A stretch of DNA of 64,000 nucleotides, taken from positions 15,872,001-15,936,000 of the forward strand of contig JBHGNT010000005.1 in NCBI GenBank assembly GCA_043228905.1, written 5' to 3'. Positions 1 through 64,000 of the stretch are shown here, one piece after another (the stretch's first letter is position 1; every line of letters begins with the position of its first letter). Under the pieces are notes generated by a model that saw nothing but the letters and a program-made list of their open reading frames with translations, did not search any database and was not told the DNA's origin. This stretch comes from Azolla caroliniana (lineage: Eukaryota > Plantae > Polypodiophyta). The translations under genes were made by a program, and so were the position numbers.

Positions 1-738
1 CCCAAACTAGGGGAAAAACCACGGCAGCCCACAGGCTGCAAACTGTCACTATGTAGGAATATACAACAGTGAGTTCACTGAGGCAACGACCTCGTGCTCA
101 CATATCTTCGCCACAGGCGGCGGTTACAACAGAGGCAACGACCTCGTCTCTCTCTCTGTACAGTTACTTACTCTTACTTCTTCTTACACCAACAAGAAAG
201 AATGACGACAACACAATATTAGTTTGCCCTAAGTCATATTTATACTAATATGACTTTTCGGCTATTTACAAATATAACCACAATGGGCTCTCAGAAACAT
301 ATTTACGAATATGTCTCTTCCTTCGGTTCATACCGGGCCTGCACCATCCGGCTCTCCGTAGCCGGGTACTCCTCATCCGGTTCATACCGAGCCTGCACCA
401 TCCGGCTCTCCGTAGCCGGGTACTCCTCATCCGATTCACACCGGGCCTGTACCATCCGGCTCTCCGTAGCCGAGTACTCCTCATCCGGTTCACACCGGGC
501 CTATACCATCCGGCTCTCCGTAGCCGAGTACTCCTCATCCGGTTCACACCGGGCCTGTACCATCCGGCTCTCCGTAGCCGAGTACTCCTCATCCGGTTCA
601 CACCGGGTCTGTATCATCCAGCTCTCCGTAGCCGGGTACTCCTCATACCGTTTCGGTCGAGGCCTATCGGCCGAGGCCGAGTCTGTTCGTCGGCACTGTT
701 CTTCTCCCTTCCCATCCGGAGGGACCTGTCTCCCAACA
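1..738 (-). mobile_element. Ty1/copia LTR (5' LTR or solo LTR, left end off-window), same family as the LTR of element C at 59352
   Basis: The reverse complement begins TGTTGGGAGACAGGTCCCTCCGGATGGGAAGGGAGAAGAACAGTGCCGACG, nearly identical to 59352 onward. Same TATA region (TTAGTATAAATATGAC) and (GA)n tract. It abuts copia RT/RNase H coding sequence at 739. Confidence 0.9.
325..645. repeat. About 6 tandem copies of a 54-bp CCGG-rich unit in the LTR U3 region
   Basis: Unit CCGGTTCACACCGGGCCTGTACCATCCGGCTCTCCGTAGCCGAGTACTCCTCAT. It also appears as an 18-aa periodicity in ORFs 250..798 and 266..601. Confidence 0.9.
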
Positions 739-2204
739 CGGGGGACTGCTATATCGGACCGGTGCAGCCGCGCAGTTAGTCAGCTACACCGATGCTAATT
801 GGGCTGGCAACGCCGCCGATCGCCGATCCACGTCCGAATACGCGTTCTCCCTCGAGAGTGCCGCGATCGCGTGGAGCAGTAAGAAGCAGCCGACAGTTGC
901 ATTGTCGAGCACCGAAGTTGAGTACCGAGGAGCGGCTGTCGCGACATGCGAAGCCATATGGTTGAAGCAGCTACTTAAGGAGCTGCAAGAGGTGTCAGAT
1001 CCGACGACGATCTCCTACGACAACCTCAGTAGCATCCAGCTCGCGAAAAACCCCGTTTTCCACACGCGGACCAAGCATATTGAGGTGCACTACCATTTCG
1101 TCCGTGAGCGTGTCCTTTCCGGTGAAGTCGAACTTCAGTACGTTCCAACGGATCGGCAAACTGCCGACATCTTCACTAAGCCCCTTGGTCTGGACAAGTT
1201 GCGGCAATTCTCCGGTGCGCTCGGATTGCGTCACCTCGACGTGCCAAACTTGAGGGGGAGAACAGTCCCGAACGACCAAGCAAAGCAGCAGGAAAGGAGC
1301 GGAGGCCGCAACACCGAGTCGGTTGACTCAGCTGTTGACTCGGTTGTCGAGTTCGACTTCGGATCGGCTGAAGAAGCCGAGGGCAGACCCGCGGAAAAGT
1401 CCGAAAGCGGACAAAAGGGGAGCAGCCGAAGGAGAGAGCCAAAGCCAACCACGCATGGGGAAGATGACGCCACCAAGGGCGAGAAGACCGAAGACGAGTT
1501 GGAGACAGCCAACTCGGACGGGAGCGAAAACCGATCGGAGGTAGCCGAGTCGGTTCGAATGTTTGATTCAGATACATTGAATCAACCGAGGCCCAAGCGG
1601 AAGAAAAGGCAGCAGGAGAAGCGTCAACACCACAACAGCAAAAGAGCTGATAAGGGCCGCATGAGCAGACAAGCCGACCGTAAGGGTCGAAGCGCGCGGA
1701 GTCGAACAGGTCGAGGAGCGCGAGCAAGGCGTGAAGCCAGGAGGAACCGGAGCTGTGAGCCCGAGGATCCCGAAGAGCCTCGAGTTGAGCTTGAGGGGGA
1801 GTGTTGAGAGACAAGCTCAACATCGGCCGGATCGGCTGAAGAAGCCGAGGACCGGATCGGTTGGGACCGATCGATTAGGCCGAGTGCGTAAACCGGGAGG
1901 CCGTTAGGAAAGATGTTCCGTGAGGAATATATTTGGGAGTTAGTGTAGGAGCTCTTAAAGAGCATTGAAGTACGGTCAGTACTTCGGTCAGTCCTTCGAG
2001 GACTTGTATAAAAGTGTTCATGGAACACACATATGTGTAGAGTAGTGAATCGAGATCTTTTGTTGAATATAGTTCTTGTGTTTTCTCTCTCTAACTCTCT
2101 CTGTCTCTCCCGCATATACTGCGTAAGCTCAAGCTCTCCATTAAACCTGAGTTTTCTTCCTTCTGTTCCGTCTTCATACTTGCTTCCGCACGTTACTTCT
2201 TACA
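739..2204 (+). mobile_element. Ty1/copia element X, 3' part: RNase H, C-terminal extension, PPT and 3' LTR (about 1803-2204)
   Basis: Translation ...SYTDANWAG...WSSKKQPTVALSSTEVEY...RTKHIEVHYHFVRE...ADIFTKPL is copia RNase H. PPT CTTGAGGGGGAG at 1790-1801 is followed by TGTTGAG. The LTR end ...TTCTTACA near 2204 is tentative. Confidence 0.8.
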
Positions 2205-2354
2205 ATCGATAACCCCGTGCATTTCTCATTGGACAGAATGTGTTCTTACGTGTGCCTCATGACTCTACGACATTATCTACAAATAAGTGTGCTAAATTTG
2301 CCCCACGACATGTTAAACTGACACAAGCATCATGTTGATGGGTAGGGGGTGGAG

Positions 2355-2579
2355 TGTGAGTATATTAACATGTGTAAACACATGCATATTTATGTGAATG
2401 TGTGCAAAAATGAGAGTGTTGTAAAGTGGGTCTAGGTTGTTAGAAGATTATGTAACTAACCTACAAACCTCATTGGATGTTCTTGGATTGTGATCCTCAT
2501 GTAATATACCTATATAAGCCCACCCAAGGGGACATGAATGATAGTAGTGGTTTTTGCCTTTCAATAATTGTGTGTGTGT

Positions 2580-2635
<56 letters not shown>

Positions 2636-2681
2636 AGCTCAACCCCCTTGGGAGAATGGCTCCACCCCCCACCCATCAACA
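2355..2681 (+). mobile_element. Short LTR with (GT)n(CT)n tract, preceded by a purine tract; interrupts copia Z
   Basis: GGGTAGGGGGTGGAG then TG...CCCATCAACA, with a TATA box (CTATATAAG). It shares AACCCC(C)TTGGGAG...CCACCC with 28502-28861(-) and about 15220-15270. Confidence 0.55.
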
Positions 2682-5575
2682 CATCATCACAAACAATGAC
2701 AATTTCACCATCACATGTGGTTGTTTGGGTCATTTTTCTTATTGGCTGTGGTTCCATTCTTTTGGTCTCTCATCTTCTTTCTACAATCTCTTTGATAATG
2801 ATTTGGACCACACCACAATAATGACATGAAAAATGCTTCTTAAAATCTTTCCTATTTTTGGATTTAGACCTCCCCTTAGAGTTATTTCTATTATATTGTG
2901 GACCCCGAGTGTGGCTTCTTCCTCTATTTGAGGTATTTTCTGTGACTAAGGCTTTATGCTTAAAGTTGTAATCATGCTCTTTGTCATGCTTCTTCATTAA
3001 GATGACTCGACTTAAGCGTATCCAATATCATCTTTCCTTGTGGTGTTGAATTCCCAAGTGTCACCACAATTGTTTTCCAACTATCAAGGAGAGAGCCTAA
3101 CAATAATAAAGCCAATACATGATCTATTAGAGGTATGTCTAAAAAGACAGTTTGATTTATCAACCCTTGAAATACATTAAGGTGCTCAGCCATACTAGAG
3201 CCATCTTGATATCTCAACCTCACAATCTTTCTGAATACAAAGGATCTATTCAAGGCATCTTTAGTTTCAAACATACTCTCGATTTTCTTCCACAATACAT
3301 CTATTTTGGTTTCATTATCAACGAAAATAAATAAATAAATATTAATAGTTCTTAGGAATACGGTTTCCTTCATGACAAGGAAACCGTAAGTGTATGGGCA
3401 TCGTCAATGTGTGGTTGTTTTTAAATGCATGACTTCAAAAGTCGATGCATCTACTTTCTCTAGTTTGGCTGTACCACATTGTATGTACCGGTAACCAAAA
3501 ATCCTTGCATAACAACATATCCCTCATTTTGAACTTCCATACTGAATAGTGTTGAGAAATCGATGCGGAATAGATCACAATAAACGAACTACGTGCTGAA
3601 ATATGAATCACAAGAATACACCAGAAAGACAAGATAAACAGATGTACACAGAGATTTACATGGAAACCCTAAAACGAGGAAAACCACGGGAATAGAACTT
3701 CACGATACAAATAGTGGATATACAATACAGAGAGGATTACAACACTCTTGCAAGTGGATCAACCGCACAAGGCTCTTCGCGTTTGTTGTTGCTCACACAG
3801 CTATGGCGCGGCTCATGCTTCTCTCTCTCACTCACTCACTCTCTACACACACAGTTCTTCACCACACATAAAGTTTTCCCTAGTTGTATATATACTTACA
3901 CAACTTTCTGGCTATTTACATGTATAGTCACCCGAGTTGGCTATTTACACGATTCCGGTTTTGGCCTCGGCCAAGTCACTCATCAACTCGGCTTCTCTCT
4001 CTTTCCCATCTAGAGGGACTTGTTTCCAACAAACTCCCCCTTCACTCCTGTGGGAGAAATCTGTCAGTCCTGTATTTTGTCGACAGACTCTGAGTCCGTC
4101 CATAGGTAGGTTCTTCGTCAGCATGTCAGATCCATTGTCATCGGTATGGATATTCACAATGTATGTGTTTGGTCCGGGAGTGGTATGTCGCATTCTTGGC
4201 TAAGTGTATGGCGCTTTGACTGTCACAGTGAAGCAAGAACTCCTTTTGCTTCATGCCTAGTTCGTTGAGAAAATTTCTCATCCAGATAAACTCTTTTTCA
4301 GCTTGTACAGCTGCCATATACTCTGCCTTTGTAGTCGACAAGGCTACAGACTTCTGCAGTCGTGACTGCCACGACACTGCTCCCCCTGCATAGGTCATCA
4401 CGTACACTGAATTGGATTGGCTTGAGTCGGTATCTCCAGACATGTCTGAATTGGTGAAACCTTCCAGCACACACAGGTTTTCCGACACCATACCTTAGGC
4501 ACACCTCTGAGGTGCCTTTCAGGTACCTGAGTATCCACTTCACTACTGCCCAGTGTTCTCTCCATGGATTACTCATATATCGGCTTACTGCTCCCACAAC
4601 AAATGTTATGTCCGGTCTCGTATAGACCATAGCATACATTAGATTGCCGACTGCTGAGGCATATAGTACCTTCTTCATCTCAGCCTTTTCCTTCTGCCCT
4701 CTCGGACATTGCTTCGCATTCAAGCTGCAATTTGTCGGCAACACGGAGTCGACCGGCTTTGCATTCGACATGTTGAACCTCTCTAGGATCTTCGTCACAT
4801 ACTTATGTTGTGACAACCATAGCACCTTCCGAGCTTTGTCTCGAGTTATGTGCATTCCTAGGATTTGCATTGCCGATCCAAGGTCTTTCATGGCAAATGA
4901 CTTGCCGAGCGCTTTCTTCAAGCTTCCAATCTTCCTTGTGTCTTGACCGACTATCAACATATCATCAACATATAGCAAGAGAATAAAAAAATCTCCTTCC
5001 TCGTACCTTTTGAAGAACACACAGTGATCGGCCTGTGTTTTCTGGAACCAATGTTCCATCATGAAGGACTCGAATTTCTTGTACCATTGGCGTGGAGCTT
5101 GTTTCAGTCCGTACAAGCTTGTTAGGAAACAGGTCCCTCCGGATGGGAAGTGAGAAGAACAGTGTTGATGAGCAAACTCGGCCAAGGCCGAAACCGGATG
5201 TGGTGTACCTGGCAAGGAAGACCCGGTGAGAACCGGATGACAAGTACCCGGCAATGGAAGGCCCGGTGAGAACCGGATGTGGAGTACCCGGCAACGGAAG
5301 ACCCGATGAGAACCGGATATGGAGTACCCGACTACGGAAGACCCGGTGAGAACCGGATGACGAGTACCTAGCAAGAGCCGGATGGTGAAGGCCCGGTGAG
5401 AAGTGCTCACCGAATGAAGGGACATATTCGTAAATATGTTTTCTGAGAGTCCATCGGGGCTATATTTGTAAATAGCCAAAAAGTCATATTAGTATAAATA
5501 TGACCTAGGGAAAACTCAGTAGATTATTAGAGTTGTCATTCTTGTTGGTGTAAGATTTGAGCGCGTAACTGTGTA

Positions 5576-5627
<52 letters not shown>

Positions 5628-7257
5628 GAGGTCGTTGCCTCTGTTGTAACCGTTGCCTGTGGCGAAGATAGCAAGCTCGAGCTCGTTTGCCTCGGTGCTT
5701 TATTATTGTACATTGTGATATAGTGATAGTTTGCAGTCTGTGGGCTGCCGTGGATTTTCCCTAGTTTGGGTTTTCCACGTTAACATCCTGTGTATTGTTC
5801 TCTTCACTGTGTCGTGCGTGCATTACCCGTTTTCTGTGTTTGATCCTAGGCTCGGTTGTGGCCGAGCGTTGTTCATCGGGAGCGTGTATTCCTGTCAAAG
5901 TGGTATCAGAGCGAGGCGACATAGAAAAATGGACGATTTGTTGGGAGGCATGTTCAAGCTCACCGGCTCCAACTATTCGGTGTGGAAGTCGAGGATGAGG
6001 GACATGCTCGTGGTTAAAGATCTTTGGTTGCCGGTTCAGTTCGGGGACAAGAGACCGGACAAAATCAATGCCATGATATGGGAGGTGATGCACATGAAGA
6101 CAACGGCATACATACGGTGCTTCATCGACATGAGTCTATACAACAACTTCAATGAAGAGAGCAAGGCTCATGAGCTCTGGGAGAAGATCGGCATTATGTT
6201 TCAGAACAAAAATGTTGTTAATCAGGTTTCGGTATTTCGAAAGCTAGTAAGACTCCGGTACCAAGATGGCTCCAGCATGGCGGAGCACATGAATGCCTTC
6301 CAGGGGCTGATCCACCAGGCAACATCATTGGAAGTACCTCTCGCCAATGAGGTACTAGCACTACTCCTGCTCGGTTCCCTCCTAGATAGCTGGGAGACAT
6401 TGGTTATCACTTTGGGCAACGCCGGGGCGGAAGGGAAACGGTTATATCCCTGGCAAGAGTGAAGTCGAGCTTGCTAGATGAGGAGGCGCGTCGGAAAGAC
6501 AAGGATACGAATTCCGACTCCAAAGCGCTCATTACCAAATCTGAACGCGGAAGATAGAGGAACCGTAGTCCCCAGAACCGGGAGAAGTCGGGGACACGGT
6601 CAAAGTCAAGGGGGAGGCCTACCTGCTTCTATTGCGGCAAGATGGGACACTTCAAGAAGAACTGTCGGCACTTCCGAAAAGACAAGGAAACCGATGGTAC
6701 CGATTCAAAGCGGACACCGGACCAGAACGGTCCAGCTCATCGTGGTCCTTCCCGATTAAGCGGCAAAGCAGTTTGGGAGGACATTACGGGAGGATGTTGG
6801 GGATTACGAGAGACAGCATTACGATGAATGGATTTGAATTTGAGTATTAGGGATACAATCGAATGAGGCAAGCAATCCAAGAACTTCAAATTTGGATGGA
6901 GGCAATGGCCAAATGATTATGGAGGTAGATGAACAAAATGAGACAAGAACAAGAAGCAAATCACTATTATTACATCCCAAACTCAGAGTCTTGATGATCA
7001 AAAAACTGAATTTGGGTGGACATACATTTGGATTTACATCCTTAAGATTAAGGCATGAGAAATGTGTGCAATTTCTTACAAACATTCCAAAAGCTCAACA
7101 ACCTTTGGAAATTCACATCCCTTAATCTTTTGGTGATTTTGGAAAGCATTTTCAGAAACCATGAAAAGATAGGATCCTTTGCATTATTACAATCCACACA
7201 CATGTTATGTATACGTTTGATCCCGATATCTCACGTATCACTACAAACACAATGTGA

Positions 7258-7971
7258 TCAAGAATTGGAGATGATTTTCTTGAGATATTGAATCTCGGTA
7301 GCATTGACCCCGAAGGACCACGCGAGGAGGGCATCATCGATGGCAAGTTGAGAGGCAAAGATGGCTCCCGGGATGCGAGAAGTTCCCGGGTTTTGGCTAT
7401 TAAAGGACACAATCCCGACCGCATGGGTTTCCCCAACATTCATCTGAAAGTGAATTAAGCCTTGGGGGATGATGAACAGATCTCCGGCAGAGAGAGTGGC
7501 CGCGAATAGCTTCTCGTCAGAGCTAACGAACCCGGCAAAGAGGGTACCTTGGAGGACATAGATGAGTTCCGAGCCACGCGGGTGGACATGTGGCGGGTTT
7601 ACACCTCCGGGATTGAAATCAGATCTGGAAGCCGAGAGGCCCATGGTGTTGAGGCCCGGGAAGTTTGCGGCATTTGCGCGCATAGCCACGTACCCAAACT
7701 TGGATGCCGAAACATTCCCGAGAGTGCGCAGAAGAATCGATGCGAAGTCCGATCCGGTCGCGTTCGCTGGATTCTTTCATACAAAGCCATTCACTCTGGT
7801 GGTCGAGTTGGTGTCAGCGACACAGAAGTCTTGTAGGGGGGTGGCATCGGTGGCCGACACAACCACGATGATACCCATCACGATCGTGCACCACAACATT
7901 AAGGAAGTAAAAGAAGAAGAAGAAGAGAAGGAGGAGGAAGAGGAAGAGGAAACTCTAATACCCATCTTCAT
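7258..7971 (-). pseudogene. GLP: Germin-like protein (cupin, Mn-binding), intronless, with one in-frame TGA; embedded in copia B
   Basis: ORFs 7777..7971 and 7258..7689 are in the same frame. They read as signal peptide, TDATPLQDFCVAD...VNGFV*KNP, germin box 1 GGVNPPHVHPRGSE and germin box 2 GDLFIIPQGLIHFQMNVG...FNSQNPG. The TGA at 7779-7777 replaces the conserved second Cys. Confidence 0.92.
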
Positions 7972-8054
7972 CTTTGCCTTTGCTTGGCTTTTCTTCTAAC
8001 ACTCTCATATATGTATGTAGTTCGTTCCTCGGAGCCTCATATATGTAGTTCCCA

Positions 8055-8160
8055 GAGCCTAGGTGGAATCTCTCCTTCATGGCTTATAATATTGGGTTAA
8101 AAGATTTGGAGCCTAGGTGGAATCTCTCCTTCGTGGCTTATAATATTGGGCTAAAAGATT
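8055..8160. repeat. Two tandem ~54-bp copies upstream of the germin-like gene
   Basis: GAGCCTAGGTGGAATCTCTCCTTC(A/G)TGGCTTATAATATTGGG(T/C)TAAAAGATT occurs twice. Confidence 0.85.
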
Positions 8161-11100
8161 CTCGCTTGCAAATTGAGAACCCTAAAGTCAAACCTTTGCT
8201 AGGTCTTGTATGAGATCTCGAAATCGTGAAGTACAACTCTAGGAAGCATAAAGTCAACTATGGGAGAGTAACCACATTTTTATAGGAGCCTTGTGTAGCA
8301 CCTTTCATAACGGACCGGAAGGAAACAACAGCAATCACGGTAAGTGAAGAAGAGTTGATGCTCATCACCGAGGAGAGTGAGATAAACCTTGTCGGCGACG
8401 AGATGACCTGGGTGGTCGACTCCGGAGCGTTGTTCCACCTTACCCTGGACCGGAAATGCTTCTCATCCTACTCAGCCGGTGATCACGGCTGTGTCCGGAA
8501 GGGGAATGAAGGTACATGCCGAATTGTCAGCATAGGAGACGTGTGGTTGACAACACCAACCGAATGCAAGCTGTTGCTGAAGGATGTCCGACACGTTCCG
8601 GAGGTTTGTCTGAACCTGATATCAGCCGATCGGCTAGATGATGAAGGCTACACAGGTAGCATCCGGAACGGTGTTATGAAGTTCAGCAAAGGGAGCCTAA
8701 TTGTGGCTCGAGCCCGTAAGGTAAACACCTTGTACCTGATGAATGCCCGGTTATGCCCGGAAGAAGTGAACGTGGCATCCGACACTACCGGTGAGTTGTG
8801 GCACAAGAGGCTGTGTCACATGAGCGAGAAGGGGATGAAGAGGCTTGCAGACGACAACCTCATTCCAGTGAAGAACGTGCACTAGGAGAAGCGCATTGAT
8901 TGTCTTGCCGGTAAACAAAACCGGACCTCCTTCCGATTGAGGCCACCGATGAGACGTAATGCACCACTGGAGGTGGTGCATACTGATGTATGTCAAGTGG
9001 ACACGAAGTCACATGCTGGATCGCAGTACTTCGTGATGTTCATACATGACCACAACTGGAAGCTGTGGGCCACACCGTTGAAGACGAAGGATCAGGTGCT
9101 ATCCGTCTTCAAAGAGCTCCACGCGAGAGTGGAAAGAGAAACCGGTCGGAAGCTGAAGGCGGTTCGAGCAGATAACGAAGGTGAATACCGGGGGCAGTTC
9201 GAGGAGTACTGTCGCTCGAAGGGAATTCGGCTCGTATTTACCGTGCCGAAGATGCCAGAACTAAACGGGTTGGCCGAGAGGATGAACTGGACCATAATGG
9301 AGAGGGTCCGGAGTATGTTGGCGCATGCAAAATTACCCAAGACGTTTTGGGTTGAGGCGCTGTCGACAGCGACATATGTGATAAACAGATCACCCTTAGT
9401 GCCCTTGGATGGAGACACACCACAAAAGGTGTGGACCGGTAAGCAAGTCTCCTACCGGCATCTGAAGGTGTTCGGGTGTCTCATGTACGTGCATGTGGCT
9501 AAGGACCGGAGAGGAAAGTTGGATCCAAAGACCCGGCCATGCATATTCCTCGGATACGGCGATGATAAGTTCGGCTACCGAGTGTGGGATCCAGTTGACA
9601 AGAAGGCTTTCCGGAGTCGAGATATTATCTTCATGGAGGACAAGACTCTTGCCGACTGGGAGTCGGAGAAGAAGATAATGAACTCCGATGAGATTCGGAC
9701 ACACCCGGCTAAGAACTGGTTGACACTCGAGGAACCAGCCGGTTACGGTGAGGATGCCGAACCGGTAGAAGAAGAAGCAGAGGAAGCTGAAATTGGAACC
9801 GGCCAAGATCCCGAATCAGATTCGGATGAAGAACAAATAGAGGAGCCGGTTGCCGAAAGCCAAAGACGGAGATATCCTCTCAGAGAGAGAAGGGCCCCCC
9901 GGAGATTTCCGGATGCAGAGCATGTGCTGCTGACCAATGAGGAGAGCCGGAAAGCTTCGAAGAAGCAAAGGATGACACACACAACCGCAAATGGTTAAGT
10001 GCCATGCAGGATGAGATGGATTCCCTGCATGAGAACCATACGTACGAATTGGTGGAGTTGCCGAAAGGAAAGCGGGCACTCCGAAATAAGTGGGTGTACA
10101 AGTTGAAACCGGGAGATGCCGGCAACCCCCCGAGATACAAAGCCAGGATCGTGGTGAAGGGGTTCCAGCAGAAGAAGGGCGTGAACTTCGACGAGATATT
10201 TGCCCCGGTAGTAAAGATGACCTCCATCCGGACGGTGCTGAGTATAGCGGCAAGCATGGACCTCGAGGTAGAGCAGCTGGACGTGAAGACGGCATTCCTT
10301 CACGGTGACCTCGAAGAGGAGATCTACATGCAGCAACCGGTAGGATTCGTGGAGAAAGGGAAGGAGCACCTAGTTTGCTGGTTGAAGAAGAGCTTGTACG
10401 GACTGAAGCAGGCTCCCCGACAATGGTACAAGAAGTTCGACTCCTTCATGACCGATCAAGGGTACCACAAAACACAGGCTGATCACTGCGTGTTTGTGAA
10501 GAAGTTCGAAGGAGGCGACTTCCTGATACTCCTTCTGTACGTGGACGACATGTTGATCGTCGGATGGGACCAAGCCAAAATACGGATGCTGAAGAAGGCT
10601 CTCAACCGAACTTTCGCAATGAAAGACTTGGGTCCGGCAAGATAGATGTTGGGGATGCATATCATCCGGAACCGGCCAACGAAGCAATTGTGGCTGTCAC
10701 AAGAGAAATACGTGACAAAGGTGCTTCAGCGATTCAACATGTTAGAAGCGAAACCGGTTGGATCGACACTCCCGGCAAACTGCAGATTATCCGATAAGCA
10801 AAGCCCGAAGACGAAAGCCGAGAAGGCTGATATGATGAAGGTTCCATATGCCTCTGCCGTCGGGAGCTTGATGTACGCAATGGTGTGTACCCGATCGGAT
10901 ATAGGATACGCAGTCGGAGTGGTGAGCCGGTTTATGAGCAATCCCGGCAAGGAGCACTGGAACGCGGTCAAATGGATACTCCGGTACTTGAAGGGCACTT
11001 CGAACATGTGTCTCCGATTCGGCTCACGGTAATCCTCAACTCGACGGTTTTACCGATTCGGACATGTCGGCTGATGTGGATACCAGCCGGTCTACATCCG

Positions 11101-14100
11101 GGTATGTAATGACATATGCAAGGGGAGCTGTTTCGTGGCCGTTGAGGCTGCAGAAGACGGTTGCGTTGTCAACCATGGAAGCGGAGTACATGGCGGTTGT
11201 GGAAGCCGGCAAGGAAATACTATGGATGAAGGACTTCATCGGAGAGCTCGGTATCCGGCAAGATGAATACCGGCTCTATTGCGACAGTCAAAGTGCCATC
11301 CACCTTGCTAAGAACGTAGTGTACCACTCCAAGACAAAGCACATCCAATGTAGATATCATTGGATCCGGGAGCGAGTAGAAGATCGAGAGTTTGCACTGA
11401 TGAAGATCCACACGGCCAAGAATGGGTCAGATATGCTGACCAAAGTACTGATACCTGACAAGCTGGATGCATGTCGGAAGCGGATCGGACTAGTAAGACA
11501 TCCCATGCCGGAGTGAAGGGGGAGTTTGTTAGGAAATAGGTCCCTCCGTATGGGAAATGAGAAGAACAGTGTTGATGAGCAAACTCGGCCGAGGCCGAAA
11601 CCGGATATGGTGTACCCGGCAAGGAAGACCCGGTGAGAACCGGATGTGGAGTACCCGGCAACGGAAGACCCTGTGAGAACCGGATGAGGAGTACCCGGCA
11701 ACGGAAGACCCGGTGAGAACCGGATGACGAGTACCCGGCAAGAGCCGGATGGTGAAGGCCCAGTGAGAAGTGCTCACCGGATGAAGGGACATATTCATAA
11801 ATATGTTTTCTGAGAGTCCATCGGGGCTATATTTGTAAATAGCCGAAAAGTCATATTAGTATAAATATGACTTAGGGAAAACTCAGTAGATTATTAGAGT
11901 TGTCATTCTTGTTGGTGTAAGATTTGAGCGCGTAATTGTGTACAAAGAGAGAGAGAGAGGAAGAGGTCGTTGCCTCTGTTGTAACCGCTGCCTGTGGCGA
12001 AGATAGCAAGCTCGAGATTGTTTGCCTCGGTGCTTTACTATTGTACATTGTGATATAGTGATAGTTTGCAGTCTGTGGGCTACCGTGGCTTTTCCCTAGT
12101 TTAGGTTTTCCACATTAACATCCTGTGTACTGTTCTCTTCACTGTGTCGTGCGTGCATTACCCGTTTTCGGTGTTTGATCCTAGGCTCGGTTGTGGCCGA
12201 GCGTTGTTCATCGGGAGTGTGTATTCCTGTCAAAGCTTTTCCTCGGTCGACACACCAGATTCTCTTTCCCTTTCTCCTCAAAGCCTTCGGGTTGCTGCAT
12301 GTAGATTTCTTCTTCCAACTCCCCGTGCAGAAATGTGGTTTTGACATCCAACTGTTCGATCTCCAGGTCCATGTTGGTCGCTATGCTCAGAACAATTCGT
12401 ATGGATGTCATCTTCACGACTTGTGCGAAAATTTCGTCAAAGTTGACGCCCTTCCTTTGTTCACATGTTGAGTCAGATTCGACTCTATTTGGGACAGGAC
12501 TCCTTTGTCTTTCCTCCTTGCCTCCTCGTTTAGAATGCTTGTCTTCACAATCTGTAAAGACAAGTTGTCTTCTTGACAGGAGGTGTTGAGAGTAACCACC
12601 AGGTTCTCCCAGCTTTCCGGTAGTGTGCACATCAGCAGGATGGCATGCATTGCGTCATCCAGGGGAAACTTGGTCGCTGCAAGTTGATTCACATACCCCA
12701 TGAATGTGTTGATGTGTTCAACGATGCTTTCACCGTCTCTGTATTTCAGTTGTACGATTTTTCTCATTAGCGAGGTTCTGTTTAGCGCATTCTTCCTCTC
12801 GTACAAACCTGACAGCTTCTGCCACATCTCGTGGGCATTCGTGTCGTTCGCCACATGCTGAAGGACACTTACATCGACACATTGTCGGATTGTGGCCACC
12901 GCCTTCCTATTCAGAAGCTTCCAATCCGACTCCAATACCCCCCTGGGTATTTTTGCTCTGTCGACTGACTCGTACAAGTCTTTGACTATGAGAAGGTCCT
13001 CCATCTTGATCTTCCAGTCTACATAGTTCTGTGAGTTGAGAACTATCATACCTGGGAAACCGCTCACACCTCCTTTCATGCTTGCACCTCAAGCTCTGAT
13101 ACCAGTTTGTTGAGAAATCGACGCGGAAGAGATCACAATAAACGAACTACGTGCTGAAATACGAATCACAAGAATACACCAGAAAGACAAGATAAACAGA
13201 TGTACACAGAGATGTACGTGGAAACCCTAAAACGGGGAAAACCACGGGAACAGAACTTCACTATACAAATAGTGGATATACAATACAGAGAGGATTACAA
13301 CACTCTTGCGAGTGGATCAGCCGCACAGGCTCTTCGCGTCTGTTGTTGCTCACACAACTATGGCGCAACTCATGCTTCTCTCTCTCACTCACTCACTCTC
13401 TACACACACAATTCTTCACCACACATAAAGTTTGCCCTAGTTGTATATATACTTACACAACTTTCTGGCTATTTACATGTATAGTCACCCGAGTTGGCTA
13501 TTTACACGATTCCGGTTTCGGCCTCAGCCGAGTCACTCATCAACTCAGCTCCTCTCTCTTTCCCATCTGGAGGGACTTGTTTCCAACAAATAGTTGGGTC
13601 CAACCAGCTTAATCATCCCACCAAGAGATTCATCCATCTTCCAATCTTATGGAATGTATGAACCTCTGCTTTGATACCACTTGTTAGGAAATGGGAATTG
13701 GGATTAGCTTAGACAACCAACTCTGTAAATAACAGATGTAACTGAAAATAGAGTACACCTGATTTTTATGTGGAAAACCACAGGACACTTAGGGTACCAA
13801 AACTTTCACTATGCTTAGAGTACAAGTGAGAATAACTTCTCTAGTGTTCACTAGGGGAATACATGTGCATCAATGCAACAACCTTGGTAACAGTCTTCAC
13901 ATGGATGGATGGAAAGAACAAACAAGAAGACAGAAAAAAAAGCAGAACAACAAAACCTGATAGAAACAGATACTAAAGTCGTTTCCCAGTCTAAGGGTAC
14001 AAGCTTCTTGGTAGCACGAACAACCCTTTCGAATTCTCTATCCTTTCATTTGCAAGATCTTGAAATGCTCTCGCACTCTCGTCTTTTTTTCTTCTTCAGT

Positions 14101-14786
14101 CACAAACACTCTCTCTTCCCCCTCTTTTCCTCGTCTATGTATGTATTTATGTGTTCACACACATATAGTATTATATATATAAATTACTTACGGCCCGGCC
14201 CTCACCCGACGTTTGGCTCTCAACCGACCCTTAGCTGGCTCTGAGTTGTGGGTTCCACTTGAGTGGACCCCCCCCCCCCCCCCCCCCACACCACACACAC
14301 ACACTCACACACTATGTAAGTTGTGTGTGCGTGATGGTGCCTCCTGCTCTTACAAAGATGAAGGACTCTAGGTTTAGGGTTATTTTAATCATTCGGAGTT
14401 GTACTTTGTAACGTCAAATATATGATCTCGATGTACTATCTAATGCGGGTTGCCAACCTTTTTTGTATATTCTAGAACCAAGGTTGTTACCCTGTACGAG
14501 ATGTACGGAGAGTCAAGTGTGATGAGCGAGGGTCGAATGTTATCATGATGTTGTTGTGTATGTGTAGGGAGCATAAATGTAATTGTGAGTCTATACGTAT
14601 GTGAACACATGCACACGTGTGTGCATGTGGATGGATACGAGGAGGTATGAGTGAGTGTCCAGTATGAATGCTCGAGGGGGCTTACACCCCTATGTATCTA
14701 CCCCCTTTTGTACCTATTTAACCCCTTATGGGGAATGAATGAATACAACAATAACCATTTCTCTCTCAATCTCTCTCTTGTCATCT

Positions 14787-15195
14787 CTCTCCTTGATGAA
14801 GCAGAAAATCAAAGAAGAACCAAACGCCCTTGGATGTCGGGTTTCAAAGCAACTCGACGAGATGTAGAAGCAATAAAGAAAATAAGGGAACGTGAACTAC
14901 ACCGCCTAGATGCCATGACTAGGGCACTCTATGCATCGGGACCATGGGTCACACCCACACCAAAAACTTTTGACCTCCCACTTCTTTTTGAGAGACTTGG
15001 GTGGAAATGAGAGTAGGCTTAGTGCAAAGTTTTGTACACTACTAGAACTTTCTTAGCTTAAGCTATTTTCTTTTATTTTAGTTTTGATGATTGGATAAAC
15101 ACTCATTTTTGTTGTAACCCAATTGTCTCATGGGCCAAATTTGGCCTTAGAAGACGTTAATATATCTTTCTTTCTTTCTTTCTTTCTCTCCCTCT
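14787..15195 (+). mobile_element. 5'-truncated copy (3' end) of the RTE-X-like LINE at 46371-49790, inserted in the CT-rich tract of an LTR-like repeat
   Basis: Near-identical to 49386-49790 (LLDEAENQRRTKRP...PWVTPTPKTFDL and 3' UTR). It ends in (CTTT)n and is flanked by CT-rich DNA on both sides. Confidence 0.9.
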
Positions 15196-15807
15196 CTCTC
15201 TTCCCTCCCCTTAACGTTGAACCCCCTTGGGAGGGGGGTGGAGCCATCCTAGGCACCACCCCCCACCCCATAATGCTACTCAATGCTTGTCATCTCTCTC
15301 ACCATCAATCCCATAACGCTCATCATCCTCATCAAACACACCATCTCCATCACCAATATCATTACCATTAACCCTAACCCCTAAACGTACAACAAAGGCT
15401 GCTAATGGCCTTTGTATTTTGGAATCAAGGATGGCAACCTTTTTTGGGCCATATCAATATGGTTAATTTTGTAATATCAAATCAATATTTGAATCTCATC
15501 TTGGTTGTATATGACTCAATGCAAATCTTATTCAATGAGTCAGATGTTGAGGACTTTGAGATAATGGATTAAGCCTTGTATTTTTTATGGTTTTTGATTC
15601 ATACATACATACATACATGTGTGTGTGTGTGTATAAACTAGGGTTGTAATGCTTTAGTAAAAACTTGTTTCTTGGTTGGGGGTCTTCTTAGATGAGCTTT
15701 TTTATCACTTTATGATACTAATGTGGGGGATTAGATGCTCTCCTAGTGCTGAAATCATTCTCGAAGACTTGAAATCATGCTCTACTAGTGTTGCATAGCC
15801 CTAGTAA

Positions 15808-16338
15808 TAGGGATCGGCAACGGTTCGGTTTAGGCTTAGCCTGTTTGGTCTTATCCAAGCCAAACCGGCTAAGCCTAAACCATTTTGGGGATCTCAAACC
15901 TAAACCGAACCGAACCGGTTTAGTAAACAGCTTAGAAACCAGTTTCCAAACCGGCTTGGAAACCAGTTTGGAAACCTCCCTCTCTCTCTCTCTCTCTCTC
16001 AGATGATCGACTATATAGTACACATTGTACAAGCTCTCCCTCCCACTCTCTCTCTCACGTCTATGTGGTCTCAACTCTCTCTCTCTCTCTCCCCTCGTCT
16101 ATTTAGTCTCCCTCCCTCTCTCTCTCTCTCTCTTTCCCCTTGTCTATTGTCTCCCTCCCTCCCTCTCTTTCTCTCTCTCTCCCTCTCACTCTAAAGTTTC
16201 TAAATGGCTTAGTTGGCTTAGTCGGTTTGGCGAGGCTCAAGCCAAGCCGACCCGAGCTCAAGTTCAAGCCTAAACCGAGCCGAGCCGAGCCGCTAAGCCA
16301 AACGGTTTAGACTTGAGCCGAGCCGTTGTCGATCCCTA
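15808..16338. mobile_element. Non-autonomous hAT-superfamily element (MITE), 531 bp
   Basis: TIR TAGGGATCGGCAACGG at the left and CCGTTGTCGATCCCTA at the right. 8-bp TSD CCTAGTAA at 15800-15807 and 16339-16346. Subterminal AAACCG/CCGAG repeats and an internal (CT)n. Confidence 0.9.
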
Positions 16339-16824
16339 CCTAGTAAGTCAATAATGGAGAAGATAGGCTATGTGAACACTGCACTAAATGGGGAGTTTAA
16401 TTGCTACTCTATTGCTATAGGAAAGTTCATGTGCCCGCCCCCACAAATGTGTAGGTCAAGTTTTAATGAGTAGCCCCCACAAATGTGTACCTCAAGTTTT
16501 AATGTTAAAACTTTTGTTCGAAATCCTCAAAAATCAATTATTCCATTTGTTCCAGTGAGGAGCCCGAGTCATTAATGAGGTGCCCGACTCATATCAAGGG
16601 AGGGAGCCCGACTCATTAACAGGCAGGTGCCCAACTACGTGTAATGATGGCGTTGCAACGATCATACTAAATTGATTCACCAAAGTCACTAGCATGCACT
16701 AAGAGGTGAACTCATTCACTAAGAGTTGAAATCATTCAGATCATTCACAGTCTATTAATCACTCGCACTGATTTCATTCACCTCAATCACAGTCAAACTA
16801 CAAAAACCATTCACGAATAACTAA

Positions 16825-17144
16825 CATTCTCGATCATTCACTAAGAGCCGAAATCAAGGCTCGAAGTGCTGAAATCAATCTCGAGCTAAATCATTTAAGA
16901 AGAATTGAAATCATCCACTTCATTCATGTGCATTCTCGATCATTCACTAAGAGCTGAAATCAAGGCTCGAAGTGCTAAAATCAATCTCAAGCTAAATCAT
17001 TGAAGAAGAGTTGAAATCATCCACTTCATTCATGTGCATTCTCGATCATTCACTAAGAGCTAAAATCAATGCTCGAAAGTGCTGAAATCAATTTCGAGCT
17101 AAATCATTGAAGAAGAGCGGAAATCATCCACTTCATTCATGTGC
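16825..17144. repeat. Three tandem ~106-bp units upstream of the MULE transposase
   Basis: CATTCTCGATCATTCACTAAGAGC...GAAATCATCCACTTCATTCATGTG at about 16825, 16931 and 17037. Confidence 0.85.
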
Positions 17145-17310
17145 CTTATCGATTACATTGAATTCATTTGAACTTCAATCATTGACATTCATTTGAATTC
17201 ATTCACTTCATTCATTGGCATAATCGCTCACATTCACCTCAATCACTGCCATTCTCGATCACATTGTATTCGCTCACTTCAATCACCGGAATAATTGACC
17301 ACAACCATAA

Positions 17311-20200
17311 ATGGAGAGCACAATGCATCATGGTATCTTCGCCATGTCGGAAGATGAATTGGAGGATACTTCATGGTCATCCAACGCATCGTTTGTATCT
17401 GAGGACGAATTGGAGATGCCTTTTGAGTCATCTGATTTCGATCATGAGGATGAGGTAGTGGATCCCTTAATGTATTGTTCCCCCAGGTATTTTGCATTCT
17501 CAATAGGTACGTATGATTTGATGGTTAAAGATTTATCGGGACAAGTTAACGTAACATTAGAAGCATTACGTGATGTCGCAAGGGGTGCATCTCTCAATCT
17601 CCATGCATGGAGGCACATGAAGAGTCGTCTCATACTCGGGAATGAGAGTGCAATCTACCCAACGACATCACCTAATCTTCAAGTAATATATGTCGGGAAA
17701 TGGATGGAGGTAGTATAAGCGTCACATGGTGACGCATCCCATCACACATTTTCAAAGACTGTTAAAGAGGTAAAGCAAGATTACACGACTGATGTACGTG
17801 ATTATGGGATCGTAACAGAGTACATAAAAGCACTCATTAGAAGTTTGTGTTTGCCAAATGGCATCGAAGGTCGACCCAAACGAAGGTTTGGGATTGAGCA
17901 TGGCCAAATATAACAAGACCCTACCCATAGAAGTGATCAAGGTAGAAACCCACCAATTAGATGATGCGCTCATGAATTTGCAAACCAAGTATCACATGCT
18001 TAAGGAAAGGAGTCAAGAAGGGTATGGGTGTGACTAGGTATAGTTGTCATCGTGCTAGGACATCTCGACTTGCATCTAATTCCACTCAACGATGCATGCG
18101 CTCACCCCGATGTGGGTGTACATTCCATGTGGACGTTAGAATGAATGTCGGGGTTGACAATGAGACACTAACCATTTAAATATATGGACCTCATAGTGGT
18201 CATGTACCATGTAGTAGGTCGGATGTGTACCATTTGCCAATGCACCCCAATGTCATAAGTTGTTGCAAAGATGACCTATTTGATGTTGGGTGTGCAAGGC
18301 ATGTGGCACGAATGAGCATGCATAAGGAAGCATATCATAAGTCCAAGGCTAGTCCATTAGAGTGTGTTAGCTATAGGTTCTTTATGATACCAAAGGAGGT
18401 CCATAACATGGCAAATAGGTTAAAAATTGGGAGTGCCATGACTAAGGTTTATTGGGCTTTGATGATGCAAGATGCTTATGCACTTCGAGATATTGGGAAA
18501 GTGGCTCATGTTCAACCCTACCTGCTTGGTGAACTAGGATCTCCTGCCAGACAACCATTTATCTTGATACTTCAAGATTGATGGATGTTGGAAATGTGTG
18601 AGCGGTTGACCCTAAACAACTCTTGGGCAATCAACTCAACATTTAAAAAACAAACCAATTCGGGTTATCATTATATGCAGTTGTTGCTCCCAACACCATG
18701 GGAATTGGAATCCCGTTATGGTACATGCTTTGTAGTTTTGATAAGGGGTCAAACCATGAGTCGCATTAGAAACTTGTTTGAGAGTCATATTCGCAAGGAT
18801 GCCCACGGTGAGGCCAAATGCAAAAGTGATTGATAAATGTTGGACATCATATAATGCCATAACTAATGTGTTGCAACAAACTGTCAATCTTGGATTGTTG
18901 TAAATGGGCAACGGTCGCAAACACATAGTCGACTTTTTTTGTGTCAGTTTCACGCCAAAAAGTCATGGGTGGACAACTTGTTGCCAAAAGTAAGTGCAAC
19001 TGAGAGAAACCATCTTTATCAACGAATGTGCCAACTCATGCAATGCATTATTGAATCCGCATTGAATGCGATGTGCGAGGAGTTAAAGGTAGAATTTGCA
19101 GACAAACCCGGTGTTTGGCAATATATAGGAGGATGGTGTGGTTTGACATGTGTGTGGAGGAAACTCTAGGCCAAGTTTGGTAGAATGTTCAACTATGGAC
19201 ATGTCGACACTACCAATATCGTGGAAAGACATTGGCAGTTTATAAAGTATACTGTCTTGAGAGAAAGAATAAACCGATCAATTACCGACCTTGTGCATGT
19301 CTTAATCGGGGACAATGAAACTGGCACTTGCATCGGAGGAATGATGATAGAGTGGTACAAGAAATCTGTGATAGTGGTCAGTTTGCACCCTGTGCAATTT
19401 GTAGGGATCAAAGGTCCCAACTTAAAGAGGCGGAGAGAATATTGGAAAGGTATGTCGACGATACTTCCACAATGCAAATTGTGGACGAGGCCCGATATTG
19501 GTTTAGAATCTTGAGCATGACGACTCCCACTCTATGGTATAATGTCTCACTCCAATGCTCATATTGTGATTGCCAAGACCTTGCGAGTAAATGTAAGCAT
19601 TTACTCGGTATCCGAATGATTATTGAGAGGCATTTATGTGGCTCATTTCCTTTTATAGATCACACGACCCAAATGTGAATGGACCTTAATACTGAAATAG
19701 AAGTGGAGGCAGAGGTAGAACGAGTCGGTGAGACAAACCCCACAACATTCGAGATTGAATCATTGAAATCCAAAATACAAACGATCGAGGAAGCACTTCA
19801 ATGTCTCAAGCAAGGGTTAGGAACCTTTGACCGTGCAACTATTTGGGAATGTATACAAACATTGGAAGATGTGGCTAAGAAGGTGTATCGGGTTGGTGCA
19901 CCAAAATCAACCAATGGAGAAGATGGCAAATCAATAAGTCGCAACCAACAAATCGGTGCCAAAAGAAGCGCAACAATAGACATCTCGCAAGAACTTATTG
20001 GCAGCTCCCCAAACACTTCCTGAAAAACTACAAAGAGGTGCAAGTCGGGGCTAGGAGGCGATTGCCAATATATGACCATGAGAAGGTTCAGTGTTTGCGT
20101 TGCGATGGCTTGACCTTGACTTCAAGGGACTTGATTGTTACATGTTGTAAAAATTGTGGTTACATCTTGCCATCATCCCGACATGCGCCATAATCTTAAC
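17311..20200 (+). pseudogene. Degraded Mutator-like (MULE) transposase with SWIM zinc finger
   Basis: Frameshifted fragments: WAINSTFK/TNQFG (MULE DxTxxTN region), CQFHAKKSW (CxxH), DTTNIVERHWQFIKY (catalytic E region) and SWIM CDCQDLASKCKHL. Many stops; TIRs not resolved. Confidence 0.7.
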
Positions 20201-20756
20201 ATGTAATGTGTGTATTCATATTTCCTTTTAGGGTTCCATGGCTTGGATTATTCTCATTGTCAACATTTGACATTTTAATCTTTTATGTAAGACTTGTTAT
20301 TTGAATCTTTAAGTTGATTTGTTATTTGAAGCTTGGAGATATAACTTTGTGTGATTTTTGAGTTTTAAGTTTTCAGGTTTTGAGCAATTGGAAGCTTAGG
20401 TTTTTTTTGAGTAATTTTATGATCATTTTCATGGCAAATATTTGTTGTACACTTTAACCATTTTTTTTTTGGGAGTTTTTTGATGTTTGTTTCTAAGTTG
20501 GGGGCTCCTCTTTTGGTGCGTCACAGACAGAGAGACACAGAGACATATATATATATATATGTATCAGTATATATATATATATATATGTATCAGTATGTAT
20601 GTTATGTGTTGAAATCGTCAAGACTGCAGATTATGGCGCTGCGAAGCTACTCTTGGTGACCGTTTTGTTCCTACAGGGGCCAATCCAATCCAATCCAATC
20701 CAATCCAATCCATAGCCAACAACAGATCCCCTCGCCTTTCATATCTGTTGTTCACC

Positions 20757-23700
20757 ATGGAACCTTCATCTCCTCCTCCTCCTCCTCTTTCTTCTCCTTC
20801 TTCTCCGTTTGATGGTCATCATGGAAAGCTTCGTGTAGCAGGGAATGAACACCATCTTCACTATCATCATCATAAGCATGAAGAAGAAGAAGAAGAAGAA
20901 GAAGAAGAAGAAAAACAGAAACATCTTCATCTTCATGACCATGGAGCAGAAGTAAACAGAATAGAAGAAGAAGAAGAAGAAGAAGAAGAAGAAGAAGAAG
21001 AAGAAAAGCAGAAGAAACAACAACCAATCTTCTTCTCTCGACATTACTCATTCCAGGAGAATCTTCATCCACAACAACAAGACCATCGCCATCACCATCA
21101 TCACAACCACCACTACCCACACCAACAACAACAGCAGCAGCAGCAGCAGCAACAACACACCTTCTCTCGCCATGCTTCCTTTAATCTGCCTCCAAAAAGT
21201 AAACCCTTCGGATTTGCAATTTCCCCTGTTCCTCCCCCTCCTCCTTCTTTTCCGTCCTTTTCCTTTTCCTCTTCTTCCTCTTCCTCCCCCTCTCCTTCGA
21301 TTTCTCGAATGTCTTCTTTCCAAGATCCAAAATCTCGGAGGGCTCTGAATCGCATTGTTTCCATTGATCGGCACCGAGCTCCTGAAGTCTTCAGCTCCCA
21401 AGAAGACGTTTGGAAAGGCCAGTTTGTGTCCACTCATTCCAATATTAACCAAGAGAAAGAAGAGAAGGAAGAAAAAAAGAGGATTTTAGGCAAACATAAT
21501 TCGCCCAAGTTTTCAACCTCAACTTGGAGGAGCTTGGCTCTTTCAACTTTAAGGTCTGGCAAAAGAAGTGGCCCTCGGAAGCTTCTCATGCTTATCTTTC
21601 TCAACTTTACATATTCCTTTGTGGAACTTTTCTTAGGTCTTCTTTCTGGACGAATTGGTAAGTTTTCTGCTTTATTCCATTATTTCAAGTAGATCTTACC
21701 CATGATTTCAACATGAGTCAGTCTGTAGTTAAAAGCAAGTTTACTCCACTACTGTGAGTTAATTCTCAAACAATGAGTAAGAACTAGGAGATTGGCAAAT
21801 CATGCAACTTTATGGGAATGCAAATCATATGTAGTTTGTGAAGTGGATGAAAATATAGTATCTTATCGAAATGCTCACTGACAGAAACATGATTCCTTTT
21901 GCAGGCTTGGTGTCAGACGCCTTCCATTTGACTTTTGGTTGTGGACTCCTGTCATTTTCTTTCATTGCAATGCTCTTCACAAAAAGATTTCCAGATGAAG
22001 CCTATACTTATGGGTAAGCTAAACTTTTGTGGCCTTTTTGATGTCATACTTGATTTTCTTGAATGAAGTAATTCGAGCAAGAATCAAGATTGAAATTTAA
22101 TTCTATAAATTTCCAAGGGTATCTTGCACATTAGTTATTATGGGGAGTTACTGCTAGACAATGTGACATGTGATATCCTTATGATTTATTGTATCTAGAA
22201 GATATGGAGAATTCGTTATCAATTATCTTTGATCTCCATGCAAGTATGAAGTACGATATTAATATAATTGAATTGCATATTTTTCAAAGAATGAATTTGT
22301 TGGAAAAGTGTATGGTCAATTTCTTGACTGGCCAGTATTTGAATAGTCTGTTGGATATTACCTAGATTGTGTGTCACATACTGTGTTGCACATGGTTATT
22401 TGAACAAAAGGTTGCTTGTGGACATAATTATATGCATCTTGTTGACAAATTCTGCCCATCACTCTCCCGAGAAGCAATAGGAATTCAGAATAAGTAGAGT
22501 TCACTTGATATGAATGTTGATATATGAGCCTCAGCTATCCATGAGCACTGACGATGACGGTCGGTGCTATGGAAAAGTTTTGCGTTGTAAAAATCTATGC
22601 TTCTTGAGATGTATTTCTTGTGTAGTGTAGGTTTTTGTTTTTAAGATGAGAATATCTAGATATTATGACTGTCTCAGTCTCAGATACTCTGATCTTTATA
22701 GTGGGTGTTTGATTTGCAGAATCCTATAGAACTTGTGCAACAATATGAATGCTTGCTTTCTTAGGTAGAGAGTAGAGCCTATTATGCTTTGGACTTGACA
22801 CTAATTTTGATTTGCATTCAGGTATAAACGGCTGGAGGTTCTGGCAGCATTCACAAATGCTGTAAGTATCTAACAGTCAGGTTTACAGCATGCTTGCGGT
22901 GTGATTCTATGAGTGAGGCGATAAATAATAATATTTGTGGTTCTTCTGGATAGACAGCTCTTTCTGCTTTTCCTTTCGTTTTCTCTTGCTGTTGAAGCCC
23001 TGCATGCTTTTGTTCACGATGAGTCGGTGCACAAGTAAGACAAGTCGTAGCATTTTGTTTTCTATATTAAAATATTATGATAAATGATTTGATTGGATGT
23101 GGCATCAAAAGGTTGAGAATGAGGTATTTGAGGTTTTGTACAGACACTACCTGATTGTATCAGCAGTAACGAATCTTTTTGTTAACCTTGTGGGAGTATG
23201 GTTTTTTCGTGGCTATGCAAGAATCCGGATAGGTATGAAATATTTTAGCAATGATTTTAACTATTAAAGCTTTTGTTTTGTTTGCGAAATCAGAAGAAAA
23301 CATTGTCTATTTATGATGAGCATTTTAGATAGGTAAAAATAAGTTATGGGTTCTACAGTACTGAGTGTTCAACCGCTACATTCTGTATGGATGTAGCTGG
23401 GTTTGTAGGGTTGTCTGGTGGAGACTAGAACATCATGTATTTAACCTTACGTTTGTCTAGAAGGGGGAGGCAGGGAGAAATCACTCTTCCTGATGTGAGT
23501 GATACAAATAAATAAGAATGTGCATTACATTGAAAAAGAGAGAGGTGGAATCATAATCTTCGTGATTTCTAATGTGCAGCATACCGAAAGGCCGAGGATA
23601 TGAATTATCATTCGATTTTTCTCCATGTGCTATCTGATTCCATCCGAAGGTAGGAACTTTTATATTTAGTGAATGACTTGGGGAATTACATGTCCTTGAA

Positions 23701-26700
23701 ATTTCTTTGCAATATTTAGGATGCACATGCTTGCACATGCTTGCAATTTAGGATCTATTTTACAGGATAACTGCATGGATCTTCAAAGTAATTCTAACAG
23801 CAGTCCATGAAAAATTGATATTATATAATATGCGAAGAAATATAAAATTTTCATGTGTTTTTATGTTCTATTATATATTAAACACATGAATCTGTTTAAA
23901 CAATAAAAGAATCCAATTTCATATCGTATATCATCTGATGTTTCATTTTGATAAAATATTAAACCAAGTACTTTCTGGCTTTAACTTGTTGCTGTATTGC
24001 ACTCATGAATTCACATTTAATTTCTATATTGTATAAATACTTTAAATGAGATCTGGTCTGTGTTTTGTATATATCTTACTTCAGTGCAGGATTGATACTT
24101 GCATCGTGGCTGTTAACTCTAGGGTAAGCATCGACTTTCATTGTTTTTTTCTCTTCACAATTTATTCTCTACGGTAAGCAACCTTATTGACATGTAAGCG
24201 AGTTCATGTAATTGTTTCTTCACTTGTTTGGTATAATTAAGGTTTGTATGGACGCTGCTTCTTTGTGGTTAATGATTTTGAAGCATGATAGTTTCAAGGA
24301 CTTCACATGCATGATATACACCAAGTGTAGAAATCAGATAAGACACTATTATTCAGGATTGGGGAGGTATGAAATAGCTTGTTATAACATGGGTTTATCA
24401 TGTTTTGGCTTGATATACACCAAGTGTAGAAATCAAATAAGACACTATTATTCAGGATTGGTGAGGTATGAAATAGCTTGTTATAACATGGGTTTATCAT
24501 GTTTTGGCTGTCAAACGACCTCCAGTGCGCGAGACATGTGGCAGATAATAGAACAGAGAGAAGATAGAATAGAAGAAGCAAGAGCAATGAAGATGTGGCT
24601 AGTTTTAGATAGAACCAAGTACACGCAATAGGTCATGTTGACCTTCTTGAGGACAGCTAGGGTGAGAATCCCCTTTATATACAACCAAGTATGGAAAAGT
24701 TACCATGTTTATTTGCATGGAAAGAATCTAGTCATGCGGATGGGTTGTTGTGATATTGTGATGTAAGATCCAAACTTTGGTTGGTTCCGACTTTAAAAGC
24801 AGGTGCAGTGACCTGCCAACAATCAGCTTGATCTTCCTCGTAACAGATACGATACCACCTTCTTTACGCCCTAATAAGTAGGTGAATAAAGATATGTATC
24901 TTCATGTTTATCTTGAACATAGGAGTGTGGTCTTGCTTTAATAGTTGTGCACGTTCTTTTGTCAAGGGGTTTATAGAACTAGTCGGGTTATTGACATTGA
25001 ATCGTGCATGCAACTTATAGGATGCAGAAAAATGGATTTGCAGCATACAATTTTATTCTCCTTTGCTTTCTCTCTTGTTTCTTATTGTCTTCCATCATTC
25101 TATCTTGGGCTTGGCTACAACCCTAACATTTTGAATTGGAATGATTCATCAATGACTAAAAGACCTTATATAGTGTTGTTGCATCCATGCATGCTCGCCA
25201 CCTTTCAGTCATGCATAATCAACACTTGGCATTTATGCAAGCATGCCATTTGGCAATCATACATTAGCTTGTGCGAGTTGGCGACATATCGTAATATTAT
25301 GTTCATAGCCTAGATTATTGACAAGAAATTGTAATAAATATTGTATATAAAATGATAATAATCTATTGGTTAAAGCTTAGATATATATAATAGGGGTCAT
25401 GGGTTCAATTCTGTCTGACCTTTTGGTGGTGACATGATTACTGTAGCATTATGTAGGTGTTCATGATGCAAATAACCTATATATCGACCCAAAATCAGGG
25501 GAAGCACCACCCTAAAGATCAATTAGACAATCATATGGCAGTGCTTGTGTAGACAATCTGCATTTTGTTTGTCAAATACGTCAAGGAGACCATTGTATTG
25601 AGCTGTAAGTGGGACTGTTGTAGAGTCCTGAATGAGTGATTAAAAGGAGGTTGGCACGATGAGGATGATGTATATTTGAGTAACTTCGGCTAACATTGTG
25701 CATTGGCCTTGGTGGAGTCAAGTATACAAACGGACATGCCTTTTATAATGGAGCAGTAAATGTCATATCTACCATTGGATCAAGATAGTTAATTGTTGGA
25801 TCACATGTTGTAGCTATGGTGGGGGTAAAGCTAGCAACCGGAGCAAAACTTGTAGTTACAGCAAGGATGGGCATTGCTGTACCCGTCAAAGTTGCCTGAT
25901 AATGTAAGTAGGGGCATTACTCTGTAGATGAGAGGAAGTAATTAGGGATTTGTGTTGAGACTTCATGGGCCAAGTTCGTCAATCTATCGTCAGATTGTGT
26001 GATTCAGGCCAAGGTAATTTGAGGATAACAGGGTGGTGCAAAGGAGCAATGGAATTGATTGCAATATCTTTTGATGTGATGTGATCGGGATAATTTAAGG
26101 GGTTCCTGCTCATTAACCAACACAACTGAAATAGGAATATGCTTTCGCAGGACAGTATGAAGGAAGGATTGTGGAGCCGTAATCTATTTGAGCAAGTATC
26201 TTGAAACTAGGGGATAGTTCGGATATACAACTGGAGCCCTGGCAAAGGTCTTGTCTATGTTGTCCAGGTGCACGGCTCTTACCGCTACAGGCCAACCCTG
26301 TTTCTGATTGGTTGACTGAATCCATCATCACAAATTCAATAAAAGTTTTTTAATATGACCCTGAATTCCTCATCGAATCTGATTGAGGAGGCTTGTTCAT
26401 CCCAATGGATGTCACATGCTAATTGCCGAAACAAGGTGACTCAACAATGTGGATATGCTATTTGTGAGAGTGCAAAGGCAAGATAGTCCTTGCATCAAGT
26501 TGAGAACCAAATCACTTTCAATCAAATAGTAAGAAGTTCAAGGTTCATCAGTAAGAGTTATTACAAGAGACGGCACTTTGATCCTTGAGGCAAGAGGTGC
26601 AGGTGCAAGGTCTAGTCTTCACCACAAATTCAAGAAAAGTTAAAGAAAACAAGGTAGAAAGATAGAGTAAGACAATGCGACCAACATCACCTAATTTGGA

Positions 26701-29700
26701 CTTCTTTCCACGTTAGACAAGGCACCTCTACTTTGTTACCTTGTTGTAACGTCATCCAACCTCATAAGCAAACATATTATGACTTGTTTTCTTCCTTAAG
26801 TAGAATTGATCCCTCCTTTTGTAGGCCTCCAAAAAATAACGGTCAAGAGTTAAAATAGGGCATTACTTTTTTCTTCCATCTTGTCGTCATTTTTTCTTTA
26901 CACAGAAATGCTTTTCTTTTATGCCTATTGCTGTTAATTGCATTTTATCTAGAAAGATTTGTCCTCAAATTACATGTATGGCCTTCCCCAAATTACAATT
27001 AATGCTTAAGCCATATCCCAACTCTCTTGGAACTTAATTCGTAAGCTCTTTTATGTTCCATTCTCCAATTTGTATGCCATTGGTGGCATTCACTTTGTCT
27101 TTTGGATGTCCCTTCACTTTTGATCCAAAATCACTGACTCATTTAGCTGCCTCCCTTGGCCCCACATGAACCATTTATGGTGAACACCACCCTGTATGAA
27201 AAAGTCTCTCTTTTCCATTCACTAGGCTACGGACAAAAGAAGAGACATCAAAAGATGCATAAACAAAATGTGAGTGGCGACACATTTTTTAAACCTCACG
27301 CAAATGAAGATAGATGATACATTAACAAAAGATACAGTCAGTGGGAAAAACTTCCCGTGCTGACACACTTTTGACAATTACAATCACCGTCTTTCTCGTT
27401 GTCAACAAAAGAAAGAGAGGATTACAATGTGGATATAATAAGTTAAAAAGAAACATAGGAACCAGTTCATTTCTTCCTCTTCTCCAGCTGTTATGTTGCC
27501 ATCCACTCCTGGAATATAAGTAGTGCCATGAGATACATACTTCTTCATACACCAACCATTGAGGCTATGTGAATGCATTGTGCTATCCAAATTTTTAAGC
27601 TGAAAGCTGCCATGAGATACATACGTCTTCATACACCAACCGTTGAGCCTATGTGAATGCATTGCTCTATCCAAATCTTTAAGCTGAAAGTTTTTGTTGT
27701 ACTTTTTGTGCACCACATAAGGTCCATCCCGCTGGTTATCAAGGTCCTGTCATTGCACATTATCATACCTATTGTTATATCTCAAAGCCAATGCACCTTT
27801 GTCGATGTCGAAATTTTGATGTGTCGATGTTGAACTTTTGATGCTTCATATTACTCCTTTCTTTGTATTGCTTGCTGCATATAATGCTCCATAACTTCTT
27901 CTCTTCAATATGTAGTAGGTGGTTCCTCATTAAACTGTTCATAAGAGCATTTCCTTCTTCACGTTGTGATGCTTCAATCAATCTATTACTTTTTATTTCA
28001 AGCACTATGGGAAAAATGCTTCTTACCCATAGTAAATCCTGTTGATGAGTAACAGAAACATGATACACCCAAAGAGCATCTTCTGTACACCTATCCCATG
28101 TTCTCGATTTATCTTGCCCTTGCTTTGTCAAATTCTTCACAATAATCACATTCATTTTGTCCACTGCTCCATTTGGTTGTGGATACTAAGGAGTTGCATA
28201 TCTGTGCTTAATCTTCAATCTTGTTTATAGACATGCTAACATTTCACTCCTAAAACTTGGACCATGATTTGATACAATTTCCATAGGAACTCCAAGCTTG
28301 GTACAAATATTTTTATATACAAATTGGGCTACATGTTTAGCTTTAATAGAAGAGGTTGCCACTACTTCTACCTGTCAGGTCATCTAGTGAATAGCCACTA
28401 GAATGAAACCTTTCCATTTCGAGTCTTTGGGAGCGGGTGCACTGAATTGATTCCTCATTTCTTGAAGGGTGCGAAAACCACTATCGATTGTAGAGGACCA
28501 CTGTTGATGGGTGGCCCCTCCCAAGGGGGTTCGAATGTGCGGAGAGAGGGAGAGAGACACACAGAGAATGAGAGGGAAAATCAAGACAGACACAAGTTGA
28601 GGGGTAACTTCAATATATTTCTCCTTCTTTTCATGCCCCATGGGTGGGGGTTTATATAGTACAAGATCAAGACAATACAAAAAGCCAAATGGGGGGTAGT
28701 TACACCTACTTACCCCAGTCTCTCACATTTGCACACATGCACACAAAACGCCAAATTGCATGTGTACACACTCTTCCTCACACTCACACATTAACAACAT
28801 GTTACACATTACACCTTAACCCTCCCGTACACCTATACGGGTAACAACCACTTTATAGACAACTCCACCCCGCCCATTGGCATGCATCACATGATCTACA
28901 CCATTCATGCACATCCTTGTATATAGTAGGCAAAATAAAACCAATTAGAAAAACCTTTCTTATTATGATATCATGGGCCAAATGTCCACGACAAGCCTTG
29001 GCATCTTTCGTAGAATCTCCACAATCTCATCTTTAGTTGGTACCCTTTATAGAACTTCATCTTTGCGTTTATAGTATAAATCTTCTCCAACCAACAGATA
29101 TTGGGATGCATTTGCCACCAACTGCTTTCTATGCAAGGCTGTGAGTTGAATTGGAATTTCTCCTCCACTAAGAAAGCTTTGTATCCCTTTTAGGGACTCA
29201 ACATCCTTACATGTTTCTAATACACAAACTACATTCTCCTTTATTGTTTTCATTTGTGATTGCGGTAATGCATTTGGGTCTTTGTTGTTTAACCTTCCAC
29301 GTGTAACTTAGGAAACCTACTACTCTTTCAGAAAACCTAGGAGGCCCATCACTTCTATATTGAAATTTCTAAGATCATCACTCTGACACTTCCAACTACC
29401 AAAAACTTGTTTAATTACCAGTAGAGAGTCTCCTTTGATTATAAGTCTTGTTATCTTTAAGGCTTTACAAAGACAAAGATCAAAACGTAATGTAGCATAT
29501 GCAGTGCTTCATGTTTAACTGTTTTTCCAATTGAGTCTTTTATGACAAATCCTCCCGCAACTATGGTTGTTGATTTATGACATGCTCCATCAAAGAACAA
29601 GGTGAATGCGTTGTCCAAATCTGATTCTGGTAGCACATTCCTTAGCTTTGCTAAGTCTTCCTCATGAATTTTTCTCTATATGTAAGGAGATCAGCTAATT

Positions 29701-32700
29701 CTGCATGTATAGTCGATGTAATCAAAGTGTACCAATAATAGGGTCCACTTAGCAATCCTTGCTGGCATGCTCACATGTTGAAGTACACATGGGAGCAATG
29801 ACATGCCGGTGATTATCACAAAGCAATGGGGAAGTTAAAGGTCCTAAATGACCCCCCTATAGTGTGTACATGTGTATAGGCCTATTTATAAAGGCTAAAA
29901 GTCACTTATCTCTTTTTCGTTATTTTTGGGCCAAGTTCATTGTGAACTTAGCCAAAACCCTAAATGGGTCATATAAAACATACGTTAATAACTTTTGGAT
30001 CTCACTTCAAAGGTGAACTCCTCCAACTACTACTCTCTCTCTATCTTTTCTACCATAGCTCCACTATTGCATCTAAAGAGTCTGCGCAGGTGCTGTACAG
30101 CAAAGAACAGGTGTTCAAACCTCTTTATTGAGCTATGGTGTAATCCTCCTTAGATATAAAACATAAGTTAATAACTTTTCAATCTCACTTCAAAGGTGAG
30201 CTCCTCCAACTATTGCTCTCTCTCTATCTTTTCTACCATAGCTCCATTGTTGCATCTAAAGAGTTTGCACAGGTGCTGTACAACAAAGAACAGGTGTTCA
30301 GACCTCTTTATTGTGTAGCTATGGCATCATCCTCCTTAGATGTGAAGAATCTTTTTGAGATTCGACGATTTGAGGGAACAGGTTTCAACTTCTGGAAGGA
30401 AAGAATGCAAGGAATTCTTTTTTTGAAGGATTGTGACAGGGTATTGGAGGCAGAAAAACCATAGAACATGTCCGAAGATGCATGGCAGATTTTAAATAAA
30501 AAGGTTGTCATATATATTAAGAGGGCTGTTTCTGATGAGATTTTAGTACATCTCAAAGGGTTGGTATTTGCTCCTGAAATATGGGCAAAGCTGAAGGCTA
30601 CCTATGAAAACAATACACCAGTTAATCAAGTACACCCATAGAATGAACCATACGTATCATACGTGTGTTTGCATTCGAGAATGATTCAATCAAACGTGTA
30701 TGGTAAATCACCTCGTAATTGGATTGGATTGACAAGTTGGATTGGATTGACTATGATCTATATTATATATTGATTCACTCTCAATCCCAATAAGTAGACT
30801 CTAATCCATTGTGAACCACCAACATAAGTATGGTTGCAATATTTGGGATGCTTCTTAAGAATCAAGACATCTCTATCCTCCTCACTTTAGAACATTACAA
30901 AAAAATGAGTATGAACTATAGAGATTGAATCAAAATATGTCATTATAAATTATAATCAAATGTTCAACATAAAACGTATATTTGAGAATATGAAGAAAAC
31001 ATGACATAGGCAGTAGTAGCATAACAACTTAGGGGCTCCATACTCAATGAAGAGATCAAGAGAAGCAAGTGGGGAAGGTGGCAGTGCAGCCAACATGGTT
31101 AGAGGTAGGATAGATAAGAGAAGTAACTATGCACACAAGAACAAAAGTAAAAGCAAGGAAAGGGGAAATAACAGCAAAGTTAAAAGCAATGATGTAACAT
31201 GCTATCAGTGTGGCAGGAAAGGCCACAAGAAACTTGATTGCCGCTATTGCAAAGCCAAACTTGAAAGAAAAAAGAATTTTGGAGATAAGAAAAAGGACAA
31301 GACTAATGCACATGACGGCAAAAAGGACGAAGAGAAGGCCAATTTGGCCTCTAATGTAGGCATAGTGGAGCTGTCAGATGTTGAGGACATTTTATGTGCT
31401 ACTTTTTCAGCTGATGATACTTATGCATATGATGCCTCTTTAAATATTCATTCACATGACGTGTGCATCACTAGGAATGATCTTATTGATGCTTTGCGGA
31501 CTGTCAATGTTGCATTGGCCCAAACATGGATAGTTGACTCTGGTGCTTCATTTCATGTGTCTCCTATCAAGGAGTGTTTTACTACTTTTATTGCAGGCGA
31601 CCATGGCCATGTATACCTTGGAAACAATCATGCATGTTCCATTGAGGGTATTGGCATTGTGCATTTTTCTACAAATGGCACTAATGAGCTGGTTTTGCAT
31701 AATGTGCGTTATGTACCAGGGATCAAGAAGAGCTTGCTTTTTGTGGGTCAAATGGATATGCATGGTTATAGCATTCTCTTTGAGAGAGGATCATGGAAAA
31801 TGACAAAAGGTTCAAGGCACAAAGAAGGGAACTCTTTATTGCTTACATGGAAATGCTATATCGGGCAAATTTATTGCTTTGGCTGAAGTTCACTCCCATA
31901 TGGAGTTGTGGCATAAGAGACTTGGCCATATGAGCCGAAAGGGTCTCACTAGGCTTTGTAATCTAAAGAAGCTTGATGCTAAAGGCACAAAGCTTGATTT
32001 TTGTAATGAATGCCAATATGGTAAGCAAGTGAAGCGTTCCTTTTACTCTGGTGTGTCTTGTAAGTCTTGTGTACTTGATCTTGTTCATTCTGATGTGTGT
32101 AGCATGCCCACCAATCTATGTGGGGTGCAATGTATTTTATCTCATTTGTTGATGATTTTTCTAGAAAAATTTGGGTTCAATTGCTTAAATCTAAGGATGA
32201 AGTCTTAGCTGCATTTAAGCGTTTTCATGGATTTGTGACCACCCAAATAGGCAGAAAACTGAAATGTTTGCGTACGGACTATGGTGGTGAGTATGCAAGT
32301 GCTGAATTCAAGAATTTTTGTGAAATTTTGGGTATTAAGAGGGAGCTTACTGTGCCATACAACCCCTCTTCTGGTGGTGTGGCTGAACGATATAACAGGA
32401 CACTTTGTGAGAGAGTGAGATGCATGCTGTCCACCACTAATCTCCCTCATGGATTTTGGGGAGAGGCACTCAAAACTGCAGTACATGTATGCAATAGATC
32501 CCCTCACACATCCTTGAAGAGGTTTGGTCTGGCAAACTTGCTTCATTTGATCACTTACATGTCTTTGGCTGCGAGGCTTTTGTACATATAAGGCTTGAGC
32601 TGAGAAACAAACTTGATGCCAAGTCCATTAAAGGCCTCTTCATGGGATATGGTGAAGAAGGCGAAATGGGCTACAGGATTTGGATACCCCAGCTCAAGAA

Positions 32701-35700
32701 GGTTATATGCAGCCAGGATGTTGTTTTCAATGAGGCAAGGCTGCTTCCAAACAATTGTGCCTCAAAAGATGACCATAAAAGGGTTAGATTTCAGCATGAC
32801 CAGCCACCTGTTAGACCCAATTTTGACCATCAGGATGCACCACAAAGGACTGAAAAGATTGATGATCCCGTGGTTTTGGAGCCAGAAGATGGACAGCAAG
32901 ATGAGGATCCTGAGGGGAATATGCAGCCAAGTAATAATGCTGAAAATGGTGCAGAAAATAATGGACAGCAGCCTAATGATGATTTAGACGTACCGCCTAA
33001 TGCTGACCCATTGCCTGACAATGTGGATCATTGGGTGAGACGTTCTACTTGTATTAGACGAAATGTGAGTAGATTTGACCCCTTGTTGCACTACATAATC
33101 TTGACTGGTGAGGGAGAACCTCCTACATATAAAGAGGCAAAGGCATGTGAGCACAACAATAAGTGGGAGCTTGCTATGCAGGAAGAGATTAAGGCTTTGC
33201 ATTCAAATAACACTTGGGACTTGGTTAAACTGCCCAAAGGAAGGAAAGCTATTCCTAACAAATGGGTATATAAAATCAAGACTGTTGATGACAAACCCAA
33301 GTATAAAGAAGGCTGGTTGCAAAAGGATATGCTCAAACTAAAGGCATAGATTTCCAGGAAGTGTTTTCTCCTGTGGTAAAAATGACCACTTTGCGAGTGC
33401 TATTTGCTATAGTGGCTGCACTTGATTTGGAATTAGACCAAATGGATGTACATACAGCTTTTTTGAATGGTGACATTGATGAAGAGCATTACATGAAGCA
33501 GCCCGAGGGCTTTGTTATTCTTGGAAAGGAACATTTGGTATATAAGCTCAATAGAAGCTTGTATGGGCTGAAACAAGCTTCTAGACAATGGTACAAAAAG
33601 TTTGATGCTTTTATGCTCAAACATGGGTACAAAAGAAGCCATGCTGATCACTGTTTGTATACTAAAATAGATGAAAATGGCAGTCCAATCATTCTTGTAC
33701 TATATGTAGATGATATTCTCATTGCTGCCAAGAAAAGGAGCATTGTTGATGTCCTTAAAAAGCAGCTGAAATCTGCATTTTCAATGAAAGACCTTGGGGG
33801 ATCTGAACATGTACTTGGAGTAAGAATTAGGAGACAAAGGGAGCAGCACACATTATATTTATCTCATGAAAAATACATTGACAAGGTGCTGGACAGATTT
33901 GGTATGGCTGACGCAAAGCCTCTTGGAGTGCTGTTACAACCATATGATAAAATCTCTAAGGAAGATTGTCCTAAGACACGAGAACCAATAAATTACATGC
34001 AAGGTGTACCTTATGCTTTAGCTTGTGGTTCGCTTATGTATGCTATGGTTGCTACTAGACCTGATATTGCCTATGGTTTCAACATTAAGAATTCTTTCTC
34101 AACATCAGATTTGACTTTGGTAATAAAGTAGATAGGATGCATAAGCCTACTTTCAGAACCTTGTTGCATGAGAATGGCAACTATAGCATGAGATCCAAAG
34201 CTGAGAGAGAAAGAAAGTAGATTTCCTTTTGGGTGGCATAAGAATAGTGGCATTTAGAGAAAAATCAGTTGTAATTGTCCACATAAAGTTGTTGGATTTT
34301 GCCATGCCAAGAAGAAGGAAACATGCGACAAGGCAAAAATCTGTGGTGTAATCTTCGGATCTTGCTCATTGCTGTTCTGACCCTATGGGTATGTTGGAAG
34401 CATGCTTTAACTCATGGTTAAAGCCATCAAAATTCTCCAGAAATGGTGGTTTTTTCTCTAACAATGGTGCAAACCATGCCACTGCTGTTCTTGTTAACAC
34501 TGTTCGCAGCATGATGGGCAATAATGACAATTAACATGGAATATGGGTAATATAATTGTATGCGCATCCTTTAGATGCACATGGAATGACCATGCTTGTG
34601 AATAAGGAGGAAGTTGAGAGGTGATATATGCTACTCATATTTATGTGACTCAACCGCATTAACTCACTGAAGTAAACTCCTATGATTCACTGAAATAAAT
34701 TTTAATGGGTCACTGAAACCCATTTTGATGAGCCACACAAAAGATGACTCTCTCGGACAGGGACAGAACCCATCGTTTGTATAAGCTGGGCCAAAAAAAC
34801 TGAACAAAGCTGATCAAATGCTTGCTCTAAACCAAGCTGAATTATAATGATCTCTTAATTTGTATTTTATGCATAATCTGTCCTCATTTGTATTTTGTGC
34901 ATAATCTGTTCCAATTTATTTGTATTGTGTATAATCTCCAAAACGGAGGTAATGGAGGTACCTTAGGAATCAATTTAGTAATACCCACTTTCCAAGAATT
35001 ATGCATATGTCCAGCTCAGATTTCTTGACACAGTGGTCAATAGTGATGGCAACAAATCTGCATGATTTACGAAGAATTCATTAATGGGATCATCCTACCA
35101 TGGCTTATGCCAAGAACCTGAAGGAAATCTGAACCCACTAGTCTCATCCTCTCCTTTTCTTACTGCCTCGTTTGCCTGGCTTGTCTCTCAATTTATTTGT
35201 ATAATCCAGATTATACCCTCACAAAGGCATTTATTACTGCAGGGTTAGCAATGCAGAGACATTGTGCTTAGGTTTAGTTGCTGTTGCTGTATTTCTTGTG
35301 GTGATGCCACTCTTTAAAGCCACTGCAGGAATTCTATTGCAGATGTCTCCGCAAAGCCTATCAACATCAATGCTTCACAAGTGTCAGAGACAAGTAGGAT
35401 AGATTTTCACAAATTTCTATATTATGCTAATGTGTCCCATCATTCCTGATTTAACTGAATCTCTCAGGTGATATTGCTGGAACGAGTTTTAGATATGCAT
35501 GCTCGCTTTTGGGAGATGGTTCCCGGATTTGTAGTAGGCACTATCCTCGTACAGGTACTAATGTATAAAATCTTCCTAGCAGGCATCTTGATTCTGCTAG
35601 GTAATGATTACCCACTATCATTTACATCTGATGAACTAAATGGGTAATTCTGGTTAAATGTAGGTAAAAGCAGACACAGATGAGCAAAAGGTGCTTCAAC

Positions 35701-35768
35701 ATGTGCATAGCGTATATAATGATATTGGGATAAAAGACCTTACTGTCCAACTTGAGATTCAAGTGTAA
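20757..35768 (+). CDS. MTP5: Metal tolerance protein, MTP5/MTPc2-like cation diffusion facilitator (Zn-CDF), 10 exons, 555 aa
   Basis: GT-AG exons at 20757-21657, 21905-22013, 22822-22861, 22958-23034, 23144-23232, 23580-23649, 24085-24123, 35243-35393, 35468-35554 and 35664-35768 sum to 1668 nt in frame. Motifs GLVSDAFHLTFGCGLL, YGYKRLEVLAAFTNA, HYLIVSAVTNL, YRKAEDMNYHSIFLHVLSDSIRSAGLILASW, ARFWEMVPG and GIKDLTVQ match plant MTP5 as I recall it. Confidence 0.93.
24312..24509. repeat. 99-bp tandem duplication in MTP5 intron 7
   Basis: TGATATACACCAAGTGTAGAAATC...GGGTTTATCATGTTTTGGCT occurs twice. Confidence 0.85.
27400..29800 (-). mobile_element. Degraded Ty3/gypsy-like fragments (RNase H/integrase-like) with an LTR at 28502-28861, inside MTP5 intron 7
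   Basis: On the minus strand, PPT GGGCGGGGTGGAGT is followed by TG...CATCAACA. Coding remnants include WDRCTEDALWVY...SIFPIVLEIKS and an IKGDSLLVIKQV-like RNase H sequence near 29410-29445. Confidence 0.5.
29985..30340. repeat. ~180-bp tandem duplication just upstream of the intronic copia gag
   Basis: AATAACTTTT..ATCTCACTTCAAAGGTGA.CTCCTCCAACTA...GCTATGG...TCCTCCTTAGAT occurs twice. Confidence 0.8.
30322..34075 (+). mobile_element. Degraded, truncated Ty1/copia gag-pol inside MTP5 intron 7
   Basis: Gag RFEGTGFNFWKERM, knuckle CYQCGRKGHKKLDC, protease WIVDSGAS, LWHKRLGH, integrase RTDYGGEY...VAERYNRT and RT LYGLKQASRQW...YVDD, ending at ATRPDIAY. Frameshifts present; no LTRs recognised. Confidence 0.85.
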
Positions 35769-36949
35769 GATATTATGAGGAAAACATTCTCAATGCGCTT
35801 TAGCTGAAAAGGTCTTCAGATGCCAGTTGTCTGGTATATGTTATCATTGATATAAATCAAGGTGATTTATCTTTGAGATGAGTATGGCAACCCCATTGTT
35901 ATCAGGTCATGTTTTTACTCTGGACATTTGTAGCTGGCTTGGCATCTCAGTTGTATAGTACCTAAAATATTGTATTCCCTCCCAAATTTGCAAATCTGCA
36001 AGTAAAATGTGGCGTCTAGCAAACATAATTTGTGAATGAATACTGGTGCTTCATTTCCTCTGTATCTAATAAAAGAACCTGGTAGTTCCATGCCAATTTT
36101 CTGAATTGAGAGATGATTTTATGAAATATTGAACATTTGTCACTACTTTAGATACTTCTATTGCACTTATTATCTTCGTTTTTGGCACTCTTAAATCTTA
36201 CCAGATATGACGAAGCATGCGTGTCTTTCCATGGGTCTTAAGTAGGGGGATGACGGAGTTTAAAATGGAGATGTTGACCAACAATGAATATGTGGGAACT
36301 TTGGCTGAGTATGTAAAGTAACTTTAATCTGATTGATCCACTCAGTGTGTTATTGATTACTTTTACAATAACTACTCTACCGGAATACCTCTAATACTTT
36401 ACCTGAAGGTGGATGGAAGTTCGAAGTTCAAGGAAAAGAGTGTTGGAAAGTAACAATACTTGACAATGACTCTAGAAAGTAATTATACTTAACAATATGA
36501 CTTCATTTTTTTGAACGATGATTTTAGTAACCGGGATAGTTTTTTGCAGCAATAGTGAAGTGGAATGTAGGAGATTAATTTGGTTCCGCATGTATATATT
36601 TTTGTTTGTGTTTGATCTCATAGAAACTCATTGTTGGTATTTGGAAGTCCTTACGAGTTAGTTTACATGTCATGGATTTGACAAAGATGTCTTGTATGTG
36701 TATGGAGACCAAGAGAGTTGAGTTGTACCCAAAAATTGCATGAGCAAGACGGAAACCCCCCTCACTGATGGCCTATCAATGGCTATCTAATTTGAATGAA
36801 GTTTTTGGCTTGTGGTTTAGATATTGACTAGGAGTTTATGGCCTTGCTAGAATGGGGACACGTTTTTAGCGTGTGTTTCCTCCACAATGATTTGGGTACA
36901 TGCTTGTGCCACATTAAACAGAATGAACTCTATTCACACCAAGTGTTGT

Positions 36950-37826
36950 GACAGGAATGATAAACCAACCAATTGCTTCATGATTGATGTAAGTTCAACA
37001 TGTCAAACAACTCCCAAATTTGTGAGCTGCATTGGATATTCATAACACTTAAAACATATGTTGAAGTTAACATCTTAATAGAATTGTAACGCCATATGGA
37101 TAGGTAGATTTTATAATCTTGTCATGATGCATTTAGTGTGCAAGAAGGCCTCATTCACTGAGGAATTTATTGATGCGTCATGAAGCAAATATTTTGGATC
37201 CTATTGAAACACAATTTTGCTTTTATGTGTCTTTTGGACTTTTTTGCTTGCTTCTATGTGATTCTAGTTGATGCGAGGAAATTTTTTAAACCTTAATAAT
37301 GTATTTGGAGACCTTTCTACGGCTAGATCTTAATGGGAAGTCGTCCTATCTCAAGGAGTGTTTCTATCTTTTGTTTTTCGGCTTGGAGAAATTGTTTAAG
37401 CAAATGCCTTTGGACATTTTCAAACTCTTTCCAAGTAGACTTATAGAGGGATGTTACAACCCAATACTCCCATCAAATCAAGAAGCATACGTGTCACCAT
37501 ATTGTTCAAAGGTGTTTTGTGAAGACACGACATTTAATTTCTTCACCAATGCATGTGTCCTCAAATGCATAATATGCTCCTTCTCTTGTCTCTAAGTAGT
37601 AGATCACACATTTATTCAACTTATGATCTGAGGGAACTTCAATACAAAGATATTTAAAGCTCTCCACACCCTCAAGTAGCTCATTATTGTACATAATGTA
37701 TGGTTTATCCCTACCTTGGTTTTTCACAAACATAATTTTTGTTTTAGAGATATTGGCACCCAACTTAGTATGCATGCAAAACTCTTCGAATGCCCTCATG
37801 CATATCTCCTAAAGTATTTGCACTGA
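36950..37826 (-). mobile_element. Degraded RTE-X-like LINE fragment (RT C-terminal part)
   Basis: FEEFCMHTKLGANISKTKIM...VESFKYL parallels FCTQRGLVVNLGKTKVL...YVYLG of the intact LINE. Its 5' junction abuts (GA)n at 37828-37852. Confidence 0.6.
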
Positions 37827-39647
37827 TGAGAGAGAGAGAGAGAGAGAGAGAGAAGAAGAAAAAGAAAGTGATGACGTGTCAATAATAGTGTTAAAACATG
37901 TTTTTGATGTAACTTTGTACTCCGAACTCCGCTTTTTATGATTTTTGGCTCATTGCAAAGCTCATTCAGAGGGCTTTTGAAGGATTATTTGGAAGTTCAG
38001 TTTCATGGACACTAAAAGAAGCTACAAGGAAAATTGTCATCGTCTCATGTTAGTTCTCTCAATCTCTGTTAGGATTTTTGACACGACCATAGGAAGTGAG
38101 TTGATGATTGTCGATGGATGTGGTAGTAATGATGGTTATGACAATTACAAAAAACATTATATGCTGCTATTCTTGGTGGGAAAGATGTTATTGGGGATGA
38201 TTATATGATATTGACAATCGTTGTGGTTTTGTTAAGGCTTTGCTTTCAGATTTTATGGAAAAAATTGATTAACAACTTTTGACAGGTTCTATGATCGTGG
38301 TGTTATTTTGTATTTCACTCTTAAACTTCCTTTGATATCATGGATTAAGCAGTGGTTGAATTAATTTATAATGCCTAATTGTGTTGAGGATGTGTATGTG
38401 GATCCAAGAGGTTTCTATGATGTAGTTTTTCAATTGTCAGAACACCATACGACTTTGATGACAAAGGTACCAATCTTTTTTGATAGAAGATTAGTGCATG
38501 TGATGGAACGAGTTCCGCTAGTGGATTATAAAGATTGATTAAAACAACAATGTCCAATTTGGGTGATTGTTTATTGTAGTAACTCATTCTTTTGGGATTT
38601 ACTACTAGAATTGATGTCTCAAATAGGTAAAGTTTTGGTTGCTCCTCATGTTAATTTGTTAAACAAATATAATTTTTGCATGTTATGGGATACAAGTTGT
38701 AAACTTCCAGGATGGTTGAGTATAGATACATCGCAGAAATAAGTGCGAAATCACACATCGTCCAACCAATTATAATTCAATTCTTCACGAAGGGTGGTGC
38801 AACCTCAATTTAATCAAGGATTTTGTTCTCGTGGAGCTAGACAACAAAACCCTATTATTGGTTGAGGGGATGTAGTACACACAAATCCTTATGCAGCTCT
38901 TGAACAAGTAGTTAGTACATTCATGAATACACTTGCTCTTAAAGAGCAAGTTCTTACTAAAGGTGTTAAATGAAAGTGGTATCATGGAATGTGCGAGGGG
39001 TATCTTCTCATAAGAAATATATATTATGGAAAACTTTATTTGATACAGAATGGGATGTTTTATGTTCAACTCCACATAAAACATCCCATTTTGTATCAAA
39101 TAAAGTTTTGTAGTGTCATGATTTAGTAAGATCTATGTTACATTTGCGTGGATATTCCACATATTATGCATGGTAGTTATCACATCATTACTCAGGGGTA
39201 GTCATGATTAAGCATGATTTTTTGTGTGCACATATAGTCTATAATGATCCATATCGACGTTTTTTGGTGATGAAGGTATTTTGAGAATTTGATATGGTTG
39301 GTAGGAATCTATGTACCCGATAATTCTAATCAACACATTGAGTTATGGTCTTCTATATATCCACAATTATTAGTGGGTCGTGCTGGTTTATTAATGGGTG
39401 ATTTTAATATGTGTGTTGGTGCTTCACAATCTACTTCACGATTCTCATTGATGGATTCTCCTGAGCAAGCAATTTGGGACAAATTAGCATCAAAGGTTTT
39501 GAAGTTGGATGTATGACAATGGTTGCATCAAGATGAGGTAACCATTTGAGTTTACATTTTATTCTATAAAATATAAGAAAACATGGAGTAGGTTAGACAG
39601 AATGCATGTTATGCATGATGAGTCCTTTTTGCCAGAGATGCTTACTA

Positions 39648-40950
39648 TATCAGTTATGCAAAAGGTTGTGACATCAGATCATTTTCCCATATGTTTTGAG
39701 TTTAATAAACATGGGGTACATATGCACAAAACATTGCTTGATCGAGTTCCTTTGAGGTCTAATTCTTCTTTATTATTTCATTCCTTATTTGATGCATATA
39801 TGCAACAAAATTTTGGCATGTTTCTAGAACAAGTTATTTCAAAAGGATGGCATGCATGGATACAACACTACAAAATATCAGTGATATTCACCGTATGTAT
39901 GGTATGACTAATTCTAAAAGATGTAAGAAATTGTCAGTTATGCAAGAGGTTGTGACATCAGATCATTTTCCCATATGTTTTGAGTTTAATAAACATGGGT
40001 AGATATGTACAAAACATTGCTTGATCGAGTTCCTTTGAGGTTTACTTCTTCTTTATTATTTCACTCCTTATTTGATGCATATATGCAACAAACTTTTGGC
40101 TTGTTTTCAAAACAAGTTATTTCAAAAGGATGGCATGCATGGATACAACACTACAAAATATTAGTGATATTCACCGTATGTATGGTATGACTAATTCTAA
40201 AAGATGTAAGAAATTGTCAGTTATGCAAGAGGTTGTGACATCGGATCATTTTCCCATATGTTTTGAGTTTAATAAACATAGGTAGATATGTACAAAACAT
40301 TGCTTGATCGAGTTTCTTTGAGGTTTACTTCTTCTTTATTATTTCACTCCTTATTTGATGCATATATGCAACAAACTTTTGGCTTGTTTTCAAAACAAGT
40401 TATTTCAAAAGGATGGCATGCATGGGATACAACACTACAAAACATCGGTGATATTCATTGCATGTATGGTATGACTAATGCTAAAATACGTAAGAAATTG
40501 ATTGATAAGTTTTCACATATTCTTACGCGATGCAATGTACCATTGATGAATAATCCACACGATGAAGAGCTTTTGGATTTTCAAGTTCAAATATAGGACA
40601 TTGTGAAGAATTTGTCTTGTCAAAGTTCTCAATAGATAAGACTACGTCAGTTAAAGAAGGAATTTATAGATACAACAAGTTATTTCAAAAGGATGGCATG
40701 CATGGGATACAACACAACAAAACATCGGTGATATTCATTGCATGTATGGTATGACTAATGCTAAAAGACGTAAGAAATTGATTGATAAGTTTTCACATAT
40801 TCTTACGCGATGCAATGTACCATTGATGAATAATCCGCACGATGAAGAGCTTTTGGATTTTCAAGTTCAAATATAGGACATTGTGAAGAATTTGTCTTGT
40901 CAAAGTTATCAATAGATAAGACTATGTCAGTTAAAGAAGGAATTAATAGA
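39648..40950. repeat. Internal tandem duplications in the L1-like LINE (three ~283-bp units, then an overlapping ~280-bp duplication)
   Basis: TCAGTTATGCAA.AGGTTGTGACATC at about 39650, 39935 and 40217. ACAAGTTATTTCAAAAGGATGGCATGCATGGGATAC...TCAGTTAAAGAAGG at about 40396 and 40675. Confidence 0.85.
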
Positions 40951-42115
40951 CAATCAATCACAACCTCATATGTTTTTTCAAAGATTAAGACCATCGTACG
41001 CTTGTTCAAATGTGGTACAAATTAAGATAGGGTATGAAATCGTTCTAGACCCAATCAAGGTTATTGAGTTATGTATTTCTCATTTTAAGAATTTGATTGG
41101 GCTAGAATTGATTATTAATGAGGATGTATTGAAAGCACGACAATAGTTTTATAATGTAATTGGGTGTGTCATGAATACAAATATTTGAAGAAGCTAAGTT
41201 GGAAAAGGTATTGTTACACTGTCCAAATGGTAAAAGCCCCGGTTGGGATGATATTACAAATGAAGTTTTTAAGAAGTATGCTTGCATTTGTTAGTAATGA
41301 TGCCAAATCTTGCGGCTAGTGGTGATATTGTGGGTTTGCATCTTCCTTCTAGTGGACTATTGGTGGCACAAGTATTGGCTGATGATCTTTTATGTTGTTA
41401 CAAGCCTCAAACGAAAATCTTGAAAGAAGTATGCAAGTTTGGGATAAATTTGCTTTGGCTTTAGGGTTGTATATAAATAGGAGGAAGTTTCGCCTTATTT
41501 CTTGTATGGAGAGTGATTTGGAATGTTTGGGATGACGAGGGTCAATGATGACATGAGGATCAATTTATTGACATTTGGATTATCCATTAGGTATTGATGT
41601 TGCAAATGTTCAATTGATTGATTGGATTGGTAGTAAATTGAAGGAAAAATTCATGTATCAAAAATCTCAATTATGGCTCTTTCATGTACGACTCAAAGTG
41701 GTGCGATACCCATGTTATTATATTTTTTACGGTTACTACCTTGGACTAAGAAAGCATTACAAAACATGTTACAACTTATTCGGTTCATGTTGTGGTGGAA
41801 GGGAGAAATGATGGGAGTTACATTGATTTCATGGGACCTTTTGGCTACTCCCGAAATGTTAGGTAGTGCAACAATATTGGATTTAGAAATGCATTTGATG
41901 GCTCGTAGATTTGCATTATTACGAGATAATATGTCACCAAGATCAATCATGGATATCTATGATGGAATATTTTATTGAGCATGAAGGATTGGTGCACGGG
42001 AAAACAAAGATTCAAGCATCTTGGTGGTCATTACTCAATGGAAGTATTCCTCTAAAGATTCAACATTCTATATGTGGACAACAATTCTTAAGATCATGGC
42101 AAGATGCATTATCTC

Positions 42116-42475
42116 TGTCATGACGACATACATTTTGGCCTTACAAGGATTTGAGCCCAAGACGTCTTGGTCTATATGTTAGACCTTTAACCATTATACT
42201 AACATATATAATGTATAGTTATAATAAATGTATTATTAGTTATTACAAGACATTTAGAGTATTCTAGAATATTCTAGGATATTCCATGATTATATTAAAT
42301 ATCATAAATATCTAAAATATTCTAGAACATTCTAGAATACTCTATAAGGACCTATAAATAGGTGTCTATTCATTCATCACAACTCATTCGGTTCAACACC
42401 AGTTTGTAGCCCCTTAGCCTACTCTTTGTAATCCTTCCTGTCTTATAATATAAACTCTCTTTCCATTTCTAGTGT

Positions 42476-42522
<47 letters not shown>

Positions 42523-45500
42523 CTTCTATTGTCATCTTATTTTTCTCTCTCCTATTCTCAAGTCACGACAGTTTGAACCGAATCTATCTCTTTTCTTCTT
42601 CTCAGGTGATATAGTTGAAGAGTCTGAACCAATTCATGTAGTCCTAGGCAATTTGGCTAGTGTCATCTCATTCAACATCATTAGTAGTCCAGAGCACTCC
42701 CTAGTTCTTGGTCTTCCATGGTTTGAGCTACATAACCCAACTATTGATTGGAGAAAAAGAACCATTGAAGAAGTCACAATACAGTCTGAGCCTCTTAAAA
42801 CTCCAACAAAGGATATGACATTCCAAAAGATTTCGACAATCTCTATACATCAATTATGTGCGGAAGGACGGAAGGAAGACATGTTGGTGTTCGCAGTTTT
42901 AACAACTCCCACATCGAGCTCACAAGAATCGGGGGTCCAACTACCGAAGAAATATATAGAATTCTCCAATGTTTTTGATAAGGTGAAGGCCAATAGACTA
43001 CCGGAGCATCGACCATATGATTGCCCGATTGATTTGCAGCCCGGAAAAGAGCCTCCATGGGGGCCAATTTATATCCTTTCACCCACGGAGTTAGAGGTTC
43101 TTCGGGAATATATCGATGAGAACTTGGCGAATGGGTTTATCTAGCATTCAAGATCTCCTGCCGGCGCACCCATATTTTTCATTAAGAAGAAAGATGGTTC
43201 TCTTTGTCTGGTCGTGGATTATCGAGGATTGAATAAAGTAACTATTCGAAACCGATATGCTCTACCATTGATTTCGAGCCTTCTGGAACGCCTCAATGGA
43301 GCTAAGTATTTCACAAAGTTAGATCTTCGAGGTGCTTACAATCTTGTTCGAATTCGTCTTGGGGATGAATGGAAGACTGCTTTTCGTACTCGCTATGGCC
43401 ATTTTGAGTATACAGTGATGCCATTTGGTCTCACGAATGCACCAACAGTTTTCCAACATATGGCGAATGACATTTTTCGAGATTTCCTCGATATTTTCGT
43501 CATAATTTACCTAGATGATATCTTGATCTACTCAAAAACTCAAGAGGATCATGATATACATGTTCGACAAGCTTTGCAACAGTTGCGTGAATATGGTCTC
43601 TATGCAAAATTGGAGAAGTGCAGCTTTGACCAGCGTCAAGTGGAATTTTTGGGGTACATAGTCTCTTCACATGGCATCTCTATGGATCCAGCAAAGGTTC
43701 AAACAGTTTTGGATTGGCAAACACCACGGTCTGTGCGAGATGTACAATGTTTTTTAGGGTTCGCAAAATTTTATCGCAAGTTCATCAAAGATTATTCAAA
43801 GATCGTATTGCCCCTGACTCAGCTGACATAGAAGAATCAACCATTTGTGTGGAGTATAAATGCAAACTTTGCATTTGAAGGATTAAAGCAAGCATTTACA
43901 TCCGCACCAATTTTGATGCATGTTGATCCATTGAAGCGCTTTATACTGGAAGCTAATGCATCTGACTTCGCACTAGGAAGCGTATTATCCCAGATTAGCA
44001 ATGATGGCCAACTGCACCCTGTGGCTTTTCATTCACGGAAATTCGAAGCTGCAGAAATCAACTATGAGATTCACGACAAAGAGCTTCTTGCCATTGTGGA
44101 TTCTTTTCAACAATGGCGTCATTTTTTGGAGGGTTCGTCTCAACAAATCATTGTCTATAATGATCACAAAAATCTAACGTACTTCCAAAGTGCTCGAGTC
44201 TTGAGTCGTCGAGAAGCTCGTTGGGCGCTGTTTTTAACTCGTTTTGATTTCGTAATTCTATATCGCCGTGGGACGCAACAAGGCAAAACAGATGCTTTAT
44301 CTCGACGTTCATATATGGAACTTCAACCAGGAGAGGCTGCATTTGAAAGTAAGAAGCAAATCCTCTTGGGTCCTGACCGTCTCTCTACTAGTGGCTTTTC
44401 ATGGTATAGACACACCCGAGGATTCAAGTCTTCTAGACTCCATTCGGGAGCATATTGAGACTGATGAATTCGCCCAAGATATTCTGAACCATATTATCCC
44501 AGATTGTGCTTCTTGTTCACAATCTCAAAATCCTCGTCAAGACTACAACCAGTTCAATTGGCATGATGGTTTACTTTTTCGACAAAATCTCTTATATGTG
44601 CCTGATGGTCCTTCTCGACTCCAAGTCTTGCAACAATGTCATGATACACCAATGGCTGGACATTTTGGCATCCACAAGACTTTGGCGTTAATTTCTCGAA
44701 GGTATTGGTGGCCACAACTTCGCCATTTTGTTACGGATTATGTTCGTAGTTGTGATACATGTTGCCGATCCAAAAACCCTTGACATCATCCATATGGCTT
44801 ATTACAGCCAATGCCTATTCCTGAGAGTCCATGGAAATCTATTTCATTGGACTTCATTACGGATCTACCACCTTCCAAGGGTTTTGATTCTATTCTCACG
44901 GTAGTAGATCGTTTTACCAAGATGGCACATTTTCTTCCCTGCACAAAGGCCATTACGAGCCAAGAGACAACTGAGTTACTCATGCGAGAGGTGTTTCGGC
45001 ATCATGGTCTTCCTGATGATATTATCAGTGATCGGGGTCCCTAGTTCATCTCAAAATTTTGGCGGCACATGTTCAAACTCTTACATACTTCTTGCAAACT
45101 CTCTTCTGGCTACCATCCAGAAACTAACGGACAGAGTGAGTGCACCAACCAAACAGTAGAACAATATCTTCGTTGTTTTGTCAACTATCAACAAGATGAT
45201 TGGGTTGATCTATTACATTTGGCGGAATTTGCTTACAACAACTCAGAACATTCTTCTACTAGATATTCCCCATTTTTTGCAAACATTGGGTACCATCCTT
45301 GTTGGACTATGCTTGAACATCCCGAACTCCTGACAAACCCGGCTGCTGAAGATCGGCTCACCCGACTCCAAGAAGTTCAAGATATCCTTTTGCACCATTT
45401 ATGTGATGCTCAAAACACTCAAAAGAAGGTTGCCGACCGTCATCGACGTGATTCATCGACTACGTTTCAAGTGGGGGATCGAGTATGGCTTTTACAAGGT

Positions 45501-48500
45501 CGCATTAAAACAACCCGACCTTGCTGCAAATTGGATTATCAACGTTTTGGCCCATATGTGATATCTGGTAAGATCAATGATGTGGCATTTCGCCTTGATC
45601 TTCCCCCTCATATGCATCTTCACCCGGTCTTCCATGTTTCACTTTTGGAGCCGTACACAACCAGCTCTATTCCAGGCCGTCTTACATCTCCCCCACCTCC
45701 AATCGAAGTTTCGGATGGCTCCGAATATGAAGTTGCTGCCATTCTCGACTCCAAGATCGTTCGCAACAAACTGTATTATTTGGTTGACTGGCTAGGTTAT
45801 ACACCTAATGATCGAACATGGGAACCTCTTGAGAATCTTGCTAATGCCTTTGAAATGGTTGTTGCATTTCACAACAAATATCCTCATAAGCCGAGTTCGA
45901 AATCTTGTCTTCTGACTCGTGAAACTCGTCGTCGAAAAGAGGGGATAATGTCACGACGACATACATTTTGGCCTTACACGGATTCGAGCCCAAGACGTCT
46001 TGGTCTATATGTTAGACCTTTAACCATTATACTAACATATATGATGTATAGTTATAATAAATGTATAGTTATAATAAATGTATTATTAATTATTACAAGA
46101 CATTTAGAGTATTCTAGAACATTCTAGAGTATTCCAGAACAATCTAGAGTATTCTAGAACATTCTAGGATATTCCATGATTATATTAAATATCATAAATA
46201 TCTAAAATATTCTAGAACATTCTAGAATACTCCATAAGGACCTATAAATAGGTGTCTATTCATTCATCACAACTCCTTCGGTTCAACACCAGTTTGTAGC
46301 CCCTTAGCCTACTCTTTGTAATCCTTGCTCTCTTATAATATAAACTCTCTTTCCATTTCTAGTGTTCTCTTTAATGCGAGAACCCAATCCCGACAATGCA
46401 CAATATTTCAAATGAATAGAAACCTAGAAATGGTAAATGTCGATCCTTCAGACATAGACACCACACGTAGATCAAAGGATCAAGGTGCAGACGCCACGAG
46501 CTTTGGCCATCATTTGCTCGAACTCGGTAGTCGGCACCAGATGGTCATATATAATGGTTTAGCCAAGTGGCCAGGTTCGGAAGAGCTCACATGTTTCCCA
46601 CATGGAGGAGGGGAAAGCACAGTCGATTATCTAATAGGACGCCCTGAAGCCACCCACATGATTAACTCCTTCCGAGTGGCCCCATGTCCTATTGGCGCAG
46701 ACCATAGTTTCTTATACTTCGAGATAAAATGCGATATCTCTAACGTCACCAACTCTAGTCAACCACGCCATGACATCACAATACATTTCACACATGAGCT
46801 CTCTGACATATATGCTCGACATGTTCAAGCCCATCTCTCCTCCCTTGATCCCTCCCTACCTTTAGAGAGCCTTAATACGAAACTCACACACATCCTTCAT
46901 TCTGCAGCGGTTAGCAGCTTCCCATACACGAAACACTCCAATCAAGGTAAAGTAGGATCTATGCCACAAAATAGATGGTATGATGAGGATTGTAGGTGCT
47001 TACATCGACAACTTACAATATCGCAACTCAGTGGTAGTATTACCTCAGTACAAGCTCGTAAAGAAATGCGCAAGATGACACGTCGTAAGAGACGAGCATG
47101 GGAGGCATCCCAATATTGGGAACTCTACCACATGCTCATGAGTAACGATTGTGCCACTGCATGGAAGAGATTACGGGAACCAAGACCACAAACACCCATC
47201 GAAGATCCCAAAACTTGGCACACTTATACAGAGAGACTTTACCACATCCCAAACCAACCACCCATTCCAATGCCTTCCACACCCCGACCTACTGTGGGGA
47301 CACTCTTCACGACCTCTAGGGTCACGAAGGTCATAAAGAAATTACAACATAGGAAGTCCATGGACCACACAAGATTGCGAGCAGAACACATCATATACGC
47401 GAGAGAGTGCCTAGCTCCCTTACTAACTCTAATCTTCAATTGTGCCCTTGCAGAGGGTTTTCCATCACAATGGACCATGAACACAGTGGCCCCCATACAT
47501 AAGGGGGGGGACCCCATGGACCCAAATACTTATAGGACCATTATGATAGGTCATACCCTTGCTAAATTATATGGTGCAGTAATGGAGGCAGAGCTTAGCG
47601 AGTATATGGAGACCTTAAATCTTCGTGCACCTGAACAGGCCGGCTTTAGACGAGCCTTCTCCACTATTGACCATATCTTCACACTTAGATGCTTAATTGA
47701 CCAGACTAAGGCTCGCAAGAAGAAACTATATTGTTGTTTTGTGGACTTCCGCAAAGCCTTTGACACGGTCCCTAGAGAGCGGTTGTTTGATAGGCTTAAG
47801 AGCTTGAGGATACCAGATGACATGGTTTGGGCCATCTACGCACTATATGAACAAGTGTCCGGGTGTGTTCGATGCCCAGGCGGCATATCCGATAGTTTCA
47901 CTAGCACTATTGGTGTAAAACAAGGTTGCCCCTTATCTCCGACTCTTTTTGGGATCTACATTGATGAGATCACAGATTTTATTGCTCGTAAGGGAGGCAA
48001 TGGAGTAGTCCTTGGAGGTACGCAGGTGCGTATCTTGCTCTATGCAGATGACATAGTTTTGCTCTCTGAATCCGAACACGACCTACAAAGGCACCTTAAT
48101 GCCTTAGATGACTTTTGCACACAACGAGGATTGGTAGTGAATCTAGGGAAAACTAAAGTCCTTATCTTCCACACGTCGGCCCAAGTTAGAGCTAAGTGTC
48201 ACCTAACTATCTCCCATAGCCCAGTTGAGGTGGTTGGATCATATGTCTATCTCGGAGTCACTTTCAGTGCCCGCTCAGGTAAATTTTCGATGACACAAGC
48301 AGCGAAGGATAGACTTACAAGAGGACATGCATCCCTCTCACTCCTCGAGAGACAATGCCACCAAGCATACTTCCAAGAGCCACGAACTAAAGGGTGGCTC
48401 TTTGACTCATTAGTGACTCCCTCTCTCATGTATGCATCAGCGGTTTGGGCCCCAGGACTACCATCTTTCATGTGGACGCAATTAGAGAGACCATTGGTGA

Positions 48501-49856
48501 TGATGTTATCACGCCAACTCCGAAGCAAATCGTCGGTCCCACATGACATTATTAGGGCTGAGTTCACTCTACCCCCTATGTTAGTAGAAGCACTTTTTCA
48601 ACTGGTAGTCTTTATACACAGGATACATAACCAACCACTTGATAGAATATCCCACCAAGCCTTTAAGGCTTCTCGAGCATTGTATGAGTCCGGCTATACT
48701 AGCTCATGGTATGGCATGATGGTGAGTTGGCTTCTTGCCAACGGTCTAGACATTACTAACCTCCCCCCCCTTAAGTACGACCACACGAATGATAACACTT
48801 TACTCTCTCATGAGGACCGTAATAAAGTAATACGCCAAGAAATATGGCAAATTTATACCCGGTATAAATGGATCACCCCACTAGAGCCACTCCCATCTAA
48901 AATGTTGTACTATAAGGAACACTTTATGCACTTCTCTGAGTTAGGTTTTATCACGCGCCCAAAATATCTAGATGTATTCTTACCACATGCACTAAGGGTT
49001 GCCATTGGTCAACTTAGAATATCATCTCACCAACTTGAGATTGAGAATGGACGTACTAATGGAGTCCCTAGGGAGGAAAGTATATGTAGGTTATGCCACA
49101 TAGAGATAGAGGACGAGTACCATTTTACATGCAAATGCCCCACCTATGCCGAGATAAGGGCAAAATACCAAGACATACTTGGTTCCTCTCCCACCCTCCC
49201 TAAACTATTAGATACACTAGATATAAAGAAATTAGGTAGATACATCTTAGAATTGAAACACCACAGAGAGAAAAAATTACAAAACGTTGATAATAATGTT
49301 GCTAATGTTTACCAACATATAACAAATGAAGTTTTTCAGGAACAGGGGGAGACAATGAATGTCGACACACCTGCACCACTCGGACTTCTCCTTGATGAAG
49401 CAGAAAATCAAAGAAGAACCAAACGCCCTCGGATGCCGGGTTTCAAAGCAACTCGACGAGATGTAGAAGCAATAAAGAAAATAAGGGAACGTGAACTACA
49501 CCGCCTAGAAGCCATGGCTAGGGCACTCTGTGCATCGGGACCATGGGTCACACCCACACCAAAAACTTTTGACCTCACTTCTTTTTGAGAGACTTGGGTG
49601 GAAATGAGATTAGGTTTGGTGCAAAGTTTTGTACACTACTAGAACTTTCTTAGCTTAAGCTATTTTCTTTTATTTTTAGTTTTGATGATTGGATAAACAC
49701 TCATTTTTTGTTGTAACCTATTTGTCTCATGGGCCAAATTTGGCCTTAGAAGACGTTAATATATCTTTCTTTCTTTCTTTCTTTCTTTCTCTGTCTCTCC
49801 CCCTCTACCTTCTACTATCATCTTATTTTTCTCTCTCCTATTCTCAAGTCACGACA
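42116..49856 (+). mobile_element. Ty3/gypsy chromovirus (Tcn1/Tf1-sushi-like), gag-less; LTRs 42116-42570 and 45949-49856 (split by a LINE); TSD ATCTC
   Basis: TGTCA...CGACA LTRs, ATCTC at 42111-42115 and 49857-49861, and PPT AAAAGAGGGGATAA at 45935-45948. Protease C-half (LVLGLPWF), RT (YLDD), RNase H, integrase (H-H-C-C, SLDF, SDRGP), GPY motif and chromodomain EYEVAAILDS...YLVDWLGY...TWEP. Several stops. Confidence 0.95.
46371..49790 (+). mobile_element. Young 5'-truncated non-LTR retrotransposon (RTE-X-like) with an uninterrupted ~1070-codon ORF2 and a (CTTT)n tail
   Basis: It starts at FNART, i.e. within the endonuclease GDFN motif. STVDY...ADH, EQAGFR, FVDFRKAFD, GVKQGCPLSP, LLYADD, LRISSHQLEIENGR and CRLC...EDEYHFTCKC follow, with a stop at 49588. 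The clade call rests on recalled motifs, not a phylogeny. Confidence 0.9.
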
Positions 49857-50849
49857 ATCTCTTTTTGGGTGGGGACCATCAAGTGATCGAGAATCTTGTA
49901 ATTCATTACAAAATGAATTGTTTATTTCTTCTCAATTCAATCGTTTATTTCGATTGGGGGTTGTACATTTGGAAGATGTGGTTGATAATGAATCTCAAAG
50001 GTTGTCGGAATTTGAAGATGCCAAGCGATGGTTATGCATTCCCCCAAATTATGGATTCATTTGGGAGAAACTACAAGATATACCATTGTTGCAAGGATCT
50101 TTGCCATTGAAAACAAATGTTGCACATTGGGTGGATTGACGGTTACAAGATGGTACACGCTTGTTACAAGTAACTAAAAATATATTGTATCATCATGCAA
50201 TGTCATCATTATCTTGCCTATCTCCTAAAGCAGAGAAATTGTGGAATGTATGTTAGTCGGATGCAAGATGGTGGAAAATATTATAATGTGGTTGGCATTC
50301 CCATCTACCATTTCATGCATAGGGAGAGTCATGATTGGTGGGCTCCCATTAGGTTCGACCTTAAAGAGACGAGGACTAGGGTTAGACACTTGTTTCTTTT
50401 GCACCATTCCATTGGAGGATAGTACACATAGGTTCATTAAATTTCCTATAGCGTGTACCATTTGGAAGTACTTATCGGACATTTGACAAGTTTTAACCTG
50501 TTGTTGTTTGAGACCTCAACACTGGGTTTTTTCTCAATATGTTCAAAATAGTTCAAATGATGAGATGGAGATATTGTTCCAATTTTTACGTTAGTGGGGA
50601 CTACAACACAATTAGAATATGCGTAATGCTTTCATGTTTGATAACAGACATGAGGTGAAAGCCTATATACAGAAGCTGAAAGGTATTCTCATGTGGAAAT
50701 TTTGGATGTTAGAGCATGTTGGGATCATTTCCACAAATGCACATTTAGATTTTTTTAATGGCATTACAGGACGTCCCTCTCCCTACAAAGAAGTGTTGTA
50801 ATTAAGTGGATTTTACATACAATTAATATTATTGTGTGCTTTTACAAAA

Positions 50850-51635
50850 AGATAGATAGAAAGATAGATAGATAGATAGATTCTATTAATGTCTTCGGAG
50901 GTCAAATATGAACTATGAGACTGATGATTTGACTCTCGATGTTCAAGAACTTTACCAATGAATGTTGCAATCAAGAGTGCACATTGTGTTTATGAGAGAA
51001 ATTCATGCAAGTATTGGGGTCAGTCGAAGATATGTTGAAAGCATGGTCAAATATGATCAAAGGTAGAGCATTGTATCAAAGTGTGATACTCAAGACTCTC
51101 GAACTTGTTTAGGGCAAAGTGTGGATAGCCGGCCACCCTCATCACTTATGCCCCAACGCCCCGTCTCACATCACAATGCATGTGAGCTTAGTCACATGGA
51201 AGCAATAGTTCGAATGATAGATAACGGGATGGGCTCTAACATGTATCAATGTGCATGGTTTCCATGTTCCGTGAAGAATATGGTTTTGTAGTTAGGTGCA
51301 ACATCTGTAGTATAATCTGTGAAGCATGAGCCTCCACATTTGTCAAATGTCATGATACATTGGCGTTGTAAAAATGCCTCATTTATAGAGGAATCTAGTG
51401 ATGCATCATGAAGCAAGTGTCTTGCATCCCATCTACCAAACCATTTTTCCATATCTTGCATCCCATCAGAACACAAAATTTTGGTTTTCTGCATCGTTTG
51501 GATATTTTTGCTTGCTTCCCATGCAATTCGAGGAAGTTGATGTGGAGGACTTTTTTGAACCTTAAGCATGTATTCAACAACCCTTTCCATGGCCATGATT
51601 GTTATGTACACATAACGTTGGTGAGGGTAGGTCAC
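50850..51635 (-). mobile_element. Degraded LINE 3' fragment (RTE-X-like) with a (CTAT)n-like tail
   Basis: ORF 51246..51635 (HQLPRIAWEASK...MEKWFGRW) matches the 37.1-37.4 kb fragment at the nucleotide level. (GATA)n at 50851-50880. Confidence 0.5.
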
Positions 51636-51669
51636 TAATATTTACATTAGTGAAGGGTGTGTTCACTAA

Positions 51670-54600
51670 TGTTAAAAGGTTGGCTAATGTGATTGGATAG
51701 AAGGAATGATAGGTGCATGCACTATCATGATTTGGGAAACCAATGAATGGAGACCCTTTTAGAAAGGCACATCTATTCAAGGGGCCTAGGAAAAGGTATA
51801 AATATGAGGCTTAGCTACCCTCATAAGCACATTACGTCGGAAGGCTGTTGTCTTAGCCACGAGTGGTGCGGGGTAGGCTTTCGTCTCGACGATCGTGTTT
51901 ATCTCTTCCAAGGTATTAGTCATCCTAATATCCGGCGGTATGGGACGTCGGTGGTAGGTTGGCTATGTCTAGCTCATAGCTCGGGGGTGGTTGGGTGGAA
52001 CGGGTTCTTCTATTCAATCCATTTTCCTTCTTTTACTTTACTTTGGTCTATTGATTAGTAATAGACTCTTAACAGTGGTATCATAGCATTTACTAACATT
52101 TTTTTTTTTGTTGTTTTGATGTTTTTTGCATGTGAACGAGGAGGATCTAACAAGGCTCGTCATGCTCTTCACAGGATCAAAACAACATTCTTAACCTGAT
52201 ATTCTTCTTTCTCGATCTCTCTCTACTTTTCTATGATGGGTTCTTCTTGGTCAAATCAAATTTGTATTATGTTTTATTTTCTTTCTTTCTACTTTCTACC
52301 ATGCTACGATTTTAATTATGATTGTGCATCAAGCCGAGCGTGTTTTCACTAATCGCACACGCTGTCGTGAAAATCTGTCACTATGTGCGGATTGTGAAGC
52401 GGAAACATCGGGGTTCTGAATTGGAAGGATTTGAAGTTTGTACTAGCTTTAGCGAGAAAGTATTTAAGATAGATTGAGAGAGATTGATATGGAGAAAGAG
52501 AGATTGAGATAAAGATTAAACGCTTAACTTTAGATTTGAGAGACAAGATACATTAACAATAGGATAACAAGTTTCTTATTTTTCCCCAAAATTTTCATTG
52601 TTTTTCTCTTGATTGATTCCTCCACTCTTTTATAGATGCCCCCATTCATATGGTGCATGTGAGGGTGCAAGACATGCACATAATGCATGAAATGCATGTT
52701 TGCCATGTCATCATCTAAACTCTCATGTATGAGAATTTACATATAAAATGATCAAAGTAAAACTTTTGAAGTTATGACTTGGCTTAGTGGTAAACCTATT
52801 GACTTTCAACTTGGAGGTGCAAGGTTCAAATTCTTAGTTGCACCCCCTTTGTATACAAATTTTCTTTTTACTAGGCTTTTTAGTCTTGTTTTTACAAATG
52901 TTTAAGTGCATATTACACATTCACTTGACCTCCAAAGAACTAGACGTTTTGTTCGTTTCACACCGGAAAACTTCAAGATATCGTGCGTCACGATAAATCT
53001 ACCTATCCGTTCCATCCGATCCGCATCCGTCCGGTCCGGTCCCATCCGGCCCGATCCGCATGCCATCTGGTTCCTTCTAGTCTGCAACCCGAGCCGGTTC
53101 CATCCAGTGTGCATACCGATCCGGTTTCGTAGTTGTCCGATCGCTATCCGGTTCTGGTTCCGGTCCCCATCCAGTTCCGGTTCCGTTGCCGTCCGATCAC
53201 CGGTTCCATCGCCTTCCGTCCGCCGGTCCGGTGCCATCCAAAACCAATGAACTCGGCTACATCCATTCGTCAAGTCATACAACTCAACCTTTCTATGCTC
53301 CAAACACATATATATATTATAAAGAGATATTGGTATGCTTATATAATCTGGGATCCTTATTTGTCCTGTCTATGTGGGATATCTCATAGTTTTATTTTTC
53401 TCTTCTTCTTCGCAATCTTCATACCCACATAACTTGACACTTAGTTGTTCATCGGGCCGAGCGTGTTTGCCCTAATCGCACACGCTCACCTCATGGCCCT
53501 TTTGCATATGATGTTGAGTATGCCACTCTTCCCTTTATTGAGCCATCACTTGGCCGATTCTATGGGATGTTGTGGTCTTAATGAGGTGTAGGTTGCCTAC
53601 CTATGCCACTCTACTCTCTATTGAGTCATCACTTGGCCGATTCTATAGGATGTTGTGGCCTTGAGGAGGTATATGTCGCTTACCTATGCCACTTTACTCT
53701 TTATTGAGCCATCACTTGACCGATTCTAGGGAGATGTGGTGGCCTTGAGGAGGTGCATGTCGACTACCTTAGGGTTTCATACCTTAAGGCATGCTTAATG
53801 TTCATACACCTAATTGATTATTAATCTAATTATTTTCTAATTACACAAATTGTCTTTTCACTTTTTGATGATTTTCTCATAATTGTCATTAAATATCCAC
53901 CCACAATTAACTCTCTTTCTTGCCATTAATTTAAGTTCATCTACATTTTTTACGTACGTTTAATGGTGTAACGATTCATGTAGACTAATTTTTAATATTG
54001 AGTGGGCATCATGCCACTTTTTGAACATTTTTTCCAAAGTGTTCTCTAGGTTTGACTCATGTAATCAAGGCTTAGAACTCGATTAAAAACACATGAGTTC
54101 CCCTCTTGATGTTTTACTCATAAATTTGAGTACTACATCTTTGCGTAGAACACCACCACCATTTGTATCAATTTGTGGCTTATGTCACAATTGTGCAAAT
54201 TACAACCACCATATTGGGATGTATATGTGCATACCTCACACCATCCATTTATTTGTGACATGTTTTTTAGTAGGTAGCACATGGGTTTTTTTTACCCTTG
54301 TTTTTGTCACTACTTGATTCTTATGGGTAGTGCCTTATTTTATCGTTTTTATCATAACGTTTTCTTGTTACTCACAAGACTAGAATATTACTTGCGAGTG
54401 CACTTGTTTTTTCACGTAATACAATTTCTCGACCATATCAATACATGTTGGGTTGACATTCTAATATAAGGCTAACTAGGAAACTACATTGATGTTAGAA
54501 CCATGGTTGAGCCTCGGGGAGCCGCCATGATTATTCAAGATAGAGATCCAAGAAAGACATCTTAGCTATGTTTCCCCCCCATGGTTCTTAAAACACCATA

Positions 54601-57600
54601 GTGTTACCATAGTTATCGGATCTCGAATCACATCTCATATGTCTAGAGGGGTAAAGACGTGAGATGCTTTCTTGGTAAAGTTCTTACAATCAAAATTTCA
54701 AACATTCATTTTGCTTGTGTATTTTCTGAACCTCATTTATATTGTATACCCACAACTTGCATCATGGAACCAGTTTTGAACGTTGTTAGAGCGATCTCTC
54801 CGACCGAGACCTCGCAACTCCAATCCGCATCTCGCACACAAGCTGACATCATTATTGAGCAATTGCTCACTACTACCTTGAATCAATTGGCCGAAATGAG
54901 GTAGGCCAATATGGCATTGGAAAAGAAATTCCAAGAATTGACTATTGAGTCCAAGAAAGAAGGTGAACCTTCTTTCGTAGTAACGCCATTCAAGGGAGAT
55001 AAGAAAGAAAGAACCAAGGAGGCCATTAACACTTGGCTTGGTCTTTGGGAGTCTCACTTTGAACTCCACCCCAAGTCCGATGCTGTAAAAATTGGTTATG
55101 TCGGTTCGTGAGTTAGGTGGCCGAGCTGCTGCTTGGTGGCGTGACCTAAGGACTACAAAGAACTTACCCACAAGTTGGGAAGGTTTCATTGATGTTTTTA
55201 AGAAACAATTTTGTAGCCACCTTCTCAAACTGAACAAGTTTAACACTTGCCCACGTTGTCGAGTAAGCCATTTACCTCTCTCGAGGATTATGTGCATCAT
55301 GCTCGAACCCAGATCCAAAAATCGGAGCTTACGAGTGAGAAATGGTTTGTTGCTTGCTTTTTGAATGGTATTCCCAATGGGGATTACCATTAGATTGTCC
55401 ATAACAAGAACCCCACAATTTTCGAGGAAGCCGTCAACATTAGACTTCAGTACCATATGACTTCCAAGAAAGACCACAATAAACCTGAGTTCGCCAAAAC
55501 TTCGAATGTCAAGTTCATTGGGAAACGTAAGCAATCCAGTGACACTCTTGACCGCAACTCCAAGAAATCAAACCTCTTTTGTGCATATTGCAAGAAGCGG
55601 GGCCACACAAGGATACTTGTCGTTGTCGTGAGAGGAAGTCAATGAACACCCCCCCTCAAAACAAATATACAAGTCACATAGGTGAGTCTTTTGATGTTGT
55701 TGAAGTTCATACCAACCACTTACGTTCATGTGAATGCACTTTTCTTTCACATTTACTTGGACCTAATGATTTACTCCGAGCAGTCGGGTATATCAATGGA
55801 ACACAAGCACATTTCTTGTTTGATTCCGGTAGTTCTCACAATTTTCTTAATGATCACTTTGTGCAGCAAATAGAACTCCACATAAACGCAAGTGATCATA
55901 TCTATCAAGTTTACATGGAAAATGGAAGCCTTCAATACATCAGTGGCATTGTTTGGCAACTGCCAATTCAAATAGATACCTATTTAGAGAAGCTAGACTT
56001 TCATGTTATGGAACTACAATCCGCAGGTGTCATTTTAGGATACTCTTGGTGTTTTAATAAACCCTTCTTTGTCCATTGATTGGGTTAATCACTCAATCAC
56101 ATTTGAACTTAATAATTGTAAACATTTTATTCAATGTTCCAAACTTCCTTCTCGTTCACTTGTGTCTTCTAAATCTTTAAGTGAGTATTCTAGTTCATTA
56201 ATTTATTTGTGTGTAATTGATCCTACGCTTCAATTTATTATTTTAATATTGATGCCACACAATTACCACATTATGAACAGTGATTACTAGACTCTATTTT
56301 AGACGATTTTCAAGACGTGTTTCCTAATGAATTGCCGTTTACTTTACCACCAAAACGTAATGTGGACCATCAAATTGAACTCATCCCCGATGCTGCGCTT
56401 GTGAGCATTCCACCTTACCGACTTAATCGATTAGAAGAGGATGAGATCGCTAAACAACTTTTAAGGAATACTTGAGTATGGGCCACATTAGGTATAGTAA
56501 ATCACCTTGGGGTGTGCTAGTTCTATTAGTTAAGAAGAAGGAAGGTTCATGGCGAATGTGTATCAATTATCGCCGTTTGAATAAAAGGACAATTAAAAAT
56601 TCATATCCGTTACCTCGTGCTGATGATTTGATTGATCGTTTGCATGAGACCCGATATTTTACGAAAATTGACTTCCGAATAGGTTATCATTAGTTTCGCA
56701 TTGCCAAGGATGATATTCCTAAAACCGCTTTTCGTACACGCTATGCCCATTATGAGTTTTTAGTCATGCCTTTCGGGTTGACTAATGCTCCAACCACATT
56801 CCAACAAGCAATGAATGACATTTTCCGAGATCAAGTTGGTGATTTTGTTGTCGTCTTCTTGGATGATATTTTGATACATAGCTGTACCTTGCAAGATCAT
56901 GTTCAACATGTTCGATTTGTTTTGCAAAAGTTGCATGGCAACTCTTTCTATGCAAAACATTCAAAATGTGATTTTTTCCAAAACTCTATTGTGTACCTAG
57001 GTCATTTAATTACGGAAAATGACGTTGAAATTGAACCTTCTCATATTGAACAACTTGACAAATCATTTGAGACACTCAAAGAGCATGTGTGTCAAGCTTC
57101 CATTCTTCTATTACCGGACCCTTCTAAGCCTTTCTCAATCGAATCCAATGCTAGTGATTATGCTATTCGTGCCGTTCTTTATCAAAGTGGTCACCCTATT
57201 GCTTTTGAAAGTAAGAAGCTTGATGCTGCTCAATCTCGGTATTCGGTTCAAGAGAAAGAGTTGTTTGCGGCAATACATGCACTTAAAACATGGAGACACT
57301 ATCTCTATGGAAATAAATTTGTGGTTACAACAAACCATCAATCATTGAAGTATTTTTGTGACCAGCCAGATCTTGTTGGTTGTAAAGGCCATTGGGATGA
57401 CCTTATGCAAGATTTTGATTTTTCCATACAGTATCGCAAGGGTTCTATGAACACCGTTGCAGATGCTCTTAGTTGCATTAAAGATGTTAACATGCTTAGC
57501 TTCATGGAAATAAAATATGATCTTTTAGATCACCTTTGAGGGAAATACCTTGACGACAGTTATTTCTCAAAATACTAGAGGAAAGCCGAATCTGGTTTAG

Positions 57601-57906
57601 ATGCCGTTTCTAGCACCCTATCCTCGAAGGTGACCTTTCACATTAAAAACAGTTTGCTCTACCGTAGTGGAAAGGTCCGTGTTCCAGATTTAGCAAATGT
57701 AAAACAGAAAATTCTTCATGAATGTCATGATGCACCATCTGCTGGTCATCTTGGAATACAACGCACACTCGTTGTCATCTCGAGTACTTTTTTCTAGCCT
57801 AAGATGTGCTCTAACGTGCATAAATATGTAACTCAATGCTTACAATGTCAGCTTAATAAGTCAGAACGACTTAACGTTGCTGGTCTTTTGCATTCCTTAG
57901 ATATTC
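51670..57906 (+). mobile_element. Degraded Ty3/gypsy element: 5' LTR 51670-52074, PBS, ~2.7-kb leader, gag-pol; truncated in integrase by a copia insertion
   Basis: TGTTAA...TTAACA followed by TGGTATCATAGC (Met-PBS variant) at 52076-52087. Gag from about 54764, knuckle CAYCKKRGH, protease [27 protein letters not shown]...FLDD, RNase H and integrase HECHD...GH...CLQC. Confidence 0.8.
53519..53765. repeat. Three tandem ~83-bp units in the gypsy leader
   Basis: TATGCCACT.T..TCT.TATTGAG.CATCACTTG.CCGATTCTA...GATGT.GTGG.CTT occurs three times. Confidence 0.75.
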
Positions 57907-59351
57907 TCGTAAAGAATCGATGGTGATTCTTGTGCAGCGGAATAGATGTGCGTTATGTGCGTATATGTGTGAGTGAAAAAAAGAGGAGAGAAAAGAGAAC
58001 TCAAGATAGATAAATGAGAGGAAAATAGAATACTCAAGAAGAAGGTGTATATTTCACAAGTAGAATAAGAATTACAAAATGTAGCACAACAAGGAGTCAC
58101 AATCGACTTAGTATGAAGTGTGAGGAGAGTGCTTTATATATAGTCACCCTCTCTCTTTATTAACTAACTACAACAACCACTCTCTCTCTTGGGGAATGTG
58201 AAGACTCATAGTCATGGGGAATATGTAACTCATTAGTATGTGCCATAGAATATGATTCTATGGCACATAGTTAATGTGTAGAGAGTAGTAGTATGACTCT
58301 TGACATTTGAGTAATCATAGATTCTCAAAAGGTGTGTTCACACTTTGCACTATCTCGATCTTGATTCTCAACACGCCCCCTCAAGCTCAACTTGGGTCGG
58401 TTCCTTTTGATTGATGTTCACTTTGGCTGGTATCCGGTTCGGACGATCTTAGGTGTCCGCTTCGGCTCGTACCCGGTTCAGACGGTATTTGGTGTCCGCT
58501 CGTACCCGGTTCAAACAGTATCCAGTGTCCGCTTCGGCTCGTACCTGGTTCAGATGGTATCTGGTTCTGACTTGTACTCCCCCTCAAGCTTGGCAAGTCA
58601 GGGATCGTCAATCCGAGATCTGACATGAATTGCCGAAGCTCGTCGTCTCTTAGGGCCTTGGTGAAGACGTCGACTATCTGAAGATTCGTGTTGATGTGTA
58701 GAAGATCGACATCTCCGGCCTGAACATGCTCTCGAATGAAGTGGTAGTGCACTTCGATATGCTCGAATCCTTGATGGGAATGCCCAGATCCTTCAAAATC
58801 CTCTTGAGCCATCTGACATCACATGCAAGCTACGGTTGCGCCCCTGTATTCTGCCTCTGTACTCGAAAGTGCGCTAGGCTACTTCTTACTACTCCAAGAT
58901 ATTGCTCCACTACCGAGCGAGAAGACAAATCCAGAGGTCGATCGTCGATCAGCTCAATAGCCGATCCAGTCAGCATCCGTGTACCCTTCGAGTCGAATTG
59001 GTGTGGCCGATGCGTAGAGGATGCCGTAATCCATTGTGCCGCTCACATATCATAATACTCCCTTAGTGCAATCGAAATGGATATCTCGCAGAGTTTGCAT
59101 GAATGCTAGATTTGAAGCCGGGTGGTTGTACCATGTACACCTCCTCTTCTAATTCTCTTTGAAGAAAGGCGTTCTTGACGTCCATTTGGTGGAGGTGCCA
59201 CCCTTTCGCTGCTGCGAGTGCAATCACGGTCCGCATAGTCATCATCTTTGCCAGTGTGGCAAATGTCTCTTCATAGTCGACTCCATGTGTCTGTGCGTAT
59301 CCTTTTGCTACGACTCGAGCTTTGTAGCGGTTTATGGAGCCGTCAACATTA
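57907..59351 (-). mobile_element. Degraded Ty1/copia element Y (RT/RNase H fragments, repeat tail, PPT, 3' LTR about 57907-58373)
   Basis: [24 protein letters not shown]...[10 protein letters not shown] and HIEVHYHFIRE...VFTKAL. PPT CTTGAGGGGGCG(-) then TGTTGAG at 58373. Confidence 0.8.
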
Positions 59352-62300
59352 TGTTGGTAGACAGGTCCCTCCGGATGGGAAGGGAGAAGAACAGTGCCGA
59401 CGAACAAACTCGGCCGAGGCCTGTTGGCCTCGGCCGAAACGGTATGAACCGAATGGGGAGAACCCGACTTCGGAGAGTCGGATGGTGTAGGCCCGGTATG
59501 AACCGGATGAGGAGTACCCGACTGCGGAGAGCCGGATGGAGCCCATCGAGGCTACATTTGTAAATAGACGAAAAGTCATATTAGTATAAATATGACTTAG
59601 GGCAAACTTTTAGTTTTTTTGGGTGTGTAGTTGTAGTTTGTGTGATTATTCTTCCTTGTTGGTGCAAGAAGAAATCAGAGCACGTAACTGTACAGAGAGA
59701 GAGAGAGAGAGAGAGATGAGGTCGTTGCCTCTGTTGTAACCGCCGCCTGTGGCGAAGATCTGAGAGCACGAGGTCGTTGCCTCAGTGATCTCACTGTTGT
59801 ATATTTCTACATAGCGACAGTTTGCAGCTTGTGGGCTGCCGTGGTTTTTCCCCTATTTTGGGGTTTTCCACATATACCTCCTGTGTACCATTTCTCCTCT
59901 TTTGTGTCGCGTTTCATTACCTGTTTTTCTGTGTATGTAACGAATCTCGGTTGTGGCCGAGCGTCGGACAAAAGGAACGTCAAGTTCTCAACAAGTGGTA
60001 TCAGAGCGAAATCGACACAGAAAATGGATGAATCGTTTGGCGGCATGTTCAAGCTCACCGGCTCCAACTATTCAGTGTGGAAGTCGAAGATGAGGGACAT
60101 GGTCGTGGTAAAAGACCTCTGGCTGCCGGTTCAGTTCGGGGACAAGAGACCGGACAAAATCGACGCCGCGATATGGGAGGTGATGCACATGAAGACAACG
60201 GCGTACATACGGTGCTTCATTGACATGAGCCTGTACAACAACTTCAATGAAGAGAGTAAGGCTCATGAGCTCTGGGAGAAGATCGGCACAATGTTCCAGA
60301 ACAAAAATGCTGTCAATCAGGCGTCGGTATTCTGGAAGCTTGTAAGACTCCGGTACCAAGATGGCTCCAGCATGGCGGAGCATATGAATGCCTTCCAGGG
60401 GCTGATTCACCAGGCAACGTCATTGGAAGTACCTCTTGCCGATGAGGTCCTAGCGCTACTCCTGCTCGGTTCCCTCCCGGATAGCTGGGAGACGTTGGTT
60501 GTTACTTTGGGCAACGCCGGGCCGGAAGGAAAACGGTTATCCCTAGCAAGAGTAAAGTCGAGCTTGCTAGATGAGGAGGCTCGTCGGAAAGACAAAGATA
60601 CGAGCTCCGACTCCAAAGCGCTCCTTACCGAATCGGAACGCGGAAGACATAGAAACCGTAGTCCCCAGAACTGGGAGAAGTCGGGGACACGATCAAAGTC
60701 AAGGGGGAGGCCTACTTGCTTCTATTGCGGCAAGCCGGGACACTTCCAAAAGAACTGTCGGCATTTCCGTAAAGACAAGGAAACCGACGGTACCGATTCG
60801 AAGCAAACCCCGAACCGGAACGGTACAGACCGGAACGGTAAAGACCGGAGGGGGCCGGACCGGAAGGGAACGACGGCAATTGCGGCAAGTGAAGAGGAGT
60901 TGATGCTCATCACCGAGGAGAGTGAGATAAACCATGCCGGCGATGAGATGACCTGGGTGGTAGACTCCGGAGCGTCATTCCACCTTACCCCGGACCAGAA
61001 ATGCTTCTCATCCTACTCAACCGGTGATCACGGCTGTGTCCGGATGGGGAATGAAGGAACATGCCGAATTGTCGGCATAGGAGACGTGTGGCTGACAACA
61101 CCAACCGGATGCAAACTGCTGTTGAAAGATGTCCGACACGTTCCGGAAGTTCTTCTGAACCTGATATCAGCCGGTCGGCTAGATGATGAAGGCTACACGG
61201 GTAGCATCCGGAACGGTGTCATGAAGTTCAGCAAAGGGAGCCTGATTGTGGCTCGGGCCCGGAAGGTAAACACACTGTACCTGATGAATACCCGGTTATG
61301 TCCGGAAGAAGTGAACGTGGCTTCCGACACTGCCGGTGAGCTGTGGCACAAGAGGCTATGTCACATGAGTGAGAAGGGGATGAAGAGGCTTGCAGACGAC
61401 AACCTCATCCCAGTGAAGAACGTGCATTTAGAGAAGTGCACTGATTGTCTGGCCGGTAAGCAGAACCGGACCTCCTTCCGACCAAGGCCACCGATGAGAC
61501 GTAATGCACCACTGGAGTTGGTGCATACGGATGTTTGTCAAGTAGACACGAAGTCACATGCCGGAGCGCAGTACTTCGTGACGTTCATAGATGACCACAG
61601 CCGGAAGCTGTGGGCCACACCGCTGAAGACAAAGGATCAGGTGTTATCCGTCTTCAAAGAGCTCCACGCGAGAGTGGAAAGAGAAACCGGCCAGAAGCTG
61701 AAGGCGGTTCGAGCAGATAACGGAGGTGAGTACCGGGGGCAGTTCGAGGAGTACTGCCGCTCGAAGGGAATCCGGCTCGAATTTACCGTGCCGAAGACGC
61801 CGGAACTAAACGGACTGGCCGAGAGGATGAACCGGACCATAATGGAGACGGTCCGGAGTATGCTAGCGCATGCAAAACTACCCAAGAAGTTTTGGGCTGA
61901 GGCACTGTCGACGACGACATATGTGATAAACAGATCACCCTCAGTACCCTTGGACGGAGACACGCCACAGAGAGTATGGACCGGTAAGGAAGTGTCCTAC
62001 CGGCATCTGAGGGTGTTCGGGTGTCTCGCGTACGTGCATGTAGCAAAGGACCGGAGAGGAAAGCTAGATCCAAAGACCCGGCCATGCATATTCCTCGGTT
62101 ACGGTGACGATGAGTTCGGCTACCAAGTGTGGGACCCGGTCGACAAGAAGGTATTCCGGAGTCGAGATATTATCTTCATGGAGGACAAGATGCTCGCCGA
62201 TTGGGAGTCGGAGAAGAAGATAATGAACTCCGAGTCGACTGGTAAGGATAGACTCTACAATGAGCAGACCCAACCGGCAAGAGACCGGTTAGCACTCGAG

Positions 62301-64000
62301 GAACCAGCCGGTTACGGTGAGGATACCGAACCGGCAGAAGAAGAAGTAGAGGAAGCTGAGACCGGAACCGGTCAAGACCCCGAATCGGATTCGGATGAAG
62401 AGCAAATGGAGGAACCGATTACCGAAGCCCGAAGACGTAGATATCCTCTCAGAGAGAGAAGGGCGCCCCGGAGATTTCCGGATGCAGAGCATGTCCTGCT
62501 AACCGATGAGGGGGAGCCGGAAAGCTTCAAAGAAGCGAAGGTTGACACCCACAGCCGAAAATGGTCAAGTGCCATGCAGGATGAGATGGATTCCCTGCAT
62601 GAGAACCATACGTACGAATTGGTGGAGCTGCCGAAAGGAAAGCGGGCACTCCGAAACAAGTGGGTATTCAAGTTGAAACCGGGAGATGCCGGCAACCCCC
62701 CGAGATACAAAGCCAGGATCGTGGTGAAGGGGTTCCAGCAGAAGAAGGGCGTGGACTTTGACGAAATATTCGGCCCGGTAGTAAAGATGACCTCCATCCG
62801 GACGGTGCTGAGTATAGCAGCAAGCATGGATCTCGAGGTAGAGCAGCTGGACGTGAAGACGACATTCCTTCACGGCGACCTCGAAGAGGAGATCTACATG
62901 CAGCAACTGGAAGGATTTGTGGAGAAAGGGAAGGAGCACCTGGTATGCCGGTTGAAGAAGAGCCTATACGGACTGAAGCAGGCTCCCCGGCAATGGTATC
63001 GGAAGTTCGACTCCTTCATGACCGATCAAGGGTACCACAAGACGCAGGCCGATCACTGCGTGTTTGTGAAGAAGTTCGAAGGAGGGGACTTCCTGATACT
63101 CCTCCTGTACGTGGATGACATGTTGATCGTCGGACGAGACCAAGGAAAAATACGGATGCTGAAGAAGGCTCTCAACCGGACCTTCTCAATGAAGGACTTG
63201 GGTCCGGCAAGACAGATGTTGGGGATGCACATCATTCGGGACCGGTCAGTGAAGCAACTATGGCTGTCACAGGAGAAGTATGTGACAAAGGTGCTTCACC
63301 GGTTCAACATGTCAGATGCAAAACTGGTCGGATCGACACTTCCGGCAAACTGCAAGTTGTCCGGCAAGCAAAGCCCGAAGACAAAAGGAGAGAAGGCAGA
63401 TATGATGAAGATTCCATATGCCTCTGCCGTCGGGAGCTTGATGTACGCAATGGTTTGTACCCGACCGGACATTGGATACGCAGTCAGAGTGGTGAGCCGG
63501 TTCATGAGTAATCCCGGCAAGGAGCATTGGAACGCGGTCAAGTGGATACTCCGGTATTTGAAGGGCACTTCAAATATGTGTCTCCGATTCGGCACCGGAA
63601 AACCTCAACTGGACGGTTTCACCGATTCGGACATGTCGGCTGATGTGGATACCAGCCGGTCTACATCCGGGTATGTGATGACATATGCAGGGGGAGCTGT
63701 CTCGTGGCAGTCGAGGCTGCAGAAGACGGTTGCATTGTCAACCATAGAGGCGGAGTACATGGCGGCTGTGGAAGCCGGCAAGGAAATATTATGGATGAAG
63801 GACTTCATGGGGGAGCTCGGTATCCGGCAAGAGGAATACCGACTCTACTGCGACAGTGAAAGTGCCATCCACCTTACTAAGAATGCGGCCTACCATTCCC
63901 GGACAAAGCATATCCAGCGGAGGTATCACTGGATCCGGGAAAGGGTAGATGACCAGGAGTTCACATTGGCGAAGATCCACACGGCCGAGAACGGGTCAGA
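59352..64000 (+). mobile_element. Ty1/copia element C (close relative of B); 5' LTR 59352-59993, PBS 59996-60007; runs off the window
   Basis: TG...CA LTR and TGGTATCAGAGC PBS. The internal region is collinear with B. It is inserted in the RT of element Y; expected TSD CATTA. Confidence 0.95.
60024..64000 (+). CDS. Copia Gag-Pol polyprotein, apparently uninterrupted (at least 1325 codons, 3' end off-window)
   Basis: ATG at 60024 (MDESFGGMFKLTGSNYSVW). The same frame ends ...FTLAKIHTAENGS at the window edge, and the ORF track lists no terminated ORF in this frame. Motifs CFYCGKPGHFQKNC, VVDSGAS, HTD/RADNGGEY/NGLAER, YVDD and FTDSD/EAEY are present. Confidence 0.85.
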   Translation, partial: MDESFGGMFKLTGSNYSVWKSKMRDMVVVKDLWLPVQFGDKRPDKIDAAIWEVMHMKTTAYIRCFIDMSLYNNFNEESKAHELWEKIGTMFQNKNAVNQASVFWKLVRLRYQDGSSMAEHMNAFQGLIHQATSLEVPLADEVLALLLLGSLPDSWETLVVTLGNAGPEGKRLSLARVKSSLLDEEARRKDKDTSSDSKALLTESERGRHRNRSPQNWEKSGTRSKSRGRPTCFYCGKPGHFQKNCRHFRKDKETDGTDSKQTPNRNGTDRNGKDRRGPDRKGTTAIAASEEELMLITEESEINHAGDEMTWVVDSGASFHLTPDQKCFSSYSTGDHGCVRMGNEGTCRIVGIGDVWLTTPTGCKLLLKDVRHVPEVLLNLISAGRLDDEGYTGSIRNGVMKFSKGSLIVARARKVNTLYLMNTRLCPEEVNVASDTAGELWHKRLCHMSEKGMKRLADDNLIPVKNVHLEKCTDCLAGKQNRTSFRPRPPMRRNAPLELVHTDVCQVDTKSHAGAQYFVTFIDDHSRKLWATPLKTKDQVLSVFKELHARVERETGQKLKAVRADNGGEYRGQFEEYCRSKGIRLEFTVPKTPELNGLAERMNRTIMETVRSMLAHAKLPKKFWAEALSTTTYVINRSPSVPLDGDTPQRVWTGKEVSYRHLRVFGCLAYVHVAKDRRGKLDPKTRPCIFLGYGDDEFGYQVWDPVDKKVFRSRDIIFMEDKMLADWESEKKIMNSESTGKDRLYNEQTQPARDRLALEEPAGYGEDTEPAEEEVEEAETGTGQDPESDSDEEQMEEPITEARRRRYPLRERRAPRRFPDAEHVLLTDEGEPESFKEAKVDTHSRKWSSAMQDEMDSLHENHTYELVELPKGKRALRNKWVFKLKPGDAGNPPRYKARIVVKGFQQKKGVDFDEIFGPVVKMTSIRTVLSIAASMDLEVEQLDVKTTFLHGDLEEEIYMQQLEGFVEKGKEHLVCRLKKSLYGLKQAPRQWYRKFDSFMTDQGYHKTQADHCVFVKKFEGGDFLILLLYVDDMLIVGRDQGKIRMLKKALNRTFSMKDLGPARQMLGMHIIRDRSVKQLWLSQEKYVTKVLHRFNMSDAKLVGSTLPANCKLSGKQSPKTKGEKADMMKIPYASAVGSLMYAMVCTRPDIGYAVRVVSRFMSNPGKEHWNAVKWILRYLKGTSNMCLRFGTGKPQLDGFTDSDMSADVDTSRSTSGYVMTYAGGAVSWQSRLQKTVALSTIEAEYMAAVEAGKEILWMKDFMGELGIRQEEYRLYCDSESAIHLTKNAAYHSRTKHIQRRYHWIRERVDDQEFTLAKIHTAENGS

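What the first reader, a model, noticed from the sequence alone, without database searches (positions are those of the whole stretch)
6736..8310. Copia retrotransposon carrying a full-length host germin-like protein gene in antisense orientation
Seen: B aligns with its intact relative C up to ...AACGGTCCAG (about 6735) and resumes at CGGACCGGAAGG (8311). Between them lies about 1.57 kb absent from C. It holds an intronless germin-like CDS with about 340 bp of upstream sequence (TATA-like CCTATAAAAA on the minus strand near 8280, plus a 54-bp duplication) and about 520 bp downstream. I see no poly(A), TIR, TSD or Helitron ends. Known: GLPs are apoplastic Mn-cupins (SOD/oxalate oxidase) used in stress and defence. 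Inference: this is capture of a genomic gene with its flanks between gag and protease, either propagated with the element (transduction) or added later as repair filler DNA. The antisense layout could also yield siRNAs against the GLP family.
Basis: partly seen in the sequence, partly recalled or inferred. Interest (0 to 1): 0.85.

Follow-up and report, generated by a model that had tools for sequence, protein, structure and literature searches.

The report
Dead defence gene patched into retrotransposon
A broken copy of a plant germin-like defence gene, with its own upstream and downstream DNA, sits backwards inside a dead jumping gene; it is likely a one-off DNA-repair patch of a known kind, not cargo that the jumping gene spread.

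Summary
The insert is real, but the gene is not intact. A 7.1-kb Tnt1-like Copia (B, 5120-12232, 5-bp TSD) holds about 1.58 kb of host DNA between gag and protease, in antisense. It spans a whole germin-like CDS (7971-7258), but codon 65 is a stop where relatives have Cys, and 11 residues are private against 0-2 in the three closest relatives. A native, intact, intronless paralog (L001) matches from 8309 to 6851, so the missing intron is not a sign of retroposition. Public DNA contigs show the donor's own flanks beyond 6730 and 8309. The junctions show a 2-bp overlap, one extra base, about 16 bp of element lost, and no TSD, TIR or poly(A). The family lays thousands of contigs, but only one contig per run crosses an insert end, in 2 of 4 runs; no sister copy was seen. 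The copy's decay is about as old as B (ratio 0.7-1.0). Best reading: DNA-level templated repair insertion into this copy (0.6). Transduction is unsupported but not excluded; siRNA is untested. A known kind of event.

The parts
5115..5119 (.). Left target-site duplication AAGCT of element B (inside antisense Copia A)
   Evidence: same five letters at 12233-12237
5120..5897 (+). 5' LTR of B (TG...CA)
   Evidence: 31 differences in 706 aligned sites against the 3' LTR
5901..5912 (+). Primer-binding site (iMet type, recalled)
   Evidence: sequence
5929..6731 (+). gag of B, with one stop and a 2-base gap relative to C's frame
   Evidence: Pfam Retrotran_gag_2
6730..6731 (.). Left junction: 2-bp overlap shared by element and donor (6730-6735 matches C's repeat unit at 5 of 6)
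6730..7257 (-). Downstream flank of the captured gene; native DNA continues beyond 6730; no poly(A)
   Evidence: loose ends in X1 and X5; 91% to L001 over 392 sites
7258..7971 (-). Germin-like CDS, 237 codons, intronless, pseudogene
7777..7779 (-). Premature TGA at codon 65 (Cys in all 11 other rows that cover it, less the one partial row)
   Evidence: also in exact-match contigs of X1 and X2
7972..8309 (-). Upstream flank of the captured gene; native DNA continues beyond 8309
   Evidence: 91% to L001 over 277 sites
8055..8160 (-). 54-bp tandem duplication, each unit with TTATAA; one unit in L001; X5 and X6 contigs skip one unit
8310..8310 (.). Right junction: one base explained by neither donor nor family (filler or substitution)
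8311..11516 (+). pol of B (protease, integrase, RT; RNase H by homology to C), with two stops and frameshifts relative to C in 8311-11431
11514..11526 (+). Polypurine tract
   Evidence: sequence
11527..12232 (+). 3' LTR of B
12233..12237 (.). Right target-site duplication AAGCT
60024..64000 (+). Relative C without the insert: gag-pol open for 1325 codons to the window end
   Evidence: B vs C K2P 0.10

Best explanation
A 1.58-kb genomic copy of a host germin-like gene with its flanks lies in antisense inside Copia element B and carries a stop codon; it was likely pasted in once as templated filler when a double-strand break in this element was repaired, at about the time B inserted or somewhat later. 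Shown: genomic origin with native flanks on both sides, junction anatomy, loss of about 16 bp of element, stop codon and neutral-looking decay, a dead gag-pol. Inferred: a break in the 15-bp tandem-repeat stretch between gag and protease, invasion of a member of the multi-copy GLP family by synthesis-dependent strand annealing or microhomology-mediated repair, and later decay in methylated TE chromatin. The structure likely does nothing now.
For: Native donor DNA continues beyond 6730 (X1, X5) and beyond 8309 (X1; X5 in table 5c), so the tract is a contiguous piece of genome cut at arbitrary points. L001 is an intact, intronless native locus with no Copia DNA upstream. The junctions show deletion, 2-bp overlap and a 1-base filler without TSD or poly(A), the marks listed for SDSA by Pace et al. 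(PMC2671141, Results part 1 read). Antisense orientation, and 170-220 bp of DNA upstream of the conserved TTATAA motifs, do not fit copying of the GLP mRNA (inference from how RT copies templates). 17248 and 18523 contigs lay on 6300-8800 in X1 and X2, against 28 and 43 on the insert; one contig per run crosses an end. Window-specific CDS changes are 9 non-synonymous to 3 synonymous on 479:157 sites (omega about 1), and 12 of the 22 variants examined are C-to-T or G-to-A at CG/CHG sites. B versus C pN is 0.048, of which 0.022 is expected after insertion; the rest implies omega about 0.1, which leaves little room for a long non-autonomous history (inference).
Against: Dating does not show the patch came after integration: 16-24 window-specific changes against 23 expected for B's age (ratio 0.69-1.04, Poisson range 0.39-1.54), which also fits capture during or just before B's transposition. 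Replacement of internal ORF plus microsimilarity is also the signature of LTR-mediated retroposition (PMC5131818, passages). The donor is not in the window, so it is more than 5 kb away; Pace et al. could not class such distant cases with confidence. Junction arithmetic on contig depth gives about 1 copy in X2 but up to about 2 in X1 (J 56-86 against a median of 40 for rare joints), and the tool warns that depth is no copy number. The variant lists were cut (40 of 169 rows, 40 of 309) and hand-picked. The junction contig itself is not listed; it is inferred from the count of contigs running over the ends, the first-bin depth and the branch at 6730.
Confidence: 0.6

Rival explanations
1. The gene was patched into a parent element at the DNA level, and the chimera then retrotransposed in trans; B is a daughter copy (true transduction, low copy number).
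For: Insert decay is about as old as the LTR pair, and the range allows a ratio above 1. Both LTRs, PBS and PPT are present. X1 depth at the left end allows up to about 2 copies. Contig assembly can merge near-identical sisters.
Against: Only one end-crossing contig per run in X1 and X2. 6760-6869 is one contig at depth 74 in X1, about donor plus one copy (rough). Little excess of amino-acid change in B's gag-pol beyond its age.
Confidence: 0.17
2. Reverse transcriptase switched from the element RNA onto a co-packaged antisense read-through RNA of the GLP locus and back, during the round that made B (LTR-mediated retroposition).
For: Predicts a capture age equal to the LTR age, as seen. Internal sequence is replaced, and the site is a tandem-repeat stretch.
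Against: Needs an antisense RNA across promoter, CDS and downstream flank, and none is known. Overlap is 2 bp (5 of 6 at best) on the left and 0-1 on the right, against a median of 6 bp in PMC5131818. No intron loss can be shown because the native genes have none.
Confidence: 0.17
3. Assembly chimera, or a separate DNA transposon (Pack-MULE, Helitron) that landed in B.
For: No contig across the right junction was seen in four runs, and no long reads were available.
Against: A branch at 6730 and an end-crossing contig in two runs of different studies and organism labels. Exact-match contigs with the stop exist in X1 and X2. Native flanks directly continue both insert ends, with no TIR or TSD. 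B has one TSD and interrupts A cleanly.
Confidence: 0.06

Closest known systems
Repair-mediated duplication / SDSA filler inside TEs (Pace et al. 2009, PMC2671141, abstract and Results part 1 read; Wicker et al. 2010 in grasses, not held, seen only as cited in PMC3445842 passages)
   Same: Foreign genomic DNA interrupts a TE copy; small deletion, microhomology and filler at the breakpoints; no poly(A).
   Different: 1.58 kb and a whole gene with flanks (proximal vertebrate cases reach 619 bp, distant ones 3.4 kb); the donor is more than 5 kb away; the host is probably a seed-free plant.
LTR-mediated retroposition (Tan et al. 2016, PMC5131818, passages read)
   Same: A host gene sequence replaces part of the internal ORF of an LTR element with both LTRs present.
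   Different: Those cases are mRNA-derived with introns lost and about 6-bp microsimilarity; here the DNA is antisense, includes far upstream flank, has a short overlap, and the parent is itself intronless.
Bs1 of maize and other LTR gene transductions (review PMC13317346, parts 1-2 of 6 read)
   Same: Host gene DNA inside an LTR retrotransposon.
   Different: Bs1 holds gene fragments that became an expressed chimeric ORF; here one whole gene is a pseudogene and no amplification was seen.
TE gene capture in vascular plants and epigenetic conflict (PMC13477047, passages; bioRxiv 10.1101/777037, search listing and start of abstract only)
   Same: Captured gene DNA in Copia and Gypsy elements is reported as widespread across 23 vascular plants; siRNA cross-talk with donors is a published idea.
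   Different: Those surveys count exon fragments; this is a whole gene with both breakpoints resolved. No siRNA data here.
Germin / germin-like proteins (barley oxalate oxidase, PDB 1fi2)
   Same: Cupin_1 match; His128, His130, Glu135 and His174 invariant in 12 aligned rows (their role as Mn ligands is recalled).
   Different: Stop at codon 65. Belongs to a distinct clade of unnamed proteins (support 99) with best named matches of about 50% to Selaginella and Ceratopteris.

Membership tests
Ty1/Copia LTR retrotransposon (B) | Two LTRs with TG...CA ends, 5-bp TSD, PBS and PPT | tested here: met
Ty1/Copia LTR retrotransposon (B) | Order gag, protease, integrase, RT (RVT_2) | tested here: met
   Pfam; relative C is 64-68% identical to proteins labelled TNT 1-94
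Ty1/Copia LTR retrotransposon (B) | Autonomous: open gag-pol | tested here: not met
   insert, 3 stops and frameshifts relative to C
Germin-like protein | Cupin domain with H-x-H-x4-E and distal His | tested here: met
Germin-like protein | Intact ORF with both N-terminal cysteines | tested here: not met
   TGA at codon 65 in place of the second Cys
Germin-like protein | Signal peptide, Mn binding, SOD or oxalate oxidase activity | not testable with these tools
   a hydrophobic stretch precedes the mature start by eye only
Repair-mediated duplication (Pace 2009) | Insert interrupts a TE; deletion, microhomology or filler at breakpoints; no poly(A) | tested here: met
Repair-mediated duplication (Pace 2009) | Donor within 5 kb (their confident class) | tested here: not met
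   no donor in the window, which extends 6.7 kb left and 55 kb right; lowers filing under their proximal class, not the mechanism
Repair-mediated duplication (Pace 2009) | Empty orthologous site (B without the insert) | not testable with these tools
   no genome held
LTR-mediated retroposition (Tan 2016) | Part of the internal ORF replaced, both LTRs present | tested here: met
LTR-mediated retroposition (Tan 2016) | Microsimilarity at both switch points | tested here: inconclusive
   2 bp (5 of 6) left, 0-1 right
LTR-mediated retroposition (Tan 2016) | Derived from the gene's mRNA (introns lost) | tested here: inconclusive
   native gene has no intron; antisense orientation and long upstream flank argue against mRNA
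LTR transduction (Bs1 type) | Same junctions in several elements with different TSDs | tested here: inconclusive
   one end-crossing contig in each of X1 and X2, none in X5 and X17; contigs show presence only
Pack-TIR element or Helitron | TIRs with TSD, or TC...CTRR ends in an AT site | tested here: not met
   ends read (Helitron end motif recalled)

The most novel reading that the evidence does not exclude
B+GLP is a non-autonomous Copia derivative that moved a whole defence gene with its promoter in a fern-like plant, and transcription from its 5' LTR makes antisense RNA that yields siRNAs tuning the native GLP cluster (CDS 93% identical to L001), a regulatory allele that differs between accessions.
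Probability: 0.06. Interest if true: 0.55.

Novelty: new member of a known kind. Interest (0 to 1): 0.24.

Why it matters
It is a clean, dated example of a whole gene with its flanks copied into a TE in a probably seed-free plant, with both donor breakpoints visible. It shows that an intronless gene inside an LTR element need not be a retrocopy. It changes no model. If small RNAs from it were shown to act on the GLP family, it would be a single-locus test of epigenetic conflict outside seed plants.

Tried and rejected
No whole genome is held, so junction and donor searches in the assembly could not be run. A 25-base junction pattern found 0 matches in metagenome contigs. A 22-base donor-flank motif found 0 matches in the window at up to 3 mismatches. 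The 141-aa ORF after the stop is not in the protein collection as an exact sequence. No RNA holder was listed: no evidence either way. X17 (RNA by guess) has cover only over about 6943-7900, no contig at 99% or more (0 of 10), and Cys at codon 65; parts without cover are not used as evidence. X5 shows no end-crossing contig and no window letter at 6793, 7683, 7712 or 7721; this hints that it lacks the copy, but contigs do not prove absence. At 7777 X5 has 22.5 of 83.4 depth as G and the rest is not shown, so a native copy with the stop is not excluded. No contig across the right junction was seen in any run; the tool filters records, so the hole proves nothing. A first dating (6 differences in 758 flank sites against 31 in 706, P 8e-6) suggested a much younger capture; I rejected it because it left out X5's CDS contig with 15 differences in 430 and used a pooled rate (redone). 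The window-versus-L001 codon count was out of register by one codon and was replaced. AACGGTCCAG/AACGGACCGG as a 10-bp TSD was rejected: these are units of the family's 15-bp repeat, and donor DNA overlaps both. The tree is the quick version, built from 59 of 127 proteins then held; it does not name the host. A literature search for germin-like + retrotransposon + captured gave 11 papers, of which 10 were listed and none by title or abstract start concerns this; the fern + germin searches were read as listings only. No supplements were read.
Full report
Observation. Element B is a Copia of 7113 bp (5120-12232) with TG...CA LTRs, a primer-binding site at 5901, a polypurine tract and the duplication AAGCT on both sides. 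It sits inside an antisense Copia A, whose reading frame resumes after the right duplication. The LTRs differ at 31 of 706 sites, 24 of them transitions. Relative C is open for 1325 codons and about 10% diverged from B. B matches C to 6735 and again from 8311. Pfam places the gag domain before the insert and protease, integrase and RT after it. The region of C searched is 64-68% identical to proteins labelled TNT 1-94.

The gene. The minus-strand CDS 7971-7258 is a germin-like cupin with the His-His-Glu-His positions invariant. Over 206 columns the copy has 11 private residues against 2, 0 and 1 in its three closest relatives; the more distant P0124 has 12. Among variants listed in the contig tables, the 12 window-specific CDS changes in 7258-7785 are 9 non-synonymous and 3 synonymous on 479:157 sites, as expected without selection. 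The tables were cut (40 of 169 and 40 of 309 rows) and I picked 22 rows by hand. Exact-match contigs that include the stop occur in runs X1 and X2, so it is not a sequencing error, though X1 may be the source of the assembly.

The donor family. The closest proteins are unnamed (92%, cluster of 4); the best named matches are about 50% (Selaginella, Ceratopteris). In a quick tree of 59 proteins the copy sits in a clade of 10 unnamed rows (support 99) within a weakly supported group (80) of lycophyte and fern rows. The host is probably a fern or other seed-free plant; earlier notes on this genome say the same. Of 17 loci fetched, L001 is a native paralog: intact, intronless, 46 of 642 CDS bases different, 91% identical in both flanks, aligned from window 8309 to 6851, with 602 bp further upstream that match nothing in the window. 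The missing intron is therefore inherited. The TATA-like word at 8284 is not kept in L001; TTATAA in the 54-bp unit is. Several GLP copies are present in each run.

Junctions. Family contigs leave the window sequence after 6731 and rejoin at 8311 with 16 other letters between; C has 31 there, one 15-bp repeat more. Native donor DNA continues beyond 6730 in X1 and X5 and beyond 8309 in X1 and X5. So the tract is 6730-8309, with a 2-bp overlap on the left, one unexplained base at 8310, and no TIR, TSD or poly(A). The donor is not in the window.

Copy number. On 6300-8800, 17248 (X1), 18523 (X2), 12181 (X5) and 3460 (X6) contigs were laid. On 6705-8336 only 28 (X1), 43 (X2), 53 (X5) and 10 (X17) were laid, with 1, 1, 0 and 0 running over an end. 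First-bin depth and the branch at 6730 place that contig at the left junction; it is not listed itself. Rough depth arithmetic gives 9-13 in X2 against a median of 9 for rare joints, and 56-86 in X1 against 40; the tool warns that depth is no copy number. No sister junction was seen, but none is excluded. The right junction was not seen in any run.

Timing. With context-specific rates from the LTR pair, 23 changes are expected in the covered parts of the insert if it is as old as B; 16-24 are seen (ratio 0.69-1.04; range 0.39-1.54 from the numerator alone, and the LTR count carries a factor of 0.68-1.42). The capture is thus about as old as B, and the order of events is open. B versus C has pN 0.048 and pS 0.25; 0.022 per site is expected after insertion, leaving omega near 0.1 before it. 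That argues against a long history as a non-autonomous carrier (inference).

Mechanism. Deletion, short overlap and filler in a TE-interrupting insert are the SDSA marks of Pace et al. (PMC2671141), and filler-based gene movement is described for grasses (cited in PMC3445842). LTR-mediated retroposition also replaces internal sequence, but from mRNA and with about 6-bp microsimilarity (PMC5131818). RT copying of the GLP mRNA would put the gene in the element's sense and could not include DNA far upstream of the promoter (own knowledge; the start site is not mapped). I give 0.6 to a one-off DNA repair patch in this copy, 0.17 to a patch in a parent followed by transposition, 0.17 to a switch onto an antisense RNA, and 0.06 to artefact or another transposon.

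Comparison and verdict. Gene capture by LTR and other elements is reviewed as common (PMC13317346), is surveyed across 23 vascular plants with Copia examples (PMC13477047), and siRNA cross-talk is published for maize (listing). I found no report of a germin-like gene in a retrotransposon in the listings, a narrow search. This is a real, tidy, new instance of a known kind: a pseudogene in a dead element. Interest 0.24.

Noticed in passing
window 20757-21692 (+): 311-aa His/Glu/Gln-rich ORF ending in a hydrophobic helix; no Pfam match. From recall it resembles the first exon of a plant metal tolerance protein (cation diffusion facilitator); untested.
   Followed up: partly
window 3550-4033 and 13108-13590 (-): LTRs of Copia A, which hosts B; K2P 0.047, almost the same age as B (0.046), so B landed soon after A.
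   Followed up: partly
window 46412-49588 (+), with 14788-15200 and 42116-42478: 1058-aa RVT_1 ORF without LTR domains, probably a LINE; two short copies of its parts (96% and 84%) lie elsewhere in the window.
   Followed up: no
window 1-738 (-): LTR related to those of B and C, with a six-copy 54-bp tandem repeat; B's LTR has a related 40-bp repeat whose copy number differs between its two LTRs.
   Followed up: no
window 39650-40950: Tandem repeats of 283 bp (three copies) and 277-280 bp (two copies), 92-98% alike.
   Followed up: no
window 45069-46127 and 56766-57539: Gypsy remnants: SH3 plus chromodomain, and RT plus RNase H.
   Followed up: no
window 8009-8309, in runs X1 and X5: In the donor-like native copy the 300-bp upstream region appears duplicated in tandem: after 8309 the contig returns to sequence like 8009. 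L001 has instead a 25-bp triple repeat at that point.
   Followed up: partly
P0002-P0004, P0055, P0122-P0127: A distinct GLP clade (support 99, long stem) known here only from unnamed metagenome and run assemblies, about 50% from any named protein.
   Followed up: partly

What the first reader, a model, noticed from the sequence alone, without database searches (positions are those of the whole stretch)
42353..42583. Tf1-type self-priming signature in a plant chromovirus: predicted transcript 5' end is complementary to the PBS
Seen: there is no tRNA-Met PBS after the 5' LTR. Instead TTGAACCGAAT (42573-42583) is the exact reverse complement of ATTCGGTTCAA (42386-42396). That 11-mer lies 33 nt downstream of the start of TATAAATA (42353) in an initiator-like CTCATT context. 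Known: S. pombe Tf1 primes reverse transcription with the first 11 nt of its own mRNA, and similar structures are proposed for Tf1/sushi-group elements. Inference: this family is tRNA-independent and self-priming. The 3' LTR copy has an A-to-C change at the first base.
Basis: partly seen in the sequence, partly recalled or inferred. Interest (0 to 1): 0.75.

Follow-up and report, generated by a model that had tools for sequence, protein, structure and literature searches.

The report
Self-priming fern retrotransposons leave fold-back fossils
A group of fern jumping genes has, where a tRNA site normally sits, an 11-12-base match to a spot just after its own TATA box, so it likely starts copying itself with its own RNA as yeast Tf1 does (already predicted for moss relatives), and dozens of copies in the genome have a scrambled left end joined exactly at this pair, likely frozen by-products of that priming.

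Summary
Observation exact. The window holds a dead, gag-deleted chromovirus whose PBS (42573-83) is the reverse complement of an LTR 11-mer 33 nt after the TATA box. Self-priming is well supported: four primer types in this genome keep the pairing with different letters, at TATA+32/33, and one pair switches G:C/A:T together in 32 of 35 copies. The transcription start was not testable (no RNA run). The basic claim is not new: Neumann et al. 2019 predict self-priming for 83% of 1500 moss and club-moss Tcn1 elements, and the scan has noted self-priming signatures in other lineages on other DNA. Two things are new. The host is a fern, where a PCR survey found no Tcn1. And the genome holds about 60 independent copies with U3 + primer joined to an inverted U5: 44 exact hits in the window's group against 0 of the reciprocal junction and 98 normal junctions; 20 of 40 events have exact 5-bp target duplications. 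These are likely cDNA ends whose single-stranded PBS folded back on the LTR before integration; I found this in no paper searched.

The parts
42111..42115 (+). left target-site duplication ATCTC
   Evidence: same 5-mer at 49857-49861
42116..42570 (+). 5' LTR (TG...CA, 455 bp) with a (CT)n tract at about 42469-42520
42353..42360 (+). TATA box
   Evidence: sequence; 32-33 nt before the primer in 34 of 35 full elements and exactly 33 in 35 of 35 scored B/C junctions; function inferred
42386..42396 (+). predicted first 11 nt of the RNA = self-primer
   Evidence: exact complement of the PBS; covaries with the PBS across families; start site not mapped
42397..42404 (+). conserved C(A/G)CCAGT after the primer; predicted short stem with the LTR end and the GT spacer
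   Evidence: in the minimum-energy folds of five related copies, strongest (8 bp) in type D; not formed in the window's own fold
42571..42572 (+). 2-nt spacer GT between LTR and PBS
42573..42583 (+). primer-binding site, not of the tRNA 3'-end type
42602..42603 (+). deletion junction: about 1.46 kb (leader, gag, start of protease) missing relative to full-length copy L033
   Evidence: L033 position 476 joined to 1934
42603..45933 (+). broken pol: protease remnant, RT (43181-43663), RNase H, integrase, SH3 and chromodomain (45726-45875); interrupted by stops and at least one frame change
45934..45945 (+). polypurine tract, 3 nt before the 3' LTR
   Evidence: sequence
45949..46368 (+). 3' LTR, left part; primer copy at 46276-46286 with first base C
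46369..49790 (+). 5'-truncated LINE inserted in the (CT)n tract of the 3' LTR (right end approximate: its TTTC tail merges with the tract)
   Evidence: 1088-aa open frame with RVT_1; ends
49791..49856 (+). 3' LTR, right part (U5 end)
49857..49861 (+). right target-site duplication ATCTC

Best explanation
This is a dead copy of a fern chromovirus of the fungal/vertebrate (Tf1/sushi, Tcn1-like) branch whose PBS pairs with an 11-mer in its own LTR, and the family likely primes reverse transcription with the first 11-12 bases of its own RNA instead of a tRNA. Shown: the pairing, its covariation, its fixed place after the TATA box, and the fold-back junctions. Inferred by analogy with Tf1: transcription starts at 42386, the RNA end folds onto the PBS, RNase H cuts after base 11, and the piece primes the minus strand. 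Inferred further (about 0.7): the plus strand copies this primer and so ends in a single-stranded PBS that is complementary to the 11-mer on its own strand; it can fold back and be extended over U3, giving a hairpin with an integrase-ready U3 end that cannot do the second strand transfer. That end is integrated together with a second DNA end, and host repair opens the loop and joins the pieces, leaving U3 + primer + inverted U5 joined to the rest of the element.
For: Exact complement, shuffle 15/20,000. 30 of 35 full elements pair perfectly over 11-12 nt and 5 have one one-sided mismatch; four primer types; type A against type D differs at 6 of 11 positions, all compensated, and cross-type pairing falls to 5-6 of 11. 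In B/C, 32 of 35 scored junctions are G:C (17) or A:T (15), and the A:T state needs at least 3 changes on the tree. Complementarity starts at TATA+32/33 whether the primer is 11 or 12 nt. Predicted RNA pairing probability 0.82-0.96 in 10 of 10 folds. RT on the fungal/vertebrate side, 100/99. Print: self-priming predicted for 83% of 1500 Tcn1 elements; about 50% of Tf1 cDNA keeps a single-stranded PBS at its 3' end. Fold-back junctions: 44 hits against 0 reciprocal and 98 normal; repeated in types B/C (19 of 20 examined real) and D (4) with their own primers; 20 of 40 events have exact TSDs; 38 of 40 inverted pieces end inside the R-U5 loop, 14 of 38 within +7..+30 (expected 12%, p 1e-4); 8 of 40 resume within -7..+9 of the PBS, where the minus strand would stop.
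Against: No RNA data, so the start site and the cleavage are untested. The full three-duplex 'pretzel' of Tf1 is not evident: a duplex of the leader with R-U5 beat shuffles in 2 of 10 copies, and the U5-end duplex in 1 of 10. Type A and C primers match tRNA T-arms over 10 nt, and only 50 distinct tRNA genes of 16 isotypes were compared. No named Tf1, Tcn1 or sushi sequence is in the tree. For the fold-back model: one B copy has both junctions, a near-clean inversion (L232); two type-A hits sit behind a PPT rather than a flank; 18 of 40 events gave no matching TSD in the DNA fetched; the predicted DNA fold of primer with PBS is weak in 2 of 6 families (0.34, 0.05), one of them a family rich in junctions; fold-back frequency differs strongly between groups (44:98 against 24:1271, patterns not equivalent).
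Confidence: 0.88

Rival explanations
1. The PBS is primed by a tRNA fragment ending in the T-loop (GGTTCAA resembles the T-psi-C arm), and the LTR match is a leftover.
For: tRNA-Val genes of this genome match 10 of 11 nt of the type A primer; tRNA-Thr(GGT) and tRNA-Gln genes match 10 nt of type C. The tRNA set examined is incomplete.
Against: Best tRNA matches are 8 nt for type B and 6 nt for type D, while each type pairs fully with its own LTR; each switch would need a new tRNA plus a parallel LTR change; no TGG. The described half-tRNA primers are confined to copia lineages.
Confidence: 0.03
2. Self-derived primer, but not the cleaved 5' end of the same RNA: a short transcript in trans, or the 11-mer of the 3' LTR copy of the RNA, pairs with the PBS.
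For: The 3' LTR carries the same 11-mer; two fold-back hits have a PPT before U3; weak flanking stems; start site unmapped.
Against: Complementarity stops at TATA+32/33 in every type, which is what a capped 5' end predicts and an internal primer does not need; related elements use the 5' end.
Confidence: 0.07
3. Self-priming is right, but the inverted junctions arise after integration: by template switching at the 11-bp inverted repeat during replication, or by a free cDNA's single-stranded PBS tail annealing to the 11-mer of an existing LTR (as in integrase-independent Tf1 insertion).
For: TSDs would also survive such events; Tf1 cDNA inserts at PBS-homologous sites by single-strand annealing; L232 has both junctions; two hits lie at a 3' LTR position.
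Against: Fork switching predicts both junctions, found 44:0 in type A. Tail annealing predicts 3' and solo LTRs as often as 5' LTRs, but 2 of 39 hits with a clear start follow a PPT. Seven copies with 99-100% identical U3s already carry the junction, with inverted pieces matching their own 3' LTR at 0-1 differences. In L051/L053 the three U3 copies show no nesting (4, 4 and 8 differences of about 262; small numbers). L246 is an LTR-only palindrome with two U3 ends and an exact TSD.
Confidence: 0.25
4. The fold-back junctions are assembly or amplification chimeras.
For: Inverted chimeras at short repeats are a known artefact (recalled); raw reads of this assembly were not available.
Against: Old copies have diverged between their parts (90-97% identity); one event is segmentally duplicated (L051/L053); exact TSDs; one contig of public run X1 also switches strand at 42396, though at depth 5 and of unknown independence.
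Confidence: 0.03

Closest known systems
Tcn1 clade of plant chromoviruses (Neumann et al. 2019, PMC6317226: passages and Additional file 5 read; Novikova et al. 2010, PMC2864245: passages read)
   Same: Non-seed plant host, chromodomain, overlapping gag and pol frames, 5-bp TSD, 5.3-5.9 kb, no tRNA PBS, LTR-complementary PBS within 0-5 bp of the LTR, RT grouped with fungal and vertebrate elements.
   Different: Described from mosses and club-mosses; the 2010 PCR survey of 26 ferns and horsetails found none, and this host is a fern. Self-priming there was a blastn prediction; the passages read report no covariation, TATA spacing or fold-back copies.
Tf1/Tf2 of Schizosaccharomyces pombe, with Tj1 and Tosmo (second-hand through PMC7175516, PMC4600332, bioRxiv 2022.12.06.519325, PMC11042837: passages read; primary Levin papers not held)
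   Same: 11-nt primer at the predicted RNA start, PBS next to the LTR, chromodomain integrase; the single-stranded PBS tail on Tf1 cDNA is the substrate my fold-back model needs.
   Different: Tf1 is proven by experiment and needs three duplexes; here only the central duplex and at most a short U5 stem are seen. Primer length is 11 or 12 nt by family. Fold-back insertions were not found in the passages read.
TAR/Houba/Osr-1 copia lineage (PMC6317226 passages)
   Same: Plant LTR elements predicted to self-prime.
   Different: Ty1/copia superfamily; unrelated domain order.

Membership tests
Chromovirus (Ty3/gypsy) | RT-RH-INT order with a C-terminal chromodomain | tested here: met
   (RVT_1, RT_RNaseH, Integrase_H2C2, SH3_Tf2-1, Chromo in this order)
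Tf1/sushi group | RT groups with fungal and vertebrate chromoviruses, apart from seed-plant and algal ones | tested here: met
   split 100/99, midpoint root; labels are host names, not element names
Tf1/sushi group | No tRNA 3'-end PBS; PBS complementary to the element's own LTR | tested here: met
Tf1/sushi group | The complementary stretch is the 5' end of the RNA | not testable with these tools
   no RNA holder listed; indirect: fixed TATA+32/33, pyrimidine then A
Tf1/sushi group | Three-duplex 'pretzel' around the PBS | tested here: inconclusive
   central duplex in 10 of 10; short U5 stem in several folds; leader duplex above shuffles in 2 of 10
Tf1/sushi group | RNase H cleavage after the primer | not testable with these tools
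   needs biochemistry; inverted pieces cluster near +12, which other models also give
Tcn1 clade (REXdb) | Placement with named Tcn1 references | not tested
   no named Tcn1, PpatensLTR or SM-Tcn1 sequence came back; the REXdb files were too large to read
Tcn1 clade (REXdb) | Chromodomain with aromatic cage | tested here: met
   Y, W, Y in EYEV / VDW / GY; cage positions recalled from HP1
Tcn1 clade (REXdb) | Overlapping gag and pol frames, 5-bp TSD, size 5466-9444 bp | tested here: met
   (types A-C 5.5-6.2 kb; type D 5.3 kb is just below the range); the window copy itself lacks gag
Tcn1 clade (REXdb) | Host range: mosses and club-mosses | tested here: not met
   plastid rpoC1 of G000 is closest to Pilularia (85%) and Marsilea (83%), Physcomitrella 67%; a range extension or a separate entry into plants

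The most novel reading that the evidence does not exclude
Self-priming has a built-in failure mode. Because the plus strand ends in a copy of the primer, it folds back on its own LTR, and integrase inserts these hairpin ends with normal target duplications; up to about a third of the insertions of some families are such products. The genome then records the primer/PBS pairing in vivo, inverted-U5 junctions become a sequence-only test for self-priming in any lineage, and a fern hosts Tf1/sushi elements that may have come from fungi separately from moss Tcn1.
Probability: 0.6. Interest if true: 0.68.

Novelty: new variant of a known kind. Interest (0 to 1): 0.5.

Why it matters
Self-priming is proven only in fission-yeast elements and is a blast-level prediction in plants. 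Here it gains covariation over several families and a class of genomic junctions that shows the two sequences pairing in real intermediates. If the fold-back reading holds, it describes a cost of tRNA-independent priming, a two-molecule integration-and-repair route that yields rearranged LTR elements, and a cheap test for other suspected self-priming lineages. The finding as first written is already predicted in print and alone would score about 0.25.

Tried and rejected
No RNA holder listed; X1-X3 are contigs only, X2 and X3 laid nothing: no evidence on expression or start site. tRNA-Met or other 3'-end PBS: rejected (no TGG); copia elements of the window do show TGGTATCAGAGC at about 5901 and 59997. 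My first guess of a moss host was wrong. I first read L164 as a clean palindrome; one search shows two U3 ends with a more complex inside; L246 is the clean one. The reciprocal-junction pattern for B/C was not clean: 19 of 23 hits have U3-like letters and were not read further; of the 4 leader-like hits, 1 is real, 2 are ordinary LTRs and 1 a truncated LTR. One of 20 B/C fold-back hits examined (L201) is an ordinary PBS. Rows left out of counts: of 50 RT-anchored regions, 35 gave a scored arm/PBS pair (the rest had no RT, no LTR pair, no TSD or no anchor); of 40 B/C junctions, 5 were dropped (no anchor 1, no arm 2, no TATA 2; one of these last is a third A:C mismatch, one is G:C). The second ATTCGGTTCAA of the window (57241) lies in another gypsy's RNase H region and is taken as chance. 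PDB search gave only generic RT hits, Ty3 best. Papers not held: PMC109269, PMC230564, PMC231564, PMC1563812. Searches for fold-back cDNA insertions: searches gave 0 papers, one search gave 2 unrelated by listing (Ty1 RNA structure, HIV-1 start site), one search gave 0 earlier findings. Searches for Tcn1 in ferns: 11 listed, only PMC2864245 read; 0. The library lacks most subscription journals, and Additional files 1 and 3 of PMC6317226 (per-element PBS table, sequences) could not be read; they may bear on membership and host range.

Full report
1. Observation. All stated features are present at the stated places: TATAAATA at 42353, the 11-mer at 42386-42396, and its exact reverse complement at 42573-42583, two bases after the 5' LTR (42116-42570). 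Fifteen of 20,000 dinucleotide shuffles of the LTR gave an equally long complement to the first 20 nt after the LTR. The 3' LTR has C at the first base; all 30 loci have A.

2. Anatomy. The element runs from 42116 to 49856 between ATCTC duplications. Pfam finds RT, RNase H, integrase, SH3 and a chromodomain in gypsy order. The copy is dead: about 1.46 kb with gag is deleted 20 nt after the PBS, pol has stops and a frame change, and a 5'-truncated LINE sits in the (CT)n tract of the 3' LTR. The LTRs differ at 11 of 412 aligned bases. Full-length relatives are 5.3-6.2 kb with 5-bp TSDs and overlapping gag and pol frames; many have identical LTRs, so the group was recently mobile.

3. Placement and host. 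In a 50-row RT tree the window falls on the side of fungal and vertebrate proteins, apart from seed-plant and algal ones (100/99); types A-C group with a Cunninghamella protein (99/92) and type D lies elsewhere on that side. No named Tf1, Tcn1 or sushi sequence is in the tree, so I claim 'works like Tf1' and 'Tf1/sushi branch', and Tcn1 membership only provisionally. An earlier AI note (e1-10617911) called the host a fern; plastid rpoC1 confirms it (best named hits Pilularia 85%, Marsilea 83%; Physcomitrella 67%). Novikova et al. 2010 (passages) found no Tcn1-like clones in 26 ferns and horsetails; Neumann et al. 2019 (passages) list mosses and club-mosses only.

4. Covariation. Of 50 RT-anchored regions, 35 gave a scored arm and PBS; 30 pair perfectly over 11-12 nt and 5 carry one one-sided mismatch. 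Four primer types occur: A (window), B and C (12 nt), and D (RT 68% identical), which differs from A at 6 of 11 positions, all compensated. The match starts 33 nt after the TATA start in A-C and 32 in D (one copy with a 4-nt deletion has 29). In 35 of 40 further B/C junctions that could be scored, the variable pair is G:C in 17, A:T in 15 and mismatched in 3 (Fisher p 6e-7, which ignores kinship); the A:T state needs at least 3 changes on a leader-gag tree, and the TATA distance is 33 in all 35. Recombination can move LTR and PBS together, so these changes are not all independent mutations. Folds put the primer:PBS helix at probability 0.82-0.96 in 10 of 10 copies, with a short U5 stem in several and little sign of the third Tf1 duplex.

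5. tRNA rival. The PBS lacks TGG. Against 50 distinct tRNA genes of 16 isotypes, an incomplete set, type A matches a tRNA-Val T-arm over 10 nt, type C Thr and Gln T-arms over 10, B 8 and D 6. A tRNA primer does not explain D or the covariation.

6. What is already known. Neumann et al. predict self-priming for 83% of 1500 Tcn1 elements by a blastn rule that this copy meets. The Tf1 mechanism is taken from passages of PMC7175516, bioRxiv 2022.12.06.519325 and PMC4600332; the primary papers were not held. The scan has noted like signatures in BEL/Pao, diatom copia and animal gypsy elements of other genomes (unchecked), and nothing on this sequence.

7. Fold-back copies. L051 and L053 showed U3, the 11-mer, then the reverse complement of U5. 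The junction has 44 exact hits, the reciprocal junction 0 and the normal LTR-PBS junction 98 (a lower bound, since only some leader types match). All 44 were read in long regions and reduce to 40 events after merging L051/L053, L164/L197 and doubles in L169 and L177. Twenty have an exact 5-bp TSD around the whole unit and 2 a one-mismatch TSD; 18 gave none in the DNA fetched. Seven copies with 99-100% identical U3s carry inverted pieces that match their own 3' LTR at 0-1 differences. In 38 events the inverted piece ends within the R-U5 loop, 14 of them at +7..+30 against 12% expected (p 1e-4; end points entered by hand); L177 ends at +12. Eight of 40 resume within -7..+9 of the PBS. Types B/C give 24 hits, 19 real of 20 examined (17 events), against 1271 normal-type hits and one real reciprocal junction, which lies in a copy that also has the first junction. 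Type D gives 4 hits (3 events, each with an exact TSD), among them L246, a 616-bp palindrome with two U3 ends. One contig of run X1 changes strand at 42396 (depth 5, independence unknown).

8. Mechanism. Shown: pairing, covariation, spacing, junctions. Inferred: start at 42386, fold onto the PBS, RNase H cut, priming (0.88). About half of Tf1 cDNA keeps a single-stranded PBS at its 3' end (PMC11042837 passages). In a self-primed element that tail is complementary to the 11-mer on its own strand. Fold-back and extension give a hairpin with a blunt U3 end and an R-U5 loop, unable to accept the minus strand. Integration of this end with a second end would give a normal TSD and a break inside, and repair would keep a variable part of the loop inverted and often join it to the minus-strand end at the PBS. 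This accounts for the one-sided junction, the loop limit and the resumption at the PBS (0.7). The main rival is a post-integration event (0.25); L232, two PPT-preceded hits, the missing TSDs and the weak predicted DNA fold in two families keep it alive. The junctions show that the two sequences pair in real intermediates; they do not by themselves map the start site.

9. Novelty. Searches for fold-back cDNA insertions gave nothing relevant, nor did those for Tcn1 in ferns; the library lacks most subscription journals and two REXdb supplements could not be read. Verdict: a known kind of priming in a new host group, with an apparently undescribed class of by-products. Interest 0.5.

Noticed in passing
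window 46369-49790; L239 and L219: The LINE in the 3' LTR sits in the (CT)n tract; the same or a similar LINE 3' end appears in the microsatellite tract of LTR pieces in L239 and L219, suggesting a LINE that targets CT/GA tracts.
   Followed up: partly
L091 (type D), L104, L099: U3 between TATA and primer: U3 holds an inverted copy of the primer just upstream, forming a hairpin across the predicted start (DNA fold -12.7, -7.3 and -4.4 kcal/mol); in the L054 subfamily a direct near-copy precedes the primer. Unexplained.
   Followed up: partly
L272, L273, L284: U3 and primer of the A:T subfamily with the leader of the G:C subfamily, and a PBS that matches the primer: possible recombinants in which the PBS was rewritten from the primer.
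   Followed up: no
L050, inner element of L060, L047: Other broken 5' ends: an LTR that stops in R and resumes in the leader, one that stops at the primer's end, and a PBS preceded by an inverted internal segment.
   Followed up: partly
RT tree: Types A-C group with a protein of the fungus Cunninghamella (99/92) while type D lies apart: possibly more than one entry from fungi; no root or clade test was run.
   Followed up: no
window 42386-42396: Primer types A-C resemble the tRNA T-arm (GGTTCAA); coincidence or ancient origin not settled.
   Followed up: partly
window 5700-11500, 31000-34100, from about 59990; 56694-57539: Copia elements, two with the usual TGGTATCAGAGC site, further copia fragments on the minus strand at 4298-5488 and 12414-13088, and a gypsy RT-RNase H remnant.
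   Followed up: no
window 39650-40950, 53519-53767, 58426-58565: Tandem repeats of about 283/280, 83 and 72 bp.
   Followed up: no
window 20613-21692 (+), 632-1807 (+), 54737-55567 (-): Open frames of 359, 391 and 276 aa without a Pfam match.
   Followed up: no
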